NCBI GenBank assembly: GCA_002780895.1
Contig: PEUB01000036.1
Span: forward strand, 5,547 to 69,546
DNA: 64,000 bases
Source: Nitrospirae bacterium CG02_land_8_20_14_3_00_41_53
GTDB taxonomy: Bacteria > Nitrospirota > Thermodesulfovibrionia > Thermodesulfovibrionales > SM23-35
Direction of reading: 5' to 3'
In this document: positions 1 through 64,000 of the stretch, piece by piece
Numbering within the stretch: the first letter of the stretch is position 1
How the letters are laid out: each line of letters begins with the position of its first letter
Notes under the pieces: generated by a model
What the model was told of the DNA's origin: nothing
The model's input: only the letters and a program-made list of their open reading frames with translations
Databases searched by the model: none
Program-made: the position numbers and the translations under genes

Positions 1-115
1 CAACTATGAATAACCAGAGGAGGGGTCTTGCAATAGCTGAAAAGAGGCGGCTCCTCTCCCTTACAAATTTCTTGAATTCTCTGGCGACTATTACGTAAAT
101 AGCATTGATTTCCAC
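1..115 (-). CDS. ABC-2 type transporter permease, N-terminal fragment (continues off the window)
   Basis: Not in the ORF track because it is open at the window edge. A reverse-strand GTG at 115..113 overlaps the TAG of the upstream ATPase by 1 nt. The translation VEINAIYVIVAREFKKFVRERSRLFSAIARPLLWLFIV looks like an ABC-2 permease N-terminus. Confidence 0.6.
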   Translation of the reverse strand, partial: MEINAIYVIVAREFKKFVRERSRLFSAIARPLLWLFIV

Positions 116-1092
116 TAATGCCTTCTTCTGTATGCCCTTATAGACTCCCTGACTGAATCTTCTCCCGTTGCCTCTTCTTCTCTTATTGTCTTACCCGTGA
201 GCTTTAAAAAGACATCATTCAGGGTCGGTCTCTGAAGCCTGACGGAAAGAACCTTTTCTCCAATAGTTCTTATTACTTCAGGAATACACGTATCGCCCAT
301 AGCACATGTCATAAACAGCTCGCTATCTTTCTCCGACACCCCGAATTTCAACAATCTTTCGATCTCTTTTTTTGCACTCGCATTGTCGGTCGTCTTTATA
401 TAGATGACATCTCCACCTATTGCTTTTTTTAATTCATCAGGAGTTCCAGCAGCAATTATTTTTCCATTGTCTATAATTGCAATCCTGTCACAGACTTCTG
501 CCTCTTCCATGTAATGAGTGGTCATAAAAATGGTCACATTATGTTTTTCTGTAAGTTCTGCTATGAATTCCCACAGTTTAGTTCTGCTCTGGGGGTCAAG
601 ACCGAGCGTTGGTTCATCGAGAAACAGAACCCTCGGCCTATGTATAAGTCCCCTCGCAACCTCAAGCCTGCGTTTCATGCCGCCTGAAAATTTCTTAACG
701 AGGTCATTCTTTCTCTCGTATAAGTCCAGAAACCTCAGGGCATCGTCTACACGTTGCTTCATTTCGTCTTTTGCAACATTGTAAAGATAAGCATGAAAGA
801 TAAGGTTTTCATAGGCAGTCAGGTCCTTATCAAGGGTTGTATCCTGAAAGACTATACCAATAGCCTTTCTAACCTCTGAAGGCTCTTTCATACAGTCGTA
901 TCCTGCAATAAAGGCACTGCCAGAAGTAGGAGAAAGAAGCGTACAGAGGACATTTATTGTAGTGGTCTTTCCGGCTCCATTTGGACCGAGAAAGCCAAAG
1001 ATTGTGCCTTCTTTTACTTCGAAAGAAATATCATTAACAGCAGTGATATTGCCGAATCTTTTTATTAGATTTTCTACTTTGATTATTGGCAT
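115..1092 (-). CDS. ABC transporter ATP-binding protein (ABC-2/DrrA-like)
   Basis: ORF 115..1146 has Walker A GPNGAGKTT, signature FSGGMKRRLEVA and Walker B LFLDEPT. I moved the start to ATG 1092 (MPIIKVENL), directly after the stop of the upstream gene. Confidence 0.9.
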   Translation of the reverse strand: MPIIKVENLIKRFGNITAVNDISFEVKEGTIFGFLGPNGAGKTTTINVLCTLLSPTSGSAFIAGYDCMKEPSEVRKAIGIVFQDTTLDKDLTAYENLIFHAYLYNVAKDEMKQRVDDALRFLDLYERKNDLVKKFSGGMKRRLEVARGLIHRPRVLFLDEPTLGLDPQSRTKLWEFIAELTEKHNVTIFMTTHYMEEAEVCDRIAIIDNGKIIAAGTPDELKKAIGGDVIYIKTTDNASAKKEIERLLKFGVSEKDSELFMTCAMGDTCIPEVIRTIGEKVLSVRLQRPTLNDVFLKLTGKTIREEEATGEDSVRESIRAYRRRH

Positions 1093-1093
1093 A

Positions 1094-2689
1094 CTATTTG
1101 TACCACTCAATTTTATTCTTTGGTACATACCAGTGGATAAAATCATGCCATATTCCGAGTGGTGCTTTTTCTACTCCTTTGAACCTCTTATGAAGTACTG
1201 GCAGGGCATCAGGGACATACAGGAATGTACATGGCTGTTCATCTGAAAGTATTTCATGAATCCTGTGATATATCTTTTTCCTTTTCTCCATATCAAAGCT
1301 GCGTCTTCCCTCGATCAGTAGTTTATCCACCTCATAATTCTTATATGAGATAAAATTAAACTCACCCTCTTTTGTCTTTGAGGAATGCCATATGTCAAAT
1401 ATATCAGGATCCCTCGAAAGTGCCCAGCCCATGATAACAGCCTCGAAGCGTTTCTTATCAATAAATTCATGTAGCATAGCCTGCCATTCAAGAACCTTAA
1501 TGTTCATCTTAATCCCTACCTTTTTTAGATTTTCCTTTATTATTTGTGCGGTCTTAAGCCTTGCATCATTCCCCTGGTTTACAAGCACAGTAAATTCAAA
1601 TGGTTTTCCGTCTTTTTCGAGTAAACCGCTTGGCCCCTTTCTCCAGCCTGCCTCCTCAAAAAGCTTCCTTGATCTCTTAGGATCATACTCAAGGTCTTTT
1701 ACCCCTGGGTTATATGCCCATGATTCCGGGGGAAAGGGTCCTGTGCATGGTGTCCCATAACCGAGCAAAACTCCAGCTATAATATCTTTTTTATTTATAG
1801 CATGAGTTATAGCCTGCCTTATCCTTCTGTCCGAAAATCTCTGGTCAAGAAGGTTATACCCAAGATATGTATATCCAAAAGAAGGATACCGGAATTTATG
1901 AAAGTATTTGTTGAAGAATTTTGTCTCTGCTTGAAGCTTATATTGAGGAGGTGTAAGTCCCATAAAGTCTATACCGCCAAATTTAAGCTCAAGAAACATT
2001 GTTGCAGTATCAGGTATGACGCGTAAGATGTATTTATCTATCATTGGCTTGCCCTCAAAGTAATTATCAAATGCCTCAAGAACTATCTTCTGACCCGTTA
2101 CCCATTCCCTCAATTTATATGGACCAGTACCAATAGGATTTCTACTGTATATTTCGTTAGTTATATCCTTTCCTTCAAGCATATGTTTAGGTATTATACC
2201 CATGCCCCATGACTCAAGCGCAGGCGCGTAAGGCTCTTTGTAAACCACCCTTACCGTGTATCTGTCTAATGCCTCGACCTTTTCAACAGGCCCATAAGTA
2301 CTGCTGTACGGTGTTGGAACTTTCGGATTAATCACCGTGTTATAAGTAAAAATAACATCATCGGCTGTGAACTCCACTCCATCATGCCACAAAACACCTT
2401 TTCTTAAATGAAAGATTATCTGAAGACCATCAGAAGAGACTTCCCACGACTCGGCAAGGTCACCTGTAATTTTTATATCTTTGTCATATTTTGTTAGTCC
2501 ATTGAAAATCCAACCGCTTATATCTCCTGAGGCGCTGTCGGAGGCAAGCAGAGGCAGTAATTTTTTAGCATCTGCAAGTGAACCAATTGTTATGGCATTA
2601 GGTTTCTTGACATCCGGCTCACGACTGCAAGAAGTAAGGACTATAACCAGAATAAATAATAAAAAATAGCGAACATGGTTAGGTTTCAT
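1094..2689 (-). CDS. ABC transporter substrate-binding lipoprotein, family 5 (peptide/nickel, DppA/OppA-like)
   Basis: 531-aa ORF with a signal peptide and lipobox (VLTSC). The whole length resembles a family-5 solute-binding protein. Confidence 0.85.
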   Translation of the reverse strand: MKPNHVRYFLLFILVIVLTSCSREPDVKKPNAITIGSLADAKKLLPLLASDSASGDISGWIFNGLTKYDKDIKITGDLAESWEVSSDGLQIIFHLRKGVLWHDGVEFTADDVIFTYNTVINPKVPTPYSSTYGPVEKVEALDRYTVRVVYKEPYAPALESWGMGIIPKHMLEGKDITNEIYSRNPIGTGPYKLREWVTGQKIVLEAFDNYFEGKPMIDKYILRVIPDTATMFLELKFGGIDFMGLTPPQYKLQAETKFFNKYFHKFRYPSFGYTYLGYNLLDQRFSDRRIRQAITHAINKKDIIAGVLLGYGTPCTGPFPPESWAYNPGVKDLEYDPKRSRKLFEEAGWRKGPSGLLEKDGKPFEFTVLVNQGNDARLKTAQIIKENLKKVGIKMNIKVLEWQAMLHEFIDKKRFEAVIMGWALSRDPDIFDIWHSSKTKEGEFNFISYKNYEVDKLLIEGRRSFDMEKRKKIYHRIHEILSDEQPCTFLYVPDALPVLHKRFKGVEKAPLGIWHDFIHWYVPKNKIEWYK

Positions 2690-2781
2690 CTCTTTAAGAT
2701 ATATACTTTATCACAACGGTATATGTATTTGACACGTAACGGTTTTGTTATAATTATGTTACATCATGAAGGAGGTTAAAG

Positions 2782-2835
2782 ATGAAGGTTATAGCTTTTA
2801 ACGGGAGTCCGAGGGAAAAATCAGTCAATCCCTAA
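2782..2835 (+). pseudogene. 17-codon remnant of a flavodoxin-like/NADPH-dependent FMN reductase gene
   Basis: GAAGGAGG RBS followed by ATG at 2782. The product MKVIAFNGSPREKSVNP then hits a stop. MKVIAFNGSPR is the typical N-terminus of ~180-aa flavodoxin-fold reductases. The reading frame runs into the 3' end of the convergent hemW-like gene. Confidence 0.45.
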
Positions 2836-4248
2836 TCTCTCAAACAACTTCACTATAATTGTATTTGATATAACTATTCCTTTTCTTGTAAGCCTGAGAT
2901 AACCTCTCTCAATCTCGAGATAACCTTCATCAACTAATTCTCTGGATGCTTGGAGTATATTTATGTCATTCCTGCGGAAGCAGGAATCCAGAGAAGTAAA
3001 AAAGCTGGATTCCGCATCAAGTGCGGAATGACAACTCTGATTCCGCGAAACTGTGATGTCAGATAGTGTATTAATGTTTATTCCTTCTGTCTTTCTCAAC
3101 TTTAAAAAAATTATTTCCTTTAATGTATCTGTTGGTGTTAGCTTGATTGATTCTATCTCAGGGATTATCCCGCTGTTCAAATCTTGTATATATCTGTTAA
3201 TATCTTCGGTATTTTTTGAACGTATTCCATTGATAAAAGAGTGGGCTCCTGCACCAACTCCGATGTACTCTCCTCTATCCCAATAATTGAGATTATGAAC
3301 GCATCTGAATCCTGGTAATGCAAAATTGGATATCTCATAGTGTTCATAGCCACAGCTTGCAAAATAATCTATTGCGTGGTTGTACATTTCAATGATCAGT
3401 TCTTCATCAGGCAATTTAATTTTATTTGCAAATTCCCCCTTACCCCCCTTTGCTAAAGTGGGGAATTTACCATTAATAATGTTTCCATCCCCATCGATGG
3501 GGGAGGGGTAGGGTGGGGGTGATTTTTTGTATTCATTTTCACCCTCCCCCTTATCCCCTCCCATCAAGGGAGGGGAAGTATAAGATATTTCGCGTTTATG
3601 TTGCGGGACGGGTTTATTAGATTTCAACAGTTTGTAAAGCGGCGTATTTTCCTCGAGTGTAAGTTCATAAGTGGAAATATGAGTTGGTGACAATTCGACT
3701 GCCGTTGAGATAGAATTATGCCAAGATTCAATCGCCTGACCTGGAACTCCATACATTAAATCAACTGAAAAATTATTTATGCCTTCTTTTTTAATTATCT
3801 CAATTGATCTTGAAGCATCTTCTGATGAATGAATCCTTCCGAGTGTTTTAAGCTCGTCATTATTAAATGATTGTATTCCAATGCTAAGCCTGTTAACCCC
3901 GAGAGAAAGCACCGTATTTATTTTAGATTCATTTATTGTCCCGGGATTTGCCTCTACTGTTATTTCAATATCAGACGAGAAACTAAAATTATCTTTCAGG
4001 CATATAAATAGTTGTTTAAAACATTCATCAGGCAATAAAGATGGTGTGCCACCTCCTGTGTAAATTGTTTTCAATGTCGTATAGAAATCTTTCTTAAGGT
4101 AAAGTTCTTGGTAGAGAGCATCAATGTATGTCTTTGCGACTGACTCATCATATGGCATAGAAAAGAAATCACAATATGTACATTTTTGAATGCAGAATGG
4201 AATGTGAATATAGAGTAAATTAGGCATGAACAGCGGACTCTGTTCCAT
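2821..4248 (-). CDS. hemW: Radical SAM HemN/HemW-family protein (oxygen-independent coproporphyrinogen oxidase-like / heme chaperone) carrying repeat-derived insertions
   Basis: ORF 2821..4281 has YIHIPFCIQKCTYCDF (CxxxCxxC) and the GGGTPS motif. It is about 100 aa longer than usual for the family because of in-frame repeat blocks at 2965..3032 and 3431..3576. The start is uncertain: ATG at 4248 or 4227, and the 4281 ATG lies inside a repeat. Confidence 0.8.
   Translation of the reverse strand: MEQSPLFMPNLLYIHIPFCIQKCTYCDFFSMPYDESVAKTYIDALYQELYLKKDFYTTLKTIYTGGGTPSLLPDECFKQLFICLKDNFSFSSDIEITVEANPGTINESKINTVLSLGVNRLSIGIQSFNNDELKTLGRIHSSEDASRSIEIIKKEGINNFSVDLMYGVPGQAIESWHNSISTAVELSPTHISTYELTLEENTPLYKLLKSNKPVPQHKREISYTSPPLMGGDKGEGENEYKKSPPPYPSPIDGDGNIINGKFPTLAKGGKGEFANKIKLPDEELIIEMYNHAIDYFASCGYEHYEISNFALPGFRCVHNLNYWDRGEYIGVGAGAHSFINGIRSKNTEDINRYIQDLNSGIIPEIESIKLTPTDTLKEIIFLKLRKTEGININTLSDITVSRNQSCHSALDAESSFFTSLDSCFRRNDINILQASRELVDEGYLEIERGYLRLTRKGIVISNTIIVKLFERLGID
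2965..3032. repeat. GTCAT...ATGAC hairpin-pair element, in-frame inside the hemW-like gene
   Basis: The left arm gtcattcctgcggaagcaggaatccag and right arm ctggattccgcatcaagtgcggaatgac are terminal inverted repeats. Each arm contains its own 8-bp hairpin. The element encodes HSALDAESSFFTSLDSCFRRND. Confidence 0.85.
3431..3576. repeat. Three GC-rich nested palindromic elements, in-frame inside the hemW-like gene
   Basis: Copies at 3431..3467 (aattccccc-tta-cccccc-tttgctaaa-gtgggg-aatt), 3486..3521 (reverse orientation) and 3540..3576 (caccctccccc-tta-tcccctccc-atcaa-gggagggga). Together they encode a Pro/Gly-rich stretch, SPPLMGGDKGEG...PPPYPSPIDGDG...LAKGGKGEF. Confidence 0.85.
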
Positions 4249-4252
4249 GATT

Positions 4253-4352
4253 GCATGCTGAACTCTTATGTTTAGACACACCCCTTAATCCCCTCTTGAT
4301 AGAGGGGAAAGAAGAAGTAGACTCCCCTCTATCAAGAGGGGCAGGGGGTGTG
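4253..4352. repeat. Composite repeat: catgctgaac module plus two inverted GC-rich palindromic elements
   Basis: The two copies cacacccc-tta-atcccctc-ttgata-gagggga and ctcccctc-tatcaa-gaggggc-a-gggggtgtg face each other. The gcatgctgaac module is also seen at 6607. Confidence 0.85.
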
Positions 4353-4395
4353 TCATTAAAAATATCCTGCCTATCCAATCAGATCTTATGTCCCT

Positions 4396-6183
4396 TCATT
4401 TTACTTTCAAAACTGCAAGAAATGCCTCCTGCGGCAGCTCGATCTTTCCCACCTGTTTCATCCTCTTTTTACCCTCTTTCTGTTTTTCGAGCAGCTTTCT
4501 CTTACGGGTTATATCACCGCCATAACACTTGGCAATGACATCCTTTCTGAGCGCTCTCACACTTTCCCTCGATATAATCTTATTGCCGATTGCAGCCTGT
4601 ATTACAACCTCAAACATCTGTCTCTGAATAATCTCTCGCAGTTTTTCGGTCAGCTCTCGCCCTTTATAATATGCCTTGTCCTTATGAACTATCAAAGAAA
4701 GCGCATCAACAACTTCACCATTGATTAGTATATTGAGCTTAACAAGGTTTGATTCTCTGAATCCGATGAAATCATAGTCCATAGATGCATAACCCTTTGA
4801 TAAAGACTTTAATCTGTCATAAAAGTCCCAGAGGATTTCATTTAAAGGCAGTTCATACTCAACCTTTATCCTGTCTTTTCCAATGAACGTGAAACTTTTC
4901 TGAAAACCTCTTTTTTCCTGACACAAGTCCAATATTGGACCGATAAAATCTTTAGGCATAAAAATAGTTGCAACAACAAAAGGCTCTTCTATCATCTCGT
5001 ATTTTTCCGGCAGCAGTGCCGGATTTTCGATATATAAAATATCTCCACCTGTTTTTGTTACCCTGTAAACAACTGTTGGTGCCGTGCTTAAGAGTGACAA
5101 ATCAAATTCCCGTTCAAGCCTTTCCTTTATGATCTCCATGTGAAGCAGTCCCAAAAAACCGCACCTGAATCCAGAGCCGAGGGCTAAAGATGTCTCTGGC
5201 TCATAATTGAAAGAAGAATCATTAAGTCTTAATTTATTCAGTGCATCCCTGAGATTTTCATATTGATGTGATTGAGTTGGATAAAGACCACAGAAGACCA
5301 TCGGTTTTATATCTTTATATCCAGGGCATGGCTCTTGTGCAGGGTTATCAGCATCAGTTATCGTGTCACCTATTTTTGTATCAGTAACGCTTTTTATGCC
5401 TGATATTATGTAGCCTACTTCCCCTGAAGAAAGTTCGCTAATAGGCTCCATTTTAGGCGAAAAGATTCCAACCTGAGATACTTCATAGACACCTTCCGTT
5501 GCCATCAGTTTAATTTTTTTGCCAGCCATTACCTTTCCGTCAAATACCCTGACGAGAATGATAATACCCTGGTAATTATCAAACCATGAATCAAAGATTA
5601 AGGCCTTCAATGGCTTATTATCATCTCCTGCTGGGGATGGAATCTTTTTTACTATAGCATCAAGGATTTCCCTCGTGCCTATCCCTTCTTTTGCGCTCGC
5701 AAGTATGGCATCAGAGCAGTCAATCCCGATTGCATCTTCTATCTGTCTCTTTGTTTTTTCTGGATCAGCACTCGGGAGGTCTATCTTGTTTATAACAGGG
5801 ATTATTTCAAGGTTATGCTCTAATGCAAGATAAGCATTTGCAAGTGTCTGCGCCTCAACACCCTGCGACGCATCAACCACAAGGAGTGCTCCATCGCATG
5901 AAGCAAGACTCCTTGAAACCTCATAAGAGAAGTCAACATGTCCTGGGGTGTCTATAAGATTAAGGATATAATTATTACCATCATCAGCCTTATATAAGAG
6001 CCTTACGGCGTGGGCCTTTATGGTAATACCTCTTTCTCTTTCAAGGTCCATTGAATCTAAAACCTGTTCGGTCATCTCCCTTGCACTCAGGGCACCTGTA
6101 TATTCAAGAAGTCTGTCTGCAAGTGTAGACTTCCCATGGTCTATGTGGGCTATGATGGAAAAATTACGTATATTTTTTGCCAT
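4396..6183 (-). CDS. lepA: Elongation factor 4 (LepA)
   Basis: [24 protein letters not shown] GTPase N-terminus with full-length EF4 similarity. The ORF-track start at 6189 is a TTG; I prefer the ATG at 6183. Confidence 0.95.
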
Positions 6184-6302
6184 ATTCAATCGAGGATTAA
6201 TATCGAAGTCTTTTATTCTAACACAAACGAGTTAGAAACGTGGGGCAGGGCTTGGATCAAAGTGTTTGACCAAACATTTAATAATTGTTTAAAATCAACT
6301 AT

Positions 6303-6390
6303 GCCGGAGTGGCGGAATTGGTAGACGCAAGGGACTTAAAATCCCTCGTTCCAAAAGAGCGTGCCGGTTCAAATCCGGCCTCCGGCACCA
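6303..6390 (+). tRNA. tRNA-Leu (anticodon UAA), class II with long variable arm, CCA encoded
   Basis: Acceptor gccggag/ctccggc, anticodon stem aggga/tccct with loop cTTAAaa, T arm gccgg-ttcaaat-ccggc, and terminal ACCA. Confidence 0.93.
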
Positions 6391-6403
6391 GACAATAACT
6401 CGT

Positions 6404-6583
6404 TCATTTATTCTTGCCTGCTTTTTTCAGAAAAGAAATTATCAATAAGGTTGCCACGATAATAATTAGACCCTTGCCCATTAATGCCATCGCACTGAAT
6501 CCGATTTTTGTTATTGTTTTTCCGAAAACCAAAAGGAGAATGATCGCTCCTACTAACAAGGTAATTTTTTGATATTTATTCAT
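6404..6583 (-). CDS. Small hydrophobic protein (59 aa, two predicted TM helices), hypothetical
   Basis: Below the ORF-track cutoff. The product is MNKYQKITLLVGAIILLLVFGKTITKIGFSAMALMGKGLIIIVATLLIISFLKKAGKNK. There is no clear SD. Confidence 0.3.
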   Translation of the reverse strand: MNKYQKITLLVGAIILLLVFGKTITKIGFSAMALMGKGLIIIVATLLIISFLKKAGKNK

Positions 6584-6606
6584 GTCGAACTCTGTTCCAA
6601 TGATCT

Positions 6607-6665
6607 GTCATGCTGAACTTGTTTCAGCATCTCTTTTTCCTTCTATCAAGAGGGGATTAAGAAGG
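6607..6665. repeat. Composite repeat (gtcatgctgaac hairpin plus degenerate GC-rich palindrome)
   Basis: gtcatgctgaa-cttgt-ttcagcatc hairpin followed by ccttc-tatcaa-gaggggattaagaagg. It is homologous in layout to 4253..4352. Confidence 0.7.
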
Positions 6666-6674
6666 ATTATAATA

Positions 6675-7718
6675 TTAAAAAGCGAAATGCTGATAGCCTT
6701 CTGGTACCAAAGGTCTCTCTCTCCCTGAATTATCAATAATAACCCTTTCTGATTTTGTAATCTCTCCGATACAAAATGCCTTTGTTTTTTTATTAGGAAG
6801 TGCGGTAAACAACAGCTCATAATCTTCTCCACCTGATAAGGCTAATTTTACAGGTGAAATGCCAAGATGCGAGGCAGCTTGTTTGAGTTCAGGAGATACA
6901 GGAATATTTTCGATATATATCCTTGCACCAACCTTACTTTCGTTACAGAGCCGCGTTAAATCAATCAGAAGGCCATCGCTTATATCTATCATCGAGGTTG
7001 CATCCTTGAGAAATCTCTTTGGATCTCTTGCCTCAGGCATAAGATGTCTCCTGAGCAACGGTTCAACTACCTTCCAGGATAATTTCTCCCCAAAGAGCTT
7101 AGAGCATTGAGCATAGAGCATAGGATCTTTACTCTTAGCTCTTAGCTCTTTGCCCTTTGCTGATAGCAGAGGGACGTGTCTTTTTATCTTCTTCAGCAAT
7201 TCAAGGCCACAGGCTGAATCGCCGAGGTAGCCAGTTACATAGATTTTATCACCTATGTTTGCTCCAGAGCGTTTTATATGTTTTTTTACATATCCAATAA
7301 GTGTTGCTGATAATGATATGCCTATATTAGTAGCGGAAAGGTCACCCCCGATGAGGATAGTATCGTATAGAGTTAAAGCATCTTTAACCCCATCAAAAAA
7401 CCTATTGATAAATTTCGTATTCGTATTTTTGTTTACAGCGATATTCAGTAGAAGATAGAAAGGCTTTCCACCCATTGCATAGATATCACTTACATTAACT
7501 GATATTAACTTAAAGCCAAGCTGGTATGGGGTTGTAAAATGAAGGTTAAAATGAACCCCTTCGACCATCATGTCAGTTGTCACAAGGAGGTTTTTTCCTA
7601 ACGGCTTAACTACAGCAGCATCATCGCCTATACCGACGACAACATTTTTAGATTTCTTGTAAAAGCTTCTTCTTATCTGCTCCAAAAGGGATAGTTCGCC
7701 GATTTGAGAAAGCTTCAT
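6675..7718 (-). CDS. thiL: Thiamine-monophosphate kinase
   Basis: 347-aa ORF with AIR-synthase-like fold motifs (GDDAAVV, DMMVEGVHF, GGDLS). It contains a heptad-array insert at 7095..7164. Confidence 0.88.
   Translation of the reverse strand: MKLSQIGELSLLEQIRRSFYKKSKNVVVGIGDDAAVVKPLGKNLLVTTDMMVEGVHFNLHFTTPYQLGFKLISVNVSDIYAMGGKPFYLLLNIAVNKNTNTKFINRFFDGVKDALTLYDTILIGGDLSATNIGISLSATLIGYVKKHIKRSGANIGDKIYVTGYLGDSACGLELLKKIKRHVPLLSAKGKELRAKSKDPMLYAQCSKLFGEKLSWKVVEPLLRRHLMPEARDPKRFLKDATSMIDISDGLLIDLTRLCNESKVGARIYIENIPVSPELKQAASHLGISPVKLALSGGEDYELLFTALPNKKTKAFCIGEITKSERVIIDNSGRERPLVPEGYQHFAF
7095..7164. repeat. Heptad-phased array element (10 units of 7 nt) in-frame inside thiL
   Basis: gagctta gagcatt gagcata gagcata ggatctt tactctt agctctt agctctt tgccctt tgctgat. 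The two halves are roughly complementary. It encodes about KELRAKSKDPMLYAQCSKLF. Confidence 0.8.
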
Positions 7719-10114
7719 CAGTCAATCTTTTTTGACTTTCGGCTATTGGCTTTTTTCAGTGCAACCTTGAGTACATCATCCATTGTCTCGGCAAATGCAA
7801 ACTCCATATCCTTTTTGATATATTTTGGAATATCCTCAAGGTCTTTCTTGTTCCTCTTTGGAATAATTATCTTTTTTATTCCCATCCTCTTTGCAGCAAG
7901 TGTTTTTTCCTTCAGCCCTCCGATTGGAAGCACCCTGCCTCTCAGTGTAACCTCTCCGGTCATTGCAATATTCTTATTGACAGGCCTTCCTGTAAGGGCT
8001 GATGCAATCGAAGTAGCGATTGTAATACCTGCTGAAGGCCCATCTTTTGGTGTCGCACCTGCAGGGACATGGATATGAAGGTCTATTTTAGAAAATATAT
8101 CATCCTTTATGCCGAGTTTCTTTGATCTCGAACGCACATAACTCAAGGCAGCCTGGGCAGATTCCTTCATAACATCTCCAAGTTGTCCTGTCAGGGTAAG
8201 ATGGCCCTTGCCTTTCATGGTTGTTGCCTCTACATATATGATATCTCCCCCTGCCTCAGTCCATGCAAGACCTGTAGATACGCCTACCTCATCTTGTTCC
8301 ATCTCTTCTTCAGGCAGGTATTTAACTACGCCGAGGTATCTATGAAGATTTTGTGCGCCTATCACAAATGTTTTTTCTTTGCCCTCGACTATTTTTTTGG
8401 CCGCTTTCCTGCAAAGGTTTGCAATCTCCCTTTCGAGGTTTCTTACACCGGCTTCCCTTGTATACTGTGAGATTATATTAAAGAGTCCCGGGTCTGTGAT
8501 CTTCAGTACCTTACTGTTAAGACCATGTTCAAACAGCTGTTTTGGTATCAGATAGTTTTTTGCAATCCCAAGCTTTTCTTCGGTTGTGTAGCCGGATAGA
8601 TAGATTATCTCCATTCTGTCTCTAAGAGGGCTCGGTATAGTATCCACAAGGTTGCCTGTTGTAATAAACATAACCTTTGATAGGTCAAAAGGGACTGCAA
8701 GATAATGATCTGCAAATGAGTTATTCTGCTCCGGATCAAGAACCTCAAGAAGGGCTGAGGATGGGTCGCCCCTGAAGTCCATTCCTATCTTGTCAATTTC
8801 ATCCAGCATAAACACAGGGTTGTTTGTCCCCGCTGTCTTTATGCCCTGTGTTATTCTTCCAGGAAGAGCGCCAACATAAGTTCTTCTATGTCCTCTTATC
8901 TCTGCCTCATCCCTGACTCCACCCAGTGACATACGGACAAATTCTCTTCCTAATGCCCGTGCTATAGACTTGCCAAGAGAGGTTTTTCCAACACCTGGAG
9001 GACCAATAAAACATAGGATAGGGCCCTTCATTTTTTCTTTTAACTTTCTGACACTAATATACTCTAAAATACGCTCTTTTACCTTCTCGAGGTCGTAGTG
9101 ATCCTCATTAAGCACTTTTTCTGCAGCCTTTATATCGAGGTTATCTTTTGTAGATTTGGACCAGGGAAGCTCAACCATCCAATCAAGATATGTTCTAACA
9201 GTAGCTGATTCAGCGCTGTCAGGATGCATCTTTTCCAGGCGTTTGAGCTGCTTTTCAGCCTCTTCCATCACCTTTTCAGGCATTTTTGCTTCTTCGATCT
9301 TTTTCCTGAACTCTTTTATCTCTTCTGCCCTTTCATCAATGTCACCGAGTTCCTTTTGTATTGCCTTGAGCTGCTCTCTCAAAAAATACTCGCGTTGTGT
9401 CTTGCCTATTTCACCCCTGGCCTCAGATTGAATCTTCTGCTGGACTGTGAGAAGTTCAGTCTCTCTACTCAATATTTCGCTAACACGCTTTAGCCTCTGA
9501 ATAGGGTCTATTATCTCCAGTACCTCCTGTGATAGTTCTGTTTTTAATCCAAGATTTGAGGCAACAAGGTCTGCAAGTCTTCCAGGGTCTTCAATATTTT
9601 CAACGACTCCCATTATATCAGGAAGTATTGCTTTTCCAAGAGAAACAACCTTGTCAATCTGTTCTTTTACAGTCCTAATCTGTGCTTCATCTTCAATGGT
9701 GAGCATTGTTGGTTTTTGGTCATTTATCTTTTCTATTTTGGCTTTTAAAAAAGGTTCGGTCTGAGAATAGGTCAAGGCCTTTGCCTTGGTCAGACCCTGC
9801 ACAAGTATCTTCACCCTGCCGTCAGGAAGCTTGAGCGTCCTCATTATGATAGCAACAGTGCCTACTGAAAAGAGATCCTCAGGGATTGGATTTTCGATAT
9901 TTAGATCCTTCTGAGTAACGAGGAGCACCATTCTATTTGCTTTGAGGGAATATTCTATAGCCTTTATTGACATCTCCCTTCCAACAAAAAGAGGAAGTAT
10001 CATGTAAGGAAATACAACGATATCCCTCACAGGGAGCACAGGTAAGTTATCAGGTATCTCAACTTCCTTGTCAATCTTTTGTTCTACATCTACTACATCT
10101 ACTACATCTGCCAT
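7718..10114 (-). CDS. lon: ATP-dependent Lon protease
   Basis: 798 aa with LON N-domain, AAA+ Walker A GPPGVGKTS and the protease serine motif PKDGPSAG. Confidence 0.96.
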   Translation of the reverse strand: MADVVDVVDVEQKIDKEVEIPDNLPVLPVRDIVVFPYMILPLFVGREMSIKAIEYSLKANRMVLLVTQKDLNIENPIPEDLFSVGTVAIIMRTLKLPDGRVKILVQGLTKAKALTYSQTEPFLKAKIEKINDQKPTMLTIEDEAQIRTVKEQIDKVVSLGKAILPDIMGVVENIEDPGRLADLVASNLGLKTELSQEVLEIIDPIQRLKRVSEILSRETELLTVQQKIQSEARGEIGKTQREYFLREQLKAIQKELGDIDERAEEIKEFRKKIEEAKMPEKVMEEAEKQLKRLEKMHPDSAESATVRTYLDWMVELPWSKSTKDNLDIKAAEKVLNEDHYDLEKVKERILEYISVRKLKEKMKGPILCFIGPPGVGKTSLGKSIARALGREFVRMSLGGVRDEAEIRGHRRTYVGALPGRITQGIKTAGTNNPVFMLDEIDKIGMDFRGDPSSALLEVLDPEQNNSFADHYLAVPFDLSKVMFITTGNLVDTIPSPLRDRMEIIYLSGYTTEEKLGIAKNYLIPKQLFEHGLNSKVLKITDPGLFNIISQYTREAGVRNLEREIANLCRKAAKKIVEGKEKTFVIGAQNLHRYLGVVKYLPEEEMEQDEVGVSTGLAWTEAGGDIIYVEATTMKGKGHLTLTGQLGDVMKESAQAALSYVRSRSKKLGIKDDIFSKIDLHIHVPAGATPKDGPSAGITIATSIASALTGRPVNKNIAMTGEVTLRGRVLPIGGLKEKTLAAKRMGIKKIIIPKRNKKDLEDIPKYIKKDMEFAFAETMDDVLKVALKKANSRKSKKID

Positions 10115-10141
10115 CGTAACTCCTTATAGTTTTTCTAAATT

Positions 10142-11020
10142 TTAATTTTTTAATCTCGCTGCAACCTCAATAATGTACTTTTTAAGCTGTTCGGAAACCT
10201 GCGAGTTTTTCAATGAGAGGTCAATTGTTGCCTTAAGGTAGCCGATCTTATCACCTGCGTCATATCTTTTTCCAGTAAATAGATATCCATATATCGGGCG
10301 TTTTTTCAGCAAACCACAAAGTGCATCTGTCAGTTGTATCTCTCCTCCTTTGCCAGGGCCAATACCTTCGAGTATCTCAAAGATATCGGGGGTAAGGATA
10401 TACCTGCCAATTATTGCCATGTCTGACGGTGCATCGGTTAATCGGGGTTTTTCTACAAGATTGTTTATCCTGTATACATTGCCTTTTTCCCTTATTCCTT
10501 CAATCACCCCATATTTGTTTATATCTGGTATAGGAACCTGTTGAAGAGCAAGGATAGGAGAGTTAAATTCCTTATAAAGATTGATCATATGCTGAAGCAA
10601 GACGGTATCGGGGTCAATGATATCATCACTCAAAAGAACTGCAAAAGGTTCGTCTTTTACAAATGGCTTTGCACAATGTATTGCATGACCAAGTCCAATG
10701 GCCGCCTTCTGCCTGATATATGCAAAGTTCAGGTGGTTCAGGCGACTAATCTCTTCAAGAAGCCTCTTTTTACCAGTCCTTTTCAGATTCTCTTCGAGTT
10801 CGAAAGCAGAATCAAAGTGATCTTCTATAGCCCGTTTGTATTTACCCGTGATAATTATAAATTCTTCTATCCCGCATGCACGTGCCTCTTCAATTGCATA
10901 CTGGATCATCGGCTTGTCAACTATAGGCAGCATCTCCTTTGGAGATGCCTTTGTTGCAGGTAGAAACCTTGTCCCAAGCCCTCCTGCAGGAAGTATAGCC
11001 TTTCTAATCTTTTTTTCCAT
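10142..11020 (-). CDS. galU: UTP--glucose-1-phosphate uridylyltransferase
   Basis: KAILPAGGLGTRFLPATKASPKEMLP N-terminal signature; 292 aa. Confidence 0.92.
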   Translation of the reverse strand: MEKKIRKAILPAGGLGTRFLPATKASPKEMLPIVDKPMIQYAIEEARACGIEEFIIITGKYKRAIEDHFDSAFELEENLKRTGKKRLLEEISRLNHLNFAYIRQKAAIGLGHAIHCAKPFVKDEPFAVLLSDDIIDPDTVLLQHMINLYKEFNSPILALQQVPIPDINKYGVIEGIREKGNVYRINNLVEKPRLTDAPSDMAIIGRYILTPDIFEILEGIGPGKGGEIQLTDALCGLLKKRPIYGYLFTGKRYDAGDKIGYLKATIDLSLKNSQVSEQLKKYIIEVAARLKN

Positions 11021-11203
11021 ATTTACATAACTATTATAGAATAATTTACCTCAAATTACACAAAGATGTCATGAAAACGTTCTAATACCGTCATTGTAGG
11101 AAACTTTGCATAATTTCGGCTTAAATATTACATGAATATACTTGATAATTCAAGAAAAGGAGGGTCAACTGTTCCGCTTTTTCTCTTCCATATTCTCACC
11201 GTC

Positions 11204-12364
11204 CTAAGTCGAATCGGCCAATTCCGGCTGGATAGCGGGCAAGTATATCTTAAAGGTCGTTCCTCTACCCAACTTACTATCCACAATAATCCATCCTCCA
11301 TGTGCATTTACTATGGAATATGCAATTGTGAGGCCGAGGCCTGTCCCCTTACCAACTTCCTTCGTGGTGAAAAAAGGATCAAATATGTTCTGGATGTTAT
11401 TATCAGGAATGCCGCACCCTGTATCAGACACCGAAATACATACATACCTATCTGTCTTATCAGCATGTCTCGCAACACTGTATTTTTCAGTTTTGAATTC
11501 TAAGACACCCTTTCCATCCATAGCATCTGTTGCATTCAAGGTGAGGTTTATTAATACCTGTGTAAGCTGCCCCATGTCTGCCAGTATATCAGGGATATCA
11601 TCTTGAAGATTTAGCCTTATTTCTATCCCGTCCTTAACCGCATGGTATAGAAGACCCATGGTTTCTTCTATAAGGGTATTAATATCGATTTTCTTGAATT
11701 CTGAGGGAATCTTCCTGCCAAAGATAAGAAGCTGCTTTACCAGTGCAGCACCCCTTTGGCAGAGTGTACTTATAGTCTGTAGTCTTTCATAAAAAGGCGA
11801 GTCTTTCGAGATATCCTCAAGAATCAGTTCTGAAAACCCTAATATACCTGTCAGGAGATTATTAAAATCGTGGGCTATTCCGCTTGCAAGCCTTCCTACG
11901 GATTCCATCTTCTGGGCCTGGAAAAGTAACTGCTGAAACTTTTGTCTCTCTGTCTCTGCCTTTTCCTTAGCCTTGCGCTCAGCCCATATCTCAATTGCCC
12001 TTGAAACCCTTGCAGAAAGGCCTACAATGTGTTTCTTAAGGATGTAATCAATTGCCCCCTCTCTAAGGCTGTCCACAGCTATCTGCTCATTACCCATGCC
12101 CGTTATAAAGATTATAGGAGCATCTATCTTCTTCTCCTGACATATATGGATCGCCTCAATCCCCGTCATGTCAGGGAGCACATAGTCAGCGAGGATGACA
12201 TCCGCATCAAGGTCTGAAAGCTTCTCAAAAAACTCCTTTCTGTTTCTTGCCACTTCAAATGAGACGTCAAACCCGCCTTTTCTGAGCTCGTGGAGCTCAA
12301 GCTCTACATCATCAGGATTGTCCTCAAGAAGGAAGACCTTTAGTATTTTCTGTGTTGTGATCAT
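11204..12364 (-). CDS. Hybrid response-regulator receiver / histidine kinase (REC-HisKA-HATPase_c)
   Basis: N-terminal REC (LLEDNPDD...[10 protein letters not shown]), H-box [12 protein letters not shown] and a C-terminal ATPase with G-boxes (DTGCGI, GTGLGL). Confidence 0.88.
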
Positions 12365-12807
12365 GCTCTTACTGGTGGATGTTCATTAATCAAGAGCCAA
12401 TAAAGCCCTATATGTTTAACAGTCTCAACAAACTGGTTAAAGTCAACCGGCTTTTTTATATAACTGTTAACCCCTAAGTCATAGCTCTCTACGACATCCC
12501 TCTCTTCCTTTGATGATGTGAGAACCACGACAGGGATGAGTTTGCGCCTTCTGTCTACCTTTATCCTCCTCAGGACATCTATTCCGTCTACCTTAGGTAG
12601 TTTAAGGTCGAGCAGTATAAGGCCAGGAAGAGGGTGAGATGGATTAGAATACTTCCCTGTATAGAAGAGATAATCGAGTGCCTCCTGTCCATCACGAACA
12701 ATTTCAACAAGATTAACAATATTGTTTTTTTTGAGTGCATGAATAGTTAGTTCTACATCATCAGGGTTATCCTCTACTAAAAGAATATTTACATTTCCAT
12801 TAATCAT
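12361..12807 (-). CDS. Single-domain response regulator (CheY-like)
   Basis: 148 aa with [23 protein letters not shown] and a conserved K. It overlaps both neighbours by 4 nt, suggesting operon coupling. Confidence 0.9.
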
Positions 12808-14930
12808 CTATATCCTCCTTTGGGCAATTTTATAAAAAATGTTGTGCCTTTTCCCGGTTCAGATTCAGCCCATACCTTTCCATGATGGCGGTCAATTATC
12901 CTTTTTACGATTGCAAGACCGATGCCGGTGCCTTCGTATTCTTCGGGAAGATGAAGCCTCTGAAAGACATGGAATATCTTATCATGATATTGCATGTCAA
13001 AACCTATACCATTATCCTTGACAAATGTTGTATCTTTCTCTTCATCAAATCCTATCTCGATCTCCGGCCTCTCCTTCCCCTGTGTAAACTTAATAGCATT
13101 CGAAATGAGATTAGAAAAAACTGTCTGCATCAGTATTAAATCACAATTCATTGCCGGTACTTCCCCTATCTTTATAGAAATACCCCTCGATGCAATTTCT
13201 TCTCTGAAATCCTTCAGTACAGTATTAATTATAGCACCAAACTCTACAGGCCTCAATTGAAGCTCAGTCCTCCCTGCCCTCGAAAGTGCGAGTATATCGT
13301 CTATCAGGATTGACATCCTGTTTATGCCATCACTTATCCTCTTCAGGTAATGTTTGCATCTATCATCAAGCTGTGCTGAATATTCATCAAGGAGTATTAT
13401 TGAAAAGCCGGCAATTCCTCTGAGGGGTGCCCTCAGGTCGTGAGAGACAGAATAGGCAAATGCCTCAAGCTCTTTATTCGCCTGTTCTAATAAATGGGTC
13501 TTTTCATTCAGCATCGCGGTTCTTTCGGCTACCTTCAATTCCAATTCCTTGCTGAATGACGAGATTCTTTCATATAATTTTTCCAAATCATCAAGCATGG
13601 CATTTATGTGCTGGGAAACCATATCTATTGCATCATTCTTTTCCAATACCTCGGTTCTGATACTCAGGTTTCCCTCAGAGACCCTTGATAAGATCACTGA
13701 AAGACCTTTTACCCTTTCCTCAAGGTATCTTCTCTGTTCTTCTTCTCGGGCTGCTGCCTCTTCAATATATCTCAACCTTTCAGCATCTAAGACCGGTGTA
13801 ATGTCCCGAAAGACCTCAAGACCAGCCAGTATTTTACCTGAGGCATCTCTTAGAGGACCAGCGCTTACCATTATCGGGATCTTCTTTCCTTCTCGATTCG
13901 TGATATTTACCCTTAGAGTCTTTACTACGTCTCCCTTTTCAAAACTCTGTTTTATAGGGCATGCGATGTCGCAGATATCTGAATTGAGCAGATTACTGCA
14001 GGTCATCTTTCCTTCTACTTCTTCCTTGGTATACCCCGTAATGTCCTCACATGCTTCATTTAGATGAGTAACTATCATTTCAGGATTGACTATAAACAAA
14101 GGATCAATAATAGCTGTCTTTAAACTGTTTGCATACTCTATCTGATCTTTAATACTCCTGACCATGTAGTTGAAGGTAGTGCCGAGGACTCCGATCTCGT
14201 CTTCTGTCTTTACATCCATGGAAACAGACATGTCTCCCTCAGCAAATCTCTTTGCCTTCTTAGCTAAACTCTCTACAGGATGCCTTACCAATTTAGTCAG
14301 CATGGTATAAATTAAGGCGATTATTGCAAATATGCCTAATATACTCATTAGTATAGTGCGGTTTCTGACAGAGGCAATAGCCGCATAAGTTTCTTCGGTA
14401 TTCATCCTTATTACCATGCTGCCGAGAACCTTCATGGAAGAGCCATGGCAGTGATAACATTCCTCATGGTTCAGAATGGGATGGACATGGATAAGGTATC
14501 TTCCAGTTGGGGTCTCCTCTTCAAAAAAAGCCGGCTTGTGTTCCCCTGTTTTTAGTATATTGCTTAATGTCTGTAAGACATTTTTATTATAAATATGATT
14601 TGCTAAATTGGATTTTACTTTATCCTTGTGTGTGGCATAAATTATCTTTTGGTCAAAATCACAGATAAATACCTCCAATCCTTTCATTTCTTCTTTCACG
14701 TATGATAATTCTTTTTCTATAGACTCGCTGTCTCCTACTGACATGGGATACTTTATTGTGGTATAGATTGTGCTGGCGAGGCCATCAGCGAACCTTTCCA
14801 TCTCTGTTAACATAATTCTGGCCTGATTGGAGGCGGTCATGTAAATTACAACAAGCATAACGACGGTTACACTCACTGTCAGTACTGTCAGAACTGTTCT
14901 ACTTAATCTTTTTCTTATAAACTTAAACAC
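12804..14930 (-). CDS. Sensor histidine kinase with an extracytoplasmic c-type-heme (CxxCH, DUF3365/Tll0287-like) domain, HAMP, PAS, HisKA and HATPase_c
   Basis: Two TM helices flank a ~155-aa domain containing [20 protein letters not shown] (CYHCH codons at 14445..14459). It also has an H-box [10 protein letters not shown] and G-boxes DNGIGF/GTGIGL. Confidence 0.85.
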
Positions 14931-14974
14931 TCTAATTTAAAAATTCTCTTAGCTTGCTAAAGGGGTTCCTTATA

Positions 14975-14999
14975 TCATTCCCACGAAAGCAGGAATGAC
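14975..14999. repeat. Single GTCAT-family hairpin (tcattcccacgaaagcaggaatgac)
   Basis: Imperfect stem attcc(cac)/(gca)ggaat with a GAAA loop, bounded by tcat/atga. Intergenic, between panB and the kinase gene. Confidence 0.7.
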
Positions 15000-15055
15000 G
15001 AAAAACAAATTATAACATTATGTTTTAATACCCTGCGGTCTTGCCGCAAGATGAT

Positions 15056-15856
15056 TTATTTAAAACTTTGTTCTTCTGATGGGAAGATACCTTTTTCTAC
15101 TTCTTCTTTGTAGACCTTTATTGCATTTAATGCTTCATCTTTTAAGTTTACATATCTCTTGGCAAACTTTGGCAAAAACCTTTCAAATAAACCAATAACA
15201 TCATGGAGGACAAGCACCTGCCCGTCACAATATGGACCTGCACCAATACCAATGGTCGGTATTGAAAGCTCCTCTGTAATCTTCTTAGCAAGCCCTATCG
15301 GTATAGCTTCAAGCAGCAAAGAGAATGCACCAGCGTCTTCAGCTATATGGGCTTCTTCTAATAGTTTTTTTGCAGATTCCTCAGTCTTGCCCTGGATCTT
15401 ATATCCACCCATCCTGTGGATAGACTGGGGTGTAAGGCCTATGTGTGCCATAATAGGGATATCTGACTTTGTCATTGCCCTAATATGCGCGGCCACCTCT
15501 GCCCCGCCTTCTATCTTTACAGCAGAAGCGCCAGCGTCTTTTAAAAACCTCCCTGCATTTCTAATAGCATCTTCAATACTTGCCTGATAGGACATGAACG
15601 GGAGGTCTCCGATAACCATTGCATTTTTGACTGCCCTTGAAACAATATTTGTATGGTAAATCATTTCGTCCATTGTAACCGGAAGTGTATTTTCAAGACC
15701 CTGTACAACCATGCCTACAGAATCACCGACAATTATCGCATCAATACCTGCCTCATCAACTATTTTTGCAAACGGATAATCATAGGCAGTAAGCATGGTA
15801 ATCTTTTTGTGCCCTGCTTTTTTCTTAAGAAAATCCTGAATCGTTATCTTGGACAT
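15056..15856 (-). CDS. panB: 3-methyl-2-oxobutanoate hydroxymethyltransferase
   Basis: 266 aa; KITMLTAYDYPFAKIVDEAGIDAIIVGDSVGMVVQG is typical of PanB. Confidence 0.93.
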   Translation of the reverse strand: MSKITIQDFLKKKAGHKKITMLTAYDYPFAKIVDEAGIDAIIVGDSVGMVVQGLENTLPVTMDEMIYHTNIVSRAVKNAMVIGDLPFMSYQASIEDAIRNAGRFLKDAGASAVKIEGGAEVAAHIRAMTKSDIPIMAHIGLTPQSIHRMGGYKIQGKTEESAKKLLEEAHIAEDAGAFSLLLEAIPIGLAKKITEELSIPTIGIGAGPYCDGQVLVLHDVIGLFERFLPKFAKRYVNLKDEALNAIKVYKEEVEKGIFPSEEQSFK

Positions 15857-15900
15857 TTTTAACCCTTAAATTTTAAAAATAGATTTTAACATAAAACATA

Positions 15901-17139
15901 CTAAATGACCAAAGGAAACCTTATCCTGAATGTTGTCCTGTTATCGCTGCTATCAACAGAAATACTTCCCCCATGTGAGACAACTATCTTATGCACTATT
16001 GCGAGTCCAAGACCTGTGCCATTTTCTTTTGTCGTAAAAAATGGTAGAAAGATTTTATCCATTACGTTCTCTGCAATGCCGTGGCCTGTATCAGATATCG
16101 CTACATCTAGAAAATCCCCTTTAGAAGAGGTCTTTATCGTAAGTTCCCCTCCTTGAGGCATGGCTTCGACAGCATTCTCTATAAGGTTTGTAAATGCCTG
16201 CCTCAAGAATACCTCATCACCTTTTATAACAGGCAGTCCCTTAATATCGAGGTAGAGGTTAATATCACCTCGTTCACCTGTGACTGCAGCAACACAGTTT
16301 TCTATGATCGTCTTCAGATCAATATCAGAGATATTGAGTTCAGCAGGTTTTGCAAAAGAAAGGACGTCAGATATAATCCTGTCCATGACAACGATCTCCT
16401 TTGAGATAGTATCCACAGTAGGTGTTAAAGAGCTATCTACCTTTTTTGATAGGAGTTTTGTATAACCTGCAATTACTCCCAGTGGATTCCTTAACTCATG
16501 TGCAATCCCTGCTGATATCTCACCGAGGCTCGAAAGCCTTTTCCTTAATTCCATCTGAGACTCGAACGCCTTAAGATGTGTAAGGTCTGTAAAAATAAGT
16601 ATCTGGCCTATTGTCCTGCCCCCACTGTCTTTTAAAGGAGAGAGTGTAAGTCCCAACCATACTTTCTTTCCTGATGGTGTTATATAACTTATTTCTCCTC
16701 TCTTGATGACCTTTCTATTATTTAGAAGGTCTGTTATGGGTTTGTTCAGCACCTCTGAATGATGTCTTCCAACAATCATTTCTCCTTTAATTTCGAGTAT
16801 CTTCTCAGCAGCAAGATTTACCTTCATAATTCTCATCCCTTCATCAAAACTCATTACCCCGCTCGGGACACTCTGCAGAATGTTTTCATTGTAACCTTCA
16901 ATTGCTATCGCCCTGTCTTCTGCCTTCTGCCGCAGAACTTCAAGTTCTCTTTCCTTATCTTTAAGCTTCGATACAAGCTCATGAAATGTGTCTACTATAA
17001 AACTGACTTGTGATACATCCTCTCGCTCTAATCTCTTCTTTCCGCTATTAAACCTTATAAATGTTCTGAGGAGATATAAAAAAACTGCGACTACAATGAG
17101 CAATATAACCGAATATAAAAATATTATCTCTGCCTTCAT
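15901..17139 (-). CDS. Sensor histidine kinase (TM, PAS, HisKA, HATPase_c; NtrB/PilS-like)
   Basis: H-box SAGIAHELRNPL, N-box and G-boxes DTGHGI/GTGLGL, and an N-terminal TM helix. Confidence 0.88.
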   Translation of the reverse strand: MKAEIIFLYSVILLIVVAVFLYLLRTFIRFNSGKKRLEREDVSQVSFIVDTFHELVSKLKDKERELEVLRQKAEDRAIAIEGYNENILQSVPSGVMSFDEGMRIMKVNLAAEKILEIKGEMIVGRHHSEVLNKPITDLLNNRKVIKRGEISYITPSGKKVWLGLTLSPLKDSGGRTIGQILIFTDLTHLKAFESQMELRKRLSSLGEISAGIAHELRNPLGVIAGYTKLLSKKVDSSLTPTVDTISKEIVVMDRIISDVLSFAKPAELNISDIDLKTIIENCVAAVTGERGDINLYLDIKGLPVIKGDEVFLRQAFTNLIENAVEAMPQGGELTIKTSSKGDFLDVAISDTGHGIAENVMDKIFLPFFTTKENGTGLGLAIVHKIVVSHGGSISVDSSDNRTTFRIRFPLVI

Positions 17140-17143
17140 CTAA

Positions 17144-17938
17144 CTATCTGCCCACTATATACCAGTAAAATATTTCCTGACCAAAAAAAAGTGTTATAAA
17201 TGCACCAAGAGCAAGATAAGGACCAAATGGAATCTTTGAGCCCCATTCTCTTCCCTTAAGTACCATCAACAGGACACCAATAATTGCGCCTGAAAGACTT
17301 CCGAGGAAGGTTGTAAGAATTACCCCTTTCCAGCCGAGAAATCCTCCAATCATGGTCATCAGTTTGATATCTCCGTCTCCCATTGCCTCTTTTTTAAGAA
17401 TACGATATCCTGCTTCTGCAACCAGATAGTAGAATCCAAAACCGATAAATGCTCCTATCAGGGAGGATTTTATTCCAAGGGATGAATGCCGCATAAAAGG
17501 ATCAAGTAATAAAAAGCTACCGAATATTATTCCTGTAGGGATGCCAGGCAGTGTTATTCTGTCTGGAATTATCTGAGAGTCCAGATCTATAAATGTCACA
17601 ACAATAAGGGCTGAACAAAAAATAAAATACACAGGGGTATGCCACTCAAAACCAAATCTCCATACGACCAGAAAATATGATATTGCATTCAGGAACTCGA
17701 CCAATGGATATCTAAAGGATATCCGTGCCTTGCATGCCCTGCATCTGCCACCAAGAAGTATATAGCTTATTATCGGAATATTATCCCAGGGTTTGATAGG
17801 AATGTTACAGGAAGGACACCTTGAAGAAGGCATGATTATTGATATGTTCCTGGGTATCCTGTATATGCAGACATTAAGGAATGAACCAACAATAGAGCCG
17901 AATACGAAAACAACGATATATAAAATTATGCTATGCAT
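17144..17938 (-). CDS. pilD: Prepilin (type IV leader) peptidase / N-methyltransferase, A24 family
   Basis: 264 aa, polytopic membrane protein. It has the N-terminal CPSC...CRAC zinc motif and the GDGDIKLM aspartyl motif. Confidence 0.88.
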   Translation of the reverse strand: MHSIILYIVVFVFGSIVGSFLNVCIYRIPRNISIIMPSSRCPSCNIPIKPWDNIPIISYILLGGRCRACKARISFRYPLVEFLNAISYFLVVWRFGFEWHTPVYFIFCSALIVVTFIDLDSQIIPDRITLPGIPTGIIFGSFLLLDPFMRHSSLGIKSSLIGAFIGFGFYYLVAEAGYRILKKEAMGDGDIKLMTMIGGFLGWKGVILTTFLGSLSGAIIGVLLMVLKGREWGSKIPFGPYLALGAFITLFFGQEIFYWYIVGR

Positions 17939-17941
17939 AAT

Positions 17942-18253
17942 TTAAATTGTACTGCTTATCTCTGAAGCCTTCTTTTTTGTTATTTCTATCTCAGCATCAA
18001 TTTTCTCTATCTCGGTAATGGATTCCATTATAACCCTGTCTTTTAAGATGTATCTGTCAGGGTGTTCTTTCAACTTATAAACACGCTGGCCGATTGTTTT
18101 CATCAGTTCATCCCTTTTCCTTTCCAACTGCCCTGACTGGTAAAGCAGTTTCATCACTAAGTACTCTATCTTGAATCTTTCTGAAAGCAGTGATGAGAAC
18201 CACTTTATTTTTTCTATTCCGCTATCAAAGTTATTTTTTAACCTTTTCCACAT
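17942..18253 (-). CDS. Hypothetical coiled-coil protein (103 aa)
   Basis: ORF tightly packed between recG and pilD. I recognise no motif. Confidence 0.5.
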   Translation of the reverse strand: MWKRLKNNFDSGIEKIKWFSSLLSERFKIEYLVMKLLYQSGQLERKRDELMKTIGQRVYKLKEHPDRYILKDRVIMESITEIEKIDAEIEITKKKASEISSTI

Positions 18254-18262
18254 ATTCCTCCC

Positions 18263-20356
18263 TCAACCTGTCTTGAACAGTTCAATCTTCCCTTCCCAGA
18301 ATGTCTCAAGGGATTTCCTCAATAAAGGAAATCCCTTCAAATCAGGATCTCTATCTATGATGCTGAATGCCTCTCTTCTTGCTTTACTAAGGAGCATTCC
18401 ATCCCTGATGATGTTTGCTATCCTGAGGTCTGGCATGCCGGATTGACGCGTTCCAAAGAATTCTCCCGGCCCTCTTATATTCAGGTCTTCCTCAGCTATC
18501 CTGAAACCATCATTGCTCTTTACCATTATATCAAGTCTTCTCTTAGCTTCTTCCCTATAGGGTTCATATGCTAATAGTATACAATAGGATTGATACGATC
18601 CCCTACCAATCCTTCCCCTGAGCTGATGTAGCTGGGAAAGCCCAAATCTCTCAGCATGTATTATAAGCATAAGCGTTGCATTCGGCACATCTACACCTAC
18701 CTCTATTACGGTTGTCGTAACCAGTATGTCTATTTCTCCCTGTTTAAAAGATGCCATTATCTCTTCTCTTTCCTGCGCCTTCATCCTGCCATGAAGTAAC
18801 ATGACCTTAAATTCAGGGAAGAACTTCTCTAAGGCATTTTTACCTATTATCGCCGACCTGAGATCAGTTTTCTCTGACTCTTCTATTATCGGATAAACAA
18901 CATAGACCTGTCTTCCTTTTTTTACCTCTTCTTTGATAATCCTGTATATGTAGTCCTTCTGTTTTGAATTAAACAAAAGAGTTGTTACAGGTCTTCTTTC
19001 AGGCGGAAGTTCATCAATAACAGAGTAATCGAGATCACCATATAATGTAAGCGCGAGTGTCCTTGGTATCGGGGTTGCTGTCATGACAAGGACATCAGGG
19101 TTATTTGCCTTTCTCCTGAGAAGGGCCCTTTGCATTACACCGAACCTATGTTGTTCATCTATAACCACGAGACCGAGGTTTTTAAATACCACCCCTTCCT
19201 GGATAAGTGCATGGGTTCCAACAACCATATCAATCTCTCCTGAGGCAATCTTGTTTAGAGGTCTATCTTTCATGCTGCCTGTCAAAAGACATAGCTTCAA
19301 ACCCAGGTCTTCTATCATCCTGTATATATTAATATAGTGCTGTTCAGCTAATATTTCCGTTGGTGCCATCAGGGCTGATTGATATCTACATTCGGCTGCG
19401 GTCAGCATAGCCATTAAGGCAACAATAGTCTTTCCACAACCAACGTCACCTTCTATGAGCCTGTTCATGGGGTAAGGCCTTTTCATGTCTCTGATTATAT
19501 CGTTAAATACATTTTCCTGCGCCCTCGTTAACCTGAATGGAAGTACCTCCATAAGTCTTTTCAGGAAGGTACCTCCAGGATTAAATGCAATCCCTTTTTT
19601 AAGTATGCTCCCCCTCTTCATTACAGCGAGCCCGAGTTCGAGCATAAAGAGCTCATCAAACGCAAGTCTTTTGTGAAAATCACTCACTCCCCTGTTAAGA
19701 AGTTCCACATCAACATAAGAATCAGGAAAGTGAATCTGTGAAAGGCTTTGAGAGAGATCCGGCAATGCGGTTCTATTAATGATTTCCGCAGGTATTGTAT
19801 CGCTTACATCTTTAATACATGTGGTTAGAATATTGAACATTATTGACCGAATCTGTCTTACACTTAAGCCGCTTGTTACCCTGTATACAGGCACAACCCT
19901 GTTTGTATGGATTAACGGATCACCATCATCACTCACAATTTCATATTCAGGGTTATCCATCTCAAATCCAATCCCCCGGTAAGGATTCCTTTTGACAGAA
20001 CCGCAAAGCAATACCTCATGCCCTACCTTGAAATTCTTTTTCATGAAAGGCTGGTTAAACCATTTACCCTTTAAAAGACCACTTCCGTCATTAATTGTGA
20101 GTTCGAATATCTTCAGATTTCTTCCCGGTAGTCTTATCACTTCAGCAGAAATAACCTTTCCGAATACAGTTTCTGTATTACCGTACCTCAGATCACTTAT
20201 CTTTCTGATATTACTTCTGTCTTCGTATCTGTATGGCAGGTAGTACAAGGCATCTTTAACTGTTTTGATACCGAGACGAGTCAAGAGGCTGGCCCTTTTA
20301 GGCCCTACACCTTTTATATACTGGATCTGAAAATCTGAAAGGTTTTTAACCATCAA
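18263..20356 (-). CDS. recG: ATP-dependent DNA helicase RecG
   Basis: 697 aa with a wedge domain and SF2 helicase motifs (GDVGCGKT, DEQH, and TATPIPRT in place of the usual SAT motif). Confidence 0.94.
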   Translation of the reverse strand: MMVKNLSDFQIQYIKGVGPKRASLLTRLGIKTVKDALYYLPYRYEDRSNIRKISDLRYGNTETVFGKVISAEVIRLPGRNLKIFELTINDGSGLLKGKWFNQPFMKKNFKVGHEVLLCGSVKRNPYRGIGFEMDNPEYEIVSDDGDPLIHTNRVVPVYRVTSGLSVRQIRSIMFNILTTCIKDVSDTIPAEIINRTALPDLSQSLSQIHFPDSYVDVELLNRGVSDFHKRLAFDELFMLELGLAVMKRGSILKKGIAFNPGGTFLKRLMEVLPFRLTRAQENVFNDIIRDMKRPYPMNRLIEGDVGCGKTIVALMAMLTAAECRYQSALMAPTEILAEQHYINIYRMIEDLGLKLCLLTGSMKDRPLNKIASGEIDMVVGTHALIQEGVVFKNLGLVVIDEQHRFGVMQRALLRRKANNPDVLVMTATPIPRTLALTLYGDLDYSVIDELPPERRPVTTLLFNSKQKDYIYRIIKEEVKKGRQVYVVYPIIEESEKTDLRSAIIGKNALEKFFPEFKVMLLHGRMKAQEREEIMASFKQGEIDILVTTTVIEVGVDVPNATLMLIIHAERFGLSQLHQLRGRIGRGSYQSYCILLAYEPYREEAKRRLDIMVKSNDGFRIAEEDLNIRGPGEFFGTRQSGMPDLRIANIIRDGMLLSKARREAFSIIDRDPDLKGFPLLRKSLETFWEGKIELFKTG

Positions 20357-21434
20357 CAGAAGGGGGAGAGAAAGTCCTGTCTGCTTCTTCCATTTTTATC
20401 TTAGAATATTCAGTTTCGCTTAATATATCTATATCCCAGCCTGTGAGCTTCATTGCAAGCCTGACATTCTGACCTTTTTTGCCTATAGCAAGCGAGAGTT
20501 GCTGGTCATTTACAACTACCATGGCTGTCTTAGCTTCCTCATTTATCCCTATTCTGTCAACCGCAGCAGGGCTTAACGCCCTTGCAATAAGCTGCCTGGG
20601 ATCATCAGTCCATGGTATGATATCTATCCTCTCTCCCCTGAGTTCACGCACTATTGATTGTACCCTTGTACCTTTCATTCCCACGCATGCACCTACTGGG
20701 TCAATAGAAGGATTCTTCGAGTACACTGCCAGTTTTGTCCTTTCTCCAGGCTCCCTGACTATATCTTTGATTATGACAAGCCCTTCATTAATCTCCGGGA
20801 CCTCCATCTTAAATAAAGCTGCAACGAATAGCGGGTTGGTCCTCGTAACCACAATCGCCGGCCCCTTTGGTGTTATCCTCACATCTTCTATAAATGCCCT
20901 GACAGTATCGCCTCGCTTCAAGTTTTCATTAGGAAGGGTTTCCTTTATTGGCAGCATGGCCTCTGTCTTACCGAGGTTAAGAAAATATACCCCCTTTTCT
21001 TTTCTCATGACTATCCCGCTTACAATCTGCCCTACCTTGTCCTTAAATTCACTGTAAATCACATCTCTTTCTGCTTCCCTCACCCTCTGAAAGATAACTT
21101 GTTTTGCTGTCTGGGCAGCAATCCTGCTAAATCCATGCAAATCTAAAGGTACATTGACTGTATCTCCATCCAGCATCTCAGGAAAAATCTTTCTGGCATC
21201 ATCAATAGAGATTTCTTCGTCTTTATCGGAAACCTTTGAGACAATCTTTTTAGTTTCAAAGACAGATATGTCGCATGTCTTTGGATCTATTCTGAGATCT
21301 ATGTTAGTCCTACCACCAAATTTTTTCCTTGTGGCAGAAAGCAAGGCAGACCTTAAGGTTTCAATCAATATATCTCTTGATATACCTTTTTCTCTGCTTA
21401 TCTGGTCTACTACATAGCAGAGTTCTTTTGACAT
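20346..21434 (-). CDS. nusA: Transcription termination/antitermination factor NusA (no C-terminal AR repeats)
   Basis: 362 aa with N-terminal domain, S1 and KH1/KH2 (GACVGMKGTRVQSI, AIGKKGQNVRLA). Confidence 0.95.
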   Translation of the reverse strand: MSKELCYVVDQISREKGISRDILIETLRSALLSATRKKFGGRTNIDLRIDPKTCDISVFETKKIVSKVSDKDEEISIDDARKIFPEMLDGDTVNVPLDLHGFSRIAAQTAKQVIFQRVREAERDVIYSEFKDKVGQIVSGIVMRKEKGVYFLNLGKTEAMLPIKETLPNENLKRGDTVRAFIEDVRITPKGPAIVVTRTNPLFVAALFKMEVPEINEGLVIIKDIVREPGERTKLAVYSKNPSIDPVGACVGMKGTRVQSIVRELRGERIDIIPWTDDPRQLIARALSPAAVDRIGINEEAKTAMVVVNDQQLSLAIGKKGQNVRLAMKLTGWDIDILSETEYSKIKMEEADRTFSPPSVDG

Positions 21435-21886
21435 TTAAACTCTACCTCCAGTCTTGCTTTTGATATTCTATCAAATGGTATATCTATCTTACGTTCATTT
21501 ACTAAGAGTTTTACAAAATCATTGCTGACTTCTAATATGCGGCCTATAAAAAATTTCTGGTTCTCTATTTTCTCTACTGTAACTATGCGGGTAAGCTTAC
21601 CTGTATTTTTCTCAAAATCCTTTATGCCCTTCAGCGGTCTGTCAAGGCCCGGAGAAGAAATCTCCAGCGTGTATGACCCTGGAAACGGGTTTTCAACATC
21701 TAAGACAGCCCCAAGGCTTTTGCTGAACCTCTCACAGTCATTTAGAGTAACCCCCTCTTCTTTATCAATAATAACCCTGAGCAATAACTTACCCTTTCCT
21801 AATAACTCAATGTCAAATATTTCAACACCCTGCTTATCAGCAACCTGTTTTGCAAAGTTTAAAACCTTTTGCTTTATATCATTCAT
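21410..21886 (-). CDS. rimP: Ribosome maturation factor RimP
   Basis: 158 aa with LEISSPGLDRPL motif. It sits immediately upstream of nusA and overlaps it. Confidence 0.92.
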   Translation of the reverse strand: MNDIKQKVLNFAKQVADKQGVEIFDIELLGKGKLLLRVIIDKEEGVTLNDCERFSKSLGAVLDVENPFPGSYTLEISSPGLDRPLKGIKDFEKNTGKLTRIVTVEKIENQKFFIGRILEVSNDFVKLLVNERKIDIPFDRISKARLEVEFKCQKNSAM

Positions 21887-21907
21887 AATTCAATCCTGTA
21901 TTCAAGG

Positions 21908-22002
21908 TGTAGCCGCAACCTTTAGGTTGCGTGGTTTTCTGTATGTATCTTTTACGATTCATAAACGCAGGCTAAAGCCTGTGGCTACAAAGAATCGTAA
22001 AA
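21908..22002. repeat. TGTAGCCGC-family nested palindromic element
   Basis: tgtagccgcaacctttaggttgcg pairs with cgcaggctaaagcctgtggctaca. The right-hand module lies inside the arms ttttacgattc/gaatcgtaaaa. A related copy is at 30411..30453. Confidence 0.8.
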
Positions 22003-22016
22003 ACCCTATAAAACAA

Positions 22017-22038
22017 AAGAGTGGGTAAACCCACTCTT
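22017..22038 (-). terminator. Intrinsic-terminator-like hairpin in the rimP-nusA leader
   Basis: 9-bp stem aagagtggg/cccactctt with loop taaa. On the minus strand it is followed by cttttgttttat. Confidence 0.55.
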
Positions 22039-22100
22039 CGCATTGAAAATCATATAGAATTATTCATTATAATATCAGTTTTTAGTATGAAAAGCAAATT

Positions 22101-22125
22101 CAGGGATGGGTGGTACCCATCCCTG
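22101..22125 (-). terminator. Intrinsic terminator of the small lipoprotein gene
   Basis: 10-bp stem cagggatggg/cccatccctg, 13 nt after the stop. The minus-strand tail is aatttgctttt. Confidence 0.6.
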
Positions 22126-22138
22126 AAAATCTAATAAA

Positions 22139-22318
22139 CTACTTACCTGCTGGTGGGGCTGGTGCAGGTGCTGGTGCTGGTGCCTCTGGTGCTGGGGCTG
22201 GTGCTGTTGCCGGTGCAGGAGCCGGTGCCTCTGGCTTTGGTGTTTCAGCTGGCTTGCAGCCCACACTAAAAGCCGCAAGTAACAATAATGATAAGACTAA
22301 CGCTAAAAACCTCTTCAT
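22139..22318 (-). CDS. Small lipoprotein with Pro/Ala-rich tail (59 aa)
   Basis: Missed by the ORF track (under 60 aa). GGAGGTG RBS, then MKRFLALVLSLLLLAAFSVGC (signal peptide plus lipobox Cys), then KPAETPKPEAPAPAPATAPAPAPEAPAPAPAPAPPAGK. A terminator hairpin follows. Confidence 0.7.
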   Translation of the reverse strand: MKRFLALVLSLLLLAAFSVGCKPAETPKPEAPAPAPATAPAPAPEAPAPAPAPAPPAGK

Positions 22319-22656
22319 TAATTTTCACCTCCTTCCAAGAATACTTAATAAATATCTTAAAAAGATATTATAACACAAAAATCTTTGTCAACCTTAAATT
22401 TCAAGGAAATTTTATAACTGTGTGCTATAAAAATCAAGATGTTTCTGACAATAATTTATTCAAAAGAGATTTACATCACTATTACCTGCTGAAAATTAGT
22501 TAAGTTAAGGTATAATATTTATCTTAAGATGCCTCGAATTTTTTTAAAGTCCATCAAAAAAACTCTTTACCTGAAAATAAAATTTATGTTATTATGGTGA
22601 TATTTACCTTTACCCTGGAGTCCTGATGGGTAAGGGAAGGAAGGAGTCTTCAGGAA

Positions 22657-23439
22657 ATGTTAATAATAGGGGAGAAGCTAAGCATAATAGCCAAGAGGGT
22701 AAGAGAGGCTATGATGAAAAAAGACAAAGGACCTATACAGGATATCGCAACTTCTCAATGGAAAGCAGAAGCAGGGATGATAGATGCGAATATAGGTCCG
22801 GCTGAAGACGGTGGTGGGGAATTAATGCAGTGGATGGTCACTACTATACAGGAGGTTGTCCCCCTTCCTTTGTGTCTTGACACAACAAATTATAATGCAA
22901 TAGAGGCTGGCCTCAAGGTACACAATAACCAGTGGGGAAGACCCCTGATAAATTCTACATCAAATGATCCCGAGAGGTTTGCAATGCTTGAACTTGCAGC
23001 AAAATATAATGCTCAGATAATCGGTCTTACAGTCGGTAAGGGCGGACTCCCGGCAGATGCCGAGGAAAGGGCTGCCATCGCAGCAGAGATTATGGCAAGG
23101 GCTGCGGAATATGGAGTTCCGCTTGAGGACTTATATCTCGACCCCCTTGTCCTGCAGATTGCAACTTCACAGGATCATGCATTAAAGGTTATAAAAGCAA
23201 TAAAGATGTTTCAGGAGCTGAATGATCCGCCTATGAAGACAGTAGTGGGACTTAGTAATGTTTCGAATGGATGTCCCAAACAATTGAGACCCATATTAAA
23301 CAATTATTTTCTTTCTCTATTAATATACGAAGGTCTTACTGCTGCCATAGCAGATCCGCATGAGATAACGCCAACAGTTAAGACTATAGATGTAATACTG
23401 GGCAAGACACTTTATGCCCATTCGTATCTGGAAATGTGA
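22657..23439 (+). CDS. acsE: Methyltetrahydrofolate:corrinoid/iron-sulfur protein methyltransferase
   Basis: 260 aa, collinear with my recollection of Moorella AcsE: an MLIIGE start, CLD(T/S)TN, INSTS and GLSNVS motifs. Confidence 0.93.
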   Translation: MLIIGEKLSIIAKRVREAMMKKDKGPIQDIATSQWKAEAGMIDANIGPAEDGGGELMQWMVTTIQEVVPLPLCLDTTNYNAIEAGLKVHNNQWGRPLINSTSNDPERFAMLELAAKYNAQIIGLTVGKGGLPADAEERAAIAAEIMARAAEYGVPLEDLYLDPLVLQIATSQDHALKVIKAIKMFQELNDPPMKTVVGLSNVSNGCPKQLRPILNNYFLSLLIYEGLTAAIADPHEITPTVKTIDVILGKTLYAHSYLEM

Positions 23440-23443
23440 AAAA

Positions 23444-23527
23444 GAGCTAAGAGCTAAGAGCTAAGGCAAAAAACTCCATGCTCTTTGCTATTCGCTCTAT
23501 GCTAATTGCTCTTTGCTCTTTGCTAAA
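23444..23527. repeat. Heptad-phased array element (12 units of 7 nt) in the acsE-acsD spacer
   Basis: gagctaa x3, ggcaaaa, aactcca, tgctctt, tgctatt, cgctcta, tgctaat, tgctctt x2, tgctaaa. It belongs to the same family as 7095..7164, in opposite orientation. Confidence 0.85.
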
Positions 23528-23539
23528 GAGGAGGTTGAA

Positions 23540-24481
23540 ACGGCTTTTGCCCCACCAAAAGATACTTATTCAGGTAAGGTTTACTCAGTAAATATCGGCA
23601 CTGCCTCAGGAGAAGTTACCTTTGGAGGTGAGAATATACTTCCATTCCATACCTTTGAAGGTGTAGCGCCGAACAGACCTCTTATTGCATTTGAGATACA
23701 GGATGTTCCCCCAACTGACTGGCCAGAAAATGTACAAAAACCGTATAAGGATGTTTCGAATGACCCTGTATCATGGGCAAAATTTTGTCAGGATACTTTA
23801 AAGGCCAGGGCCATAGCGCTCAGGCTCATAGGCACGCACCCTGATAGGGAGAATCGTTCGCCTGAGGATGCAGCAAAGACTGTCAGGGATGTTCTTTCTG
23901 CAATAAGCATTCCGTTGATTATACTCGGAAGTAACCATGCTGAGAAGGATGCCTCTGTTTTAATTGCTGCTGCAGAGGCTGCAAAAGACAGGAACTGTAT
24001 TATAGGTAAGGCACAGGAGGCGAATTATAAGACGATTGCTGCTGCTGCAATGGCTAACAAACACAAATTGATTGCTATGTCTGAGCTTGATATAAATCTT
24101 TCGAAACAGTTGAACATCCTTATCACACAGATGGGGTTTGACAAAGAGAGATTAATTACAGACCCGATGTGTTCGGCCCTCGGGTACGGTCTTGAATATA
24201 CCTATTCGGTTATGGAGAGGATAAGGCTTGCTGCCCTTACACAGAATGATATAACCATGCAGCCACCAATGTTGGGTGACATAGGGATGTATGTCTGGAA
24301 GGTAAAAGAGGCGCAGGCTAGCGAAGCAGATTTACCTCAGTGGGGTTCTTTAGAAGAGAGAGGAATAGCATGGGAGGCTGTTACAGCAACAGCATTAATT
24401 ATAGCTGGTGTTGAACTTCTTATAATGCGTCACCCCAAGGCTGTTGAAGCAGTAGAAAAGGTGATTGAAGAACTTGTTTAA
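23540..24481 (+). CDS. acsD: Corrinoid/iron-sulfur protein small subunit (AcsD/CdhD-like)
   Basis: ORF 23513..24481 with VTFGGENILPFHTFEG and a TIM-barrel-like remainder. The only canonical in-frame start (TTG 23513) lies inside the repeat array and has no SD. A strong SD (GGAGG, 23530..23534) sits 5 nt before an in-frame ACG at 23540. The 5' end is therefore uncertain. Confidence 0.85.
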   Translation, partial: TAFAPPKDTYSGKVYSVNIGTASGEVTFGGENILPFHTFEGVAPNRPLIAFEIQDVPPTDWPENVQKPYKDVSNDPVSWAKFCQDTLKARAIALRLIGTHPDRENRSPEDAAKTVRDVLSAISIPLIILGSNHAEKDASVLIAAAEAAKDRNCIIGKAQEANYKTIAAAAMANKHKLIAMSELDINLSKQLNILITQMGFDKERLITDPMCSALGYGLEYTYSVMERIRLAALTQNDITMQPPMLGDIGMYVWKVKEAQASEADLPQWGSLEERGIAWEAVTATALIIAGVELLIMRHPKAVEAVEKVIEELV

Positions 24482-24483
24482 TG

Positions 24484-24688
24484 ATAAATTCTAAATTCGA
24501 AATACTAAATTCTAAACAAATTCAAGATCCAGATGTTTAAAACTGACAACCATACTGTCATTCTGAGCGGTAGCGAAGAATCTCTTCTTATGTCAGACCC
24601 TTCGCCTTTGGCTCAGGGTGACACTAAAGTGTCATTTTGGGTATTTGATATTGTTTAGTATTTCGTGCTTAGGATTTTGAGAATTTCT
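24484..24688. repeat. Composite about 205-bp palindromic element between acsD and acsC
   Basis: Outer heptad-phased arms (24484..24525, ctaaatt cgaaata ctaaatt ctaaaca; complementary arm 24635..24688, ttgtttagtatttcg...tttgagaattt). They enclose a GTCAT-type element (24557..24622, inverted ends gtcattctgagc / gctcagggtgac) and a 6-bp hairpin at 24619..24634. Confidence 0.85.
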
Positions 24689-24702
24689 CTTGGAGGGTTG
24701 GG

Positions 24703-26055
24703 ATGGCTTTAACTGGCGTTGAAATATTTAAACTCCTACCAAAAACAAATTGTAAGAAGTGCGGGTTCCTTACATGTCTTGCCTTTGCAATGAAACTTGC
24801 CCAGAGGCAGGCCTCCTTAGATTTATGCCCTGATGTCTCTGAAGAAGCAAAACAGAAACTCGGTGAGGCATCTGCTCCTCCTGTAAGACCGATTATATTC
24901 GGTGCAGGTGATAGGTCGGTTAAGATGGGCGAGGAGACAGTGCTTTTCAGACATGATAAAAGGTTTGTTAACCCGTCTGTTTTTGCACTTGAAATAAAAG
25001 ATACATTTTCAGAAGCTGATATAAATAGTAAGATTGAGGAAGTTCTTAACTCAGAAATAGACAGGGTAGGTCAAAAACTGAGGATTGATGCAGTAGCTAT
25101 TATAAATGAATCTAATGACGTAAGAAGGTTTGAGGCTGCTTCAAAGATTATTGCAATAAAAGCACCTGACATCCCTGTAATTATCTGTACAGCCAATCCT
25201 CAGGCTGCTGAGGCAGCGGTAAAACTATTTACAGATAAGAAGCCAATCATATATGGAGTAAATTCAGAAAATACAGAGGCAATGGTCAATATCGCAAAGA
25301 CATATAAAGCAACTCTCGGTGTGGCGGCAAAATCACTTGATGAACTATCTGTCCTTACAGAAAAAGTCAAAGCAGCCGGTGTTGCTGATATAGTAATAGA
25401 TTCGGGTGCAAGGAATGCAAAGGAAATCATAGAGCATAATACATTAGTCAGAAGGGCAGCTATAAGGAAGAATTTCAAACCCCTCGGTTATCCTGTCATA
25501 ACCTTTGCACAGCGTGAAGATAGCCTTGTCGAGGTGCTTATAACAGTAATTGGGGTTGCAAAATACTCTTCAATAATTGTCCTGAGCAGTATTGAGAAGT
25601 GGAAGAACCTTGCCTTATTTACTTTGAGGCAGAATCTCTATACAGACCCACAGGTTCCGATGCAGGTTGAGCAGAAGGTTTATAAGTTTGGTGAACCAAA
25701 ATCTAATTCGCCATTGCTTATTACAACGAATTTTTCTCTTACTTATTTTATAGTCTCGGGAGAGGTTGAAAACAGTAAGGTCCCGAGTTATCTTGCTGTT
25801 ATGGATTGTGAAGGTCTTTCGGTACTTACAGCATGGGCAGCAGGGAAGTTTACAGCGGCAAGGATCGCACAGTTCATAAAGGAAAGCGGGATAGAAAATG
25901 ATATAAACGATAGGGAGCTTGTTATCCCTGGCTATGTGGCGATACTAAGCGGCGCAATAGAGGATAAACTTGAAGGCTGGAAAGTGACTGTTGGCCCGCG
26001 AGAGGCTAATGCAATACCAGCATTCTTAAAATCTAGGATGGCAAGCAAAAAATAG
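24703..26055 (+). CDS. acsC: Corrinoid/iron-sulfur protein large subunit (AcsC/CdhE-like)
   Basis: 450 aa with the N-terminal 4Fe-4S motif CKKCGFLTCLAFAM...C, followed by TIM-barrel and B12-binding regions. GGAGGG RBS. Confidence 0.92.
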   Translation: MALTGVEIFKLLPKTNCKKCGFLTCLAFAMKLAQRQASLDLCPDVSEEAKQKLGEASAPPVRPIIFGAGDRSVKMGEETVLFRHDKRFVNPSVFALEIKDTFSEADINSKIEEVLNSEIDRVGQKLRIDAVAIINESNDVRRFEAASKIIAIKAPDIPVIICTANPQAAEAAVKLFTDKKPIIYGVNSENTEAMVNIAKTYKATLGVAAKSLDELSVLTEKVKAAGVADIVIDSGARNAKEIIEHNTLVRRAAIRKNFKPLGYPVITFAQREDSLVEVLITVIGVAKYSSIIVLSSIEKWKNLALFTLRQNLYTDPQVPMQVEQKVYKFGEPKSNSPLLITTNFSLTYFIVSGEVENSKVPSYLAVMDCEGLSVLTAWAAGKFTAARIAQFIKESGIENDINDRELVIPGYVAILSGAIEDKLEGWKVTVGPREANAIPAFLKSRMASKK

Positions 26056-26079
26056 TGAATATTTTATTAGGAGGTCAGG

Positions 26080-28278
26080 ATGTCTAAGTTAATAGCCTCA
26101 GCTGCTATAAAAGGTGCACATACGCTTGTTAAAAAGGCTGAGGATATGCTCCAGAAGGTTATCGTTGAAAAAGGTGAAGACTTCGCTTTTGAATTTCCTG
26201 ACACAGCTTTTTATCTTCCGATGATTTATGCAATGACAACCTTCCCAGTTAAAACACTTGGGGATATGAGGGTTGCGCTGGGTATGGCAAAGGAACTGCT
26301 TCATGAAGAGCCGGAAGAGCATTTATGGAAGCCGTATCTCGGCGAGGCGCTGGACTCAGGGATGGCAACACTCTTTGCTGAAGAGATAATTCTCGCATTA
26401 AAGTATATCAACGGTCTTGAACCAGCAAAAGACACTGAGACAGGCTATGTTTATAATGGATTCATCACCGATACTATCCAGAGGAATCTGGGCATCCAGC
26501 TCGTTGACGGCACGATGCCAGGCTTTGCAGTCATTATAGGCGCGGCTCCGAATGACGAAACAGCGGTAAATATCGTCAGGAAACTTCAGGGAAAGAATAT
26601 TCTCACATTCCTCTCAGGACATGTAAACGGTAACAGCGTTACAAAACAGCTCCTGAGAAAAGGTGTTGAATTAGGATGGGACACAAGAATCGTCCCTCTC
26701 GGGCCCGATACCGAGCACGCACTTTATGCAGCAGACTGGGCAATAAGGGCGTCCCTGATATACGGAGGCAAAAAACCCGGCGATTACAAAGAACATCTCA
26801 AATACCAGAAAGACAGGGTCTTTGCATTTGCAGTGGTTCTTGGTGAACTTGATGACATAATATGGACTACAGGCGCAGGAGCAATTAACATGGGATTCCC
26901 GGCAATATGCGACACTGACGTGCCGGTGATACATCCGACAGGTGTATGTATTTATGAAGAGGTAGAGAAAGAGCTTGACCACAACAAGATCGTGCAGAAG
27001 GCAATAGAGGTTAGAGGTTTGAAGATTATCGTTGAGAAACCACCTATCCCTGTTGCATATGGCCCGGCATTTGAGGGTGAAAGAATAAGGAAAGAAGATA
27101 TGTTCTTAGAGTTTGGCGGTACTCGTACACCTTCATTCGAATGGGTAAGAATGAGGGGAATGGAGGATATAGAGGACGGTAAGGTTGTAGTTGTTGGAAA
27201 TAATTGGCAGGAGAGATATGAAAAGGGTGGTGAGATGCCACTCGGAATAGTTGTTGATGTTGCAGGTAGAAAAATGCAGAAAGATTTCGAGCCGGTTATA
27301 GAAAGAAAGATTCATTCTAATATCAATGAGGCTCAGGGTGTATGGCATATGGGTCAGAGGGATATAAACTGGATGAGAATAAGTCATAATGCTAAGAAGG
27401 AAGGATTTACCCTTGAGCATCTCGGAATAATCAATGCTACTATGACCCACCACAGATTCAGGGCAATTGTGGATAAGGTTCAGGTAACGATTTATACAGA
27501 TGGGTCGGATGTATTAAGACTTATGGAAGAGGCAAGAAGTGTTTACAAAGAGCGTGACCAGAGGCTCGGCGGACTCGTAGATGAGGCAGTTGATATATTC
27601 TATTCGTGTCTCCTCTGTCAATCTTTTGCACCAAGCCATGTATGCGTAATAAGCCCTGAAAGGCTTGGTCTCTGCGGGGCATATAGCTGGCTTGATTGTA
27701 AGGCTGCATTCGAGATAGACCCAACAGGTGGGAATCAGCCAATAATAAAGGGAGAGCTTCTGGATGAAAGATATGGCAGATATACTGGCATTGACGAATA
27801 TCTGAAGAAGGCATCAGGGGGTGCGGTCGAGACGCTTAACCTTTATACCATAATGGAAAATCCCATGACCTCATGTGGTTGTTTTGAATGCATTATTGCG
27901 ATAATTCCAGAGGCAAACGGTGTGATGATAGTTCAGCGTGGTCATACAGAAATGACACCTGTAGGGATGAAATTTTCGACATTGGCAGGTAGTGTTGGCG
28001 GAGGCACACAGAATCCTGGGTTTATGGGAATTGGAAGGAACTTTATAGTCAGTAAAAAGTTTCTCCATGGTGACGGGGGAATTAAAAGGATAGTCTGGAT
28101 GACAAAGAATTTGAAAGAAAGTCTTAAAGAAGCATTTGAGAAAAGGGCTGAAGAGGAAGGTGTCCCTGATCTTCTTGATAAGATAGCTGATGAGACAGTG
28201 GCCGAAGACTCAGAAAAATTACTCGAGTTTCTCACAAGTGTAGGACATCCAGCACTTGAGATGGAACCTATGTTATGA
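26080..28278 (+). CDS. acsB: Acetyl-CoA synthase (A-cluster subunit, AcsB/CdhC)
   Basis: 732 aa with A-cluster cysteines CLLCQSFAPSHVC...C and SCGCFEC. AGGAGG RBS. Confidence 0.95.
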   Translation: MSKLIASAAIKGAHTLVKKAEDMLQKVIVEKGEDFAFEFPDTAFYLPMIYAMTTFPVKTLGDMRVALGMAKELLHEEPEEHLWKPYLGEALDSGMATLFAEEIILALKYINGLEPAKDTETGYVYNGFITDTIQRNLGIQLVDGTMPGFAVIIGAAPNDETAVNIVRKLQGKNILTFLSGHVNGNSVTKQLLRKGVELGWDTRIVPLGPDTEHALYAADWAIRASLIYGGKKPGDYKEHLKYQKDRVFAFAVVLGELDDIIWTTGAGAINMGFPAICDTDVPVIHPTGVCIYEEVEKELDHNKIVQKAIEVRGLKIIVEKPPIPVAYGPAFEGERIRKEDMFLEFGGTRTPSFEWVRMRGMEDIEDGKVVVVGNNWQERYEKGGEMPLGIVVDVAGRKMQKDFEPVIERKIHSNINEAQGVWHMGQRDINWMRISHNAKKEGFTLEHLGIINATMTHHRFRAIVDKVQVTIYTDGSDVLRLMEEARSVYKERDQRLGGLVDEAVDIFYSCLLCQSFAPSHVCVISPERLGLCGAYSWLDCKAAFEIDPTGGNQPIIKGELLDERYGRYTGIDEYLKKASGGAVETLNLYTIMENPMTSCGCFECIIAIIPEANGVMIVQRGHTEMTPVGMKFSTLAGSVGGGTQNPGFMGIGRNFIVSKKFLHGDGGIKRIVWMTKNLKESLKEAFEKRAEEEGVPDLLDKIADETVAEDSEKLLEFLTSVGHPALEMEPML

Positions 28279-28282
28279 GACA

Positions 28283-28403
28283 GTCATTAGTTACACCCCT
28301 CACCCTAACCCTCTTCCGCAAGGGGAGAGGGGACTTATTTTATTATCCCCTCCCTTGACGGGAGGGGATAGAGGGGAGGGTGAACTACTGATGACTAATG
28401 ACT
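28283..28403. repeat. Composite TIR-bounded element filling the acsB-cooS spacer
   Basis: 10-nt perfect terminal inverted repeats agtcattagt / actaatgact enclose two GC-rich palindromes. These are 28294..28334 (cacccctcaccc-taa-ccctcttcc-gcaa-ggggagagggg) and 28343..28382 (ttatcccctccc-ttgac-gggaggggata-gaggggagggtg). Confidence 0.85.
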
Positions 28404-28418
28404 TGATATGGAGGATAT

Positions 28419-30410
28419 ATGGAGAAAAAAATAGTAAAGAGTGCGAATGAAGCTGCTGAACAGATTATAGAGTGGGGTGAATCCCACGGTATAGAGACAT
28501 GCTTTGACAGGGCACAGAGACTTAAACCATGCCCTATCGGCGCTGCCGGTGCATGCTGTAAGACATGTCACATGGGACCCTGTAGGTTTGTTGGAAAGAA
28601 TGCCGAAGAGGAGGCAAGAGGGGTATGTGGCGCTACGCTGCCTACAGTTGCTTCAAGAAATCTGCTTAGAATGGCAATAGCAGGATCAGCAGCACATACG
28701 GACCATGCGAGAGATATGGCCTTTATCCTGCTTGCTGTTGCCAATGGGGAGACAAGTGATTTTAGAATAACCGATGTGAGAAAGCTTTATAAGGTTGCAG
28801 GAATCCTTGATATAGAGTTTGGAAATGGAATGGCTGTCAATGATGTTGCAAGAGATGTCGCGCTGAGATTAATTAAAGATTTCGGAAGGCAGAAGGGAGA
28901 GTTAAATTATATTAAAAGAGCTCCCAATAAGACTCAGGAAAGATGGAAAAAGTGGGGTATTACTCCAAGAGGAATTGACAGGGAAATAACAGAGGCAATG
29001 CATCGCACTCACATGGGTGTTGACCATGCCCCTGATAACCTTCTTTTAAGCGCCCTCAGGGTTTCCCTCGCTGATGGCTGGGGAGGTTCTATGATCTCAA
29101 CTGATATTACAGATATTCTTTTTGGTACTCCTCGACCAGTAAAGGCAGAGGCGGGTTTTGGGATATTTAAAGAAGATGAGGTCAATATTGTTGTGCATGG
29201 ACATGAACCCTCACTTGCAGAAATGATTGTGGATGTAGTAAATGAACCTGAGATGATTGCATATGCAAAATCAAAGGGTGCAAAGGGAATAAATCTTGGT
29301 GGCATGTGCTGTACTGCAAATGAGGTATTAATGAGGCACGGGATCCCAACAGCAGGTGGATTTACAAATCAGGAGTTAGCGATCATGACAGGACTCATTG
29401 ATGCAATAACAGTTGATGTCCAGTGTATAATGCCTGCATTAGTAGAACTTTCAAGGAAATTTCATACAAAGGTAATTACCACATCTTATAAGGCAAAAAT
29501 ACCGGGTGCTGTTCATATTGAATATGACGAGCACAGGGCGAAGGAAATCGCAAGGGAGATAGTAAAGTTTGCTATAGATAACTATCCTAATAGAAAGGCA
29601 GAAGGGATACATATAAATCAGAAATTTCCGGTTATAGCAGGTTTTTCACATGAATATATTGAATATATGCAGGGAGGTAGATGGAGGGCATCCTTCAGGC
29701 CATTGAATGATGCAATTATGGCAGGTAGGATTCGTGGAGTTGTTGGTCTTGCAGGTTGTGACAATCCACGGGTTCCTTCACAAGGGCTTCATCGCTTTCT
29801 TGCAGTTGAGCTAATCAAGAATGATGTGCTTATACTATCAACAGGGTGTGGATCTCATGCATGTGGGACCGCGGGATATCTTATACCAGAGATGGCATTG
29901 GAAAATGCCGGTCCAGGATTAAGAGAGGTATGCGAGGCAATAGGGGTTCCTCCTATCCTTCACCTTGGCTCATGTGTAGATAATTCAAGAATTTTAACGA
30001 TTGTCTCTGCAATGGCAGCAGAAGGCGGCCTCTCTGATGAGATTGGGGGTATGCCTGTTGTAGGTATTGCCCCTGAATGGATGTCAGAGAAGGCGATTTC
30101 TATCGGGTGTTATCTCGCTGCATCAGGCGTCCCTGTGATATTTGGCGGTGAATCACCAGTGAGTGCAAGTGAGGAAGTAACTAAGATAATGACAGAGGTA
30201 TGGTTTGAAAGATTCAAGGGTGCGTTACATTTTGAGCCTGACCCTGAAAAAATACTGAGCCTTACCCTTGAATATATAGATAGGGCCAGGGAAGCACTTA
30301 AACTTAGAAAATATGAACCCGGCAAGTTTGGCGCTGAAAGGGTTCTTCTGGATATGGCTGCAAGGCGTGAACTTGAAAAGGCAGCTAAGCCGCATATAGG
30401 AATATATTAG
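28419..30410 (+). CDS. acsA: Anaerobic Ni-Fe-S carbon monoxide dehydrogenase catalytic subunit (CooS/AcsA)
   Basis: 663 aa with an N-terminal D/B-cluster motif CPIGAAGACCKTCHMGPCR and C-cluster region motifs (HGHEP, GGMCCTANE, GCDNP, GSCVDNSR). Confidence 0.95.
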   Translation: MEKKIVKSANEAAEQIIEWGESHGIETCFDRAQRLKPCPIGAAGACCKTCHMGPCRFVGKNAEEEARGVCGATLPTVASRNLLRMAIAGSAAHTDHARDMAFILLAVANGETSDFRITDVRKLYKVAGILDIEFGNGMAVNDVARDVALRLIKDFGRQKGELNYIKRAPNKTQERWKKWGITPRGIDREITEAMHRTHMGVDHAPDNLLLSALRVSLADGWGGSMISTDITDILFGTPRPVKAEAGFGIFKEDEVNIVVHGHEPSLAEMIVDVVNEPEMIAYAKSKGAKGINLGGMCCTANEVLMRHGIPTAGGFTNQELAIMTGLIDAITVDVQCIMPALVELSRKFHTKVITTSYKAKIPGAVHIEYDEHRAKEIAREIVKFAIDNYPNRKAEGIHINQKFPVIAGFSHEYIEYMQGGRWRASFRPLNDAIMAGRIRGVVGLAGCDNPRVPSQGLHRFLAVELIKNDVLILSTGCGSHACGTAGYLIPEMALENAGPGLREVCEAIGVPPILHLGSCVDNSRILTIVSAMAAEGGLSDEIGGMPVVGIAPEWMSEKAISIGCYLAASGVPVIFGGESPVSASEEVTKIMTEVWFERFKGALHFEPDPEKILSLTLEYIDRAREALKLRKYEPGKFGAERVLLDMAARRELEKAAKPHIGIY

Positions 30411-30453
30411 TGTAGCCGCACCCTTTAGGGTGCGTTTATTATAGCAGGCTACA
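30411..30453. repeat. TGTAGCCGC-family hairpin element
   Basis: tgtagccgcaccctttagggtgcg...gcaggctaca, immediately after the cooS stop. Related to 21908..22002. Confidence 0.75.
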
Positions 30454-30467
30454 TTTTTGGAGGTTAA

Positions 30468-30953
30468 ATGATAATAGAAGAGATTGAAATTGATGAACAA
30501 ATAGGAGAGGTTGGTAGAATACTTAGTAAGCAGGAAAGGAAGAGAGGATTACTGATACATGTTCTCCAACAGATTCAGGAGAATGATGGTTATTTGCAGG
30601 AAGAAGTTTTAAGGAGGCTTTCTAAAAACCTCAATATTTCGCTTGCTGAGATTTATAGTGTTGCAAGTTTTTACAAAATGTTCCACTTCAAACCCAGAGG
30701 CAGAAAAATTGTAAGGGTTTGTCTTGGCACGGCCTGTTACGTAAGAGGATCAAAAAAGATTTTAACAACACTTGAAGAAGAGTTTGGTATAAAGAACGGA
30801 GAAACAACCGAAGACCTTGCTATGACTTTAGAGACAGTAGGATGTATAGGTTGTTGTGGACTTGCGCCTGTTACTATGATTAATGAGGAAATTATAGGTG
30901 AAATCGGAACAAAAAAAATAGAAGGAATAGTTAACGCGATAAAAGAAGAATAA
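30468..30953 (+). CDS. NuoE/HydC-like thioredoxin-fold [2Fe-2S] protein
   Basis: 161 aa with CLGTACYVRGS...GCIGCCGLAP cysteine pattern. GGAGG RBS. Confidence 0.88.
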   Translation: MIIEEIEIDEQIGEVGRILSKQERKRGLLIHVLQQIQENDGYLQEEVLRRLSKNLNISLAEIYSVASFYKMFHFKPRGRKIVRVCLGTACYVRGSKKILTTLEEEFGIKNGETTEDLAMTLETVGCIGCCGLAPVTMINEEIIGEIGTKKIEGIVNAIKEE

Positions 30954-30966
30954 TAAAAAGGAAATT

Positions 30967-33294
30967 ATGAAAAGATTTAATAGTGTTAACGACCTAATTT
31001 CCTATAGAAAACTACTTCTTACAGAAGGATTATTAATCCCGGGGAAGAACAGGATTAAAGTTTGCTGTGGTACAGCGTGTGGTGCATCAGGTTCTCACAA
31101 GGTTGTAAGGGCATTAGAGGATTACCCTAAAAGCGATTTAGATATTGAACTCATAAAGACAGGGTGTCAGGGTCTTTGTCAAAAAGGTCCTGTTATGAAG
31201 GTCGAACCATATGATTATTTCTATCAGAAAGTCAGTCCTGATAAAGCATCAGAGATACTCTCCACATATATAACAGGACTCCCTGCACGAGACCTTCTTT
31301 ATAGAGAATCATTCATCAATCCTCCGATTGAGAAGATGGAGGGGGTGCCTTTTTATAAGAAGCAGTTAAGAGTTGTACTTAGAAATAATGGAAGGATAGA
31401 TCCCTGTAATATATCCCACCATATTGCTGTTGGTGGGTATTTAGCAATTGAGAAGATATTTTCCTCAATGACTCCAGAGCAAGTTCTTGATGAGGTAAAA
31501 AAGGCAAATATCAGGGGTCGAGGTGGTGCAGGATTTCCAGCTGGCATAAAATGGGGATTCGCTAAAAAGTCTCCTGTTTCAAATAAGATGGTAATAGCCA
31601 ACGGTGATGAAGGTGACCCTGGCGCTTTTATGGACAGGTCAGTTATGGAGGGTGACCCTTTCAGCTTGCTTGAGGGGATGCTTATATGTGCCTATGTAAT
31701 TTGCGCACATTACGGGTTTATTTATGTCCGTCATGAGTATCCACTTGCTGTTAAGAATCTGGGTATAGCAATTAAGAAGGCAGAGGAAATTGGACTCTTG
31801 GGTAAAAATATCCTCGGGACAGGGTTTGATTTTACAGTTCACATAAGGGAAGGCGCTGGAGCTTTTGTATGTGGCGAGGAGACAGCACTCATGGCATCAG
31901 TCGAGGGAGAAAGGGGATTTCCAAGACCAAAACCTCCATTTCCTGCTGAGAGTGGTCTATGGAATAGCCCTACGATTATTAACAATGTTGAGACACTTGT
32001 AAATATTCCTTATATTATAGAAAAGGGAGCAGATTGGTTTCTGAGTATGGGGACACAAAATTCACCAGGGACGAAGGTCTTTGCCCTTACAGGAAAGGTT
32101 GTTGACACAGGGCTTGTTGAGGTACCTATGGGAATAACCCTCAGGGAGATTATCTTCGATATTGGTGGAGGAATTATAAATAATAAAAAGTTTAAGGCAG
32201 TACAGACAGGAGGGCCTTCAGGTGGATGCATTCCCGAGCAATATCTTGATCTGCCTGTAGATTATGATTCTCTTGCAAAGGTTGGTTCGATAATGGGTTC
32301 AGGCGGAATGGTAGTGATGGATGAGGATAACTGCATGGTAGATATTGCTAAGTTTTTCCTCTCCTTTACACAGTCTGAGTCATGCGGGAAATGTCCGCCA
32401 TGCCGAATTGGGACATATCAGATGCTCCAAATCCTTGAAAAAATAACGTCTGGTAATGGTGAGCCTGGAGATATAGAGAAACTTGAGAAGCTCGGGAAAC
32501 TTGTAAAGACAGGCTCTCTTTGTGGCCTTGGCCTGACTGCACCAAATCCAGTGCTAACAACAATTAAATATTTCCGTGAAGAATACGAAGAGCACATACA
32601 TGATAAATACTGCAGGGCAAAGGTTTGTAGCGGTCTTGGCATGTTTATCATAGAACAAAGTGAATGTATCCTTTGTGGTCTATGCAAGCAGGCATGTGCC
32701 TTTGATGCAGTTAAGGAGACGAGAAGGAGATTCTTTATTGACCAGGATTACTGCACAAGGTGTAAGGCTTGCTACCTTGCATGTCCCACAGGTGCTGTGA
32801 AGATAAAGAAGAAAAGACATGTAAGGCTTGAAGAGGTATTCGGGATACCACCTGAAAGCATAGAAATCATGGAAAGGAGATGTAGAATGACATTAAGAGA
32901 TATCTTAAAATCAAAACCGCCTATGATCGTGACTATTCAAAAAAATCGCACTATTAGAGATGCAGTATATACCATGAGCGAGAAGAATGTCAGCGGGATT
33001 TTTGTGGTTGATGAAAATAATAAATTGGCAAGTATATTTACGGAAAGGGATATTGTGCGATGTGTTTTTAATAATATATCTCTCGATGAGACTATCGAGA
33101 ATATAATGAGACGTGATATTACAACATTTGATCCCTCGACAGAAATAAGTTCAGCAATAACGGTCGCTTCAAGAAAGAAGATCAGACATATACCTGTTGT
33201 GGAAGGAGATAACATTGTGGGAATGATTACTTTTAGGGATTTAGTTTCATATCTGCTTCCAGAAATCTGCTATATGTCAGAAGCACTTTATTGA
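30967..33294 (+). CDS. NuoF/HydB-like FMN- and NAD(P)H-binding FeS subunit with N-terminal 2Fe-2S domain, C-terminal 2x[4Fe-4S] and a fused CBS pair
   Basis: 775 aa. Motifs: CCGTACGASGS...GCQGLCQKGP; RGRGGAGFPAG; ANGDEGDPGAFMDR; ESCGKCPPCRIGT; CILCGLCKQAC / CTRCKACYLACP. The C-terminal ~135 aa is a tandem CBS region (IFVVDENNKLASIFTERDI, IPVVEGDNIVGMITFRDL). Confidence 0.88.
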   Translation: MKRFNSVNDLISYRKLLLTEGLLIPGKNRIKVCCGTACGASGSHKVVRALEDYPKSDLDIELIKTGCQGLCQKGPVMKVEPYDYFYQKVSPDKASEILSTYITGLPARDLLYRESFINPPIEKMEGVPFYKKQLRVVLRNNGRIDPCNISHHIAVGGYLAIEKIFSSMTPEQVLDEVKKANIRGRGGAGFPAGIKWGFAKKSPVSNKMVIANGDEGDPGAFMDRSVMEGDPFSLLEGMLICAYVICAHYGFIYVRHEYPLAVKNLGIAIKKAEEIGLLGKNILGTGFDFTVHIREGAGAFVCGEETALMASVEGERGFPRPKPPFPAESGLWNSPTIINNVETLVNIPYIIEKGADWFLSMGTQNSPGTKVFALTGKVVDTGLVEVPMGITLREIIFDIGGGIINNKKFKAVQTGGPSGGCIPEQYLDLPVDYDSLAKVGSIMGSGGMVVMDEDNCMVDIAKFFLSFTQSESCGKCPPCRIGTYQMLQILEKITSGNGEPGDIEKLEKLGKLVKTGSLCGLGLTAPNPVLTTIKYFREEYEEHIHDKYCRAKVCSGLGMFIIEQSECILCGLCKQACAFDAVKETRRRFFIDQDYCTRCKACYLACPTGAVKIKKKRHVRLEEVFGIPPESIEIMERRCRMTLRDILKSKPPMIVTIQKNRTIRDAVYTMSEKNVSGIFVVDENNKLASIFTERDIVRCVFNNISLDETIENIMRRDITTFDPSTEISSAITVASRKKIRHIPVVEGDNIVGMITFRDLVSYLLPEICYMSEALY

Positions 33295-33325
33295 AGTAAT
33301 AATGAAATGATAATATTAGGTAACT

Positions 33326-35422
33326 ATGAAAAGACTCGATAGTATTGATGACCTTATTGTCCTCCGTAACCTTCTATTAAAAGAAGGGGTATTAGCCCCT
33401 GGTAAAAAAAGGATAAAGGTTTGTTGTGGGCTTCCCTGTAGCACCTTGGGTTCCCATGAAGTTACAAAGGAATTAGAGAATGAAATCTCTAAGAACAGTC
33501 TGGATATCGAAGTGATAAAAACAGGATGCCAGGGTCTTTGCCAGAGAGGACCCCTTATAAAGACCGAACCATATAATTATTTCTATCAGAAAGTCAGTCC
33601 AGAAAAAGTAGGAGAGATTATATCTAAGACCTTTTTAGCAGGACGACCTGTAAGAGAGTGTCTTTTCAGAGATTCTTTTCTTGAGCCACCCAAAGAAGTA
33701 ACTGAAGAGATTCCTTTTTATAAGAAGCAGCTGAAGGTTGCACTCAGGAATACTGGTTGTATAGACCCGCATAGTATATCTCACTATATTGTAACCGGCG
33801 GGTATATGGCTATTGAAAAGATATTTTCCTCCATGAGCCCAGAACAAGTACTTGAGGAGGTAACAAAGGCTAACCTCAGGGGCCGGGGTGGTGCAGGGTT
33901 CCCCGCAGGGAAAAAGTGGAAACATACCAAAAGTTCTCGTTGTGACATAAAATTTGTGATAGCCAATGGTGATGAAGGTGACCCTGGCGCTTTTATGGAC
34001 AGGTCTGTCATGGAAGGTGATCCTCACAGCCTGCTCGAGGGAATGCTTATATGTGCTTATGCAATTAGTGCACATTATGGGATTATTTATGTCCGTCACG
34101 AGTACCCTCTTGCCATTAAGAATTTGGGAATAGCTATTAATCAAGCGCAGGAGCTTGGGCTTATAGGTAAAAATATCCTCGGGACAGGATTTGATTTTAC
34201 AGTTCACATAAGGGAAGGCGCGGGTGCCTTTGTGTGCGGTGAATCTACTGCTCTTATTGCATCGGTAGAAGGAGAAAGGGGTATGCCGCGACCAAGACCT
34301 CCGCGACTTTCTGAAATTGGAGGAGGGGTTTGGGGATATCCAACTAATTTGAATAATGTAGAGACTTATGCTTGTATGCCTCAAATAATCGAGAAGGGAG
34401 CCGATTGGTTCCTGAATATAGGAACAGAAAATTCACCTGGTACAAAAGTATTTTCTCTTGCAGGAAAGGTTAAAAATACAGGGCTTATTGAAGTGCCTAT
34501 GGGGATAACCCTGAGGGAGATCATATTCGATATTGGGGGAGGAATATTAAATAATAAGAAATTCAAGGCAGTGCAGACAGGAGGGCCTTCGGGCGGGTGT
34601 ATCCCTGAGCAATATCTTGATCTGCCTGTAGATTATGATTCTCTTGCAAAGGTTGGCTCAATAATGGGTTCAGGTGGAATGGTCGTAATGGATGAGGACA
34701 ACTGTATGGTAGATGTTGCTAAGTTTTTCCTCTCCTTTACACAGGCTGAGTCATGCGGGAAATGTCCTCCATGCAGGATAGGTACATACCAGATGCTCCA
34801 AATCCTCGAAAAGATAACATTAGGCAATGGAGAGGAAGGAGATATAGGAAAACTTGAAAGGTTTGGGAAACTTGTAAAGGCAGGTTCCCTCTGTGGTCTT
34901 GGCCAGAATGCACCAAACCCTGTTCTTACGACCATCAAATATTTCCGTGAAGAATACGAAGAGCATATAAGAGATAAATATTGCAGGGCAAAGGTCTGCA
35001 CCGGACTCGGATTACTCTCAATAAACACTGAAATCTGCTACCAGTGTATGCGCTGCATGGATACATGTCCATTTGAGGCAATAAAAGAATCCAGGGAAGG
35101 TGGATTTTATATAGACCAGGTGCTCTGCCAGAGATGTAAGGCATGCTATATGGCATGTCCCTTAGGCGCTATAGAGATTAAAGAACAGCCCTTTACCTAT
35201 ATAGATACAGAGCTATGCTATCTCTGCGGCCGCTGTAAAGATGTATGCAGGATTAATGCAATAAAGGAAACTTCAACCGGATTCATGATAGATCGCTTTG
35301 TATGTAGGAAGTGCGGTGATTGTTACAATATATGCCCTATGGGAGCTGTGAGGTTTGAGAAAAGAACCCACCCCCCTGTGTCCCCCCTTAGTAAGGGGGG
35401 AATTAAAGAGGGGTGCCCTTAG
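33326..35422 (+). CDS. Second NuoF/HydB-like subunit (tandem paralog) with C-terminal polyferredoxin extension
   Basis: 698 aa with the same core motifs as the upstream paralog. Four CxxCxxCxxxCP-type clusters follow at the C-terminus. The last ~17 aa (HPPVSPLSKGGIKEGCP) are encoded by a GC-rich palindromic repeat. Confidence 0.88.
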   Translation: MKRLDSIDDLIVLRNLLLKEGVLAPGKKRIKVCCGLPCSTLGSHEVTKELENEISKNSLDIEVIKTGCQGLCQRGPLIKTEPYNYFYQKVSPEKVGEIISKTFLAGRPVRECLFRDSFLEPPKEVTEEIPFYKKQLKVALRNTGCIDPHSISHYIVTGGYMAIEKIFSSMSPEQVLEEVTKANLRGRGGAGFPAGKKWKHTKSSRCDIKFVIANGDEGDPGAFMDRSVMEGDPHSLLEGMLICAYAISAHYGIIYVRHEYPLAIKNLGIAINQAQELGLIGKNILGTGFDFTVHIREGAGAFVCGESTALIASVEGERGMPRPRPPRLSEIGGGVWGYPTNLNNVETYACMPQIIEKGADWFLNIGTENSPGTKVFSLAGKVKNTGLIEVPMGITLREIIFDIGGGILNNKKFKAVQTGGPSGGCIPEQYLDLPVDYDSLAKVGSIMGSGGMVVMDEDNCMVDVAKFFLSFTQAESCGKCPPCRIGTYQMLQILEKITLGNGEEGDIGKLERFGKLVKAGSLCGLGQNAPNPVLTTIKYFREEYEEHIRDKYCRAKVCTGLGLLSINTEICYQCMRCMDTCPFEAIKESREGGFYIDQVLCQRCKACYMACPLGAIEIKEQPFTYIDTELCYLCGRCKDVCRINAIKETSTGFMIDRFVCRKCGDCYNICPMGAVRFEKRTHPPVSPLSKGGIKEGCP
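35367..35415. repeat. GC-rich nested palindromic element forming the 3' end of the NuoF-2 gene
   Basis: cccacccccc-tgt-gtcccccc-ttagtaa-gggggg-aattaaa-gaggggtg. The stop codon is at 35420..35422. Confidence 0.8.
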
Positions 35423-35439
35423 AAATATTTGGAGGAAAA

Positions 35440-36057
35440 ATGAGCGAAGAGAGTTTAATCGAGGAAAAGGAGAAAAAACTCGAGGACATAAGGAAAGAGG
35501 CTGAGGAAAAGGCATGTCTTGTTCAAAGGGCTCTATATTATGTTGAGGAATTCCTTGCAGGGCCTATGTGTGGCAGGTGCTATCCCTGTTCACTCGGAAC
35601 TTATGAAGCAAGGATCAGGTTAATCAGGATCAGCCAACATTTGGAAAATGTCAACGAGTCAGATATCAAGGCTCTTAAAAGAATCGGTTCAAAGATGATG
35701 GAGGGTTCATTTTGTAAAAAGGGAAAAGATACAGGTAAGTTTATTATCGAGACACTTACAAGTTCAGAGGAGGAGATCAATCAGCATCTTTCAGGTATCT
35801 GTCCAAAAAAGGAATGTATCAACCTTATTGAATATGTGATAAATCCTGAATTGTGTATCATGTGTGGAAAATGTTTAGAGACATGTAAATATGATGCAAT
35901 AATAGGTGAAAAAAGAGAGCCCTATCTTTCTGGATACCTTCCTTTTGAGATAAGGCAGAAGAGGTGTACAAGGTGCGGAGAATGTATTAAAGTTTGCCCT
36001 GCAGAGGCGATTGAGGTTATAACGACGAAAATAGAGGAATTAGTTAGCAGCAAATAA
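35440..36057 (+). CDS. FeS protein: NuoF C-terminal (4Fe-4S N3-type) helical domain homolog fused to 2x[4Fe-4S] ferredoxin
   Basis: GGAGG RBS plus ATG at 35440 (MSEESL). MCGRCYPCSLGTYEARIRLIRI parallels ESCGKCPPCRIGTYQMLQILEKI of the NuoF paralogs. CIMCGKCLETC and CTRCGECIKVCP follow. Confidence 0.75.
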   Translation: MSEESLIEEKEKKLEDIRKEAEEKACLVQRALYYVEEFLAGPMCGRCYPCSLGTYEARIRLIRISQHLENVNESDIKALKRIGSKMMEGSFCKKGKDTGKFIIETLTSSEEEINQHLSGICPKKECINLIEYVINPELCIMCGKCLETCKYDAIIGEKREPYLSGYLPFEIRQKRCTRCGECIKVCPAEAIEVITTKIEELVSSK

Positions 36058-36084
36058 TTTCATAATAAAATAGAGGAGGTCTGA

Positions 36085-38106
36085 ATGGAAAAATTGATTA
36101 AACTTCAAATAGACGGCAGAGAGGTTCAAGTACCTGAAGGGATGAACATTATTGATGCAGCAGAACTTGCAGAGATTCATATACCTAATCTCTGTTATCT
36201 CAAAGGGATGAAGGGGATCGGTGCTTGCAGGCTCTGTCTTGTGGAGATAGAAGGGATGAAGGCACCTGTAATAGCATGCAATACAAAGGCTAAGGATGGT
36301 ATGGTTGTTAATACAAAAACTGATAAGGTTCAAGAGATCAGGAAATTTGTCGTAGACCTTATCCTTTCAATGCACCCACTCGATTGTATGACATGTACAA
36401 AGGCAGGGGTATGCAACCTTCAGAAATATGCCTATGACTTTGAACTTAAGGAATCGAGCTTTACAAGAAAAAGGATGGGCTATCCAACTGATGAAGCAAA
36501 TCCATTTATAAAGAGAGATCCCGAATATTGTATACTGTGCGGCAGGTGTGTCAGGGTATGCAAAGAACAGGGGACGAATGTACTCGCGTTCATGGGAAGA
36601 GGTGTCGGAGCAAAAGTTATCACTGCAAATGACAAGCCACTTCAGGAATCGGAGTGCACATTCTGTGGAAGCTGTCTTGATGCGTGTCCAGTAAATGCCC
36701 TCCTTGAGGCAGACAGATGGCGTAAAGGCAGGGAGTGGGAGTATGAAAGAATCAATTCTGTTTGTCTTTTGTGCGGCAATGGCTGCGACATCATAGTAAG
36801 CACTAAAGATGGCAGTGTGCAGAAGATTAGCGCAGGGGCACCGAAGGGCTCTGCGGAAAGATATATTTGTGCCTATGGCAGATTTGGTTTTGACTCTATT
36901 GAGGCAGAGACGCGCCTTACATCTCCCATGAAAAGGGTAAACAGTGAACTCAAAGAGACTACATGGGAAGACGCCCTCAGTATAGTTGCTGATAAATTAA
37001 AAAAAGCTGGCAAGGGAGCAGGCTTTATAAGCATTGCTGGCATAGAAAATGAAGATGCGATAACCCTGAAAAAGCTTGCTAAAGATGTTGTTAAGACAAA
37101 GAATTTCGACACAACTATGAGTCTCTATGCAGAGAGTGATTCTCTAAAAAACTCTCAAACAGCAGACATCAATAAGGCAGACCTTATTGTACTTGTCGGT
37201 CTAAATCCTTCCCAGTGGGAAAGGATTTTACCTGCACTTGATGCCTCTGTAAGAAGAAGGGTTGACAGAGGGGCAAAGCTTGTTGTCATAAATTCCTCTG
37301 ATACAAAAATCGGAGAGGCAGCAACAATAAATATTATAGGAAACGAGACATCCATTCTGAAACGTATTGCAAAGGCTTTAATAGGAAAGGGACTGAAAGC
37401 AGATAAAAAGTTAGAGGCTTCTGTCAAAGACGTAGAACTATCAGAGGAGATCGAAAAGGCAGCAACATTTATTGCTGAGGCAAAGGAGCCGGTACTATTG
37501 AGTTCTCCTTCACTTTTTGATGCATCAGCCAATATTGCGCTGATGAAAGGAAAGATCATTACTGTTGGCCTTGAAAGCAATGCGCATGGTGTTGCCCTGA
37601 TGGGGTTGACGACAGAGGGGAAAACTTATAAGGAAATGGTCTCTGATGGGATGAAAGTCCTTTATGCTGTCGGTGAAGTTCCTTTAAACAAAAGACCGGA
37701 TACGGATTTCCTCATAGTGCAGAACTCACATCTTACAGAACTTGCTAAACAGGCGGATGTTGTACTGCCTTCAGCGACTTTCCTTGAATCTGCTGGTACA
37801 ATAATAGATTATATGGGAAGACTGAAATATCTTCCAAAGGTAATAGAACCTCAGGGAGAATCAAAAAGCCACAGAGATATTTTTATCCATCTTGCAAAGA
37901 TTATGGGAGCCACAATTAAAAGACCTGCAGAGGCCGAGGTTAAAAAGGCGTCAAAGGTGGAGACCAAACTTATATTCAGCCCGTTTACTAAAAAAGAAGG
38001 GCTTGATATATCGCCAAATGAGATAATCGAATCTGTCAATGCCTCTGTTATTAATGGTTCAAGACTTTTGTGGCTTAAAGAGGCTGAAAAGGCAGTGGCT
38101 GTGTAA
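36085..38106 (+). CDS. NuoG/HylA-like polyferredoxin with short molybdopterin-oxidoreductase-type domain
   Basis: 673 aa. It has an N-terminal 2Fe-2S (CYLKGMKGIGACRLCLVEI...C), a His-ligated cluster region (HPLDCMTCTKAGVCNLQ), 2x[4Fe-4S] (CILCGRCVRVC, CTFCGSCLDACP) and CLLCGNGCDI. There is no H-cluster domain and no in-frame TGA. Confidence 0.8.
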   Translation: MEKLIKLQIDGREVQVPEGMNIIDAAELAEIHIPNLCYLKGMKGIGACRLCLVEIEGMKAPVIACNTKAKDGMVVNTKTDKVQEIRKFVVDLILSMHPLDCMTCTKAGVCNLQKYAYDFELKESSFTRKRMGYPTDEANPFIKRDPEYCILCGRCVRVCKEQGTNVLAFMGRGVGAKVITANDKPLQESECTFCGSCLDACPVNALLEADRWRKGREWEYERINSVCLLCGNGCDIIVSTKDGSVQKISAGAPKGSAERYICAYGRFGFDSIEAETRLTSPMKRVNSELKETTWEDALSIVADKLKKAGKGAGFISIAGIENEDAITLKKLAKDVVKTKNFDTTMSLYAESDSLKNSQTADINKADLIVLVGLNPSQWERILPALDASVRRRVDRGAKLVVINSSDTKIGEAATINIIGNETSILKRIAKALIGKGLKADKKLEASVKDVELSEEIEKAATFIAEAKEPVLLSSPSLFDASANIALMKGKIITVGLESNAHGVALMGLTTEGKTYKEMVSDGMKVLYAVGEVPLNKRPDTDFLIVQNSHLTELAKQADVVLPSATFLESAGTIIDYMGRLKYLPKVIEPQGESKSHRDIFIHLAKIMGATIKRPAEAEVKKASKVETKLIFSPFTKKEGLDISPNEIIESVNASVINGSRLLWLKEAEKAVAV

Positions 38107-38312
38107 CCCGTTCATCCAAATCTGCATAGACCAGATATATTTTTCTCTTCCGCCGATTGGCTGTTTTTAATTCCTGTTCAGCTAAAGTGAAGAAACCACG
38201 CCGATTGTAAAGACCGATGAGTCATAGACCATCAAGGAAGGGGAAGATATAAGTAGATAAGGGTTTATATGGGTTGATTATTGATTAACAAGTCCGTATT
38301 GTCAAGGAATTT

Positions 38313-38759
38313 TTACCTTATTGCCTTGAGCAGTTCTTTTTCTTTTCTCTCCATTTTATTCTTTCGATACCTGCTTTTTTCGTGGTCATAATCAATGAGA
38401 TGAAGGAGGCCGTGGATTAGGAGTTTTTTAAGTTCTTCATTAAAGGTATGTCCGTACTCTGATGCCTGTCTTTTAGCCTGATGAAGATTTATGATTATAT
38501 CACCCAAAACAAATTGCTGAGAGCTGAGAGCTGAGAGCTGAGAGCTATATTCAATTTGAGGGAATGAAAGCACATCCGTGGTTCTGTCCACGCCCCTGTA
38601 CTGACGGTTCAGTATCCTCATTCTCCTATCATTTACAAAAAGGATACTGAGTTCAGCCTTGTGGAGGCCGAGCAGGCGGAGTGCCTTCCTTAGAAGACTT
38701 TTTATTCTCTGCTGATTTACCTTTAAGAGTCTTTGGCAGTTCTTTATATAGACCTTCAT
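38313..38759 (-). CDS. ybeY: Endoribonuclease YbeY (rRNA maturation)
   Basis: HGLLHLIDYDH zinc motif. The start is placed at ATG 38759 (MKVYIKN). It contains heptad array 38514..38548. Confidence 0.9.
   Translation of the reverse strand: MKVYIKNCQRLLKVNQQRIKSLLRKALRLLGLHKAELSILFVNDRRMRILNRQYRGVDRTTDVLSFPQIEYSSQLSALSSQQFVLGDIIINLHQAKRQASEYGHTFNEELKKLLIHGLLHLIDYDHEKSRYRKNKMERKEKELLKAIR
38514..38548. repeat. Heptad tandem array, ttgctga (gagctga)x3 gagctat, inside ybeY
   Basis: Direct 7-nt tandem repeats encoding SSQLSALSSQQ in a variable loop of YbeY. Confidence 0.85.
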
Positions 38760-40257
38760 CTGTAAAATCAAATCCCGGATAATCTATCCTTCTATGAAAT
38801 ATGTTTGTTAGTACATGAGAGAAACGCTTCTTTATCTCATAGATATCTTTCAGCGTAAGCTCGCATTCATCGAGCTGACCTTCAAGGAATATATGGTTTA
38901 TTATCCTGTCAACCAATGATGTAATTCTTGCCGGCGTTGGATCTGTAAGAACCCTTGATGCAGCTTCAACCGCATCTGCCATCATCACAAGTGCGGCCAC
39001 GCGTGTCTGTGGTTTTGGGGCATGATATTTATAGTCTTCCTCAACAGGTGAGACATCATCTTTCTGCTCTTTTGCCTTTTGATAAAAATAACTGACCAGC
39101 ATGTTACCATGATGCTGCTCTATGATATCAATAATAGACTCTGGAAGCTTACCTTGCCTGGCAAGTTCGACACCCTCCTTGACATGGTTGATGATTATCA
39201 TGCTGCTCATGTGCGGGGTTAATTTGTCGTGTTTGCTGACTGAACCACTCTGGTTTTCAACAAAATATTCCGGCATCTTAATTTTACCAATATCATGGTA
39301 ATATGCACTTACCCTCGCAAGCAAAGGGTTTACGCCAACTGCTTCTGCAGCAGATTCCACAAGGTTTCCGACAATAACACTGTGATGATATGTGCCCGGT
39401 GCTGTGACCATAAGGGTTTTCATTATTGGCTGATCGAGATCAAGCAGTTCGAGCAAGCTTATGTCAGTGGTGACCTTGAACAAATATTCAAGAATGGGCA
39501 GCAGAATGGAAACAATTGCAGTAACACCTATGCCTCCGAGCGCGGCAAACATTATTGAGGGTGGTGCCTTTGCTGTGAAAAGCTCGTTTTTAAACAGGAG
39601 TATTATTATTACAGTTAAAATATTTACTGCAATTACATAGCTTCCTCCTTTGAGAAGCGCAGACCTTTTTTTGCACCTTATAACGCTGAAGGCTGCTGTA
39701 ATGCTTCCAACGAATGCATATATGGTGAAGGATGCATCATGGAGCCAGAGCCCTGTGAGAAGGCTGACTGTGAAGGAAAAAGTAATTGCAGTATGAAAGT
39801 CAAAAATGAGTGATACAAGCATTGCCCCTGCTGGGATGGGAATTCCGAACAAGGCACTATCTAAGACTTTAAACTCCAGACCCTTGGAGAGGCTTTGCAG
39901 TAAATAACCGAATAGCCTGCCTATCAGGAGGGTGCTTATAAGCATCACGCCGAGAAGTAATAACATATTGTATTTCTTAATATAGGCAGGCTTATATCTC
40001 ATTATATCTCTGTAAAGGATGAACAGCAGCAGACAGGTGATAAAGAAACCACCAATCAATTGTTCTATACTAAATTTTTCCTGTAATGACAGAGCAGCTA
40101 TGAATCCGGCTGTGACAATTAAAGATATCCTTATGATCTGATCATGTTTACTATAGCGGATTGGGGCATCTTTTACTTTTGAAGGAGTCACTTCAAACAG
40201 TGCCCTGAAAAAGTCAATAATCCTCTGGGTTTTATTCTTCTGAGGACCGTTTTTCAT
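38653..40257 (-). CDS. 7TM-receptor/HD-domain phosphohydrolase (PgpH/YqfF family)
   Basis: 534 aa with a multi-TM region followed by an HD domain (HHSVIVGNL...YHDIGK). It sits in the conserved phoH-pgpH-ybeY order. The 3' end overlaps ybeY by about 107 nt. Confidence 0.85.
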   Translation of the reverse strand: MKNGPQKNKTQRIIDFFRALFEVTPSKVKDAPIRYSKHDQIIRISLIVTAGFIAALSLQEKFSIEQLIGGFFITCLLLFILYRDIMRYKPAYIKKYNMLLLLGVMLISTLLIGRLFGYLLQSLSKGLEFKVLDSALFGIPIPAGAMLVSLIFDFHTAITFSFTVSLLTGLWLHDASFTIYAFVGSITAAFSVIRCKKRSALLKGGSYVIAVNILTVIIILLFKNELFTAKAPPSIMFAALGGIGVTAIVSILLPILEYLFKVTTDISLLELLDLDQPIMKTLMVTAPGTYHHSVIVGNLVESAAEAVGVNPLLARVSAYYHDIGKIKMPEYFVENQSGSVSKHDKLTPHMSSMIIINHVKEGVELARQGKLPESIIDIIEQHHGNMLVSYFYQKAKEQKDDVSPVEEDYKYHAPKPQTRVAALVMMADAVEAASRVLTDPTPARITSLVDRIINHIFLEGQLDECELTLKDIYEIKKRFSHVLTNIFHRRIDYPGFDFTDEGLYKELPKTLKGKSAENKKSSKEGTPPARPPQG

Positions 40258-41200
40258 ATTTTTCGTATGCCTTTACAATCTCCTGGACAAGCTTATGTCT
40301 TACCACATCTCTTTCAGAGAAATATATAAATTTAATGCCCTCAATGTCGCTCAGTATCCTCTCAGCCTCTATAAGACCTGAGGTTCTTCCTGCAGGGAGG
40401 TCTATCTGTGTTATATCTCCTGTAATAACGGTCTTCGAATTAAAACCGAGCCGTGTAAGATACATCTTCATCTGCTCAGAGGTTGTGTTCTGCGCCTCGT
40501 CGAGAATTACGAACGAGTCATTGAGGGTTCTGCCCCTCATGAATGCAAGCGGTGCGATCTCAATAATTCCACGTTCTATAAGTTTACCTGCTTTTTCTGC
40601 TTCCATCATATCTAAGAGTGCGTCATATAATGGTCTCAGATAAGGGTTAAATTTCTCGTATATGTCGCCGGGCAGAAAACCAAGTTTTTCTCCTGCTTCT
40701 ACAGCCGGCCTTGCAAGGACGATCCTGCTAATCTGTTTTTTAAGAAATGCATTTATAGCCATTGCCATTGCGAGATAGGTTTTTCCTGTACCTGCAGGCC
40801 CTATCCCGATGACTATGTCAAAATTTTTTATAGCATCTATATATTTTCTCTGGGTCTCTGTTTTTGGTATGATAAATCGTTTTTTTGAAGATACAGGAAT
40901 ATTGTTCAGGAACAGGTCTTTCACTGAAGTATATTCCCCTTCCAATGTAGCAGACCTTAGCGCATAACGTATATCTTCGGGGTTGAGATTGTAACCGCTG
41001 GAGCTTATTGACCGAATATCGTGGATGAATCTTTCTGCCTTTTCTACGGATTTATCAGTACCCTGCAAAAAAATTTTATTTCCTCTTTGAGAGGCTATAA
41101 TACCGAGTGTTTCCTCTATCACCTTAAGGTTTTTGTCAAGCCCTCCATAAAGAAGGTTGGATTCTTTTTCACTGTCAAGTTCGATCTCTAAGGTTAACGT
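40232..41200 (-). CDS. phoH: PhoH-like ATPase
   Basis: Walker A GPAGTGKTY and DEAQN. The ORF-track start (GTG 41122) truncates a conserved N-terminal region (LTLEIELDSEKESNLLYGGLDKNLK) that stays open up to the stop at 41219..41221. AGGAG (41206..41210) lies 5 nt before an in-frame ACG at 41200..41198. Confidence 0.85.
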   Translation of the reverse strand, partial: TLTLEIELDSEKESNLLYGGLDKNLKVIEETLGIIASQRGNKIFLQGTDKSVEKAERFIHDIRSISSSGYNLNPEDIRYALRSATLEGEYTSVKDLFLNNIPVSSKKRFIIPKTETQRKYIDAIKNFDIVIGIGPAGTGKTYLAMAMAINAFLKKQISRIVLARPAVEAGEKLGFLPGDIYEKFNPYLRPLYDALLDMMEAEKAGKLIERGIIEIAPLAFMRGRTLNDSFVILDEAQNTTSEQMKMYLTRLGFNSKTVITGDITQIDLPAGRTSGLIEAERILSDIEGIKFIYFSERDVVRHKLVQEIVKAYEKYEKRSSEE

Positions 41201-41208
41201 AAGTTCTC

Positions 41209-41820
41209 CTATTCTGTTTTAAATGTTACGAATGTTTTTAGACCCTCAGCCTTTTTTATTTTGATAGATAGTACCTCAGCCTCTTTTCTGGTAACGAAAT
41301 CGCCTACTATCACCTTATAGAGTTTTTTATGTTTTTTTGTCTTTGATTGGGTCACAAATGTCTTATATCCTTTTTTATCGAGTTTTGTCTTTAAGGCATT
41401 TGCATCAGAGGCATCCTTGAATGCACCTGCCTGAACTGTGTATTTTCTTGTTTTTGTAGTTTTTGGGGTTTCTCGGGTTTGTTTAGTTTCCCTTATTTGT
41501 TGAGTTTGTTGATTTTTTCTTGTCTGTTGATTTTGTAGGACTTGTTGTAATTTTATGGTTTGTTGTGTTTCCTGTGGTTTTAGAGTTTGCTCTGGTTGCT
41601 GGGCTATTGTTTCTTTTTTATCAGGTTCTGCATTTTTCTGTTCGGCGCTATCCTGCTGGGGAATAACAGATGTCTGATTTACAAGAGGAGGTTGGACGCT
41701 TCTACCAACAAAATAACCGAGTGCAAAGCTGAGTGACGATGTAATGAGTATAGCTATAATAATAATCCCTTTGCCAATAAAAAACACAGATGAATTTTCT
41801 TTTAAATCACTCCTTTTCAT
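41209..41820 (-). CDS. SPOR-domain protein with N-terminal TM helix and Gln/Thr-rich linker
   Basis: C-terminal YTVQAGAFKDASDANALKTKL...YKVIVGDF SPOR fold signature. Confidence 0.75.
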   Translation of the reverse strand: MKRSDLKENSSVFFIGKGIIIIAILITSSLSFALGYFVGRSVQPPLVNQTSVIPQQDSAEQKNAEPDKKETIAQQPEQTLKPQETQQTIKLQQVLQNQQTRKNQQTQQIRETKQTRETPKTTKTRKYTVQAGAFKDASDANALKTKLDKKGYKTFVTQSKTKKHKKLYKVIVGDFVTRKEAEVLSIKIKKAEGLKTFVTFKTE

Positions 41821-42824
41821 AAAATAAGCATAGCATCACCATAAGAGAGAAATCTATACCCTCTGGCAATAGCCTCCTTATAAGCCTTCAATAATTTTTC
41901 CCAGCCGCACATAGCAGAGGCTAACATGAGAGGCGTAGACCCTGGAAGGTGGAAATTTGTAACTAATGAGTCAACAATCCTGAAATTGTATCCAGGGTAG
42001 ATAAAGGCATCAGTCGTTCCCTTTATCCTCCCATTTTGAAGAGTTACATTACACTTACCGCTCACATATCCCTCTATTGCCCTTGTTGTAGTAGTTCCCA
42101 CAGAAATAACTCTTTTACCCGAGGCCTTAATCTCTTTAATTTCAGAGATAAGTTCTTTATCTATATCAAAATACTCAGCACCCATAGAATGTTCCTCGAC
42201 ATTTTCAGTTCTAATAGGCATGAATGTACCAATGCCTACATGCAGTGTCAGTTCCCTGAGCTTTATACCCTTTGAGGTGATTTCCTTTAGTAATTTATCC
42301 GTAAAGTGAAGGCCTGCTGTAGGGGCTGCTATGGAGCCTTCTTTTTTTGCATATATGGTCTGGTAGGTTTCTTTATCCGATTCATCGGGAGAACGTCTTA
42401 AATAAGGTGGAAGCGGCATGTTACCGTATTTCCAGATTATATCCATTAAATCTCCAGGATATTTAAAATATGCGGTATCTCCGTTATGAATCTCTAACTG
42501 CAGCTCCTCTGAAATCTTTAGTGTTCCTGTAAATCTTCCTTTTGAGAGTACCTCCCATGCATTATCTTTTTTTTTCCTTACAAGCAGGATTTCTAACCTC
42601 CCTCCATTTTTTTTAAATCCAGTAAGCCTTGCAGGGAAGACCCTCGTGTTATTTATAAGCAGTATGTCTCCTTTGTCGAGATAAGAGGGAAGATCAGAGA
42701 ACCTTTCGTGTTCGATCGTACTATCTGTATGGAGTACAAGAAGTCTTGAGCTGGGGCGCTCTTTTAGAGGTCTTTTGGCAATAAGGTCTTCAGGGAGAAA
42801 AAAGTCGAAATCAGCGACTTTCAT
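41817..42824 (-). CDS. queA: S-adenosylmethionine:tRNA ribosyltransferase-isomerase
   Basis: 335 aa with MKVADFDFFLPEDLIAKRP and PLPPYL motifs. Confidence 0.93.
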   Translation of the reverse strand: MKVADFDFFLPEDLIAKRPLKERPSSRLLVLHTDSTIEHERFSDLPSYLDKGDILLINNTRVFPARLTGFKKNGGRLEILLVRKKKDNAWEVLSKGRFTGTLKISEELQLEIHNGDTAYFKYPGDLMDIIWKYGNMPLPPYLRRSPDESDKETYQTIYAKKEGSIAAPTAGLHFTDKLLKEITSKGIKLRELTLHVGIGTFMPIRTENVEEHSMGAEYFDIDKELISEIKEIKASGKRVISVGTTTTRAIEGYVSGKCNVTLQNGRIKGTTDAFIYPGYNFRIVDSLVTNFHLPGSTPLMLASAMCGWEKLLKAYKEAIARGYRFLSYGDAMLIL

Positions 42825-43794
42825 ACAACTGTATTATAGTCCCTGGGTAAAAAAAGGATAGGATTTCTTTGTAATTTTTCCCTTCACGTGCCATCTGGAG
42901 TGCACCCCACTGACACAGTCCAACACCATGACCGTAACCTTTTCCTTTAAATATCATGGAGTCCCCATCACGTGTTACACTAAAATTTGTGCTCGGAAGA
43001 CGACTCCAGCCGAGTGCTTTTCTGAGATCGGTTGCATTGATTGTAATTATTCCAGAATTATTTATTATGTCGAGTTGTTTAACCCTTTTTGTTGAGGTAT
43101 AGGACTTTATTGATATTTCTTTAATCCCTGACAGGTTTAGTGCCTTTTCGATCTCGGTAATCTCAATCCTCTTTTCCCATGTCGAGTATGGTGATATTTC
43201 ACAGTTTGATTCCACTGATTTTAAATAAGGGTAGCTTTTTCCAAAGACATCCTCTGGGTTTTCTGTCTTTCCCCCACATGTTGAATGATAAAAGGCCTCT
43301 ATTGCTCTGTTATCGAAAGTAAGAATCTCTCCACTTGTTTCTGCAACAGCATATGCTACCCTTACGTTGGGATTATTGCCCTTATAAACCTGGTTAAGGA
43401 CGGAAGATACGATATGGTATATTGAGTCTCCATTTATCTTTTTCTGGTATACAGCATATGTCCTTGATATAACAGCCTGTGCCTTAAGTGCTTCCATATC
43501 CCAGTTTGAACCAACCTCTGCCACAACAACATCCTTAACATAATCTTCTATCGGAAGTTCGTTTATAAGATAGATCCCGCCTTCACCTTTCCATACATCG
43601 ATATTACCGGTATATCGGGAACCCATCACGAGGAGATCTCCCCTCATACTTCCGAGCTTCTCTATCTTCTCATTCTTTGCAGGGATTTTAGGATATGTAT
43701 CATTCACAATAAGCACTTTTATATTGTCCGAGGCATGAGCATTCCATACAACGATAGAAAAGGATAAACAAAATCCAGCTATAAGAAATGTCAT
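42811..43794 (-). CDS. SpoIID/LytB-domain protein (secreted)
   Basis: CSTCGGKTE-like motif (HSTCGGKTE) and GHGVGLCQWGA. I prefer the start at ATG 43794 (MTFLIAGFCLSFSIVVWNAHA signal peptide). The longer ORF to 43941 reads through a repeat element. Confidence 0.82.
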   Translation of the reverse strand: MTFLIAGFCLSFSIVVWNAHASDNIKVLIVNDTYPKIPAKNEKIEKLGSMRGDLLVMGSRYTGNIDVWKGEGGIYLINELPIEDYVKDVVVAEVGSNWDMEALKAQAVISRTYAVYQKKINGDSIYHIVSSVLNQVYKGNNPNVRVAYAVAETSGEILTFDNRAIEAFYHSTCGGKTENPEDVFGKSYPYLKSVESNCEISPYSTWEKRIEITEIEKALNLSGIKEISIKSYTSTKRVKQLDIINNSGIITINATDLRKALGWSRLPSTNFSVTRDGDSMIFKGKGYGHGVGLCQWGALQMAREGKNYKEILSFFYPGTIIQLYESR

Positions 43795-43865
43795 TGCGAG
43801 TGAAACGAAGCAATCTTGTCTTTTCTTGTGAGATTGCCACGCACCCTTTGGGTGCTCGCAATGAC
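43790..43865. repeat. GTCAT...ATGAC element (gtcattgcgag / ctcgcaatgac TIRs)
   Basis: 11-nt perfect terminal inverted repeats with an internal hairpin gcaccc-ttt-gggtgc. The left TIR contains the SpoIID start codon. Confidence 0.85.
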
Positions 43866-43948
43866 AGACAAAGCAATCAATTGTTCTTATTATTGGATAC
43901 GGGAATAAGATTGTAAGAATGAACCTTATGACTTTCCCCATAATCTTT

Positions 43949-44176
43949 TCATCTCCGCCTAATGAGCCAGAAAATAAAGGTTAAAATCACACTTAAGAGT
44001 ATACTTGTAGCTAAAGGAAAATAAAAACTGAAATTCTTTCTCTGGATTATGATGTCTCCGGGAAGTCTGCCGAGCCATGGGATTTTACCTGAAAGAAGAA
44101 GTATTCCACCAATGGCAGAGATCACAATGCCGAGAATTATTAAAAACCTGCCTATGTACTGAACACCGTCAACCAT
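43949..44176 (-). CDS. Small membrane protein, DUF2905-like
   Basis: 75 aa with two TM helices and the motif LGRLPGDIIIQRKNFSFYFP. Confidence 0.7.
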   Translation of the reverse strand: MVDGVQYIGRFLIILGIVISAIGGILLLSGKIPWLGRLPGDIIIQRKNFSFYFPLATSILLSVILTFIFWLIRRR

Positions 44177-44182
44177 GTCGTT

Positions 44183-44713
44183 TTACTTTTTAAGATATCT
44201 CTCCATCTCCGAATATACACATCCGCAATATTTCTGTCTGTAAAGTCCAAGTTCTTTTGACAGTCTGATGCCGTCCTTCCATCCGGGCCTGAAGTCTTCA
44301 AAATAGAATGGTATCGAATATCTCTTCCCCATCTCTTTGCCTACATTTATTATCATATCAAATTTCTGGTAAGGACTAACAAGGAGGGAAGTTGTGAAAC
44401 CCTCAAGCCCCATCTTTTTTGCGGTTTTTGCGGTCTCCTCAAGTCGCATGGAATAGCATGATATACAACGGTTGTCTTCCCTGTTTACTACAGCCCTTAA
44501 GAATTCCTTCAGTCCATAGTGGTCAATATATTCTATATCAAGACCCCATACCTTCTGGAGTTTTTGCAGAGAATCAAGACGCATTCGATATTCAGTATAA
44601 GGATGGATATTCGGATTAAGCCACAGCCCTTTTACATCAATGCCCTTAGAGAAGAGAGTCTTAAGCGGGTATAAACTGCAATTAGCGCAGCAGATGTGCA
44701 TTAAGAGCTTCAA
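44183..44713 (-). CDS. queH: Epoxyqueuosine reductase QueH (DUF208)
   Basis: 176 aa with an MHICCANCSLYP start and a C-terminal YCGCVYSE cysteine motif. Confidence 0.8.
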   Translation of the reverse strand: MKLLMHICCANCSLYPLKTLFSKGIDVKGLWLNPNIHPYTEYRMRLDSLQKLQKVWGLDIEYIDHYGLKEFLRAVVNREDNRCISCYSMRLEETAKTAKKMGLEGFTTSLLVSPYQKFDMIINVGKEMGKRYSIPFYFEDFRPGWKDGIRLSKELGLYRQKYCGCVYSEMERYLKK

Positions 44714-44727
44714 CTAAAGCACCTGCC

Positions 44728-45030
44728 CTACAGCGAATCCAGTTCAGGTGAGAAGTTTGGATCGATTAGATATGCCTGCTTAAAATATTCATTTGCCTCG
44801 CTAAATTTCCTAAGTTCATATAACGCATAACCTATGCGATAATATGCAGAAGGCTCTGGTTTCTTTTTTATGTACTCCTGGAAAAGCCTGACGGCTTCTT
44901 TATATTTTCCGCTATTGTAATATTTAAGAGCAGTATCATAATCGGTATCAGTCTTTGCAAGAATTGTGTCTGATACTGCAAATAATACAAAAGACATAAT
45001 TATGATAAAAGCGATTTTTTTCATAATCAC
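44728..45030 (-). CDS. Small secreted TPR-repeat protein
   Basis: Signal peptide followed by TPR-like YYNSGKYKEAVRLFQEY...YYRIGYALYELRKFSEANEYFKQA. Confidence 0.65.
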   Translation of the reverse strand: MIMKKIAFIIIMSFVLFAVSDTILAKTDTDYDTALKYYNSGKYKEAVRLFQEYIKKKPEPSAYYRIGYALYELRKFSEANEYFKQAYLIDPNFSPELDSL

Positions 45031-45138
45031 CTCCGTGTTTTACAATGCCGTTTAAGTTTCAAGTTAATATCAATAATAAAAAAAGTTTATCATTATACAT
45101 ATATGTTTGCAAGCCTTATTCAATTTAAATCTTTTATC

Positions 45139-46188
45139 TTAAAACAATCCCTGTGGGACATTTATATTGAGATGCTGATACGCTCTTCTCGTTGCCTGTC
45201 TGCCACGAGGGGTTCTTTCAATAAACCCTTCCTGAAGGAGATAAGGTTCGTAGACATCTTCGATGGTCTCTTTATCCTCCCTTAATGATGCTGCAATGGT
45301 TTCTATGCCAACAGGACCACCATTAAACTTTTCTATAATTGTTGAAAGGAGCTTTCTGTCCATATCATCAAGCCCTCTTTCATCGATATCGAGAGATAGC
45401 AGTGAGCTTCTTGTTATATTCAGGTTGATCCTTCCATCGCTTTTAACCTGCGCAAAATCCCTTATCCGTCTGAGCAGCCTGTTAGCTATCCTTGGTGTTC
45501 CTCTCGAGCGATGAGCAATCTCAAATGCAGCGTCATCGTCGATTTCTGTATTAAGTATCTTAGATGAGCGGAGAACTATTTTTTTAAGATCATCAGGGGA
45601 ATAGAATTCAAGTCTGTTTATTACGCCGAACCTCTCCCTTAGGGGTGAAGTTAGCAGCCCTGTCCTTGTTGTGGCACCTATCAGCGTAAACTTGGGGAGG
45701 TTTAATTTCAATGTTCTTGCACTTGGTCCCTGGCCTATGATTATATCAAGCTGATAGTCTTCCATAGCAGGATAGAGTATTTCCTCCACTATGCGGGGCA
45801 ATCTGTGTATCTCATCGATGAAAAGTATGTCAAGGTCAGCAAGATTGGTAAGTATAGCAGCAATGTCGCCAGGTCTTTCAAGCACAGGGCCTGATGTTGA
45901 CTTTATATTTACCTTTAATTCTGTTGCTATGATATGAGAGAGTGTTGTCTTTCCGAGTCCGGGCGGCCCGCAGAAAAGCACATGGTCAAGAGGCTCTTTT
46001 CTCCTGCCTGTTGCCTCTATGAATATCCTTAGGTTATCTTTAATCCTGTCCTGACCAATGAATTCATCAAATGACCTCGGTCTCAAGGTCAGTTCATAGC
46101 CGAGTTCATCATCTGAAATTGTCTTGTCCGGTATAACAGGATTAATTGTCTTATCCGGTGAGAATCTCTGATTATCTGGTTTTTTCAC
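45139..46188 (-). CDS. ruvB: Holliday junction branch-migration helicase RuvB
   Basis: 349 aa with [15 protein letters not shown] and an [13 protein letters not shown] sensor. Confidence 0.96.
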
Positions 46189-46778
46189 TTAACATCTCCT
46201 GTTCGTTGAGAATCTCTGTTCAGATATTTTAATGCCTCCTTGAGTAGCCCTTCAATGTCATGGTAACCTTTCTTATATGCCTTTTCCAGAGACTCCAGAG
46301 CAATAGATTTTTTATATCCAAGGTTTACAAGAGCAGATAGCGTATCTTCAAAAACCCTGTCAACTGTTTCTTTCGCTGGCGGAAGTTTTTCCCTGAGCTC
46401 AAGGATTAATCTCTGTGCGGTTTTTTTCCCCAACCCTGGTATTCTGCAAAGTTGTGCAACATCTTCAGTCTCAATTGCCTGCAGAAGGTCATTGTGGGAA
46501 ATTCCTGAAAGTATATTTAATGCCATTTTAGGCCCTATACCTGTTATGCCGAGGAGCGTGATGAATATCTTTTTTTCATCTTCTGATGTGAAACCATAAA
46601 GTTGTAATATATCCTTACGCACATGAGTATAGATATGGAGGAAGACATCTTTGCCCTCTTCAGGGAGGATAGATATGGTGTTAAATGTCACATTTACGCG
46701 GTATCCAACGCCACTGACCTCAACAATAAGATTGTCAGATTTCTTGTATATAAGTTTCCCTCTTAATGACCCAATCAT
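46185..46778 (-). CDS. ruvA: Holliday junction DNA-binding protein RuvA
   Basis: 197 aa with MIGSLRGKL, HhH motifs [18 protein letters not shown]. Confidence 0.94.
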
Positions 46779-47470
46779 TTCAGCCCTCTTCGCCTCGGTC
46801 GTCTCAGGTGACTCGCCGAGGACAGCGAATTGGACGACTCCGATAATGCCCTTTTAAATCTTATATTATTTAAGTGGCATAAAGCGAGGGCTAGGGCATC
46901 TGCACTGTCGTTAGTGAGATTCGCGATTTGTGATTTGAGATTTAAGATTTTCATTACCATATCCTGAACCTGCCTTTTTTCGGCCATTCCATAACCGGTG
47001 ACAGCTTTTTTAACCTCGAGTGCACTGTATTCATAGACATTTAGATCCTCTGATGCAGCTGCAAGAAGTGCAATTCCCCTTGTCTGTCCGAGGCTTAATG
47101 CAGCCCTTACATTTTTTGCAAAAAACATACTTTCAACTGCCATTTCCTGAGGTCTATATTCCCTGATAATATCTATGAGGGAATCATAAAGTTTTTTTAA
47201 TCGCAGATGCAGCGGACTTTTTGGTGGTAAAGTAATTCTCCCTGAGGCGATGTAAGTGCAGTTTGGCTTGTTCGTTTGCAAGCTTGAAATCCTGCCAGCT
47301 TTTTGAGCATTGACTGTGGTTATAAGTCCATAACCGCACATGACACTGCCTGGATCGATACCGAGGATTCTAAATTCATCTACCTCATTGTAAGTCGATA
47401 CCGACCGATGCGAACTATTTTTTCCTTGGTACCTCAAAGAGTATCTCTTCCACCATCTGGCAGATGACAT
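46775..47470 (-). CDS. ruvC: Holliday junction resolvase RuvC (N-terminus uncertain)
   Basis: RILGIDPGS and DSADALALALCH catalytic motifs. The ORF has a 20-30 aa extension before the usual M-x-ILGIDPG start. Candidate starts are ATG 47470 or TTG 47434. It contains a heptad array at 46916..46950. Confidence 0.85.
   Translation of the reverse strand: MSSARWWKRYSLRYQGKNSSHRSVSTYNEVDEFRILGIDPGSVMCGYGLITTVNAQKAGRISSLQTNKPNCTYIASGRITLPPKSPLHLRLKKLYDSLIDIIREYRPQEMAVESMFFAKNVRAALSLGQTRGIALLAAASEDLNVYEYSALEVKKAVTGYGMAEKRQVQDMVMKILNLKSQIANLTNDSADALALALCHLNNIRFKRALSESSNSLSSASHLRRPRRRGLK
46916..46950. repeat. Heptad-phased array (gagattc gcgattt gtgattt gagattt aagattt) inside ruvC
   Basis: Five 7-nt units read directly from the sequence. 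They encode KILNLKSQIANL. Confidence 0.75.
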
Positions 47471-48002
47471 GCCCGAGTGTTATGTGGGTCTCTTGAATTC
47501 GCGGGGTGTTATCAGATGGAACTATGAATGTATATGTTGACTTCGATGCAAGCTTTTCTCCTTTTAAGCCGGTAAATGCAACTGTTGTTAGTCTCTTCTT
47601 TTTTGCAACATCGATAGCCTTAAGGATATTGGGAGAATTTCCACTTGTACTGATTGCAATTACAATGTCTCCCTCATCTGCAAGGGCTTTAAGCTGCTTT
47701 GCGAAGATTTCAGAAAAATCATAATCGTTAGCAATTGATGTGATTACTGCCATGTCTGTATTGAGCGCGATAGCTGGGAGACCGGGACGATCTTTCTTGA
47801 ACCTATTAATAAACTCTGCTGCAATGTGCGAGGCATCAGTTGAACTCCCGCCATTGCCAAAAAGGATTAGCTTTTTCCCATCGTTGAAGGCATTGGCAAT
47901 AGCCTTTGCAACCTCAATAATTTTGTCAATATTCTTTTCCTCTGCAAATTTCTCTTTAACGTTGATACTTTCTTCAAATGCCTTAAGTATTTTGTCTTTC
48001 AT
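47415..48002 (-). CDS. gmhA: D-sedoheptulose-7-phosphate isomerase (SIS domain)
   Basis: FGNGGSSTDASHIAAEF and ISTSGNSPN motifs. The start is set at ATG 48002 (MKDKILKAF). Confidence 0.85.
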   Translation of the reverse strand: MKDKILKAFEESINVKEKFAEEKNIDKIIEVAKAIANAFNDGKKLILFGNGGSSTDASHIAAEFINRFKKDRPGLPAIALNTDMAVITSIANDYDFSEIFAKQLKALADEGDIVIAISTSGNSPNILKAIDVAKKKRLTTVAFTGLKGEKLASKSTYTFIVPSDNTPRIQETHITLGHVICQMVEEILFEVPRKK

Positions 48003-48135
48003 ATCAGCAAGGTTATTAGTTTTTTCCGCCCCGGCAGATTCGCCTGAGGCGAACATGATACCTCTATTTCTTGATTAGAGTAACTAAATCAGAGTTTTTA
48101 TGTCAATCAGTTATATAACTTTTTTACCAAAATCC

Positions 48136-48164
48136 TTGACCTTTCAATAATTCTATGTAATACT
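48136..48164 (+). promoter_or_regulatory. Sigma70-like promoter of the cold-shock gene
   Basis: TTGACC (48136..48141), a 17-nt spacer with TG at -15/-14, then AATACT (48159..48164). This leaves a 5' UTR of about 110 nt, as is usual for csp genes. Confidence 0.4.
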
Positions 48165-48280
48165 ATTCACGAAGTTTCGGAAGTTTTGTTGTATACAGCC
48201 TCAAGGACTATGAATCTTGCGGCTTCTCTATGGCAAGATTCCGTAATCTTCGATTTTTATTAGCAAGGAGGTGTAGCAGC

Positions 48281-48481
48281 ATGGTAAAGGGAACCGTTAA
48301 GTGGTTCAATGAATCCAAGGGTTTTGGATTCATCACCAAGGAAGACGGCGGAGATGTTTTTGTTCACTATTCTGAAATTCAGGGTAATGGGTTTAAATCC
48401 CTGTCCGAAGGTCAGGCAGTGAGCTTCGAAGTTGTTGATGGTCCTAAGGGTCCAAAAGCAGCAAACGTTACAAAACTCTAA
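48281..48481 (+). CDS. cspA: Cold-shock protein (CspA family)
   Basis: AGGAGG RBS and ATG at 48281. [18 protein letters not shown] (RNP1) and VFVHYS (RNP2). Confidence 0.95.
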
Positions 48482-48488
48482 GCCAAAA

Positions 48489-48518
48489 ATGCAGGTCCCG
48501 ATTTATCGGGACCTGCAT
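48489..48518. terminator. Bidirectional intrinsic terminator between csp and the convergent lipoprotein gene
   Basis: 13-bp perfect stem atgcaggtcccga/tcgggacctgcat with loop ttta. An A-run on the left gives a U-tract for the minus-strand gene. The tail for csp is weakly T-rich. Confidence 0.65.
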
Positions 48519-48652
48519 TATCAATCTTATAAATCTCCACAAAATATTCAATCTGTGAATTATTTTTTTACAATGTCATTGATTTTGAGGATGAATTTAA
48601 GACTTATCTTGGTTATCACATGCCGCGATAGAAAGCATATAGATTAATGAAC

Positions 48653-49627
48653 TTATCTATATGGGATAAAAACTATATTTCTTATTTCTGCAGGGAGGCT
48701 TTCTTTTGAAGGGCCAAGAGCAGTTACTCTGTAACTCCTCTTGGTTGATGGTTTATCTTTGTCAAGGAATGCAGGGGTCTGGGTATCTCCAATAAATATA
48801 AAACCCTCTTGCTTATTTATCTCTCTGTAAACCTTGTAACCAACTACCCATGTATCAGGAGATTCTTTCCAGCTGAGATATACATTCTCCTTTTTAACTA
48901 TTGCCTGAAGGCCTGAGGGAGAAGATGGCACAAATTCCAAAGGATTTATCTCAACCTCTCCTGAGGCAGGTCCTTCGTCCCTTATATCGGAACCTACAAG
49001 GCTTCTTATTGTATAGTAAACATGCCCTTTTATTGCAAAGTTATCCCTGAATGAGGTTTCCTTAATTGGTTCTTTATGCACAGGCATTAAACGGTATATG
49101 CCTTTCTCATTACTTTTATAGATGTTATAAAGGATTCTATCTCCCGCACTTTCCCAGTTCAATGTCAGAGAGTCATGTTCTACCTTAAATAGAATTTTTC
49201 CGGGAGGGGGAGGTACGGTTTCAGGATCAATTTGTATGATATTTGAGTCATTACTTATTACATTTTTCAGATTCTGGGAAACGATTTTATATTTGTATTT
49301 AGAGCCTATTTTAAAATCATTATCTATATAAGACCGCTTATTATTTTCAAGGGTGGCGATCTTTTCAAAATCCCCACCTGTTGATTTCATCAGGTAAAAT
49401 CCTTTTATTGCTGGTTCTTTATCTTTTGGAAATTCCCACAGGAGGATAATCTCTGATTCTCTGTGGACGGCCCTGAGCGCAGAAGGCGGATCCGGCTTTT
49501 CGTATGATTTGAGTGTAGGGTCACCTTTTTTGCCACATGAGGGGAGTAAACAGTAAACAGTAAATAGTAAACAAAAGATAAAAAGACCAAATCTGACTTC
49601 TGACTTCTGTATTCTGAGTTCTATCAT
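48653..49627 (-). CDS. Lipoprotein with beta-sandwich (Fn3-like) repeats, function unknown
   Basis: 324 aa. The N-terminus MIELRIQKSEVRFGLFIFCLLFTVYCLLPSCG (signal peptide plus lipobox Cys) is encoded entirely by heptad arrays. Confidence 0.7.
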   Translation of the reverse strand: MIELRIQKSEVRFGLFIFCLLFTVYCLLPSCGKKGDPTLKSYEKPDPPSALRAVHRESEIILLWEFPKDKEPAIKGFYLMKSTGGDFEKIATLENNKRSYIDNDFKIGSKYKYKIVSQNLKNVISNDSNIIQIDPETVPPPPGKILFKVEHDSLTLNWESAGDRILYNIYKSNEKGIYRLMPVHKEPIKETSFRDNFAIKGHVYYTIRSLVGSDIRDEGPASGEVEINPLEFVPSSPSGLQAIVKKENVYLSWKESPDTWVVGYKVYREINKQEGFIFIGDTQTPAFLDKDKPSTKRSYRVTALGPSKESLPAEIRNIVFIPYR

Positions 49628-49634
49628 CTGAAGA
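49544..49634. repeat. Heptad-phased array element (13 units of 7 nt)
   Basis: gagtaaa cagtaaa cagtaaa tagtaaa caaaaga taaaaag accaaat ctgactt ctgactt ctgtatt ctgagtt ctatcat ctgaaga, in one continuous 7-nt phase. Confidence 0.85.
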
Positions 49635-49662
49635 TGCTTCTTTTATTTGGTTGTCATTCTGG

Positions 49663-49751
49663 TCGGAATCGACTCGTACCGAGCTTGTCCAGAATCCTTC
49701 TTTGGTCCCCTTGAACAAAGATAAGAAAGATTCCCGACAAGCGGGAATGAC
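49663..49751. repeat. GTCAT...ATGAC element
   Basis: gtcattctggtcggaatc...gattcccgacaagcgggaatgac. Intergenic, between argH and the lipoprotein gene. Confidence 0.8.
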
Positions 49752-49776
49752 ATCAATACCAGTTTGAGTGATTGTT

Positions 49777-51150
49777 TCATTTGATTAAATTATCGAGTCT
49801 TCTTATCTGTCTTCTGACTTCATCCGGAGCTGTACCACCCCTCGATGTCTTTGCCTTTACAGAATCTTCGGCTTCAATATGAGAATATATGTCTTTTTTA
49901 ATTAAAGGAGAAAATTTTTTCAACTCATTGATAGAAAGCTCTTCGAGTTTCTTTTTCTCCTTGATGCAATAAAGAACAATCTTACCTGTGATTTTATGAG
50001 CCTTCCTGAAGGGTACCCCTTTTTTTACAAGGTATTCTGCAATATCAGTTGCGGTCGAATAGGCATCTCCTGCGGTTTCATGCATTCTCTTTGTGTTTAC
50101 TTTTATGCTTGGTAGCATTTCATTCAGGACGATAAGGCAGGATTTGACCGTCTCCACTGTATCAAAGACAGGCAACTTGTCTTCCTGTAGATCCCTGTTG
50201 TATGAGAGTGGAATGCCTTTCATTACAGTTAAAAGAGATAACAGGTTTCCATAAACCCTCCCTGTTTTTCCCCTGATAAGTTCTGCTACATCCGGATTCT
50301 TTTTCTGAGGCATTATGCTCGAACCTGTTGTAAAAGCATCAGGTAGTTCGATGAATCTGAATTCCTCAGTTGACCATAATATAAGCTCCTCAGCAAGCCT
50401 TGAGAGATGCATGATGAGTAAGGCAGCACTTGATAGGAACTCTATTGCAAAGTCCCTGTCTGATACCGCATCAATACTATTTTGAGAGATTCCCTTAAAA
50501 TCGAGAAGTTTTGCGACATAACCCCTGTCTATAGGAAGGGCTGTCCCTGCAATGGCACAGGAGCCTAAGGGAAGCAGGTTTATCCTTTTTAATGCATCTT
50601 TAAATCTTTCGTTGTCCCTCTGCAGCATCTCAACATAGGCGAGCAGGTGATGAGAAAATAGTACAGGCTGTGCCCTTTGCAGATGTGTATAGCCAGGCAT
50701 TAATGAATTGAGGTGGTTTGTTGCCATATTAAGAAGTATCTTCTGGAATTTCTTTATAAGTGATAGTATCTCTTTTATCTCTGCCCTGAGATATAATCTG
50801 AGGTCAAGTGCTACCTGATCGTTCCTTGACCGTGCTGTGTGAAGTTTTCCACCCACATTACCTAACTTTTTTATAAGTGCAGCCTCGATATTCATGTGAA
50901 TATCTTCGAGGTCTTCTCTGAACTTGAACTTTCCGGTTCCTATCTCTTTTGCTATAATTTCAAGACCATTTATTATCTTTTCAGAATCTGCTTTTGTAAT
51001 GATACCCTGTTTGCAGAGCATCTTTGTGTGCGCAATGCTTCCTTCAATATCGTATCTCCATAAACGGTGGTCAAATGAGATTGACTCTGTGAAGGATTCC
51101 ACGGTCTTTGAGGTCTTTTCCTTGAACCTTCCTGCCCAGGGTTTTTTCAT
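49777..51150 (-). CDS. argH: Argininosuccinate lyase
   Basis: 457 aa with the GSSIMPQKKNPD signature. Confidence 0.96.
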   Translation of the reverse strand: MKKPWAGRFKEKTSKTVESFTESISFDHRLWRYDIEGSIAHTKMLCKQGIITKADSEKIINGLEIIAKEIGTGKFKFREDLEDIHMNIEAALIKKLGNVGGKLHTARSRNDQVALDLRLYLRAEIKEILSLIKKFQKILLNMATNHLNSLMPGYTHLQRAQPVLFSHHLLAYVEMLQRDNERFKDALKRINLLPLGSCAIAGTALPIDRGYVAKLLDFKGISQNSIDAVSDRDFAIEFLSSAALLIMHLSRLAEELILWSTEEFRFIELPDAFTTGSSIMPQKKNPDVAELIRGKTGRVYGNLLSLLTVMKGIPLSYNRDLQEDKLPVFDTVETVKSCLIVLNEMLPSIKVNTKRMHETAGDAYSTATDIAEYLVKKGVPFRKAHKITGKIVLYCIKEKKKLEELSINELKKFSPLIKKDIYSHIEAEDSVKAKTSRGGTAPDEVRRQIRRLDNLIK

Positions 51151-51222
51151 GTTTTTTCCTTGAACCCCATTGTTATATCTTCAAGCTGTTTAAAGACCTC
51201 GAAGATTATCTCAGTAGTATTT

Positions 51223-51432
51223 TTATTCCAAGATATGAACCTGTGGGGCTAATTTTAGGCAATCATCCCGCCACAGGCAGTTAATCTGGTCGCATACCCC
51301 TGCTGCAGCATTGCCGAAACAGTCAATGTTCCCTTCAGCTCGCTGGATGGTACGGATAATATTCTCCTTCTTCATGTTCCCGACCTTCACGCCTTTTTTC
51401 TTCGCAATCTTTCTTACCTGTTTCAGAGTCAT
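51223..51432 (-). CDS. Small SAP/Rho-N-like domain protein with C-terminal Cys motif
   Basis: 69 aa. LKQVRKIAKKKGVKVGNMKKENIIRTIQRAEGN (helix-extended-helix) followed by CFGNAAAGVCDQINCLWRDDC. Confidence 0.6.
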   Translation of the reverse strand: MTLKQVRKIAKKKGVKVGNMKKENIIRTIQRAEGNIDCFGNAAAGVCDQINCLWRDDCLKLAPQVHILE

Positions 51433-51469
51433 AATTGTCCTCCTTACTTAGGTAAACAGTCTACCAAAT

Positions 51470-52303
51470 CTACTTCACTATTTTCAAGCTGATGTCTACC
51501 GATACTGCCGAATGGGTAAGTGCACCAACAGAAATTAGATCAACACCTGTCTCAGCAATATCTCTAACATTTTCAAGTTTAATGCCGCCAGATGCCTCGA
51601 TTATAACTCTACCGTTTGATATCTTAACAGCTTCTTTTATATCACTAACCGACATGTTGTCTAACATCACTATGTCTGCCCCAGCCTCTATTGCCTCATT
51701 TAGATCATGAAGATTCTCAACCTCGACCTCGATTCTGGCAAGATGGTGACCGCCTTTTGCAAGTTTTACAGCTTCTTTGATGCTGCCTACTGCCTCTATG
51801 TGGTTATTCTTTATGAGGATACCATCAAAAAGGCCGAACCTGTGGTTACTTCCTCCTCCCATTCTTACTGCATACTTTTCCAGAAATCTCTGGCATGGGG
51901 TTGTCTTTCTTGTATCAACTATCTTTGCCTTTAGTCCTTTAATGTTATCCACATACATACTGCTGAGGGTTGCAATACCGGAAAGTCTCTGTAATATATT
52001 CAGACTTACTCTTTCTCCTGCAAGAATAGTCCGGGTTTTTCCCAAAACCTCAGCAACCACATCTCCTTTTATGACCTTAGCGCCCTCATTATAAAAGATA
52101 TTAAAGGACATCGAGGGGTCGAGTATTTGAAAAACCTCTCTTGAAAAAGGAAGACCAGCCAGAACAAAATTTTCCTTTGCAATATACAGTGCCCTTGATT
52201 TATTCTCATTAGGTATCAGGAGGGATGTAGTAATATCACCAGGGCCTATATCCTCTTCAAGGGCACGATGAATTAGATCAATCACACTTAAAGGAATCTC
52301 CAT
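51470..52303 (-). CDS. nadC: Nicotinate-nucleotide pyrophosphorylase (quinolinate phosphoribosyltransferase)
   Basis: 277 aa with DTRKTTP, HRFGLFD, IMLDNM motifs. Confidence 0.94.
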   Translation of the reverse strand: MEIPLSVIDLIHRALEEDIGPGDITTSLLIPNENKSRALYIAKENFVLAGLPFSREVFQILDPSMSFNIFYNEGAKVIKGDVVAEVLGKTRTILAGERVSLNILQRLSGIATLSSMYVDNIKGLKAKIVDTRKTTPCQRFLEKYAVRMGGGSNHRFGLFDGILIKNNHIEAVGSIKEAVKLAKGGHHLARIEVEVENLHDLNEAIEAGADIVMLDNMSVSDIKEAVKISNGRVIIEASGGIKLENVRDIAETGVDLISVGALTHSAVSVDISLKIVK

Positions 52304-52304
52304 C

Positions 52305-52793
52305 CTATTCCCTTCTGGATAATAAAGAGAGAAAGCCCCAAACTCCCCCCAAAACAGCGCCTAAGGCAAGAGCAGAATGCCAGTCAAGAAGCGTTGTTAC
52401 ATTTCCTTCGATCTTATTAGCGATAACAAGGAATGCAGAAGTATTCTCTGACTTCACATCTCTTCCAGCCATAAAGCCAACAGCAGATCTGTTAACAATT
52501 GTATGTTCTCTTGAAATGGACACAGGAGAAAATGAAAAATTTATAGATACATTTTCAGCAGCAGTAACACCACTTATACTCTGGTTAAGACTTATATCAT
52601 TTCCTCTGAGGATAGCAGTTGCCCCCTGTGTAACCTCTACCTTTTCTCCGTCTATGCTGAGTGCTCCTACCTGCTGGAGTTCGATATGACCTCCTTCAAC
52701 AGCCCTGACAGTGCTCTGTTTTATATTGATAAACTCCCCCTCAATAAATTCGAGGTCTCTTTCTTCAAGTTCTCTTCCGTCTCTATGGGTCAT
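52305..52793 (-). CDS. Hypothetical tail-anchored protein with repetitive beta-strand-like core
   Basis: 162 aa with a C-terminal TM helix (ALALGAVLGGVWGFLSLL). It overlaps the valS stop by 11 nt and ends 1 nt before nadC. Confidence 0.5.
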   Translation of the reverse strand: MTHRDGRELEERDLEFIEGEFINIKQSTVRAVEGGHIELQQVGALSIDGEKVEVTQGATAILRGNDISLNQSISGVTAAENVSINFSFSPVSISREHTIVNRSAVGFMAGRDVKSENTSAFLVIANKIEGNVTTLLDWHSALALGAVLGGVWGFLSLLSRRE

Positions 52794-55611
52794 TTTTCAC
52801 CTCCACATCTTTAAGCATTTTAATACTTTCTAAAATCCTTTTCTTTATAATTATCAGTTCTTCATATTTTGCTTTTTCCTTATCAATAATCTCTCTGGGC
52901 GCCCTCTGGAGGAAGTCCTCATTAAAGAGTTTCCTGTTCAAAGACACGATAGACACATCTACCTTTGCCTCCTCTTTCTTAAGTCTATCGACTTCTGCAG
53001 TAATATTCAAGACCCCTTTAAGAGGAACATATATCTCCATAGAACTCTTAACAGAGGTTGCAGAGCACTCTGGCTTCTCAATGTTCATACCTATCTTAAT
53101 TTCGCCAGCCTTTGCAAGGTTTTTGAGATATTGTACGTTTTCCTTCAATATTTTCTCTGCCATTTGAGAAAATGTCTTTATTGACACATTGAGTTTAAGT
53201 GATGGTGATATGTTCAGCTCCCCTCTGATGGTTCTTATTCCCATTACAGCCTCTATGATATATGACATGTCTTCTTCAGCCTGGTAGTCTCTTGGTAAAG
53301 ACTTCGGATAATCTGAGACCATAATACTCTCCTTAATTGCTGAATGCTGAATTTTTATCGTCTGCCAAATCTCCTCTGTAACAAAGGGCATAAAAGGATG
53401 CAGCAGCCGTAAGGATGTATCGAGTGTATGCAGGAGACACCATCTGACGCCAGTTTGTGAGTTTAGGGTTCGGGGTTCGGAGTTTCCATCCCCTCCCTTG
53501 CCCTCCCCCCTCGAGAGGGAGGGTTGGGTGGGTGGGTTGATTTCGGATTTCGCCATCTCAAGATACCAGTCACAGAATTCATGCCATACGAACTGGTATA
53601 TACTACTTGCTGCGTCATTAAACCGATATTCTTCGAGTGCCCTGTTTATATCATCTGCTATAGCGGCAAGTCTGCTCAATATCCATTTACTTGCAAGATC
53701 ATGAGGCGTGTGAGTAATCCTCTCAACCCCTTCTTTTTCAAATCCCCCCTTACCCCCCTTTTCTAAAGGGGGGGTGGGGGGATTAGTATTCATCATAATG
53801 AATCTTGCTGCGTTCCAAAGCTTATTTACAAAATGCCTGTACCCTTCAACCCTTTTTTCCGAAAACTTAATATCGCGCCCCTGTGCAGTAAAAGCAGCAA
53901 GTGTAAACCTGAATGCATCTGTACCGTATCTGTCTATCATTATCAAAGGATCAACAACATTACCTTTTGATTTAGACATCTTCTGGCCTTTCAGATCCCT
54001 GACGAGTGCATGTATATAAACATCCCTGAAAGGCACGTCTCCCATGAATTTAAGTCCCATCATTATCATCCTTGCGACCCAGAAAAAGATTATATCGAAC
54101 CCTGTCACAAGAACGCTTGTAGGATAGAAGGTCTTAAGATCGTCAGTATTATCAGGCCAGCCAAGGGTAGAAAATGGCCATAGGGCAGACGAAAACCATG
54201 TATCGAGTACATCTTCATCCTGAATCAATTCTTCTGAGCTACAGTAAGGACATACTTGTGGTACATCTCTTGATACTATAACTCCATTTTGCATTTTGCA
54301 TTTTGCATTTTGCATTTTCTGACAGTACCATACAGGTATTCTGTGTCCCCACCATATCTGACGGGATATGCACCAGTCTTTTATATCTTCCATCCATGCA
54401 AAATATGTATTCTCCCATGTTTTAGGTATGATGTTAATTTTTCCCTCTTTAACTACCCTGATAGCATCTTTAGCAATGGACTGTACATTCACATACCACT
54501 GAGGTGTTGACAGCGGCTCGGTAATAGTCTTGCATCTGTAACAGTGGCCTACAGCATATTTGTACAACTCCTCTTTTTCTAAAAGATTAAGTACCTTCAA
54601 ATCTTTAATGACAAGTTTTCTGCACTCATATCTATCCAGACCTGCATATCTGTTTCCTGCATTTACTGTCATAAGACCATCGGCCCCGATCACGGTTATG
54701 AATTCTAAAGGTGGGATCTGTTTTTTTGCTATAGCCTCGTCATTAAAATCATGGGCTGGTGTTACCTTTACTGCGCCTGTACCAAAAGAAGGGTCTACTG
54801 CATGATCAGAAATAATAAGGATTTTTCTGTCAGTTAGAGGCAGGTTTATAGTTTTACCAATGAATTTTTGGTATCTGCTGTCTTCAGGGTTTACAGCCAC
54901 AGCAGTATCTCCGAGCATCGTCTCAGGCCTGGTAGTTGCTACAGTTATATACCCCCTCTTATTATCCCCCCCCCTTGCTAAGGGGGGGATAGGGGGGGTT
55001 AGTGGATACTTTATGTAAGTCAGCTTTCCTTCTAATTCCTCGTATTCTACCTCGAGGTCGGAAAGCGCGGTGTTACAGCGGGGGCACCAGTTTATAAGCC
55101 GGTTATCCCTGTATATCAGACCTTCCTCATAAAGTCTTACAAAAACCTCTCTTACAGCCTTTGAAAGCCCATCATCAAGTGTAAACCTTTCCCTTGACCA
55201 GTCACATGAAGCGCCGAGCCTTTTAAGCTGGTGGATTATCTTTCCACCGTATTCGGCCTTCCATTTCCATACACGCTCTATAAAGGCATTACGGCCGAGT
55301 TTATCCCTATCAAGTCCCGTAGATGCGAGCTGCTTTTCTACAACGTTCTGTGTAGCAATGCCTGCATGGTCAGTGCCTGGCAGCCATAGGACTTTATAAC
55401 CTGACATACGCTTCCAGCGAGAGAGTATATCCTGTAGTACCGTATTAAGGGCATGGCCCATGTGGAGAGAACCTGTAATATTCGGAGGGGGTATTACTAA
55501 AGAGTAAAAACTGCCTTTGAGGTCCGGGTCTGGCTTAAAATATCCTTTTGAGACCCAGTATTCATACCACCTTTCTTCTATACCTTGCGGATTGTAGCCT
55601 TTTTCTAAAAT
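52783..55611 (-). CDS. valS: Valyl-tRNA synthetase carrying five in-frame repeat insertions
   Basis: The ORF-track start (ATG 55461) is the Met of the HIGH motif (PPPNITGSLHMGHA). The frame continues upstream through ILEKGYNPQGIEERWYEYW to the stop at 55636..55638 with no ATG/GTG/TTG. The candidate start is ATT at 55611..55609, 5 nt after TAAGG. KMSKS motif and C-terminal coiled coil are present. Confidence 0.9.
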   Translation of the reverse strand: MLEKGYNPQGIEERWYEYWVSKGYFKPDPDLKGSFYSLVIPPPNITGSLHMGHALNTVLQDILSRWKRMSGYKVLWLPGTDHAGIATQNVVEKQLASTGLDRDKLGRNAFIERVWKWKAEYGGKIIHQLKRLGASCDWSRERFTLDDGLSKAVREVFVRLYEEGLIYRDNRLINWCPRCNTALSDLEVEYEELEGKLTYIKYPLTPPIPPLARGGDNKRGYITVATTRPETMLGDTAVAVNPEDSRYQKFIGKTINLPLTDRKILIISDHAVDPSFGTGAVKVTPAHDFNDEAIAKKQIPPLEFITVIGADGLMTVNAGNRYAGLDRYECRKLVIKDLKVLNLLEKEELYKYAVGHCYRCKTITEPLSTPQWYVNVQSIAKDAIRVVKEGKINIIPKTWENTYFAWMEDIKDWCISRQIWWGHRIPVWYCQKMQNAKCKMQNGVIVSRDVPQVCPYCSSEELIQDEDVLDTWFSSALWPFSTLGWPDNTDDLKTFYPTSVLVTGFDIIFFWVARMIMMGLKFMGDVPFRDVYIHALVRDLKGQKMSKSKGNVVDPLIMIDRYGTDAFRFTLAAFTAQGRDIKFSEKRVEGYRHFVNKLWNAARFIMMNTNPPTPPLEKGGKGGFEKEGVERITHTPHDLASKWILSRLAAIADDINRALEEYRFNDAASSIYQFVWHEFCDWYLEMAKSEINPPTQPSLSRGEGKGGDGNSEPRTLNSQTGVRWCLLHTLDTSLRLLHPFMPFVTEEIWQTIKIQHSAIKESIMVSDYPKSLPRDYQAEEDMSYIIEAVMGIRTIRGELNISPSLKLNVSIKTFSQMAEKILKENVQYLKNLAKAGEIKIGMNIEKPECSATSVKSSMEIYVPLKGVLNITAEVDRLKKEEAKVDVSIVSLNRKLFNEDFLQRAPREIIDKEKAKYEELIIIKKRILESIKMLKDVEVKNDP
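53452..53537. repeat. Heptad array (53452..53486) abutting a GC-rich nested palindrome (53487..53537), in-frame in valS
   Basis: agtttgt gagttta gggttcg gggttcg gagtttc, then catcccctccc-ttg-ccctcccccc-tcgag-agggaggg-ttg-ggtgggtggg. Encodes PPTQPSLSRGEGKGGDGNSEPRTLNSQTG. Confidence 0.85.
53741..53784. repeat. GC-rich nested palindrome in-frame in valS
   Basis: aatcccccc-tta-cccccc-ttttctaaa-gggggg-gt-gggggg-att. Encodes PPTPPLEKGGKGGF. Confidence 0.9.
54284..54318. repeat. Heptad tandem array, ccatttt then (gcatttt)x4, in-frame in valS
   Basis: Tandem 7-nt units. On the coding strand they read (aaaatgc)n and encode CQKMQNAKCKMQNG. Confidence 0.9.
54951..54999. repeat. GC-rich nested palindrome in-frame in valS
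   Basis: accccctc-ttat-tatccccccc-cttgctaag-ggggggata-gggggggt. Encodes TPPIPPLARGGDNKRG just before the ATTRPETMLGDTAVAV motif. Confidence 0.9.
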
Positions 55612-56402
55612 TCTGACCTTATCCTCTCTATCTCTTTAGAAATCATCGTCTCTGCAAGGTCAGGTACAGTCTCCCATATTACCTTTTCAACCTCTTTTGT
55701 AAGGGATTCGAGGGCACCTTTTAATATCTCTTTCAGCATCCTCTCAACAAGGTCAGGTACAACTTCCCATAGTATCTTCTCGACGGAATCCTTCATCGAA
55801 GGCATCAGTGAGGTAAGGATAATTTCTTTTAAATCAAGCGAGGATAGTAATGAAGATATTCTTTCGTTAACAGTATTCTCGAATATGTCTTTAAGTTCGT
55901 CCTTTGAAGGAATTTCTACTTCAGGGATACCAATCTTTACCTCTGTAGCTGCAGCTTCTTCAACTGAAACTTCCTCTAAACCAACAGCCTCGGCTTCAGC
56001 AATACCCCCGGCTTCTTCTCCTTCCATTACAGATGATACAGTAAGAGCAGCATTTATCTTGTTTATTAACTCCTGTGATTCGAAGGGTTTTATAATAAAA
56101 TCATCTGCCTTAACCTGTTTTGCAAGCTCTTCATCAATCGGTTCAAATGCGCCTGCAAGGAGTATTACCGGGATACTGCTTATTAAAGGGTCTTGTTTTA
56201 TCTTTTCAGAAAGCTGGTAGCCGTTAATCTTGGGCATCTCTATGTCAGCAAGGATTATATCAGGCTTAAAAGAAGGGATAACAGCTAAAGCTTCCTCACC
56301 ATTATTAGTTACCTTGATCTCAAACCCTTCCTGTGCGAGGATAAGTTCTACAACCTTTTGTATGGTGATACTGTCATCTGCAAGAAGCAGTTTAATAGCC
56401 AT
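55605..56402 (-). CDS. Response regulator receiver protein with acidic linker and duplicated C-terminal helical motif
   Basis: REC domain (LLLADDSITIQK...ILADIEMPKINGY...IIKPF). The C-terminus has two copies of VEK(I/V)(L/I)WE(V/T)VPDL(V/A)E(R/T)M(L/I).KEI. Confidence 0.8.
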   Translation of the reverse strand: MAIKLLLADDSITIQKVVELILAQEGFEIKVTNNGEEALAVIPSFKPDIILADIEMPKINGYQLSEKIKQDPLISSIPVILLAGAFEPIDEELAKQVKADDFIIKPFESQELINKINAALTVSSVMEGEEAGGIAEAEAVGLEEVSVEEAAATEVKIGIPEVEIPSKDELKDIFENTVNERISSLLSSLDLKEIILTSLMPSMKDSVEKILWEVVPDLVERMLKEILKGALESLTKEVEKVIWETVPDLAETMISKEIERIRSEF

Positions 56403-56482
56403 GTTTCACCTCTTATTATATCTTGAAAGATTTTATTGTTAAGTACCGAAAAAGTCAAGTGGTATTCTCTTTCCTGCATATG

Positions 56483-57301
56483 TCACATAAGGCTTTTATC
56501 GTAAAGTTCCTTCTTGCTCAACCCGTATGCATCGGCAATCTTTTTAACCGCCTCTTTTCTACCGAGGCCTTTTTTCATCAAAGCGCTGACCTCTGAAATG
56601 GCATCCTCAGTTGTAAGTTTTTTTTCCTCTGTCCTGCCATCTACAGCGATTACGTACTCACCTGCTATTGTAGTCTTTTTAATTTTGGTGAGTATTTCCG
56701 GAATGCTGCCCCTTAACACCTCCTCATGGATTTTAGTAATTTCTTTTATAAGTGCAGCCTTTCTTTCTAAAAATATCTTTTCCATATCCTTAAGTGTCTG
56801 AAGAATCCTGTGCGGTGCTTCATAAAAAACGAGTGTCCGGCGTTCAAGACTCAAGTCTTTGAGAATCTTCTGGCGCTGACTCTCTTTTGTTGGAAGAAAT
56901 CCTATAAATATAAATTCTTCAGTATGAAGTCCTGATAAAGACAATGCAGCAATCAATGCTGACGGACCGGGTATTGAAACAACCTGAATATTTTCTTCAA
57001 TAGCTTTTTTTATGAGAACAGCTCCAGGGTCTGATATGCCGGGCGTGCCGGCATCTGAGATGAGGGCAACTGATTGTCCGGAATGCAGCCTCTCTACGAT
57101 CTCTGCTGATTTAACTTTCTCTCTTTCGCCCCAGTAACTTATTAATGGCTTCGAGATACCATAATGGGTCAAGAGTTTACGGGAGTGTCTTGTGTCCTCT
57201 GCTGCTATGACATCTGCTTCTTTTAAAACCCTTAAAGCCCTGAAGGTAAGGTCTCCAAGATTACCTATAGGTGTCGAGACTATATAAAGGGTGCCGCTCA
57301 C
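56483..57301 (-). CDS. rsmI: 16S rRNA (cytidine1402-2'-O)-methyltransferase
   Basis: GTLYIVSTPIGNLGDLTFRALRVLKEADVIAAEDTRHS; 272 aa. Confidence 0.92.
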   Translation of the reverse strand: MSGTLYIVSTPIGNLGDLTFRALRVLKEADVIAAEDTRHSRKLLTHYGISKPLISYWGEREKVKSAEIVERLHSGQSVALISDAGTPGISDPGAVLIKKAIEENIQVVSIPGPSALIAALSLSGLHTEEFIFIGFLPTKESQRQKILKDLSLERRTLVFYEAPHRILQTLKDMEKIFLERKAALIKEITKIHEEVLRGSIPEILTKIKKTTIAGEYVIAVDGRTEEKKLTTEDAISEVSALMKKGLGRKEAVKKIADAYGLSKKELYDKSLM

Positions 57302-57558
57302 TCTATCTTCAGCAGTTTTATCAGCCTTCTATTCGTTCTGACAATCTCATCCACGTTATCGCCTGTGATATCCCATGTATATTTGCCCTCTGCTGAACGT
57401 TTAAGTTTGATCTTAACAGGCTTTTTGGGTTTTACCTGTTGTATGTCAGGCTGCTTCTTGAACTGAAGATTCTTGTTATCTTCAGAATAAGCACAGCTAA
57501 AAATAAGAATTATAGAAATGGATATAGCTATTAGCAGGAAAATAAATTTTTTCTTCAA
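57298..57558 (-). CDS. Small lipoprotein, hypothetical
   Basis: 86 aa. MKKKFIFLLIAISISIILIFSC signal peptide plus lipobox. Overlaps the rsmI start by 4 nt. Confidence 0.55.
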   Translation of the reverse strand: MKKKFIFLLIAISISIILIFSCAYSEDNKNLQFKKQPDIQQVKPKKPVKIKLKRSAEGKYTWDITGDNVDEIVRTNRRLIKLLKIE

Positions 57559-57588
57559 TATATCAAACCTTTCTTTGGCTTAAAACTC

Positions 57589-59337
57589 TTAATACCCCCT
57601 ATATTTATTTGTTATCGGGAAGCGTCGATCTTTTCCAAATGCCCTTTGGGTTATCTTAATGCCAGGAGGTGCCTGTCTTCTTTTGTATTCACTTTTATCA
57701 ATCATCTTGATAACATTCTGTGCACGTTCAACATTACAGCCGAGAGACAATATTTCTTCAAAACTTTTGTCATCCTCTATATATGCCTTTAATATGGGGT
57801 CAAGCACGGGATATGGTGGAAGTGTATCCGTATCTTTCTGGGCGGGCTTAAGTTCTGCTGATGGTTCTTTCAATATAACCCTTTCAGGTACTACAGCCCT
57901 GCCATTTTTATTATTTTTCCACTTGCAAAGCTCGTATACCATTGTTTTTGGTACATCCTTTATTACTGCAAATCCGCCTGCCATATCACCATAAAGGGTT
58001 GCATATCCAACACTCATCTCTGATTTATTACCGGTTGTCAAGACAAGCCATCCAAACTTATTTGAAAATGCCATAAGGATATTACCCCTTATCCTTGCCT
58101 GGAGATTTTCCTCTGTTACATCTGCTGGCAGTCCTTGGAATTCATTTTTCAATGCATTGAGATAGCTCTTCAATATACTATCAATTGGTGACTCAATAAC
58201 CTTTATCCCAAGATTGCCTGCAAGGGCATAAGCATCTTCTCTACTCTCCATCGATGTATATGGAGAGGGCATAAATAGACATGTCACATTCTCTTTACCA
58301 ATCGCATCTACTGCAATGGATGCTACAAGCGATGAATCGATGCCACCGCTCAGACCTATAACGACACCTTTAAATCCATTCTTAGTAACATAATCAGATG
58401 TGCCGAGTACAAGCGCCATATAGACCTCTTGTAATGGCTCTAAAACCGTATAACCTAATAATGATGATAAACGAAGATGTGATTTTGCCCTTTTTTTACT
58501 TAATGTCTTTTCAACCGGGACATTGATCCTTTCAAAAGCTCCCTTTCCGAGTTTAATTACTTCCTGTCTCCTGCGCGGGGCATGAAGCCTTCGCATCATA
58601 ACACCCTCAAGGTCTAAGTCAACGACGATCAGGTCTTCTTCGAACTGTTTTCCCCTTGCGATTACAATACCATCCTGGTCAAGGATAAAGCTGTGGCCAT
58701 CGAATACAAGCTCGTCCTGTCCTCCAACTGTATTCAGATAAGCCACTATAACCATATTGTCAGTTGCCCTTGTTGAAAGCATATTTTCTCTAAATTTCCC
58801 TTTACCAATCCGATATGGTGATGCGTTTATATTTAAGATCACCTCAGCGCCCGCAAGTGACTGGACCATTGAAGGCCCTTCTGGATACCAGATGTCTTCA
58901 CATATATTAACCCCTATCCATGTATCACCAATCTGATAAATAGGACATCTTGTACCAGCCTGGAAATAACGATATTCATCAAATACACCATAATTTGGCA
59001 GGTACATCTTGTGATAGGTATCTATCAGTCTTTTGTTGTGGATTATTGCGGCAGCATTGTAGATATCGTCTCTTTTGTCGACAAAACCTACTACAGCCAC
59101 TATATCACCTACATTTCGCCGCACTTTTTCCAGTGCATCGAGGTTATCTTCTATAAACTGGGTTTTCAACAACAAATCTTCAGGGGGATAACCTGTTATT
59201 GCAAGTTCAGGAAACGCAACTACTTGAGCACCGGCTTTATTTGCCTTCTTAATATAATTGAGAATCTTTGAGACATTACCATCAAGATCTCCGACAGTAG
59301 GATTAATCTGTGCAAGTGCAATCCTAAGAATTTTCAT
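57589..59337 (-). CDS. nadE: Glutamine-dependent NAD+ synthetase (CN-hydrolase plus NAD synthase domains)
   Basis: N-terminal nitrilase-type domain ([21 protein letters not shown]) and a C-terminal SGGIDSS PP-loop. The start is set at ATG 59337 ([10 protein letters not shown]). Confidence 0.93.
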
Positions 59338-59487
59338 TATATCCCCATCCATATTGAATCATTCAGTGCACCCTAAATGGATATGAATTTTTGCATATTA
59401 TAGCATTAGAGCAAAAATTCAACAAAAAAATCCATATTTCTTTTCTGGGTATTGTCTTATTGAACACCGAAAGGCAAAAATAAAGAT

Positions 59488-60429
59488 ATGTTTATGGATT
59501 TAAATACTATGAAACTGAGAAGGCCAACCATCATGTTGTTCTTATTATTTTTCCTTACTTTTATGAATACTCTTTATGCCGAACCCAATAAGATCCAGAC
59601 AAAAGAAGTCATAGTCATTTTTGAGGAGCCATTAGAAAACGTGGCTAAAGATGTAGTGAAGGTATACCCTGCTGTTAAAGCAGATCTCGTTGCAACCCTC
59701 GATTGGAAGGTTGATGTCAGACCAGATGTAATTCTGGTTAAAGATAAAAGCACCCTAATGAAAATGGTCGGAAGCGATATAATTATTGCATTTGCTATCC
59801 CTGACAGAAATCTTATTGTACTTGATACCTCAAGGATATATACCAGGCCCTTTACCCTTGAGGCAACACTCAAGCACGAGTTATGTCATATCCTTTTGCA
59901 CAGCAATATCAAAAACGATAGACTGCCCAGATGGCTTGACGAGGGGGTCTGCCAATGGGCAAGCGGAGGGATTGCAGAGCTTATAGCAGACGACGGGGAC
60001 AGTGCGATTACAAAAGCTACAATTTCTGACAGTACAATAAGCATAGGGGATCTCATAAGATTTCCTCGCGATGAAAAGTCTCTTCTTCTTGCGTATGAGG
60101 AAAGCAAAAGCATCGTGGAATATATCGTCAGTGAGTACGGCAAGCAAGGGATTTTACAGATACTTGAATATCTGAAAGAAGGGCATTCTATAGACGATTC
60201 TATCCAGAAAAGTCTTTCTGTCAGTACTTCCGAACTTGAGATTAAGTGGCTTGTATATCTAAAAAGAAAGCATACTTGGTTTTCATATTTAAGCTACAAC
60301 ATCTACACAATCCTCTTTTTCCTCGCCGCTGTGATTACTGTATATGGTTTTATAAGATTGCTGAAAAAGAAAAGGGCTTATGTTGATGAGGATGAAGAGA
60401 AGGGTAGGGGGGGTGGAAACACATCCTGA
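59488..60429 (+). CDS. Putative membrane-anchored zinc metallopeptidase (HExxH)
   Basis: N-terminal signal/TM, HELCHILLH motif and a C-terminal TM helix (IYTILFFLAAVITVYGFI). The start may be ATG 59509. Confidence 0.55.
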   Translation: MFMDLNTMKLRRPTIMLFLLFFLTFMNTLYAEPNKIQTKEVIVIFEEPLENVAKDVVKVYPAVKADLVATLDWKVDVRPDVILVKDKSTLMKMVGSDIIIAFAIPDRNLIVLDTSRIYTRPFTLEATLKHELCHILLHSNIKNDRLPRWLDEGVCQWASGGIAELIADDGDSAITKATISDSTISIGDLIRFPRDEKSLLLAYEESKSIVEYIVSEYGKQGILQILEYLKEGHSIDDSIQKSLSVSTSELEIKWLVYLKRKHTWFSYLSYNIYTILFFLAAVITVYGFIRLLKKKRAYVDEDEEKGRGGGNTS

Positions 60430-60490
60430 AAGTAATATAGAAAGTACTATAGTAAAAAAAGTAGTAAAATAGGGACACATCCCATTTTAC

Positions 60491-60519
60491 TTGACATCCA
60501 AGACTATAGTCGTTAAACT
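60491..60519 (+). promoter_or_regulatory. Candidate promoter giving a leaderless RAYT transcript
   Basis: TTGACA (60491..60496), 17 nt, then TAAACT (60514..60519). The ATG at 60525 is only 5 nt downstream and has no SD. Confidence 0.35.
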
Positions 60520-60524
60520 TCCCA

Positions 60525-61196
60525 ATGCCAAGGATCGGTAGAGCGGTTGCACCGGGCTATCCGCACCATGTCATTCAAAGAGGAAATAACAAAGAGCATG
60601 TCTTCTTTGAAAAAGAAGACCGAGAGCAGTATCTGTCATTGCTAAAGAAATATGCCTTCAAGTGGAACTCTCCGATTATGGCCTACTGCCTGATGAGCAA
60701 TCATGTCCATTTGCTGACAAAGCCGGAAACGAACGAATCGTTGTTTAAGATGATGCAGGGACTCACTCTCTGCTACACGCAACATATAAATAGGACGTAT
60801 GAGAGGACAGGCAGATTGTGGGAAAGTCGCTATCATTCATGCATTGTGGATCATGAGAAATACCTGTGGGCGGTTGCACGGTATATCGAGCAAAATCCGG
60901 TTAGGGCAAAGATGGTTGAGAGAGCCGAAGACTATGCCTATTCAAGTGCCCGATCTCATGTAAAGGGCAGCGAGGATCCTGTTCTGGGAGAAGACCTATT
61001 TAGCAATGACGTACGAAAGGACTATATACTCCTGCTGCGCTCTGATATGCCTGAAAAAGAAATTGAGAGGTTGCGCTATGCTACAAAAACGGGAAGACCT
61101 CTTGGCAGTGCGGAGTTTGTGGTCGAGATGGAAAAGAAGCTTGAAAGAAGGCTTTTGCAACGCCCGAAGGGAAGACCGAGGAAGAAATGCCGTTAA
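60525..61196 (+). CDS. REP-associated tyrosine transposase (RAYT; IS200-like Y1 transposase family)
   Basis: 223 aa with YHVIQRGN-type start (PHHVIQRGNNKEHVF), HUH motif MSNHVHLL and catalytic-Tyr region WAVARYIEQNPVRAKMV. The C-terminus is basic, ending GRPRKK. Confidence 0.85.
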   Translation: MPRIGRAVAPGYPHHVIQRGNNKEHVFFEKEDREQYLSLLKKYAFKWNSPIMAYCLMSNHVHLLTKPETNESLFKMMQGLTLCYTQHINRTYERTGRLWESRYHSCIVDHEKYLWAVARYIEQNPVRAKMVERAEDYAYSSARSHVKGSEDPVLGEDLFSNDVRKDYILLLRSDMPEKEIERLRYATKTGRPLGSAEFVVEMEKKLERRLLQRPKGRPRKKCR

Positions 61197-61335
61197 AATG
61201 GGATGTGTCCCTATTTTCAATTTTCTATTTTCACTATTTTCAAGAAAAAAAGCGATCCTGATCGGAAATAGAAAAATTCTATTCCCTATTTTTGGTTCTT
61301 CAGAGAATTGTGTGGAAGGTGCATACCCAAAAAAA

Positions 61336-61368
61336 CCCTCCCCTAACCCCTCCCATCGAGGGAGGGGG
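61336..61368. repeat. GC-rich nested palindrome (intergenic)
   Basis: ccctcccc-taa-cccctccc-atcga-gggaggggg. Confidence 0.8.
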
Positions 61369-61460
61369 ACTAATTTGGAAGACTCCTTTCAAGGACAGGG
61401 GCTAATAGCGGTCTCTACAGAAAAGTCTGAAGGACCTTTTTATTGGGTAGCTTTGTTTAG

Positions 61461-61490
61461 TTGACTTTGAATACAGACGCTGTTTAAACT
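61461..61490 (+). promoter_or_regulatory. Candidate promoter giving a near-leaderless argS transcript
   Basis: TTGACT (61461..61466), 18 nt, then TAAACT (61485..61490). The ATG at 61499 is 8 nt downstream and has no SD. Confidence 0.35.
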
Positions 61491-61498
61491 CTATTTCC

Positions 61499-63160
61499 AT
61501 GAAAAAAGAACTCGTAAAAGTAATTGAGGATTCACTTAAAGCACTCGGTCTGGAGACAATCCCTTCTATTGAGGCAGAAGTTCCACCTAACGATTCTATG
61601 GGCGATTTGGCAACGCCTGTAGCAATGTCCATAGCGGCATTACTAAAAAAATCTCCGAGAAAGATAGCAGAAGAACTTATAAATTCCATTAAAGACTTGT
61701 CTGCAAAGGCAGGTAAATCTGCCTTTGAGAAGATAGATATTGCAGGTCCTGGATTCATTAACTTTACATTCTCAAAAGAATATCTGTATTCAGAGATTAA
61801 GAAATTAATTGAGTATAAAAGCGGATTTTTGAGGGAGGATATTGGTAAAGGCAGAAGGGTCCAGATTGAATTCATTAGTGCAAATCCGACAGGCCCGCTC
61901 CATCTTGGACATGGAAGGGGTGGTGCTACAGGTGAAGCCCTCTCAAATCTTCTTAATGCTGCAGGATATAAGGTTGAGCGTGAGTATTATATAAACGATG
62001 CAGGTAAGCAGGTAAAACTCCTCGGTTTATCCGTATTTGCCCGCTATCAGCAATTGCTTGGGATAGAATATCCGTTTCCAGAGGAAGGGTATAAAGGTGG
62101 ATATATAGAGGATGTCGCAAATGAGATAATTAAAGAAAATGGCAAAAAATTCCTTCAGAGAAGCTTTGAAGCAGTATCAGATTTCTTCATTGATTATTCT
62201 TACAGGATGATTTTGTCCGGTATAAAAAAAGATTTAAAGGATTTTGGTATTAATTTTGATACATGGCAGAGTGAAGAAGAACTATACAAAAAAGGAGATG
62301 TAGAAGAAGCTATTGAAGATCTCAAAATAAAGGGTTTTATATATGAAAAAGATGGTGCAACATGGTTCAGATCAACAGCATTTGGAGATGACAAAGACAG
62401 GGTTATTATAAAACAGGATGGCGAGTATACATATTTCACTTCTGACATCGCATACCATAAGAAGAAAATAGAGAAGACATATGATGAGCTAATTGATATA
62501 TGGGGCGCTGACCACCATGGTTATATCCCAAGGGTTAAGGCTGTCATTGAGGCACTGGGCTATCCAAAAGAGAAATTAAAGGTTTTACTTGTACAGATGG
62601 TTAATCTGCTGAGAGGCGGGAAACCTGTCCAGATGTCAAAAAGGGCAGGTGAGTTCGTAACGTTGAGAGAGGTTATGAATGAAGTTGGTCCAGATACAAC
62701 AAAATTTATATTCCTTACAAGAAGACCTGACAGCCATCTCGATTTTGACCTTGAAGTTGCAAAAGCACAGTCATCAGAAAACCCTGTTTTTTATGTACAA
62801 TATGCAAATGCAAGGATAAACAGCATATTTACCCATGCAAAAGAAAAAGGTATCAATACAGACAGGCTTTATGATGCAGACCTCATGCTATTATCTGTTT
62901 ATGATGAACTCAGGATAATCAGGAAGCTCCTTATCTATCCGATGGTATTTGAAGGCGCTGTCAATACCTATGAGCCGCACAGGATTACATTCTACCTGCA
63001 AGAAATTTCTGGCATGTTTCATCCTTACTACAATAAATTCAGGGTTGTAAGCGATGATATTGAACTGACCAGGGCAAGACTTGCTCTGTGTGGAGCTATA
63101 AGGATTGTACTCCAGGATGGTCTTGAGATACTCGGTATAAGTGCCCCCGAGAAGATGTGA
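61499..63160 (+). CDS. argS: Arginyl-tRNA synthetase
   Basis: 553 aa with SANPTGPLHLGHGR (HIGH), an MSKR-type loop (QMSKRAG) and a C-terminal DALR anticodon-binding domain ending in M. Confidence 0.95.
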   Translation: MKKELVKVIEDSLKALGLETIPSIEAEVPPNDSMGDLATPVAMSIAALLKKSPRKIAEELINSIKDLSAKAGKSAFEKIDIAGPGFINFTFSKEYLYSEIKKLIEYKSGFLREDIGKGRRVQIEFISANPTGPLHLGHGRGGATGEALSNLLNAAGYKVEREYYINDAGKQVKLLGLSVFARYQQLLGIEYPFPEEGYKGGYIEDVANEIIKENGKKFLQRSFEAVSDFFIDYSYRMILSGIKKDLKDFGINFDTWQSEEELYKKGDVEEAIEDLKIKGFIYEKDGATWFRSTAFGDDKDRVIIKQDGEYTYFTSDIAYHKKKIEKTYDELIDIWGADHHGYIPRVKAVIEALGYPKEKLKVLLVQMVNLLRGGKPVQMSKRAGEFVTLREVMNEVGPDTTKFIFLTRRPDSHLDFDLEVAKAQSSENPVFYVQYANARINSIFTHAKEKGINTDRLYDADLMLLSVYDELRIIRKLLIYPMVFEGAVNTYEPHRITFYLQEISGMFHPYYNKFRVVSDDIELTRARLALCGAIRIVLQDGLEILGISAPEKM

Positions 63161-63190
63161 TTGACTTTGCATATGATGTATTGGTATAAA
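63161..63190 (+). promoter_or_regulatory. Candidate promoter giving a near-leaderless ilvE transcript
   Basis: TTGACT (63161..63166) directly after the argS stop, 18 nt, then TATAAA (63185..63190). The ATG at 63200 is 9 nt downstream and has no SD. Confidence 0.35.
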
Positions 63191-63199
63191 TAAAATTCT

Positions 63200-64000
63200 A
63201 TGATACCAAAGACAGAAAAGATATGGATGGATGGTAAGTTTGTAAGCTGGGACAATGCTACTGTACATATCCTTACCCATACCCTCCACTACGGTCTCGG
63301 GGTTTTTGAAGGAATAAGATGCTATGAAACCAGGGAAGGCACTGCAATATTCAGGCTTAATGAGCATATTGACAGACTTTTTAACTCAGCACATATATTC
63401 TTGATGGATATACCTTATTCAAAGGTAGAGATCAGGGATGCAATAATCAAAACAATCAGGGTAAATAAGATTAAGGAATGCTATATCAGGCCGCTTGTTT
63501 ATATAGGCTATGGTGCTATGGGCCTCTATCCAAAGGAAAATCCTATTAACGTCTCTATTGCAGTGTGGTCGTGGGGATCCTACCTCGGAGACAAAGGGCT
63601 TAAAGATGGTATTAGAATCAAGACCTCATCCTTTATAAAGAATCATGTAAATGCAAACATGGCAAGGGGTAAGGTCTGTGGATATTATGTAAATTCACAG
63701 CTTGCAAAAAAAGAGGCGATTTCATGTGGATATGATGAGGCCCTTTTGCTTGATACAGAAGGGTATGTGTCTGAGGGAAGTGGTGAGAATATCTTTATAG
63801 TAAGGAACGGGATATTAAAGACCACGCCTCTTACCTCAATACTTGAAGGGATAACAAGAAACAGCATTATTAACATAGCAAATGATGAAGGAATCAAAGT
63901 TGCTGAGGAAAGGTTCACAAGAGACGAACTTTACATTGCAGATGAGTCATTCTTTACAGGTACAGCTGCAGAGGTTACTCCTATAAGAGAGGCTGATGGA
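63200..64000 (+). CDS. ilvE: Branched-chain amino acid aminotransferase, 5' part (continues off the window)
   Basis: Not in the ORF track because it is open at the window end. [42 protein letters not shown]... and later LEGITRNS are class IV aminotransferase signatures. Confidence 0.9.

Follow-up and report, generated by a model that had tools for sequence, protein, structure and literature searches.

Why would one locus encode two adjacent NuoF/HydB-like flavin subunits that are nearly identical in the middle and different at either end? The pair lies in a 64,000-nucleotide stretch of DNA (the window) from a Nitrospirota, Thermodesulfovibrionia-like bacterium, directly downstream of CODH/ACS genes and within a module predicted to be Bfu-type (HydABC/NuoEFG-like), that is, soluble and of flavin/iron–sulfur type. 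A sequence-only reading had proposed gene conversion as the source of the mosaic near-identity, and alternative subunits or a two-flavin complex as its meaning. We think it probable that one CODH/ACS-linked module uses either of two flavin subunits, one NAD(H)-type and the other NADP(H)-type, and that the core shared by their genes has been converted repeatedly.

Organization of the locus

The CODH/ACS genes (22657..30410, plus strand) have Pfam matches to CdhC/ACS_CODH_B_C and Prismane, gene calls on identical contigs carry Pterin_bind, CdhD and FeS, and the gene order is kept in all related loci (Table 1). The hairpin and T-run that separate cooS from the Bfu-type module are possibly an attenuator or a terminator. 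The BfuC-type product scores under the cutoffs of the NCBIfam HoxE/NuoE profiles. The small gene behind the paralogs, which is preceded by a GGAGG ribosome-binding site and found at all related loci, encodes an N3-type [4Fe–4S] domain plus 2×[4Fe–4S] and aligns to residues 465–626 of PDB 7p5h_B. Among PDB chains, the BfuA-type protein best matches those of StnC type, in their C-terminal halves (9bov_A, 564–1105; 8oh5_C, 559–1104), and Pfam and NCBIfam profiles detect neither a Molydop_binding nor a GltD/NfnB-type domain in it. No complex I membrane-arm genes adjoin the module.

Table 1 Features of the locus (window positions)
Feature	Position	Strand	Remarks
acsE-like	22657–23439	+	upstream CODH/ACS gene set
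acsD-like	23513–24481	+	upstream CODH/ACS gene set
acsC-like	24703–26055	+	upstream CODH/ACS gene set
acsB	26080–28278	+	upstream CODH/ACS gene set
cooS	28419–30410	+	upstream CODH/ACS gene set
GC-rich hairpin then T-run	30417–30434	+	CGCACCCTTTAGGGTGCG TTTATTATAG; terminator-like, consensus match only
NuoE/HydC-like [2Fe–2S] subunit, BfuC-type	30468–30953	+	161 aa; PF01257, E=1.3e-48
Paralog A (BfuB1)	30967–33294	+	775 aa, intact; NuoF/HydB-type (BfuB)
38-nt exact run	31603–31640	+	on GDEGDPGAFMDR codons; partner 33968–34005
Homogenised tract, paralog A	32107–32526	+	residues ~381–520 (SLBB + N3-cluster domain); includes 50-nt run 32236–32285
Paralog B (BfuB2)	33326–35422	+	698 aa, intact; NuoF/HydB-type (BfuB)
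Homogenised tract, paralog B	34478–34897	+	counterpart of A tract; includes 50-nt run 34607–34656
FMN-less relative of BfuB C-terminal half	35440–36057	+	205 aa; Pfam NADH_4Fe-4S, Fer4
NuoG-like BfuA-type subunit	36085–38106	+	673 aa; Fer2_4, NADH-G_4Fe-4S_3, 2×Fer4, molybdopterin-like domain

The two paralogs are separated by 31 nt and both contain, according to Pfam, an N-terminal 2Fe–2S thioredoxin-like domain, a Complex1_51K FMN domain, SLBB and NADH_4Fe-4S. Paralog A carries an N3-type [4Fe–4S] motif and H-x5-C-x4-C, and the core cofactor motifs of paralog B are the same. Their tails are as first read by eye, with Pfam and the cysteine motifs in agreement: two CxxCxxCxxxC motifs and then two CBS domains in A, four CxxCxxCxxxC motifs in B. 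The CBS pair is probably an adenine-nucleotide sensor; it is present in all of the top 120 clusters (90% identity) of paralog A relatives among the matches listed, which are 69–82% identical to A and nearly all full-length. Both copies look functional, given that all FMN, Fe–S and His/Cys ligand motifs are intact, that every segment has a pN/pS far below 1 and that other genomes retain orthologs of each type; the identical protein is also present on contigs of many independent assemblies. A single bfuB between the nuoE-like and small genes is the commoner layout among relatives (18 related Nitrospirota loci); two flavin subunits, which had been called unusual, are thus the rarer arrangement but recur at about nine related loci.

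Evidence for gene conversion within a constrained core

The exact runs of 50 and 38 nt that had been noted between the paralogs were verified (Table 1), and further identical runs measure 32, 29, 29, 25, 23 and 22 nt. In the protein alignment, the paralogs differ at only 4 of about 103 residues in the REIIFDIGGG...LEKIT stretch, and the ends diverge as described before (N-terminal 128 residues, 60% identity; first C-terminal ferredoxin segment, 52%). The near-identity of the core protein is mostly the product of family-wide purifying selection: core orthologs from other genomes are 84–91% identical to either window paralog, and core pN is 0.04 while pS is 0.48 (flanks, 0.58–0.63). Conversion, to which the mosaic had been attributed, is not its main cause and accounts for short core tracts. 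Other family members match 30–36 of the 38 positions of the shorter run, so that much of it is conserved family-wide; not significant alone, it may be a second short conversion tract. Divergence along the pair was not uniform. Codon identity at sites with identical amino acids was 0.67 in the core and 0.53–0.56 in the flanks (cross-genome pairs, 0.44–0.60; codon-usage baseline, 0.39), a pattern that recurs in other tandem-pair genomes. Tests on the two window sequences only (longest run of identical synonymous codons, 17, permutation P=0.015; core versus rest, Fisher P=0.012) are together modest, at P ~0.01–0.03. The 50-nt run covers 33 polymorphic sites (variable among 21 related genes), a length reached in 0 of 5,000 permutations (P<0.0002).

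Tandem partners are each other's closest relatives only at residues ~381–520, in four to five independent genomes. Sliding windows place this region in the window pair (nucleotide identity 0.87–0.92 versus 0.84–0.87 for the best ortholog) and in the related loci L011, L087 (up to 97%) and L088. Across the tandem pairs of five genomes, pS is 0.42–0.49 in the core versus 0.58–0.78 in the flanks, and at core synonymous sites the nearest relative of each gene is its own tandem neighbour. LogDet neighbour-joining trees group the core within genomes with bootstrap values of 92 (window), 97 (L011) and 98 (L088), versus 0–6 in the N-terminal, mid and ferredoxin segments. Outside the core, the N-terminal, FMN-pocket and C-terminal segments cluster by paralog type across genomes (87–100%; for example, window A with L011 B and L091 A, 89; all genes with 4×Fer4, 100). 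Core codon identity at sites with identical amino acids is 0.64–0.71 within and 0.43–0.60 between genomes; given that the codon-usage baseline is ~0.39 in both comparisons, codon bias is not the explanation. Exact runs within genomes reach 50, 95, 146, 53 and 45 nt (those of 95–146 nt in L011 and L087), versus at most 35 nt across genomes.

Condensed-fragment permutation gave P≤0.001 in five tandem pairs; seven of 210 pairs tied at the lowest P, and six of these were tandem pairs or the cross pair L087A–L089B. The tracts lie at residues 450–497 in L087, 411–441 in L011 and 424–439 in the window, and the L091 pair has no tract by sliding windows or permutation. All trees are neighbour-joining rather than maximum-likelihood trees of metagenome-derived sequences; support for winA+winB in the core protein tree is only 48%, and support from third positions alone is low (13–36%) because those sites are near saturation. 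These data support gene conversion in the form of short, not very recent tracts within an already highly constrained core. The core pS of the window pair is still high, which indicates that conversion there is old or restricted to short tracts.

Dinucleotide pockets and the role of two subunits

Paralog A has a canonical NADH-type pocket (F198, E305, K322 and F325), whereas that of paralog B is remodelled (H200, S307, R324 and R327, with a two-residue GG insertion at ~332). In B, His, Ser and Arg occupy the places of residues that touch the NADH adenosine in solved BfuB structures. In the alignment, E183, K200 and F203 of Escherichia coli NuoF correspond to E, K and F in A and to S, R and R in B. 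The adenine bound by A. mobile HydB lies between Phe180 and Phe307, and Glu287 forms a hydrogen bond to the ribose (PMC8880783); Phe180, Phe307 and Glu287 align with F, F and E in A and with H, R and S in B. The HydABC enzyme of T. kivui works with NADP+, with Arg340 in contact with the nucleotide (PMC10021017), and its HydB reads CGES320TAL...RPPR340, with S320 and R340 corresponding to the S and R of paralog B; the GG insertion and the His are both missing from it. As Ser and Arg also occur in this NADP-dependent enzyme, paralog B most likely uses NADP(H), judging from two Ser/Arg substitutions and one characterised enzyme, and the earlier suggestion of different nucleotide specificity gains support. 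Every single-copy relative has the pocket type of paralog B. Among 169 fetched loci, the type II pocket is restricted to Nitrospirota and, with outgroups included, types I and II come out as sister clades at the family base. Both copies at L011, L087 and L089 have NADH-type pockets, so not every two-copy locus divides its labour between NAD and NADP.

We propose that two differentiated flavin subunits here take the place of the usual one: A, with its NADH-type pocket and CBS pair, and B, with a putative NADP(H) pocket and two extra [4Fe–4S] clusters. Both would dock onto one shared NuoE-like and one shared NuoG-like partner; this would put the SLBB/N3-cluster core under very strong purifying selection, and the core would thereby stay alike enough for homologous recombination and for repeated homogenisation by short conversion tracts between the tandem copies. 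Selection would hold the pocket and terminal domains apart.

Purifying selection alone, with codon preference and chance producing the identical runs and no DNA exchanged between copies, is already disfavoured and seems to us improbable. Conservation of the core across genomes, low pN beside high pS, the family-wide conservation of the motif under the 38-nt run and the modest two-sequence tests would all suit it, but not the codon identity that rises within genomes in the core only at an equal baseline, the grouping of tandem partners in three genomes, the longest exact runs or the five permutation results. We give as little credence to the idea that each lineage duplicated the gene independently and fairly recently. 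The core would then show the true young age of the copies; recombination with foreign alleles would later have replaced the N-terminal, pocket and C-terminal segments, or these would have diverged very fast. Pocket types and C-terminal types (CBS, 4×Fer4, short or a separate CBS gene) occur in varying combinations from locus to locus, and L011 gene B joins a window-A-like front to a window-B-like tail, so recombination with other alleles clearly occurs. However, three separate segments would need parallel replacement in every lineage, whereas they form cross-genome type clades, the two pocket types part at the family base, and tract position and age vary between genomes, fitting repeated conversion.

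Slightly less doubtful, yet still unlikely, is a single complex that holds both flavin subunits and so has one site for NADH and another for NADPH; it would act as a ferredoxin-linked transhydrogenase or a CO/ferredoxin oxidoreductase for both nucleotide pools. The pockets do differ as those of NAD- and NADP-type enzymes do, the closely spaced paralogs share one operon with one BfuC and one BfuA, and this BfuA is similar to StnC-type transhydrogenase subunits in their C-terminal half but lacks their NADPH-binding half; in solved HydABC enzymes, ABC units form oligomers (PMC10021017), which makes mixed A/B assemblies conceivable. Against this, most relatives manage with one BfuB, both pockets are NADH-type at three two-copy loci, and with single BfuC and BfuA genes it is simpler to suppose that the two subunits compete for one docking site. 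That one paralog is a decaying or silent duplicate is highly improbable, considering the intact frames and ligand motifs, the constraint on every segment, the conserved orthologs of each type and the many assemblies with the identical protein.

Comparison with known systems

The paralogs resemble the BfuB/HydB chains of electron-bifurcating Bfu-family enzymes from A. mobile (NiFe-HydABCSL, 7t2r_B), T. kivui (HydABC, 8a6t_B), A. woodii (7q4v_B/8a5e) and T. maritima (7p5h_B), to which paralog B aligns over its full length (E=1e-186 to 1e-223). Common to them are the N-terminal 2Fe–2S domain, the FMN domain, the N3-type cluster, the B2-site His/Cys ligands, the C-terminal 2×[4Fe–4S] and NuoE-like and NuoG-like partners encoded nearby. 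Unlike those systems, the window has tandem BfuB genes with different pockets, an FMN-less half-BfuB gene, a CBS pair on one BfuB and a second 2×[4Fe–4S] domain on the other, and a BfuA without a hydrogenase, FDH-type or GltD-type catalytic domain; the terms 'CBS' and 'two BfuB' are absent from the text of the Bfu survey (PMC9304861). As in the predicted Codh-Bfu (Schut et al. 2022, PMC9304861), Bfu genes cluster with a Ni-CODH gene; the coupling of the present module to CODH/ACS is putative. Published Codh-Bfu comprises four sequences, from Firmicutes only, with the CODH genes sandwiched between bfuB and bfuA (PMC9304861), whereas in this Nitrospirota locus the module is preceded by a complete CODH/ACS operon, with the hairpin between cooS and the module.

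StnABC/NfnABC (Nfn-Bfu; 8oh5, 9n5u), ferredoxin-dependent transhydrogenases that link NADH, NADPH and ferredoxin in Wood–Ljungdahl organisms, likewise combine BfuB-type and NuoE-type subunits, and the C-terminal half of StnC-type chains gives the best alignment with the window BfuA. In those transhydrogenases, NADP(H) binds at an FAD-containing NfnB/GltD-like domain that is fused to BfuA (PMC9304861); in the present module, which lacks this domain, any NADP(H) site would be the remodelled FMN pocket of the second BfuB. With NuoE–NuoF–NuoG of complex I, the paralogs share a homologous FMN/NADH subunit in which RGRGGAGF, GDEGDPG, CGEET and the N3 cysteines align; complex I NuoF lacks their N-terminal 2Fe–2S domain and C-terminal ferredoxin clusters, and they score under the NCBIfam NuoF cutoffs. 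Gene conversion is known to cause concerted evolution of duplicated genes in bacteria, for example of tufA/tufB in enterobacteria. There too, paralogs within a genome are nearer to each other than to their orthologs; in the window, by contrast, conversion is limited to one internal segment of ~0.4 kb, with functional divergence on both sides.

A Bfu-type gene run beside the CODH/ACS genes

The two tandem NuoF-like genes, paralog A (BfuB1) and paralog B (BfuB2), lie in a forward-strand run of CODH/ACS and Bfu-type genes. In all related loci, a 57-nt gap separates the end of cooS from the nuoE-like gene, and in the window this gap holds a terminator-like hairpin. GC-rich hairpins with T-runs stand right after the stop codons of both cooS and acsB and may act as attenuators, fixing the stoichiometry of CODH/ACS to Bfu-type genes. 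A perfect inverted repeat falls in the final codons of paralog B, just 5' of the ribosome-binding site for the 205-aa gene. An assembly chimera was ruled out: five independent assemblies from ENA, JGI and NCBI (GCA_009993295.1 among them) have the identical paralog A protein, with the same gene order, on 62–95 kb contigs, and the protein appears in 144 blocks of the sequence collection. The closest named relatives among the matches listed are Nitrospirota/Thermodesulfovibrionales MAGs and Candidatus Sulfobium.

Features of the CODH/ACS and Bfu-type gene run, in window coordinates
Feature	Position	Strand	Content
CODH/ACS and Bfu-type gene run	22.6–38.1 kb	+	acsE-, acsD-, acsC- and acsB-like genes, cooS, NuoE-like, two NuoF-like, 205-aa and NuoG-like genes
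Hairpin after acsB	28309–28331	+	GC-rich, with T-run
Hairpin after cooS	30417–30434	+	GC-rich, with T-run
NuoE-like gene (BfuC), 161 aa	30468–30953	+	PF01257 match
Paralog A, NuoF-like, 775 aa	30967–33294	+	PF01512, PF10531, PF10589, Fer4
Paralog B, NuoF-like, 698 aa	33326–35422	+	PF01512, PF10531, PF10589, Fer4
Inverted repeat	35382–35401	+	CCCCCCTTAGTAAGGGGGG
205-aa gene	35440–36057	+	stand-alone C-terminal half of BfuB
NuoG-like gene (BfuA), 673 aa	36085–38106	+	NuoG-like domain architecture

Over their whole length, both paralogs align with electron-bifurcating BfuB/HydB subunits (7t2r_B, 8a6t_B, 7q4v_B, 8oh5_B and 9n5u_B). Through their Pfam families, both contain the domain set that Schut et al. 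give for BfuB (IPR011538/019554/019575/017896, that is, NuoF-type FMN, SLBB, NuoF 4Fe-4S and ferredoxin-type 4Fe-4S; PMC9304861). The clusters that are absent from non-bifurcating homologs—an N-terminal [2Fe-2S], a His/Cys site and a C-terminal 2x[4Fe-4S] (PMC9304861)—have counterparts in both, namely a PF01257-like N terminus, H-x5-C-x4-C at A543 and B547 (His525, Cys531 and Cys536 in A. mobile; PMC8880783) and CxxCxxCxxxC motifs (two in A, four in B), and the alignment to 7t2r_B covers these positions. An assignment to respiratory complex I NuoF was rejected (NCBIfam TIGR01959 scores of 480 and 461 bits versus an equivalog cutoff of 558.65; no nearby membrane-subunit genes).

The NuoE-like gene provides the BfuC of the module through its PF01257 match, and the NuoG-like gene the BfuA. 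The best solved-structure matches of BfuA are the C-terminal halves of ~1170-aa StnC-type chains (9bov_A 564–1105 and 8oh5_C 559–1104). Neither a Pfam search nor the StnC alignment, which starts from ~residue 560 of the StnC-type chains, revealed hydrogenase, FDH-type or GltD-type domains in BfuA. A formate dehydrogenase was dropped, as a Molydop_binding domain is missing and the protein resembles NuoG or the C-terminal part of StnC, and a Stn/Nfn-Bfu transhydrogenase was rejected for want of the NfnB/GltD-like FAD/NADP(H) domain in BfuA. From its sequence, BfuA looks like a Stn-type BfuA without the NADPH-binding GltD half. The 205-aa protein is FMN-less and comprises an N3-type [4Fe-4S] four-helix domain, H-x4-C-x4-C and 2x[4Fe-4S]; its gene, which all related Nitrospirota loci keep between bfuB and bfuA, is by domain content a third operon member of the bfuB gene family.

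Evidence for gene conversion in the shared core

The sequence-only reading had described a mosaic of near-identity between the paralogs with diverging ends, and its individual observations were borne out. Over a protein alignment that spans the first ~615 residues, identity is 60% across the N-terminal 128 residues and 52% in the first ferredoxin segment, and the stretch REIIFDIGGG...LEKIT carries 4 substitutions; Pfam and cysteine motifs give A a tail of two CxxCxxCxxxC motifs and two CBS domains, and B a tail of four such motifs. Exact runs of 50 nt (32236–32285 and 34607–34656) and 38 nt (31603–31640 and 33968–34005) were confirmed, and six additional ones of 22–32 nt were found. The 38-nt run, over GDEGDPGAFMDR, was dropped as separate evidence of conversion because most nucleotides of its motif are conserved throughout the family (30–36 of the 38 positions matched in other genes).

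Divergence between A and B by the Nei–Gojobori method (pS and pN) was 0.63 and 0.22 in the N terminus, 0.58 and 0.14 in the FMN domain, and 0.48 and 0.04 in the core (the SLBB and N3-cluster region; alignment columns 391–560), with a minimum pS of 0.28 in columns 441–480. Synonymous divergence is lower inside the core than in its flanks, as the conversion proposal anticipated, and at a pS of 0.48 the synonymous sites there are still far from identical. The proposal that the core owes its near-identity to conversion held for local tracts, whereas most of the protein-level identity is, judging by core orthologs from other genomes (84–91% identical to either paralog), accounted for by family-wide constraint. 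The two window sequences alone gave modest significance (longest identical synonymous-codon run of 17, P = 0.015; core versus rest, Fisher P = 0.012).

The comparison was extended to ~30 related Nitrospirota loci, obtained from one genome scan, one metagenome scan and exact-protein look-ups (designated L; suffixes A and B mark the first and second tandem gene). Segment-wise protein trees were mutually incongruent. The N-terminal tree put window A in one group together with L091_A and L011_B (support of 87%) and window B in another, alongside L088_B, L011_A, L091_B and a pair of single-copy genes (90%); the ferredoxin-segment tree united all four-motif genes (100%); and the core tree made window A and B sisters, with a support of only 48%. 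In LogDet-NJ nucleotide trees (200 codon bootstraps), within-genome pairs clustered in the core (window, 92%; L011, 97%; L088, 98%) and received 0–6% in every other segment. Third-position-only LogDet trees, built on 170 saturated sites, had low support throughout and are uninformative rather than contradictory. The tandem pairs of five genomes had a pS of 0.42–0.49 in the core versus 0.58–0.78 in the flanks, and at core synonymous sites the nearest relative was the gene's own tandem neighbour in five genomes, except for the close orthologs L087 and L089. Core codon identity was 0.64–0.71 within genomes versus 0.43–0.60 between them (saturation expectation, ~0.39). Shared codon bias was rejected as the cause of the within-genome similarity, given that per-genome codon-usage baselines were equal (~0.39 within and between genomes).

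Sliding windows placed the region in which tandem partners are mutually closest at ~residues 381–520 in four genomes, with peak nucleotide identities of 0.92 (window), 0.90 (L011), 0.93 (L088) and 0.97 (L087). The longest exact runs within a genome were 95 nt (L011) and 146 nt (L087); the maximum cross-genome run was 35 nt. A Sawyer-type condensed-fragment permutation test was applied to 1191 variable sites in 21 genes (210 gene pairs). The 50-nt run of the window corresponds to 33 polymorphic sites, a length reached in 0 of 5000 permutations, and four other tandem pairs gave P ≤ 0.001; of the seven pairs that tie at the lowest P, six are tandem pairs or the L087A–L089B cross pair. The L091 tandem pair had no tract in sliding windows and was not significant in the condensed-fragment test.

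Within the tract, paralogs of one genome are closer to each other than to their orthologs, the grouping of genes outside it follows paralog type, and the identical fragment is longer than expected from the sites variable in the family. Trees, pS, sliding windows and the condensed-fragment test together support gene conversion as a localized, recurrent overlay on this segment. We conclude that short conversion tracts, differing in age, have arisen repeatedly in one conserved segment in independent lineages; the tract of the window is not recent. In L087, the genes at 8001–10328 and 10349–12427 share their identical stretch at codons ~451–499, with flanks that are only 75–81% identical, which is the clearest recent conversion tract of the data set.

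Nucleotide-binding pockets and domain shuffling

Alignment of all family members revealed two pocket types. Type I, the NADH type, has GIKWGF, CGEETAL and KPPFP and is found in window A; type II, a remodelled form with GKKWKH, CGE(S/A)TAL and RPPR(L/V)SE plus a two-residue insertion, is found in window B and all loci with a single copy. In the set of 169 fetched loci, only the Nitrospirota group had type II; the best 120 homolog clusters listed, all with a CBS domain, comprised 43 of type I and 77 of type II. The two types are sister clades in an FMN-domain tree with outgroups, so the divergence of the pockets is old relative to the conversion tracts. In two homologs from outside the Nitrospirota (L052 and L145), Gly replaces the ribose-binding Glu and Arg the adenine-stacking Phe (G/K/R), which may be another independently remodelled nucleotide pocket.

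Positions E183, K200 and F203 of E. coli NuoF correspond to E, K and F in A and to S, R and R in B. Morina et al. in 2011 reportedly opened complex I to NADPH by mutating NuoF Glu183. In NADH-bound A. mobile NiFe-HydB, the adenine lies between Phe180 and Phe307, and Glu287 hydrogen-bonds the ribose (PMC8880783); the aligned equivalents of Phe180, Phe307 and Glu287 are F, F and E in A and H, R and S in B. Among the five solved homologs with pocket alignments, only T. kivui HydB has the substitutions of B (CGES320TAL...RPPR340); the T. kivui enzyme uses NADP+ and that of A. woodii NAD+, and Arg340 of the former is described as contacting the bound nucleotide (PMC10021017). Paralog B likewise has Ser for the ribose-binding Glu (S307) and Arg for the adenine-stacking Phe (R327), where A has E305 and F325, which lends support to the earlier suggestion of different nucleotide specificities. 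Since these substitutions are common to T. kivui HydB, B is predicted to be NADP(H)-type and A NAD(H)-type, and we infer that the ancestral single-copy gene would, like B, use NADP(H). For NADP-specific HytB, no established pocket determinants were found in the literature searched.

Two flavin subunits in one module had been called unusual. The layout is indeed that of a minority, but it recurs in the clade: a single bfuB lies between the nuoE-like and the small gene in 18 related loci, and two lie there in ~9. The tails in two-copy loci vary: some have a CBS pair, some have four ferredoxin motifs, some are short, and some loci carry CBS as a separate 135-aa gene. Such a separate gene stands just 3' of bfuB in L091 (7344–7751), L093 (7913–8320) and L095 (7742–8149), an apparent fission or fusion of a regulatory module. 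Pocket and tail types are recombined among related loci, which makes the conserved core a site of crossover as well. Both genes are of type I in L011, L087 and L089. In L011 (7297–9192 and 9271–11352), the second of these genes joins a window-A-like N terminus and FMN domain to a window-B-like four-cluster tail, an arrangement that is evidence of domain shuffling between paralogs across the conserved core.

Readings of the paired subunits and known systems

The pair most likely represents alternative flavin subunits, of predicted NAD(H) and NADP(H) type, on one BfuA/BfuC scaffold. We consider it unlikely that both instead sit in one CODH/ACS-linked complex, whose two FMN sites would serve NADH and NADPH, respectively, and whose common docking core conversion would preserve. 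If true, the complex would have an architecture not described before, whether it works as a ferredoxin-dependent transhydrogenase or drives the reduction of both nucleotide pools with CO, and its NADH arm would be controlled by the CBS pair in response to adenylate status.

Bfu-type enzymes set the ferredoxin/NADH/NADPH balance in Wood–Ljungdahl organisms, and the basis of their nucleotide choice is poorly defined. Paralogs A and B offer a natural paired experiment, with a near-identical putative docking core and pockets that differ at the Ser/Arg positions separating NADP-dependent T. kivui HydB from NADH-bound A. mobile HydB. They are also a clean multi-lineage case in which conversion is limited to the part of two diverging paralogs that must still fit the partners they share, with domain shuffling around it. 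The locus also suggests that the module at the CODH/ACS of subsurface Nitrospirota was ancestrally NADP-linked and that an NAD-linked, CBS-regulated alternative was added in some lineages.

A literature search found nothing specific on NuoEFG-like genes beside CODH/ACS in Thermodesulfovibrionia, and neither 'CBS' nor 'two BfuB' occurs in the text of Schut et al. (PMC9304861). The system to compare is their Codh-Bfu, predicted from four Firmicutes sequences (PMC9304861); the window, in which coupling to CODH/ACS would be hypothetical given the terminator-like hairpin after cooS, differs from it in having a full CODH/ACS operon upstream.

Follow-up and report, generated by a model that had tools for sequence, protein, structure and literature searches.

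Flavin-based electron bifurcation supplies energy-starved anaerobes with low-potential ferredoxin, and allosteric control by a small molecule is not known for any HydABC/Bfu-type bifurcating enzyme. Bateman modules commonly sit on enzymes or transporters as allosteric sensors. The closest described relatives of the protein studied here are the solved HydB/BfuB subunits of the NiFe-HydABCSL of Acetomicrobium mobile (7t2r_B), FeFe-HydABC (7q4v, 8a6t, 7p5h), Stn (8oh5_B) and NfnABC (9n5u_B). In solved Bfu enzymes, ferredoxin docks at the ferredoxin-like 2x[4Fe-4S] domain, as it does at the C-terminal domain of NfnB (PMC12018979). A hypothetical class, Codh-Bfu, combines BfuABC-like genes with a Ni-CODH gene, with CO/CO2 proposed as its third substrate (Schut et al. 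2022, PMC9304861). The four sequences in that survey come from Firmicutes only and have CODH genes between bfuB and bfuA; CBS domains are unmentioned (PMC9304861).

The locus described here lies in a window of 64,000 nt, the whole stretch of DNA that was analysed, and contains the following genes.

22657–30410, forward strand: acsE, acsD, acsC, acsB and cooS, CODH/ACS genes directly upstream (Pfam)
30468–30953, forward strand: bfuC, NuoE/HoxE-like [2Fe-2S] subunit (PF01257, E=1e-48; NCBIfam HoxE/NuoE)
30967–33294, forward strand: bfuB1-CBS, NAD(P)H-FMN iron-sulfur subunit of HydB/BfuB type, ending in a CBS pair (ORF of 775 aa, Pfam)
33326–35422, forward strand: bfuB2, bfuB1 paralogue without the CBS pair (alignment; Pfam Fer4 in four stretches)
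35413–36057, forward strand: small Fe-S subunit with NuoF-type [4Fe-4S] and 2x[4Fe-4S] domains (Pfam)
36085–38106, forward strand: bfuA, NuoG-like subunit (Pfam)

As in Codh-Bfu, a CODH gene adjoins the bfu cluster. The present locus differs in its Nitrospirota host, in its cooS, which belongs to a complete acs cluster 5′ of bfuC, and in a BfuB that carries a CBS pair. An earlier note on this DNA had placed the fusion next to CODH/ACS, and the neighbours found here agree with it: acsE, acsD, acsC, acsB and cooS upstream, and a second, CBS-free NuoF-like paralogue downstream. The end of cooS lies 58 nt from the start of bfuC, with a terminator-like hairpin (30417–30434) between them. Compared with the solved Bfu enzymes, the operon has two additional products, another BfuB paralogue and a ‘half-HydB’ subunit that stands alone, and its BfuA is without a hydrogenase, GltD or FDH catalytic part. 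BfuA combines [2Fe-2S], His-ligated and other [4Fe-4S] sites with a molybdopterin-like domain that has no capping Molydop_binding domain, and Pfam and PDB comparison revealed no recognisable catalytic site in it. Its PDB matches are the Stn/Nfn large subunit, the N-terminal half of FdsA, NiFe-HydA and Nqo3, and its score against the NuoG model TIGR01973 (366 bits) is under the cut-off. The small Fe-S subunit corresponds to the C-terminal half of HydB as a protein of its own (PDB matches: HydB/NfnB residues ~430–600). BfuB2 is 83% identical to BfuB1 in the catalytic core (residues 141–545) and 62% identical over the first 140 residues; past residue ~614 it bears a second 2x[4Fe-4S] ferredoxin-like domain at the attachment point of the CBS pair. 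The orthologue of bfuB2 itself bears a CBS pair in three related loci (L001, L003 and L004).

The bfuB1-CBS gene is divided as follows.

31042–31269, forward strand: N-terminal thioredoxin-like [2Fe-2S] domain, residues 26–101 (PF01257)
31495–32010, forward strand: FMN/NAD(P)H-binding domain, Complex1_51K, residues 177–348 (PF01512, E=2e-43)
32341–32595, forward strand: NuoF-type [4Fe-4S] four-helix domain, NADH_4Fe-4S, residues 459–543 (PF10589, E=1e-32)
32650–32802, forward strand: ferredoxin-like 2x[4Fe-4S] domain, residues 562–612 (Fer4 family matches)
32809–32886, forward strand: linker with two short helices, joining the Fe-S domain to the CBS pair, residues 615–640 (AlphaFold2)
32893–33069, forward strand: CBS motif 1, residues ~643–701 (first PF00571 stretch; AlphaFold2 secondary structure)
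33088–33261, forward strand: CBS motif 2, residues ~708–765 (best PF00571 stretch, 710–764)
33250–33294, forward strand: conserved C-terminal helix and tail Y762-L-L-P765-E766-I-C-Y, then stop (residue counts)

From residue ~27 to ~612 the domain order equals that of the solved HydB/BfuB subunits (E 1e-228 to 1e-187). The top PDB match, aligned from end to end, is the NiFe-HydB chain 7t2r_B (E=1e-228), with other HydB, Stn and NfnB also matched. The [2Fe-2S] domain at residues 26–101 is ‘B5’, a site characteristic of BfuB proteins of the bifurcating type, and among 63 homologues its cysteines C33, C38, C67 and C71 show no variation. In the same homologues, C473, C476, C479 and C519 of the NuoF-type [4Fe-4S] domain and all eight cysteines of the 2x[4Fe-4S] domain (567, 570, 573, 577, 596, 599, 602 and 606) are invariant.

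Complex I NuoF (Nqo1, NDUFV1) is homologous in its FMN/NADH and [4Fe-4S] domains (E ~1e-110), whereas bfuB1-CBS has extra N- and C-terminal Fe-S domains and the CBS pair. Identity with complex I NuoF was considered and rejected: the protein scored 480.1 bits against a cut-off of 558.65 for TIGR01959, 394 against 749 for NF008436 and 376 against 389 for NF010120. The flanks are acs/cooS upstream and ybeY/phoH downstream, and nuoH and nuoJ–N are absent from the region examined. FMN/NAD(P)H and NuoF-type [4Fe-4S] domains with additional N- and C-terminal Fe-S domains, beside adjacent NuoE-like (BfuC) and NuoG-like (BfuA) genes in a layout kept in related loci, place the protein in BfuB. It is the NAD(P)H/FMN subunit of a NuoEFG-like Fe-S flavoprotein complex that is probably electron-bifurcating or confurcating.

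What sets the protein apart lies beyond this shared body. No PDB match (HydB, NfnB, Stn, FdsB or NuoF) reaches past residue ~611–614, and the solved HydB, NfnB and Stn chains stop at most three residues after the Fe-S domain, where bfuB1-CBS adds a linker and CBS pair totalling 160 residues. Its last 135 residues (641–775; 32887–33291 plus the stop codon to 33294, in frame) are a genuine tandem CBS (Bateman) module fused to BfuB. PF00571 matches in two stretches (E=3.1e-23; 82.3 bits, cut-off 24). AlphaFold2 predicts two beta-alpha-beta-beta-alpha units with pLDDT of 81–92 (81–95 across the secondary structure), and 85 for the module modelled alone. Foldseek aligns the model to solved CBS pairs with probability 1.0, E down to 2e-13, TM 0.64–0.75 and rmsd 1.4–2.8 Å; the pairs matched bind AMP, ADP, ATP, Ap4A, SAM or NAD. 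The earlier note had proposed a tandem CBS region of ~135 aa at 32887–33294, behind the 2x[4Fe-4S] region of a NuoF-like flavin subunit encoded beside CODH/ACS. Translation, the ORF map and all three programs agree with that proposal, among them two of the checks it had suggested, a Pfam CBS search and a structure prediction.

The fold is that of CBS pairs with adenosyl ligands (MJ1225, 4FRY, 2RC3, AcuB, MJ0100 with SAM, IMPDH, CBS-pyrophosphatase and OpuCA), among which AcuB has AMP, ADP, ATP and Ap4A as ligands. A NuoF/HydB-type host enzyme is new for the module within the sources searched. Conservation was assessed in 73 CBS sequences, comprising 72 full-length fused orthologues and this gene, with CBS identity down to 42%. 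F691-T692-E693-R694-D695 (33037–33051) is invariant in motif 1, as are R740-H741-x-P743 (33184–33195) and G752-x-x-T/S755-x-R757-D758-L759 (33220–33243) in motif 2. T692, E693, D695, R740, H741, G752, R757, D758, L759, P765 and E766 are kept in 73/73 sequences and T/S755 in 71/73. Both clefts keep the ribose/phosphate signature h-h-T/S-x-x-D where the last helix of each motif starts (IFTERD, 690–695; MITFRD, 753–758), so that nucleotide sensing by the CBS pair is a reasonable reading of the sequence. Cleft residues are also conserved in some CBS pairs without a known ligand.

The same pattern bears on whether the CBS pair might be structural only, an oligomerisation or scaffolding element that, without ligand regulation, joins a pair of BfuB subunits, a pair of protomers, or the complex to a partner. 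CBS pairs generally dimerise, and the variable copies of this one (two fused, fused plus free, or split) would fit stoichiometric pairing. The conserved C-terminal helix and tail, in which Y762, L764, P765 and E766 vary little or not at all and which recurs in free-standing CBS homologues, offers a possible interface. However, the invariant residues lie at the cleft positions T/S-x-x-D and R-H and not on the helices, and pure scaffolds tend to lose such residues. A scaffold would also leave the choice of this domain type unexplained, and we regard a purely structural role as unlikely. A regulatory role is plausible.

For the ligand there are two leading candidates, adenylates and NAD(H). The best PDB sequence match of the CBS pair is MJ1225 (3kh5/3lfz; E=2e-24, and 2e-33 with a profile), which we take to be an archaeal AMPK-gamma homologue with a structure containing adenine nucleotides. 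The R-H-x-P-V of the module presumably resembles the phosphate-binding H-R-x-P-V of AMPK-gamma. Many of the listed Foldseek neighbours are AMP, ADP or ATP complexes (AcuB, PAE2072, CBSX2). AMPK-gamma, MJ1225, AcuB and CBS-pyrophosphatase bind AMP, ADP and ATP competitively, and the Wood–Ljungdahl pathway spends ATP at formyl-THF synthetase. An adenylate energy-charge sensor of the kind suggested in the earlier note, in which competitive AMP/ADP/ATP binding would gate CODH/ACS electron flow in both directions according to ATP supply, is on these grounds a tentative possibility. Equally close, however, are two CBS proteins whose deposited structures contain NAD+ and show it in a collapsed form, and sequence cannot separate adenosyl ligands. 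These are 4FRY (phmmer E=3e-16, profile E=3e-22, 31–33% identity, TM 0.73) and 2RC3 (TM 0.72), both among the top matches. The TERD and R(H/R)LPV motifs of the CBS pair align with MJ1225, 4FRY and 2EF7, and TERD and RHLPV are both present in 4FRY. With close relatives crystallised with NAD+, NAD(H) sensing stands on a par with the energy-charge reading: a second, allosteric site could adjust this NAD(P)H-using enzyme to the NADH/NAD+ ratio by product/substrate feedback. Yet 4FRY and 2RC3 are structural-genomics entries whose NAD+ is of uncertain physiological weight, and the adenylate binders of the MJ1225 and AcuB type are just as near; a redox sensor is likewise a tentative possibility.

The gene context connects the fusion to carbon metabolism. 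The order acsE-acsD-acsC-acsB-cooS is repeated in L001–L003 and most related loci, and the bfu module, usually 3′ of these genes, reads NuoE-like protein, BfuB-CBS, small Fe-S protein and NuoG-like protein. Upstream of bfuB-CBS, bfuC is kept in related loci, as is the small Fe-S subunit gene 3′ of it. In 43/54 loci with sufficient flank, cooS lies upstream of the bfu module, which ties bfuB-CBS strongly, though not in every genome, to acetyl-CoA synthesis. The same operon position holds fused, split or extra free-standing CBS forms depending on the locus, which supports a functional association of the pair with BfuB. The usual adjacency to CODH/ACS might instead reflect an adaptor that docks CODH/ACS, ferredoxin or a thioredoxin-like protein and does not act on its own enzyme; plant CBSX proteins bind thioredoxin-like proteins, and CBSX1/2 are among the Foldseek matches. 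But the ~20% of loci not adjoining cooS still keep the CBS pair, and no partner gene co-varies with it beyond the Bfu subunits. Such an adaptor appears improbable.

PF00571 was found in 120/120 of the closest homologues listed. The earlier note had allowed that the architecture might prove common and already characterised. Common it is, with at least 120 homologue clusters at 90% identity and 77 loci in species-representative genomes, almost all Thermodesulfovibrionales/Nitrospirota MAGs, but characterised it is not. All known members come from MAGs, and JGI/NCBI automatic annotation calls them ‘CBS domain-containing’. Full-text searching of the literature yielded no account of NuoF/HydB-type or bifurcating flavoproteins that carry a CBS pair, in keeping with the earlier note, which knew of no such fusion among characterised HydB, HylB or NuoF proteins. 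The fusion is thus common but uncharacterised and undescribed in the literature searched. Given its retention across homologues and loci, the presence of the CBS pair on bfuB1 is far beyond chance. Purifying selection acts on the CBS pair throughout a clade centred on Nitrospirota: its dN/dS is 0.05–0.17, beside 0.03–0.09 for the core and 0.19–0.84 for the linker, the fastest-evolving segment of the protein.

The junction between linker and CBS pair contains two further features.

32872–32879, forward strand: internal Shine-Dalgarno GAAAGGAG, within codons E636-R637-R638 (sequence)
32887–32889, forward strand: ATG of M641, where the CBS module begins; a putative internal start (each of its three bases at 2.0 bits)

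AAGGAG, a spacer of 7 nt and ATG occupy 32874–32889, in frame inside bfuB1-CBS. This ribosome-binding site and start codon are absent from the earlier note, although the ATG lies at 32887, exactly where its feature begins. Free-standing CBS genes of other genomes start at the homologous methionine, (M)TLKDIL. E. coli ClpB, CheA-S and IF2-beta have in-frame internal starts by which a C-terminal domain is also made separately. The present junction resembles them in its Shine-Dalgarno and ATG inside an ORF at a domain boundary; in contrast to theirs, its start is a candidate drawn from sequence comparison, by conservation at synonymous sites and loss where it would be redundant.

A single such match is unremarkable: AAGGAG-N5-9-ATG occurs 10 times in the window against 4.9 expected. 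At the protein level E636, R638 and M641 are conserved, and the dip in RNA structure around the start is weak (z about +1) and follows lower G+C. These points would favour synthesis of the fused protein only, the junction being a relic of the fusion, a constraint on E-R-R...M, or a pause site for Fe-S folding. Against this, the AGG codon ends in G in 54/54 genes (2.0 bits, compared with 0.05–0.8 at neighbouring third positions) though synonymous sites are saturated, dS often exceeding 1 among orthologues, and the Shine-Dalgarno outlasts changes in the protein (AGT Ser, GAC Asp). Shine-Dalgarno and ATG are retained in 62/64 single-CBS fused genes, the exceptions including L083, which is without the ATG, but in 0/12 first copies of two-CBS operons (Fisher p=3e-12, with genomes related and phylogeny ignored). 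Because these tallies count related genomes, they represent fewer independent events, roughly five operon types. The motif or the ATG is gone from exactly the 12 genes that have another CBS source, a pattern not expected of a relic or of a pause site. A fused-only product is accordingly doubtful. With Shine-Dalgarno and ATG kept at synonymous sites and lost alongside a second CBS copy, the gene seems to yield both the fused protein and a separate small CBS protein from the internal start.

Taken together, we favour a regulatory Bateman module on the ferredoxin-docking domain of BfuB, made as fused and free products, with a probability of roughly 0.55 for this reading as a whole. The module would bind an adenosine-containing ligand, with AMP/ADP/ATP and NAD(H) leading and APS or SAM also possible. 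A helical linker of ~25 residues (helices 616–625 and 629–639, pLDDT ~60) ties it to the 2x[4Fe-4S] domain, the place of ferredoxin docking in solved relatives. Ligand binding would shift the module against this domain and thereby tune electron flow via the low-potential branch serving CO2/CO chemistry at CODH/ACS. The 2x[4Fe-4S] domain itself is modelled with pLDDT below 50; AlphaFold2 does not place the CBS pair reliably, so we infer gating at the ferredoxin-docking domain from chain connectivity only. One mRNA would give two proteins, the complete fusion and a CBS pair of 15 kDa on its own, and free and fused copies may pair into the dimeric CBS disc usual for such modules, though a dimerising holoenzyme could pair two fused modules and would not require the free copy. 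Where the operon has a further source of CBS, either another BfuB-CBS paralogue or a CBS gene that stands apart, decay of the internal start in the first gene would have followed. That this is the first allosterically gated Bfu member, its sensor being two products of one gene with the internal start replaced by a second copy where available, is a more speculative proposal.

In comparative terms, few junctions make so clean a case for an internal start codon that functions: this one appears to be kept at synonymous sites when it is the sole source of the free domain and to decay once there is a second. Thermodesulfovibrionales and related Nitrospirota are widespread in aquifers, sediments and lakes and are known almost only from MAGs. 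In these organisms, a CBS pair on the ferredoxin-docking domain, encoded beside genes of the Wood–Ljungdahl carbonyl branch, is a testable candidate for regulation. If the proposed reading is true, it could show how ferredoxin supply is matched to ATP or NAD(H) status.

The earlier note read the interval 32887-33294 as a tandem CBS region, and translation, profile matching and structure prediction all agree. The interval encodes the 135 residues quoted there, followed by a stop codon; they form no separate ORF and are the in-frame residues 641-775 of a 775-aa ORF at 30967-33294, the HydB/BfuB-type NuoF homologue BfuB1. The proposed HMM check returned PF00571 in two stretches, and the proposed structure prediction (AlphaFold2, 63 homologues) gave a CBS-pair fold, with residues 641-765 forming two beta-alpha-beta-beta-alpha units at pLDDT 81-92. 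Modelled alone, the module has a mean pLDDT of 85 and matches solved CBS pairs in Foldseek with probability 1.0, E values down to 2e-13 and TM scores up to 0.75. The CBS pair of BfuB1 is an ordinary member of its family.

Pfam domains of BfuB1
Residues 26-101: thioredoxin-like [2Fe-2S] domain
Residues 177-348: NuoF FMN/NADH domain (E=2e-43)
Residues 459-543: NuoF [4Fe-4S] domain (E=1e-32)
Residues 562-612: 2x[4Fe-4S] ferredoxin-like domain
C-terminal, two stretches: CBS, PF00571 (E=3e-23; 82 bits against a cut-off of 24)

The remainder of the chain makes BfuB1 a clear BfuB of the electron-bifurcating Bfu family and not a complex I NuoF. Its core is closest to the HydB/BfuB subunits of bifurcating enzymes, namely NiFe-HydB (7t2r_B, E=1e-228), FeFe-HydB, Stn and NfnB, and it scores below every curated NuoF cut-off. 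The solved HydB, Stn and NfnB chains align from residue ~27 to ~611-614 and end there, and a CBS pair is present in none of the solved or characterised HydB, NfnB, Stn, FdsB and NuoF proteins. The note's further statements, that the fusion partner is a NuoF/HydB-like flavoprotein encoded beside CODH/ACS genes and that characterised HydB or NuoF proteins lack such a fusion, therefore hold on domain content, gene order and PDB matches.

Genes of the acs-cooS-bfu row
22657-30410, + strand: acsE, acsD, acsC, acsB and cooS
30468-30953, + strand: bfuC, NuoE-like gene
30967-33294, + strand: bfuB1-CBS
33326-35422, + strand: bfuB2, second BfuB paralogue
35413-36057, + strand: 214-aa subunit, a stand-alone C-terminal half of HydB
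36085-38106, + strand: bfuA, NuoG-like, without a recognisable catalytic domain

Because a terminator-like hairpin (30417-30434) separates cooS from the NuoE-like gene, co-transcription of the bfu genes with CODH/ACS is not assured. This hairpin, directly 3' of cooS, and another directly 3' of acsB (28309-28331) are G+C-rich with T-rich tails; both could be attenuators or mRNA-stabilising structures giving unequal expression along the row. A cluster of PAS/HAMP histidine kinases with a hybrid kinase-receiver protein (11204-17139, - strand) lies ~5 kb upstream of the acs genes. The 214-aa subunit, whose gene begins within the last 10 nt of bfuB2, combines a NuoF-type [4Fe-4S] helical domain with a 2x[4Fe-4S] domain; it is kept 3' of bfuB-CBS in related loci and has no counterpart in solved Bfu complexes. 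In BfuA the molybdopterin-oxidoreductase domain is present without its Molydop_binding cap, and NuoG is a better match than FDH, which leaves the flavin as the only obvious catalytic site of the complex; FDH was rejected as the third activity on the same grounds.

Identity between the two BfuB paralogues is 83% in the catalytic core (residues 141-545), falls to 62% in the first 140 residues and is 70% in a whole-length alignment. Past residue ~614 they diverge completely: where paralogue 1 has its CBS pair, paralogue 2 has another 2x[4Fe-4S] domain. Comparison with related bfu loci from species-representative genomes (L numbers) suggests that these C-terminal modules look shuffled (window 30967-35422; L001, L004, L005, L008). 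The core of paralogue 1 resembles the first paralogue of L001/L004 (0.85-0.86 identity; N-terminus 0.62), whereas its CBS pair is closer to that of their second paralogue (0.87-0.89 against 0.78-0.80). Paralogue 2 resembles this CBS-bearing second paralogue in core and N-terminus, with the ferredoxin-like domain replacing the CBS pair. Third-codon-position identity between the window paralogues rises to 0.70-0.80 at codons 401-480 (32167-32406 in paralogue 1), compared with 0.45-0.60 elsewhere, a hint that gene conversion has partly homogenised the tandem copies.

The fusion belongs to one clade. PF00571 is present in all of the best 120 homologues of BfuB1 (69-100% identity); the few named ones are Nitrospirae/Thermodesulfovibrionales MAG proteins, automatically annotated as "NuoF" or "CBS domain-containing protein". 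When residues 459-775 were searched against 1.84 billion representatives at 50% identity, P0121 (779 aa) was the only full-length one that reaches from the NuoF end into the CBS pair, all others being fragments, and this single representative places the fusion in one clade. The same search returned P0127, a free-standing CBS pair (140 aa, 64% identical). A scan of one genome per species gave at least 557 matches to CBS patterns, and the best 80 loci are almost all from Nitrospirota/Thermodesulfovibrionales MAGs, a few being labelled Desulfobacterota or Nitrospinota. A BLAST map of these 80 loci delineates a conserved module of NuoE-like, BfuB-CBS, small-subunit and NuoG-like genes, with cooS upstream in 43 of the 54 loci with enough flank; a bfuC-upstream count (31/64) was left out as an artefact of stop-to-stop ORF overlap.

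Within this clade the CBS module is under purifying selection, as judged from codon and residue comparisons. In Nei-Gojobori estimates between the window and ten relatives, which are rough because dS is often saturated, the CBS pair shows a dN/dS of 0.05-0.17, compared with 0.03-0.09 in the core, 0.07-0.15 in the Fe-S domain and 0.19-0.84 in the linker. Across 73 sequences (72 full-length fused orthologues, with CBS identity down to 42%, plus the window), T692, E693, D695, R740, H741, G752, R757, D758, L759, P765 and E766 are invariant, and T/S755 is kept in 71. A disulfide or redox switch was rejected for want of a conserved Cys pair (C699 in 67/73, C768 in 30/73, C639 in 4/73).

The CBS pair occurs in several operon forms:

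One BfuB-CBS: most frequent
Two BfuB-CBS in tandem: L001, L003, L004, L006, L039
Two BfuB-CBS with the small subunit between them: L029, L034
BfuB-CBS plus a BfuB with an extra ferredoxin-like domain: the window, L005, L007, L008, L069
BfuB-CBS followed by a free-standing CBS-pair gene: L032, L038, L055, L064
CBS-less BfuB and a separate CBS gene: second paralogue of L002; L019, L040

At the same operon position the CBS pair is found fused, split or duplicated, a textbook indication of joint function with BfuB; this variation also suggests that the stoichiometry of CBS pairs in the complex is important. L075 (between cooS and bfuC) and L073 (on the - strand) have, next to bfu, a further, more distant free-standing CBS-pair ORF of 149-154 aa with 30-32% identity to the window CBS. 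Directly 3' of the bfu module, L046, L055, L062, L064, L066 and L068 carry a second, more distant NuoE/NuoF/NuoG-like set, whose BfuB-like gene (~600-680 aa, 47-55% identical) lacks CBS.

The junction between BfuB1 and its CBS pair contains a potential translation start. The DNA reads GAA AGG AGA TGT AGA ATG, with an AAGGAG Shine-Dalgarno (SD) motif at 32874-32879, a 7-nt spacer and, at 32887, the ATG of M641, the first residue of the CBS module; the homologous Met, in (M)TLKDIL, is the start of free-standing CBS genes elsewhere. AAGGAG-N5-9-ATG occurs 10 times in the window against 4.9 expected, which is not significant, so the case for an internal start rests on comparative data. A second in-frame AAGGAG-N8-ATG (34269-34285), at codon 320 of paralogue 2 (EGERGM), looks like chance because paralogue 1 has Phe there.

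In operons with a single CBS source, a strong SD (AAGGAG or AGGAGG, spacer 6-7) with ATG is found in 62 of 64 fused genes, whereas SD and start are both kept in none of 12 first genes of operons with a second source (Fisher's exact p=3e-12, uncorrected for shared ancestry, with about five operon types). The SD is lost in the first genes of L001, L004, L029, L032, L034 and L038, the start codon in those of L002 (TCT), L003 (ACG), L039 (ACG) and L064 (CTG), and both in part in L055 (TTG, no SD) and L006 (weak AGGA); the second CBS copy always keeps its own SD and start. The SD stays intact despite protein change (AGT for Ser, GAC for Asp), and 54 of 54 genes share one synonymous third base in the Arg codon AGG (2.0 bits, against 0.05-0.8 bits at neighbouring third positions). 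Were the SD and ATG a fusion relic or a pause site, neither this synonymous-site conservation nor decay exactly at redundant starts would be explained. The pattern is instead read as selection for a putative in-frame internal start at M641, which would yield a free 15-kDa CBS pair beside the fusion. Predicted RNA structure is somewhat weaker at -30 to +40 of this start (z about +1), a weak support because the dip tracks lower G+C.

The sequence-closest solved relatives of the CBS pair are MJ1225 (E=2e-24; profile 2e-33), CBS-type archaeal ribosome hibernation factors, 4FRY, 2EF7, 2RC3 and 3FHM, the last presumably with AMP and NADH. Its T-E-R-D (CBS1) and R-H-L-P-V (CBS2) motifs align with ITERD/FRRLPV of MJ1225, VTERD/MRHLPV of 4FRY and ITERD/IRHLPV of 2EF7, and the T/S-x-x-D ribose-binding signature is kept in both CBS motifs. 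Foldseek neighbours include AMP, ADP, ATP, Ap4A and SAM complexes, and 2RC3 and 4FRY contain NAD+ (preprint). These features support a probable adenosine-containing ligand and do not separate adenylates from NAD(H). As the lineage is largely sulfate-reducing, APS is a further conceivable ligand, an idea that comes from what has been discussed for different CBS proteins of sulfate reducers. Four entries considered as redox-complex precedents (9e6q, 9sr9, 9znf, 9zni) were rejected, being archaeal ribosome hibernation factors.

A 25-residue linker ties the CBS pair to the Fe-S domain of BfuB1, where ferredoxin docks in solved relatives; at this attachment point paralogue 2 bears its extra ferredoxin-like domain instead. 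In the simplest mechanism, ligand binding would cause a CBS disc, formed by the fused copy and a free or second fused copy, to repack against the ferredoxin-docking region, and this repacking would tune the low-potential branch. We infer this step from chain connectivity and from CBS modules elsewhere; in the full-length AlphaFold2 model the Fe-S domain has pLDDT below 50, so that the model can neither place the CBS pair nor test repacking. Movement of the NfnC C-terminal domain gates bifurcation (PMC12018979). With no catalytic domain in BfuA, CODH is the evident candidate for third partner, in line with the hypothetical "Codh-Bfu" (Schut et al., PMC9304861), although at about a fifth of loci there is no cooS next to the bfu genes.

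CBS fusions to enzymes are common in general; what is new is the combination with a Bfu-type BfuB. Full-text literature searches gave no description of a CBS domain together with NuoF, HydB, bifurcation or the Wood-Ljungdahl pathway, and NCBIfam has no model for the fusion. The Bfu survey mentions CBS nowhere and reports Codh-Bfu in Firmicutes only (PMC9304861). In a Lost City MAG study, a "divergent FDH-like" gene without known function is described with nuoEF and a CODH-like gene as its flanks, an arrangement found in Thermodesulfovibrionales, Bipolaricaulota, ANME-1 and Methanosarcinaceae, without mention of CBS (10.1101/2022.01.25.477282); this may be a related NuoG-like/NuoEF/CODH arrangement. 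Because automatic annotation noticed the CBS domain, the fusion is already public as a sequence fact. For specialists, a sensor placed where ferredoxin would dock on a bifurcating-type enzyme, together with comparative evidence for a dual product, would be of interest, and the idea is directly testable.

Follow-up and report, generated by a model that had tools for sequence, protein, structure and literature searches.

Short nested palindromes in frame within a valyl-tRNA synthetase gene from an uncultivated member of the Nitrospirota

In-frame 'selfish' palindromes are textbook knowledge for Rickettsia, where they are regarded as an oddity of reduced genomes. A valS gene found in 64,000 nt of DNA (the whole stretch analyzed, hereafter the window) raises the question of how repeats of this kind come to stand in an essential gene elsewhere; the host is an uncultivated Nitrospirota (Thermodesulfovibrionales) bacterium. 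As an initial annotation of this DNA had claimed, valS is a single unbroken frame; it lies on the minus strand. Its ATT start, which NCBI also annotates in orthologs, overlaps the TAG that ends the response-regulator gene lying upstream; because the true start is ATT, the list of open reading frames (ORFs) begins valS only at 55461. The protein matched T. thermophilus ValRS (1GAX) over its full length (E=6.5e-217, residues 7–859) and contained the Pfam domains tRNA-synt_1 (15–584), Anticodon_1 (642–810) and Val_tRNA-synt_C (870–934), as well as the HIGH and KMSKS motifs (PPPNITGSLHMGHA and KMSKS). It is a full-length class Ia ValRS, complete with the editing and anticodon-binding domains and a coiled coil at the C-terminus.

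All five elements described by the initial annotation, three GC-rich palindromes and two heptad arrays, were recovered at their positions in this frame (Table 1), and the Pro-rich and Gly-rich peptides read from the palindromes (PPIPPLARGGDNKRG, PPTPPLEKGGKGGFEKEG and PSLSRGEGKGGDG) were found in the ValRS translation. The palindromes are nested and fall into two families, with two copies of A and one of B. Family A measures about 44–45 nt and follows the short scheme AATC-C6-TTA-C6-loop-G6-N3-G6-GATT, or more fully (TC)AAATC-C5/6-TTA-C6-TTTnCTAAAG-G5/6-N3-G6-ATT(A); the terminal inverted repeats of the palindromic element are AATCCCCCC...GGGGGGATT. Family B measures about 50 nt, has the form CCCTCCC..CTCGAG..GGGAGGG and usually bears an AACTCCG heptad tail. 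At site 2, the 20-nt arms are 80% complementary. Compared with dinucleotide shuffles in which the C and G runs were kept, the hairpin energies at sites 1, 2 and 3 had z-scores of -2.2, -2.7 and -2.3, and perfect GC-rich hairpins gave 21 raw matches across the window versus 1–6 in 20 shuffles. None of the palindromes matched an Rfam family.

Table 1. Coordinates of valS, palindromes, heptad arrays and the Y1 transposase unit in the window
Feature	Position	Strand	Remarks
valS (valine--tRNA ligase)	52783..55611	minus	one unbroken frame, open from 55611 to the stop at 52783; 942 codons; ATT start
Family A palindrome, valS site 1 (TPPIPPLARGGDNKRG)	54951..54999	minus	nested hairpin; RNA MFE -33.8 kcal/mol
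Family A palindrome, valS site 2 (NPPTPPLEKGGKGGF)	53741..53784	minus	inverted repeat; hairpin -32.8 kcal/mol; contains the 23-nt A core
Family B palindrome, valS site 3 (NPPTQPSLSRGEGKGGDG)	53486..53536	minus	nested hairpin; -32.3 kcal/mol
Perfect heptad array, coding-strand unit (AAAATGC)x4.9	54285..54318	minus	TRF score 68; 100% matches; period 7
Imperfect heptad tail, AACTCCG-like (NSEPRTLNSQT), beside the B palindrome	53453..53485	minus	weak by TRF
Small heptad array, ATTCAGC x2 (KIQHSAI), valS site 4	53338..53352	minus	TRF
Palindrome trio in tandem, HemW-like radical SAM gene	3433..3578	minus	in frame; fold -67 kcal/mol, z -2.7
Family A copy, C-terminal tail (PPVSPLSKGGIKEGCP up to the stop) of NuoF-like Fe-S flavoprotein gene	35367..35415	plus	
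B-like palindrome, intergenic	28348..28382		core identical in L084
Intergenic B-like palindrome separating argS from the Y1 transposase gene	61336..61368		
RAYT-like Y1 (HUH) transposase unit with terminal inverted repeats	60466..61217	plus	gene at 60525-61196; PF01797 E=1.3e-17

We compared the gene with 34 valS orthologs of 68–91% identity (designated by L numbers). Each palindrome was present in some orthologs and missing from others, as expected for lineage-specific insertions. The site 1 palindrome is absent in L083, L214, L070 and others, which have 'SDGSG' there instead, and at site 2 relatives carry other repeats or short linkers. At site 3, the B palindrome lies within 66 nt that are missing from L081, whose DNA is about 90% identical. 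Reciprocally, L081 has a 114-nt insertion relative to the window valS; it holds the same B element, some 130 nt downstream of site 3, and L084 carries B at both positions. All length differences among the orthologs were multiples of three. Decayed and half copies occur among relatives, L003 retaining the outer arms only at site 1; L082 has a nested insertion inside B, and the loop at site 1 is inverted between the window and L081. No consistent target-site duplication was seen, the flanks of A being (TC)AA on one side and A on the other. A clean empty site or target duplication was not definable because the host loops are themselves hypervariable, and the TCCGAA repeat seen at the junction of site 3 is ambiguous, its target being a heptad array in its own right.

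This presence and absence, together with the dispersal described below, supports the earlier proposal that dispersed palindromes have entered an essential gene in frame, in the manner of the Rickettsia palindromic elements (RPEs). We put at roughly three in four the probability that two mobile families of short nested palindromes are present, with three copies in frame in valS as tolerated 'selfish' DNA like RPEs, and that the heptad arrays are a separate matter. Families A and B would have colonized this Thermodesulfovibrionales lineage, and three copies would have landed in valS. These copies may persist because their frame and orientation are open, the length change is a multiple of three and the sites are loops or linkers; on this reading, the palindromes would be 'selfish' DNA that is translated and tolerated, in the way of the RPEs of Rickettsia. 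The open frames of A would encode flexible Pro-Pro-x-Pro-Pro-(L/F)-x-K-Gly-Gly-x-Gly-Gly loops. Conservation of the frame suggests that the inserts are translated, and they are presumably neutral.

Mapped onto the solved T. thermophilus ValRS, the insertion points fell at alignment gaps, an inter-domain linker or predicted coil. Site 1 corresponds to the 1GAX gap that separates V204/E205 from G207/G208. Just past it, at query residue 214, begins the alignment to 1WKA and 1WK9, T. thermophilus chains of the isolated editing domain; the site is predicted to be coil between strands E188–203 and E221–226, in a low-confidence region of the model. Site 2 sits in the linker joining the catalytic and anticodon-binding Pfam domains, and site 3 is predicted coil between helices H664–691 and H716–737 of the anticodon-binding helical domain. 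The AlphaFold model of ValRS was poor overall (pLDDT 56), and loop assignment in the N-terminal half therefore rests on the 1GAX sequence alignment; in the well-modelled C-terminal domain, the inserts were the only large dips in confidence. By alignment and prediction, the palindromes occupy loop or linker positions of ValRS, and the borders of the Pfam domains are in keeping with this.

Copies elsewhere in the window are also found within genes. In the HemW-like trio, a family A copy (3433–68) stands in tandem with two B-like copies (3485–3521 and 3540–78) in opposite orientation, and the TIGR00539 match to this gene is broken into two stretches. The initial annotation had described the valS elements as also occurring between genes in the window. 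This holds for family B, which includes a further short hairpin at 4324–41, and for the heptads (23442–23524, 24485–24516 and 61213–43), but not for family A, all of whose window copies lie in ORFs; intergenic A copies were found only in metagenome contigs.

The 23-nt A core occurred in at least 119 metagenome contigs, and A-like copies were also present in a Desulfobacteraceae MAG. Core conservation among these copies is by construction, since they were collected by exact 23-nt match; the 44/45-nt architecture and both ends are conserved across copies. Thirty-four of 78 unique copies (44%) fall within ORFs that span 200 aa or more. For the assessable copies, which have at least 700 nt on each side, the share in long ORFs was 21 of 38 (55%), compared with 69% for random windows; residence inside housekeeping genes is thus near random placement. 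Pfam domains of housekeeping enzymes were found in 28 of 30 tested host ORFs, several coding copies being orthologous rather than independent (TatD x3, RNR x2 and TonB x2), and host genes include CarA/B, RNR, TsaD, HypF and ferrochelatase. Within the tested host ORFs, A kept no consistent position with respect to the start or end of the gene or to the edges of domains. C-runs and G-runs had been supposed to read as Pro and Gly in any frame, which is half right: three of the six orientation/frame combinations of A are open, but the other three are closed by TAA/TAG in the loop and in the TTA spacer. Coding copies used the stop-free frames alone (19, 2 and 13 copies). The protein-evolution interest is that of a natural large-scale loop-insertion experiment, marking permissive sites in ValRS, CarB, RNR, TsaD, HypF and others.

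Two other explanations can be weighed against these data. Idiosyncratic insertions are frequent in aminoacyl-tRNA synthetases, and the segments might be lineage-specific functional modules of ValRS in which palindromy of the DNA is incidental; the conserved C-x7-C heptad segment described below, with its probable zinc ligand, would fit. However, the same A DNA recurs in more than 100 unrelated loci and at least 20 protein families besides ValRS, and the peptide is simply what C-runs and G-runs translate to. For the three palindromes this reading is largely refuted by the absence of inserts from close orthologs, by the dispersal and by the L081 DNA comparison, and we regard it as highly improbable. 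Mis-assembly of GC-rich hairpins into valS could be suspected of a metagenome-assembled source, particularly as repeats often lie close to where a contig ends (<700 nt away for 40 of 78 A copies). Yet contigs from two independent ENA assemblies encode the very same ValRS protein, which belongs to a cluster of 21 member sequences. Homologous inserts of diverged sequence are also found in many relatives, drawn from JGI, NCBI and ENA, and the frame is always preserved. An assembly or sequencing artefact is barely credible.

A further alternative is that the palindromes, and perhaps the heptads, are selected at the nucleic-acid level as mRNA hairpins, G-quadruplexes or DNA structural or recombination sites, having been domesticated, for example, for translation pacing or mRNA stabilization by hairpins or G-quadruplexes. 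Consistent with this, hairpins of -32 to -34 kcal/mol lie inside an essential mRNA, and the G-rich half of B (G6-A-G3-CAA-G3-A-G4) is compatible in sequence with a four-tract quadruplex motif. Cores are near-identical across contigs with GC contents of 0.36–0.61 (A) and 0.41–0.72 (B), complete A copies are commoner in coding (25/34) than in non-coding (15/44) contexts, coding occupancy is near random, and one heptad array is conserved as DNA (see below). On the other hand, palindromes come and go between relatives that are 90% identical, copies decay or are halved, orientation flips at one site, position within genes is inconsistent, and Rfam gave no match. Completeness of coding copies, near-identical cores and DNA-identical heptads could mean that the nucleic acid is under some selection and not simply neutral, but we consider this explanation of the elements improbable.

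The heptad arrays differ from the palindromes in their history. Perfect repeats in the window comprised six of period 7, compared with 0–1 for each other period from 4 to 12. The perfect valS array encodes KMQNAKCKMQN and gives Cys438, the second Cys of a C-x7-C...CxxC motif conserved clade-wide; canonical ValRS has CxxCG where the clade has C-x7-C. Judged from the motif, this is a probable zinc knuckle. L213/L214 have the array with identical DNA at an overall 79% aa identity and with only about 60% of synonymous codons matching. Its earlier assignment as a lineage-specific, RPE-like insertion was not borne out, since the array is clade-wide and old and replaces the CxxC knuckle. The imperfect tail can be read as five imperfect [AG]AAC[TC]C[CTA] units, within which TRF detected 2.7 copies of period 7 (53466–53484, 91%). 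B lies amid heptads at sites 3 and 4, the latter holding a B palindrome and heptads in L081, L084 and others; in L081 and L084, B at this different valS site is followed by the same AACTCCG-like tail. At site 2, L213, L214 and L081 have lineage-specific heptad units, and a lag-7 signal was detected next to 5 of 74 A copies versus 0.8% of controls. The arrays appear to behave as simple repeats, generated and turned over locally at permissive loops with lineage-specific units. They would be a second, separate phenomenon in these genomes, in which palindromes are often embedded, and one old array would have become part of the probable zinc knuckle.

A comparable association reportedly exists in cyanobacteria, where SDR1-8 are said to lie in tandem heptamer arrays and where STRR heptanucleotide repeats also occur. 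SDRs, very small mobile repeats that form hairpins, reportedly measure 21–27 nt, are confined to one cyanobacterial subgroup and show nested insertions and many heptamer units; no transposase is known for them, and they are not known for frequent in-frame residence in housekeeping genes. The elements here are likewise small hairpin repeats in heptamer arrays, with a nested insertion in L082; size and host clearly differ, and the sequences are presumably unrelated. As 44–50-nt heptamer-associated families for which no transposase was identified, A and B parallel this unexplained SDR/STRR system.

How the palindromes are copied was approached through the Y1 gene of the window. It scored 73.4 bits against NF047646, under the RAYT cut-off of 80, and is bounded by perfect 23-nt terminal inverted repeats unrelated in sequence to A or B, corresponding to the 'TIRYT' situation (PMC3733652). 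A B-like copy follows some 120 nt downstream, and the Y1 element is missing from the syntenic place in L081. Y1 homologs were near 2 of 80 A loci, with no enrichment beside A copies. No parent insertion sequence for A or B was seen in the 2.1 Mb examined, and no mobilizing enzyme was identified; the window Y1 gene represents a candidate class of such an enzyme, but nothing observed links it to the elements. The most plausible mechanism is a HUH/Y1-type transposase acting in trans and recognizing the single-strand hairpin, a suggestion we make only tentatively.

Spread between hairpins without transposition, through homology-driven patch repair, gene conversion or template switching, with heptads as microhomology landing pads, would accord with the lack of a target-site duplication or cognate transposase, with palindromes inside heptad arrays and B moving with its tail, with the loop inverted in situ, with an inner hairpin present or absent inside constant outer arms, and with two B copies about 130 nt apart in one gene. 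However, the (TC)AAATC 5' flank and fixed 44/45-nt length of A are conserved despite unrelated host flanks and look more like those of a discrete element moved by enzymatic cut-and-paste; we consider this route unlikely. We are similarly doubtful that A, B and the heptads form one uncharacterized, transposase-orphan mobile system crossing phyla (as the A-like copies in a Desulfobacteraceae MAG and the GC range of contigs with B cores might suggest), with near-random colonization of coding loops and heptads as landing pads; as 7 = 1 mod 3, heptads may in that case buffer the frame and let elements of arbitrary length survive in essential genes. One possible reading of the alignment at site 3 has a 59-nt element joined by an additional heptad, making 66 nt.

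Among known systems, coding palindromes are translated within essential proteins of Nematomorpha mitochondria (PMC6649704), but those reach 284 bp, have both arms coding and form no dispersed short family, unlike the elements here. MITEs can be fused in frame to genes, including as 3'-terminal extensions (PMC3184786, PMC2229807, PMC10969869). Our elements share with them terminal inverted repeats, a non-autonomous nature, a strong hairpin and ORF fusions (cf. the NuoF-like tail), but are much shorter than typical MITEs, and neither target-site duplication nor parent insertion sequence was found. REP/REPIN-RAYT systems (Bertels & Rainey 2011, PMC3116915) are also related in form: REPs (20–40 nt) are short GC-rich hairpin repeats in many copies, and some of the GTAG/CGTC-tagged superfamilies lie in ORFs, encoding 20–30 aa when dimeric (Di Nocera et al. 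2013, PMC3733652). The elements here are slightly longer because they are nested. The HemW-like insert with two inverted B-like units is REPIN-like, and a RAYT-like gene is present in the window, flanked by its own terminal inverted repeats rather than by A or B copies. However, neither the GTAG/CGTC tag nor its complement occurs in the A or B consensus, and REPs are predominantly extragenic, unlike the A copies (34/78 in long ORFs, or 21/38 assessable, vs 69% random).

RPEs are the closest parallel: dispersed palindromes found between genes and in frame in protein genes, housekeeping genes included (Ogata et al. 2000; PMC1458961). As dispersed palindromic repeats with in-frame copies in protein genes, A and B share this behaviour, and like RPEs they would be tolerated as an extra surface peptide, lineage-specific relative to orthologs. 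RPEs are about 105–146 nt long (PMC3184786) and belong to an alphaproteobacterial genus, whereas the elements here measure 44–50 nt, carry C6/G6 runs and occur in Nitrospirota, with look-alikes elsewhere. The suggestion that this sequence family differs from RPEs is supported by length and host, and a relationship in sequence is not expected. A and B are a real, new family of in-frame palindromic repeats, although the phenomenon itself is known from Rickettsia; here a free-living anaerobic lineage displays it with much smaller elements. For the annotation of these MAGs, this means that truncated starts and pseudo-insertions rich in Pro/Gly will find their way into gene calls, domain models and phylogenomic alignments. 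In R. bellii, 53 of 526 RPEs (about 10%) are coding (PMC1458961), compared with 44% of all A copies and 55% of the assessable ones; copies of the present elements thus lie inside genes unusually often.

The initial annotation had placed three GC-rich palindromes and two heptad arrays inside the reading frame of valS, and all five were found where it put them. The gene is a stop-free minus-strand frame running from 55611 to 52783 in a window of ~41% G+C. Its product is a full-length valine–tRNA ligase that matched T. thermophilus 1GAX with E=6.5e-217 (residues 7-859) and contains both the HIGH (PPPNITGSLHMGHA) and KMSKS motifs; the nearest proteins carry Thermodesulfovibrionales or Nitrospirota MAG labels. 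Because valS with its inserts was independently assembled in two ENA data sets, it is no artefact. Sites 1 and 2 belong to family A, a nested palindrome with C6/G6 runs, and site 3 to family B, built around CTCGAG. RNA folding of sites 2, 1 and 3 gave nested hairpins of -32.8, -33.8 and -32.3 kcal/mol, respectively. Perfect GC-rich hairpins were several-fold in excess in the window (21 raw matches vs 1-6 in shuffles).

Palindromes, heptad arrays, ValRS domains and the Y1 transposase gene (window positions unless marked as ValRS residues)
Feature	Position	Strand	Description
Family A, valS sites 1 and 2	54951-54999; 53741-53784	-	AATC-C6-TTA-C6-TTTnCTAAAG-G6-N3-G6-GATT
Family B, valS site 3	53486-53536	-	C-rich arm, CCCTCCC, CTCGAG, GGGAGGG, G-rich arm
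A, B-like and inverted B-like unit (REPIN-like)	3433-3578, ~146 nt	-	in frame in HemW-like gene 2821-4281
Family A copy	35367-35415		C-terminal tail of NuoF-like Fe-S flavoprotein gene
B-like copies	28348-82; 61336-68		intergenic
Short hairpin	4324-41		intergenic
Heptad array in valS	54285-54318		perfect, 4.9 copies
Heptad array in valS	53453-53485		imperfect
In-frame heptads	7094-7161		ThiL
In-frame heptads	38516-38546		YbeY
In-frame heptads	46915-46950		RuvC
In-frame heptads	49545-49622		lipoprotein ORF, signal-peptide/lipobox region
RAYT-like Y1/HUH transposase gene with terminal repeats	60466-61217 (gene 60525-61196)		5.5 kb from valS; PF01797, E=1.3e-17
tRNA-synt_1	ValRS 15-584		Pfam
Anticodon_1	ValRS 642-810		Pfam
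Val_tRNA-synt_C	ValRS 870-934		Pfam

The proposal that the palindromic segments are insertions was borne out by an alignment of 34 ValRS orthologs (68-91% identity) and by DNA comparison with relatives. The related-contig search returned mostly distant ValRS among the matches listed (best 71%), and close relatives were retrieved individually. Site 1 was filled in 14 of the 34 aligned sequences and empty in the rest (YPLSDGSGRYITVA). Site 2 was hypervariable: some lineages have family A there, others heptad or octamer arrays whose units are lineage-specific. Within this alignment, the window, P0002 and P0006 alone have family B at site 3; three orthologs 89-91% identical (P0003, P0004 and P0005) were empty there and carried the same element ~40 residues downstream, and P0006 had it at both places. 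When the window was compared with the related locus L081 (~90% DNA identity), site 3 appeared as a 66-nt insertion in the window and the downstream site as a 114-nt insertion in L081. An AACTCCG heptad tail accompanies the B palindrome. At site 3 of a second related locus, L082 (about 6560-6660), the small hairpins TGCCCGACGGATGGCAGGCGGG and TCGGAATCGACTCGTACCGA are nested in B, one on either side of CTCGAG, adding 15 in-frame residues. Site 1 also varied: its loop reads TTAGCAA in the window and the reverse complement, TTGCTAA, in L081, the outer right arm is missing in L084 and L213, and L003 has the outer arms alone. All length variants of the valS segments differ by multiples of three, which is the best available evidence for their translation. 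The inserts are probably translated, and the predicted tryptic peptides across the insert junctions include LTYIKYPLTPPIPPLAR, FIMMNTNPPTPPLEK and SEINPPTQPSLSR.

Mapping onto the solved ValRS structure placed all three segments in gaps of the 1GAX alignment. Site 1 falls around V204-G208, immediately upstream of the region aligned with 1WKA/1WK9, chains of the isolated editing domain. Site 2 falls around R593-A598, in the linker joining the catalytic and anticodon-binding domains (Pfam), and site 3 in the K654-E670 loop, inside Anticodon_1, which is ~21 residues longer than its Pfam profile. An AlphaFold2 model based on the 34-sequence alignment was poor overall (pLDDT 56; TM 0.25 vs 1GAX), with only the C-terminal domain usable (TMt 0.83 vs 4XKZ). 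In this model each of the three inserts is coil flanked by secondary-structure elements, and in the otherwise confident C-terminal part the inserts appeared as the sole large dips in predicted confidence.

It had also been suggested that such elements read as Pro and Gly in any frame. This held for three of the six readings of the A consensus: NPPLPPFSKGGxGG or IPPYPPFLKGGxG in the same orientation and NPPIPPLEKGGKGG in the opposite one. The other three are closed by a TAA or TAG, located in the loop or in the TTA spacer. Coding copies matched the open three, with 19, 2 and 13 per frame and no other frames used among the matches listed.

Both families occur elsewhere in the window. The palindrome triplet in the HemW-like gene adds ~50 residues (…SPPLMGGDKGEGENEYKKSPPPYPSPIDGDGNIINGKFPTLAKGGKGEF…) and cuts the TIGR00539 match in two. 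In the NuoF-like gene, the last ~15 codons and the context of the stop come from a family A copy (35367-35422), which also overlaps the beginning of the following ORF (35413). A G-run at 60403-60420 was considered as half a B element flanking the transposase and was rejected, since that stretch codes for the C-terminus of a peptidase and is conserved in L081.

Beyond the window, exact matches to the 23-nt A core (CCCCCTTACCCCCCTTTNCTAAAG) were found in at least 119 metagenome contigs. Our census of family A took in 80 loci among the matches listed from these contigs, with G+C of 0.36-0.61. Complete copies measure 44 or 45 nt; their 5' flank, (TC)AAATC, is conserved, and an A residue comes after GATT at the 3' end. 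Thirty-four of the 78 unique copies among the matches listed lay inside ORFs ≥200 aa long, flanked there by 20 aa or more in either direction; when the count was limited to copies with 700 nt or more of sequence to either side, 21/38 (55%) lay in such ORFs vs 69% of random 44-nt windows from the same loci. That coding sequence holds close to a random share of the copies is unusual; 53/526 RPEs (10%) lie in genes of R. bellii (PMC1458961). Pfam domains were detected in 28 of 30 host ORFs tested, and the element lies within or between the matched domains in most of them. The hosts encode CarA, CarB (two copies, opposite orientations), TatD-radical SAM, polyprenyl synthase, TsaD, TonB, GltD-like, ribonucleotide reductase, CobQ, a DNA methylase, M16 peptidase, LarC, RsmE, ferrochelatase, MnmA, NuoG-like, HypF and other proteins. 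Since several copies are orthologous, independent insertion events are fewer than copies.

Families A and B, or look-alikes, reach well beyond Nitrospirota. Family B was found in six IMG/VR contigs classed as viral (L207-L212), where the core and both flanking arms are nearly identical; family A was not found in IMG/VR. A Desulfobacteraceae MAG contig (L018) carries an A-like element, AATC-C7-CGG-C6-TTTTCAAA-G5-ATCGA-G5-ATTT, at both ends. This element and the near identity of B cores across G+C of 0.48-0.72 are unusual. BLAST of PLSDB plasmids with the A and B consensus gave no match, possibly owing to the low-complexity filter, and a search of 5.8 billion proteins with the doubled B-element peptide gave 22 candidates, none significant, low-complexity words evidently not being indexed. 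Rfam returned only sub-threshold miRNA-like hairpin noise.

The heptad arrays are a phenomenon different from the palindromes. Array 54285-54318 had likewise been taken for a lineage-specific insertion, which was not borne out: it is old and part of a segment common to the whole clade. It encodes KMQNAKCKMQN, in a segment that clade-wide has C-x7-C where the ValRS zinc knuckle normally reads CxxCG. The in-frame TGC of the array supplies the second Cys (Cys438, a putative zinc ligand), whose conservation is at least 90%. L213 and L214, at 79% protein identity, share all 35 nt of the array with the window despite a gene-wide codon match of only ~60% for identical residues, indicating that the array is old. 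Across relatives, lag-7 identity at the array was 0.88 for the window and for L213 and L214, 0.69-0.78 in L081, L082 and L084, and at background in L083, L001 and L070. Either selection or homogenisation maintains the array's perfect repeat structure.

Period 7 was the sole tandem period in excess (6 perfect arrays per 64 kb vs 13 per 1.29 Mb of distant valS loci). The site 2 linker carries (GCTCCAA)3 then (CTTCTCA)4 in L213, (CTTTCAA)4 in L214 and octamers in L081, so that arrays with different units arise at one permissive linker. The ThiL heptads form two adjacent arrays with roughly inverted units, the YbeY heptads are a perfect GCTGAGA x4.4, and heptads occur in intergenic DNA of the window as well. 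Between two genes at 23442-23524, (AAGAGCT)3.4 and (TGCTCTT)6.6 have reverse-complementary units, making a long imperfect hairpin possible. Among the matches listed, a strong lag-7 signal lay beside 5 of 74 A copies vs 0.8% of control positions, and such coupling of palindromes to heptad arrays is unusual.

The palindromes form a dispersed family whose copies are present or absent and shifted in position among close relatives, nest, persist in frame and lie in loops; they are probably tolerated rather than useful. A trans-acting enzyme may copy them in single-strand hairpin form. A conserved 5' flank with no duplication detected would be in keeping with HUH-type insertion beside a short target; the same pattern equally fits template-switch or patch-repair models. 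The Y1 transposase of the window scored 73.4 bits against NF047646, under the cut-off of 80. Its gene lies between perfect 23-nt inverted repeats of its own (AAAATAGGGACACATCCCATTTT and its complement), of which no second copy was found in the window or the loci compared, and homologs in L121 and L150 have similar ends, GGGGACAC...GTGTCCCC. It is strain-specific, being missing at the syntenic site of L081, where a TIR-domain/PIN island sits. As candidate cognate mobiliser of A and B it gained no support: no sequence link to them was found, and homologs were not enriched near A loci (just 2 of 80 among the matches listed). For this reason it is regarded here as representing the enzyme class, not as the mobiliser.

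Ogata in 2000 reportedly described RPEs and the in-frame residence of small repeats, and Elhai in 2008 is said to have found cyanobacterial heptamer arrays in which small hairpin repeats lie embedded and insertions are nested. The initial annotation had drawn a parallel to RPEs with a different sequence family; the likeness holds for in-frame palindromic insertion, and families A and B are set apart by description, being far shorter and from another phylum. In-frame small repeats, reviewed in PMC3184786 and PMC2229807, are already established for RPEs (PMC1458961) and for intragenic GTAG/CGTC REPs (PMC3733652), and coding palindromes are known in Nematomorpha mitochondria (PMC6649704). Unlike the REPs, families A and B lack GTAG/CGTC tags, and they are not predominantly extragenic. 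A literature search with the peptide and DNA motif strings and for Thermodesulfovibrio(nales) repeats found nothing relevant in the literature covered. Given the missing tags, shorter length, non-extragenic location, different phylum and absence from the literature search and Rfam, families A and B are probably new, within a phenomenon already known.

For valS the mechanical ORF list gives an internal ATG as the start, since the true initiation codon is ATT. It lies in ATTTTAG (55605-55611, minus strand), overlapping the TAG stop of the upstream response-regulator gene, and NCBI annotates the homologous start in three relatives. No ATG, GTG or TTG is available; the ATT is conserved (L083 9085, L213 3668, L214 4651), is preceded by a conserved GAGAGGATAAGG, and is kept even in L213, which has no called upstream response-regulator gene. 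Most gene callers truncate ValRS at MGHALN or MSGYK (coverage 92-95%). By analogy with infC, the ATT start suggests that initiation may be IF3-sensitive.

GC skew in the window is negative at 1-22 kb and roughly 40-60 kb, positive at 22-38 kb and near zero at ~38-42 kb, following gene strand rather than a replication origin. Gene orientation and skew change sign at a period-6/27 repeat (TGGTGC x12; 22148-22228) at the start of a short ORF (22110-22373). The window contains one tRNA gene (6303-6387).
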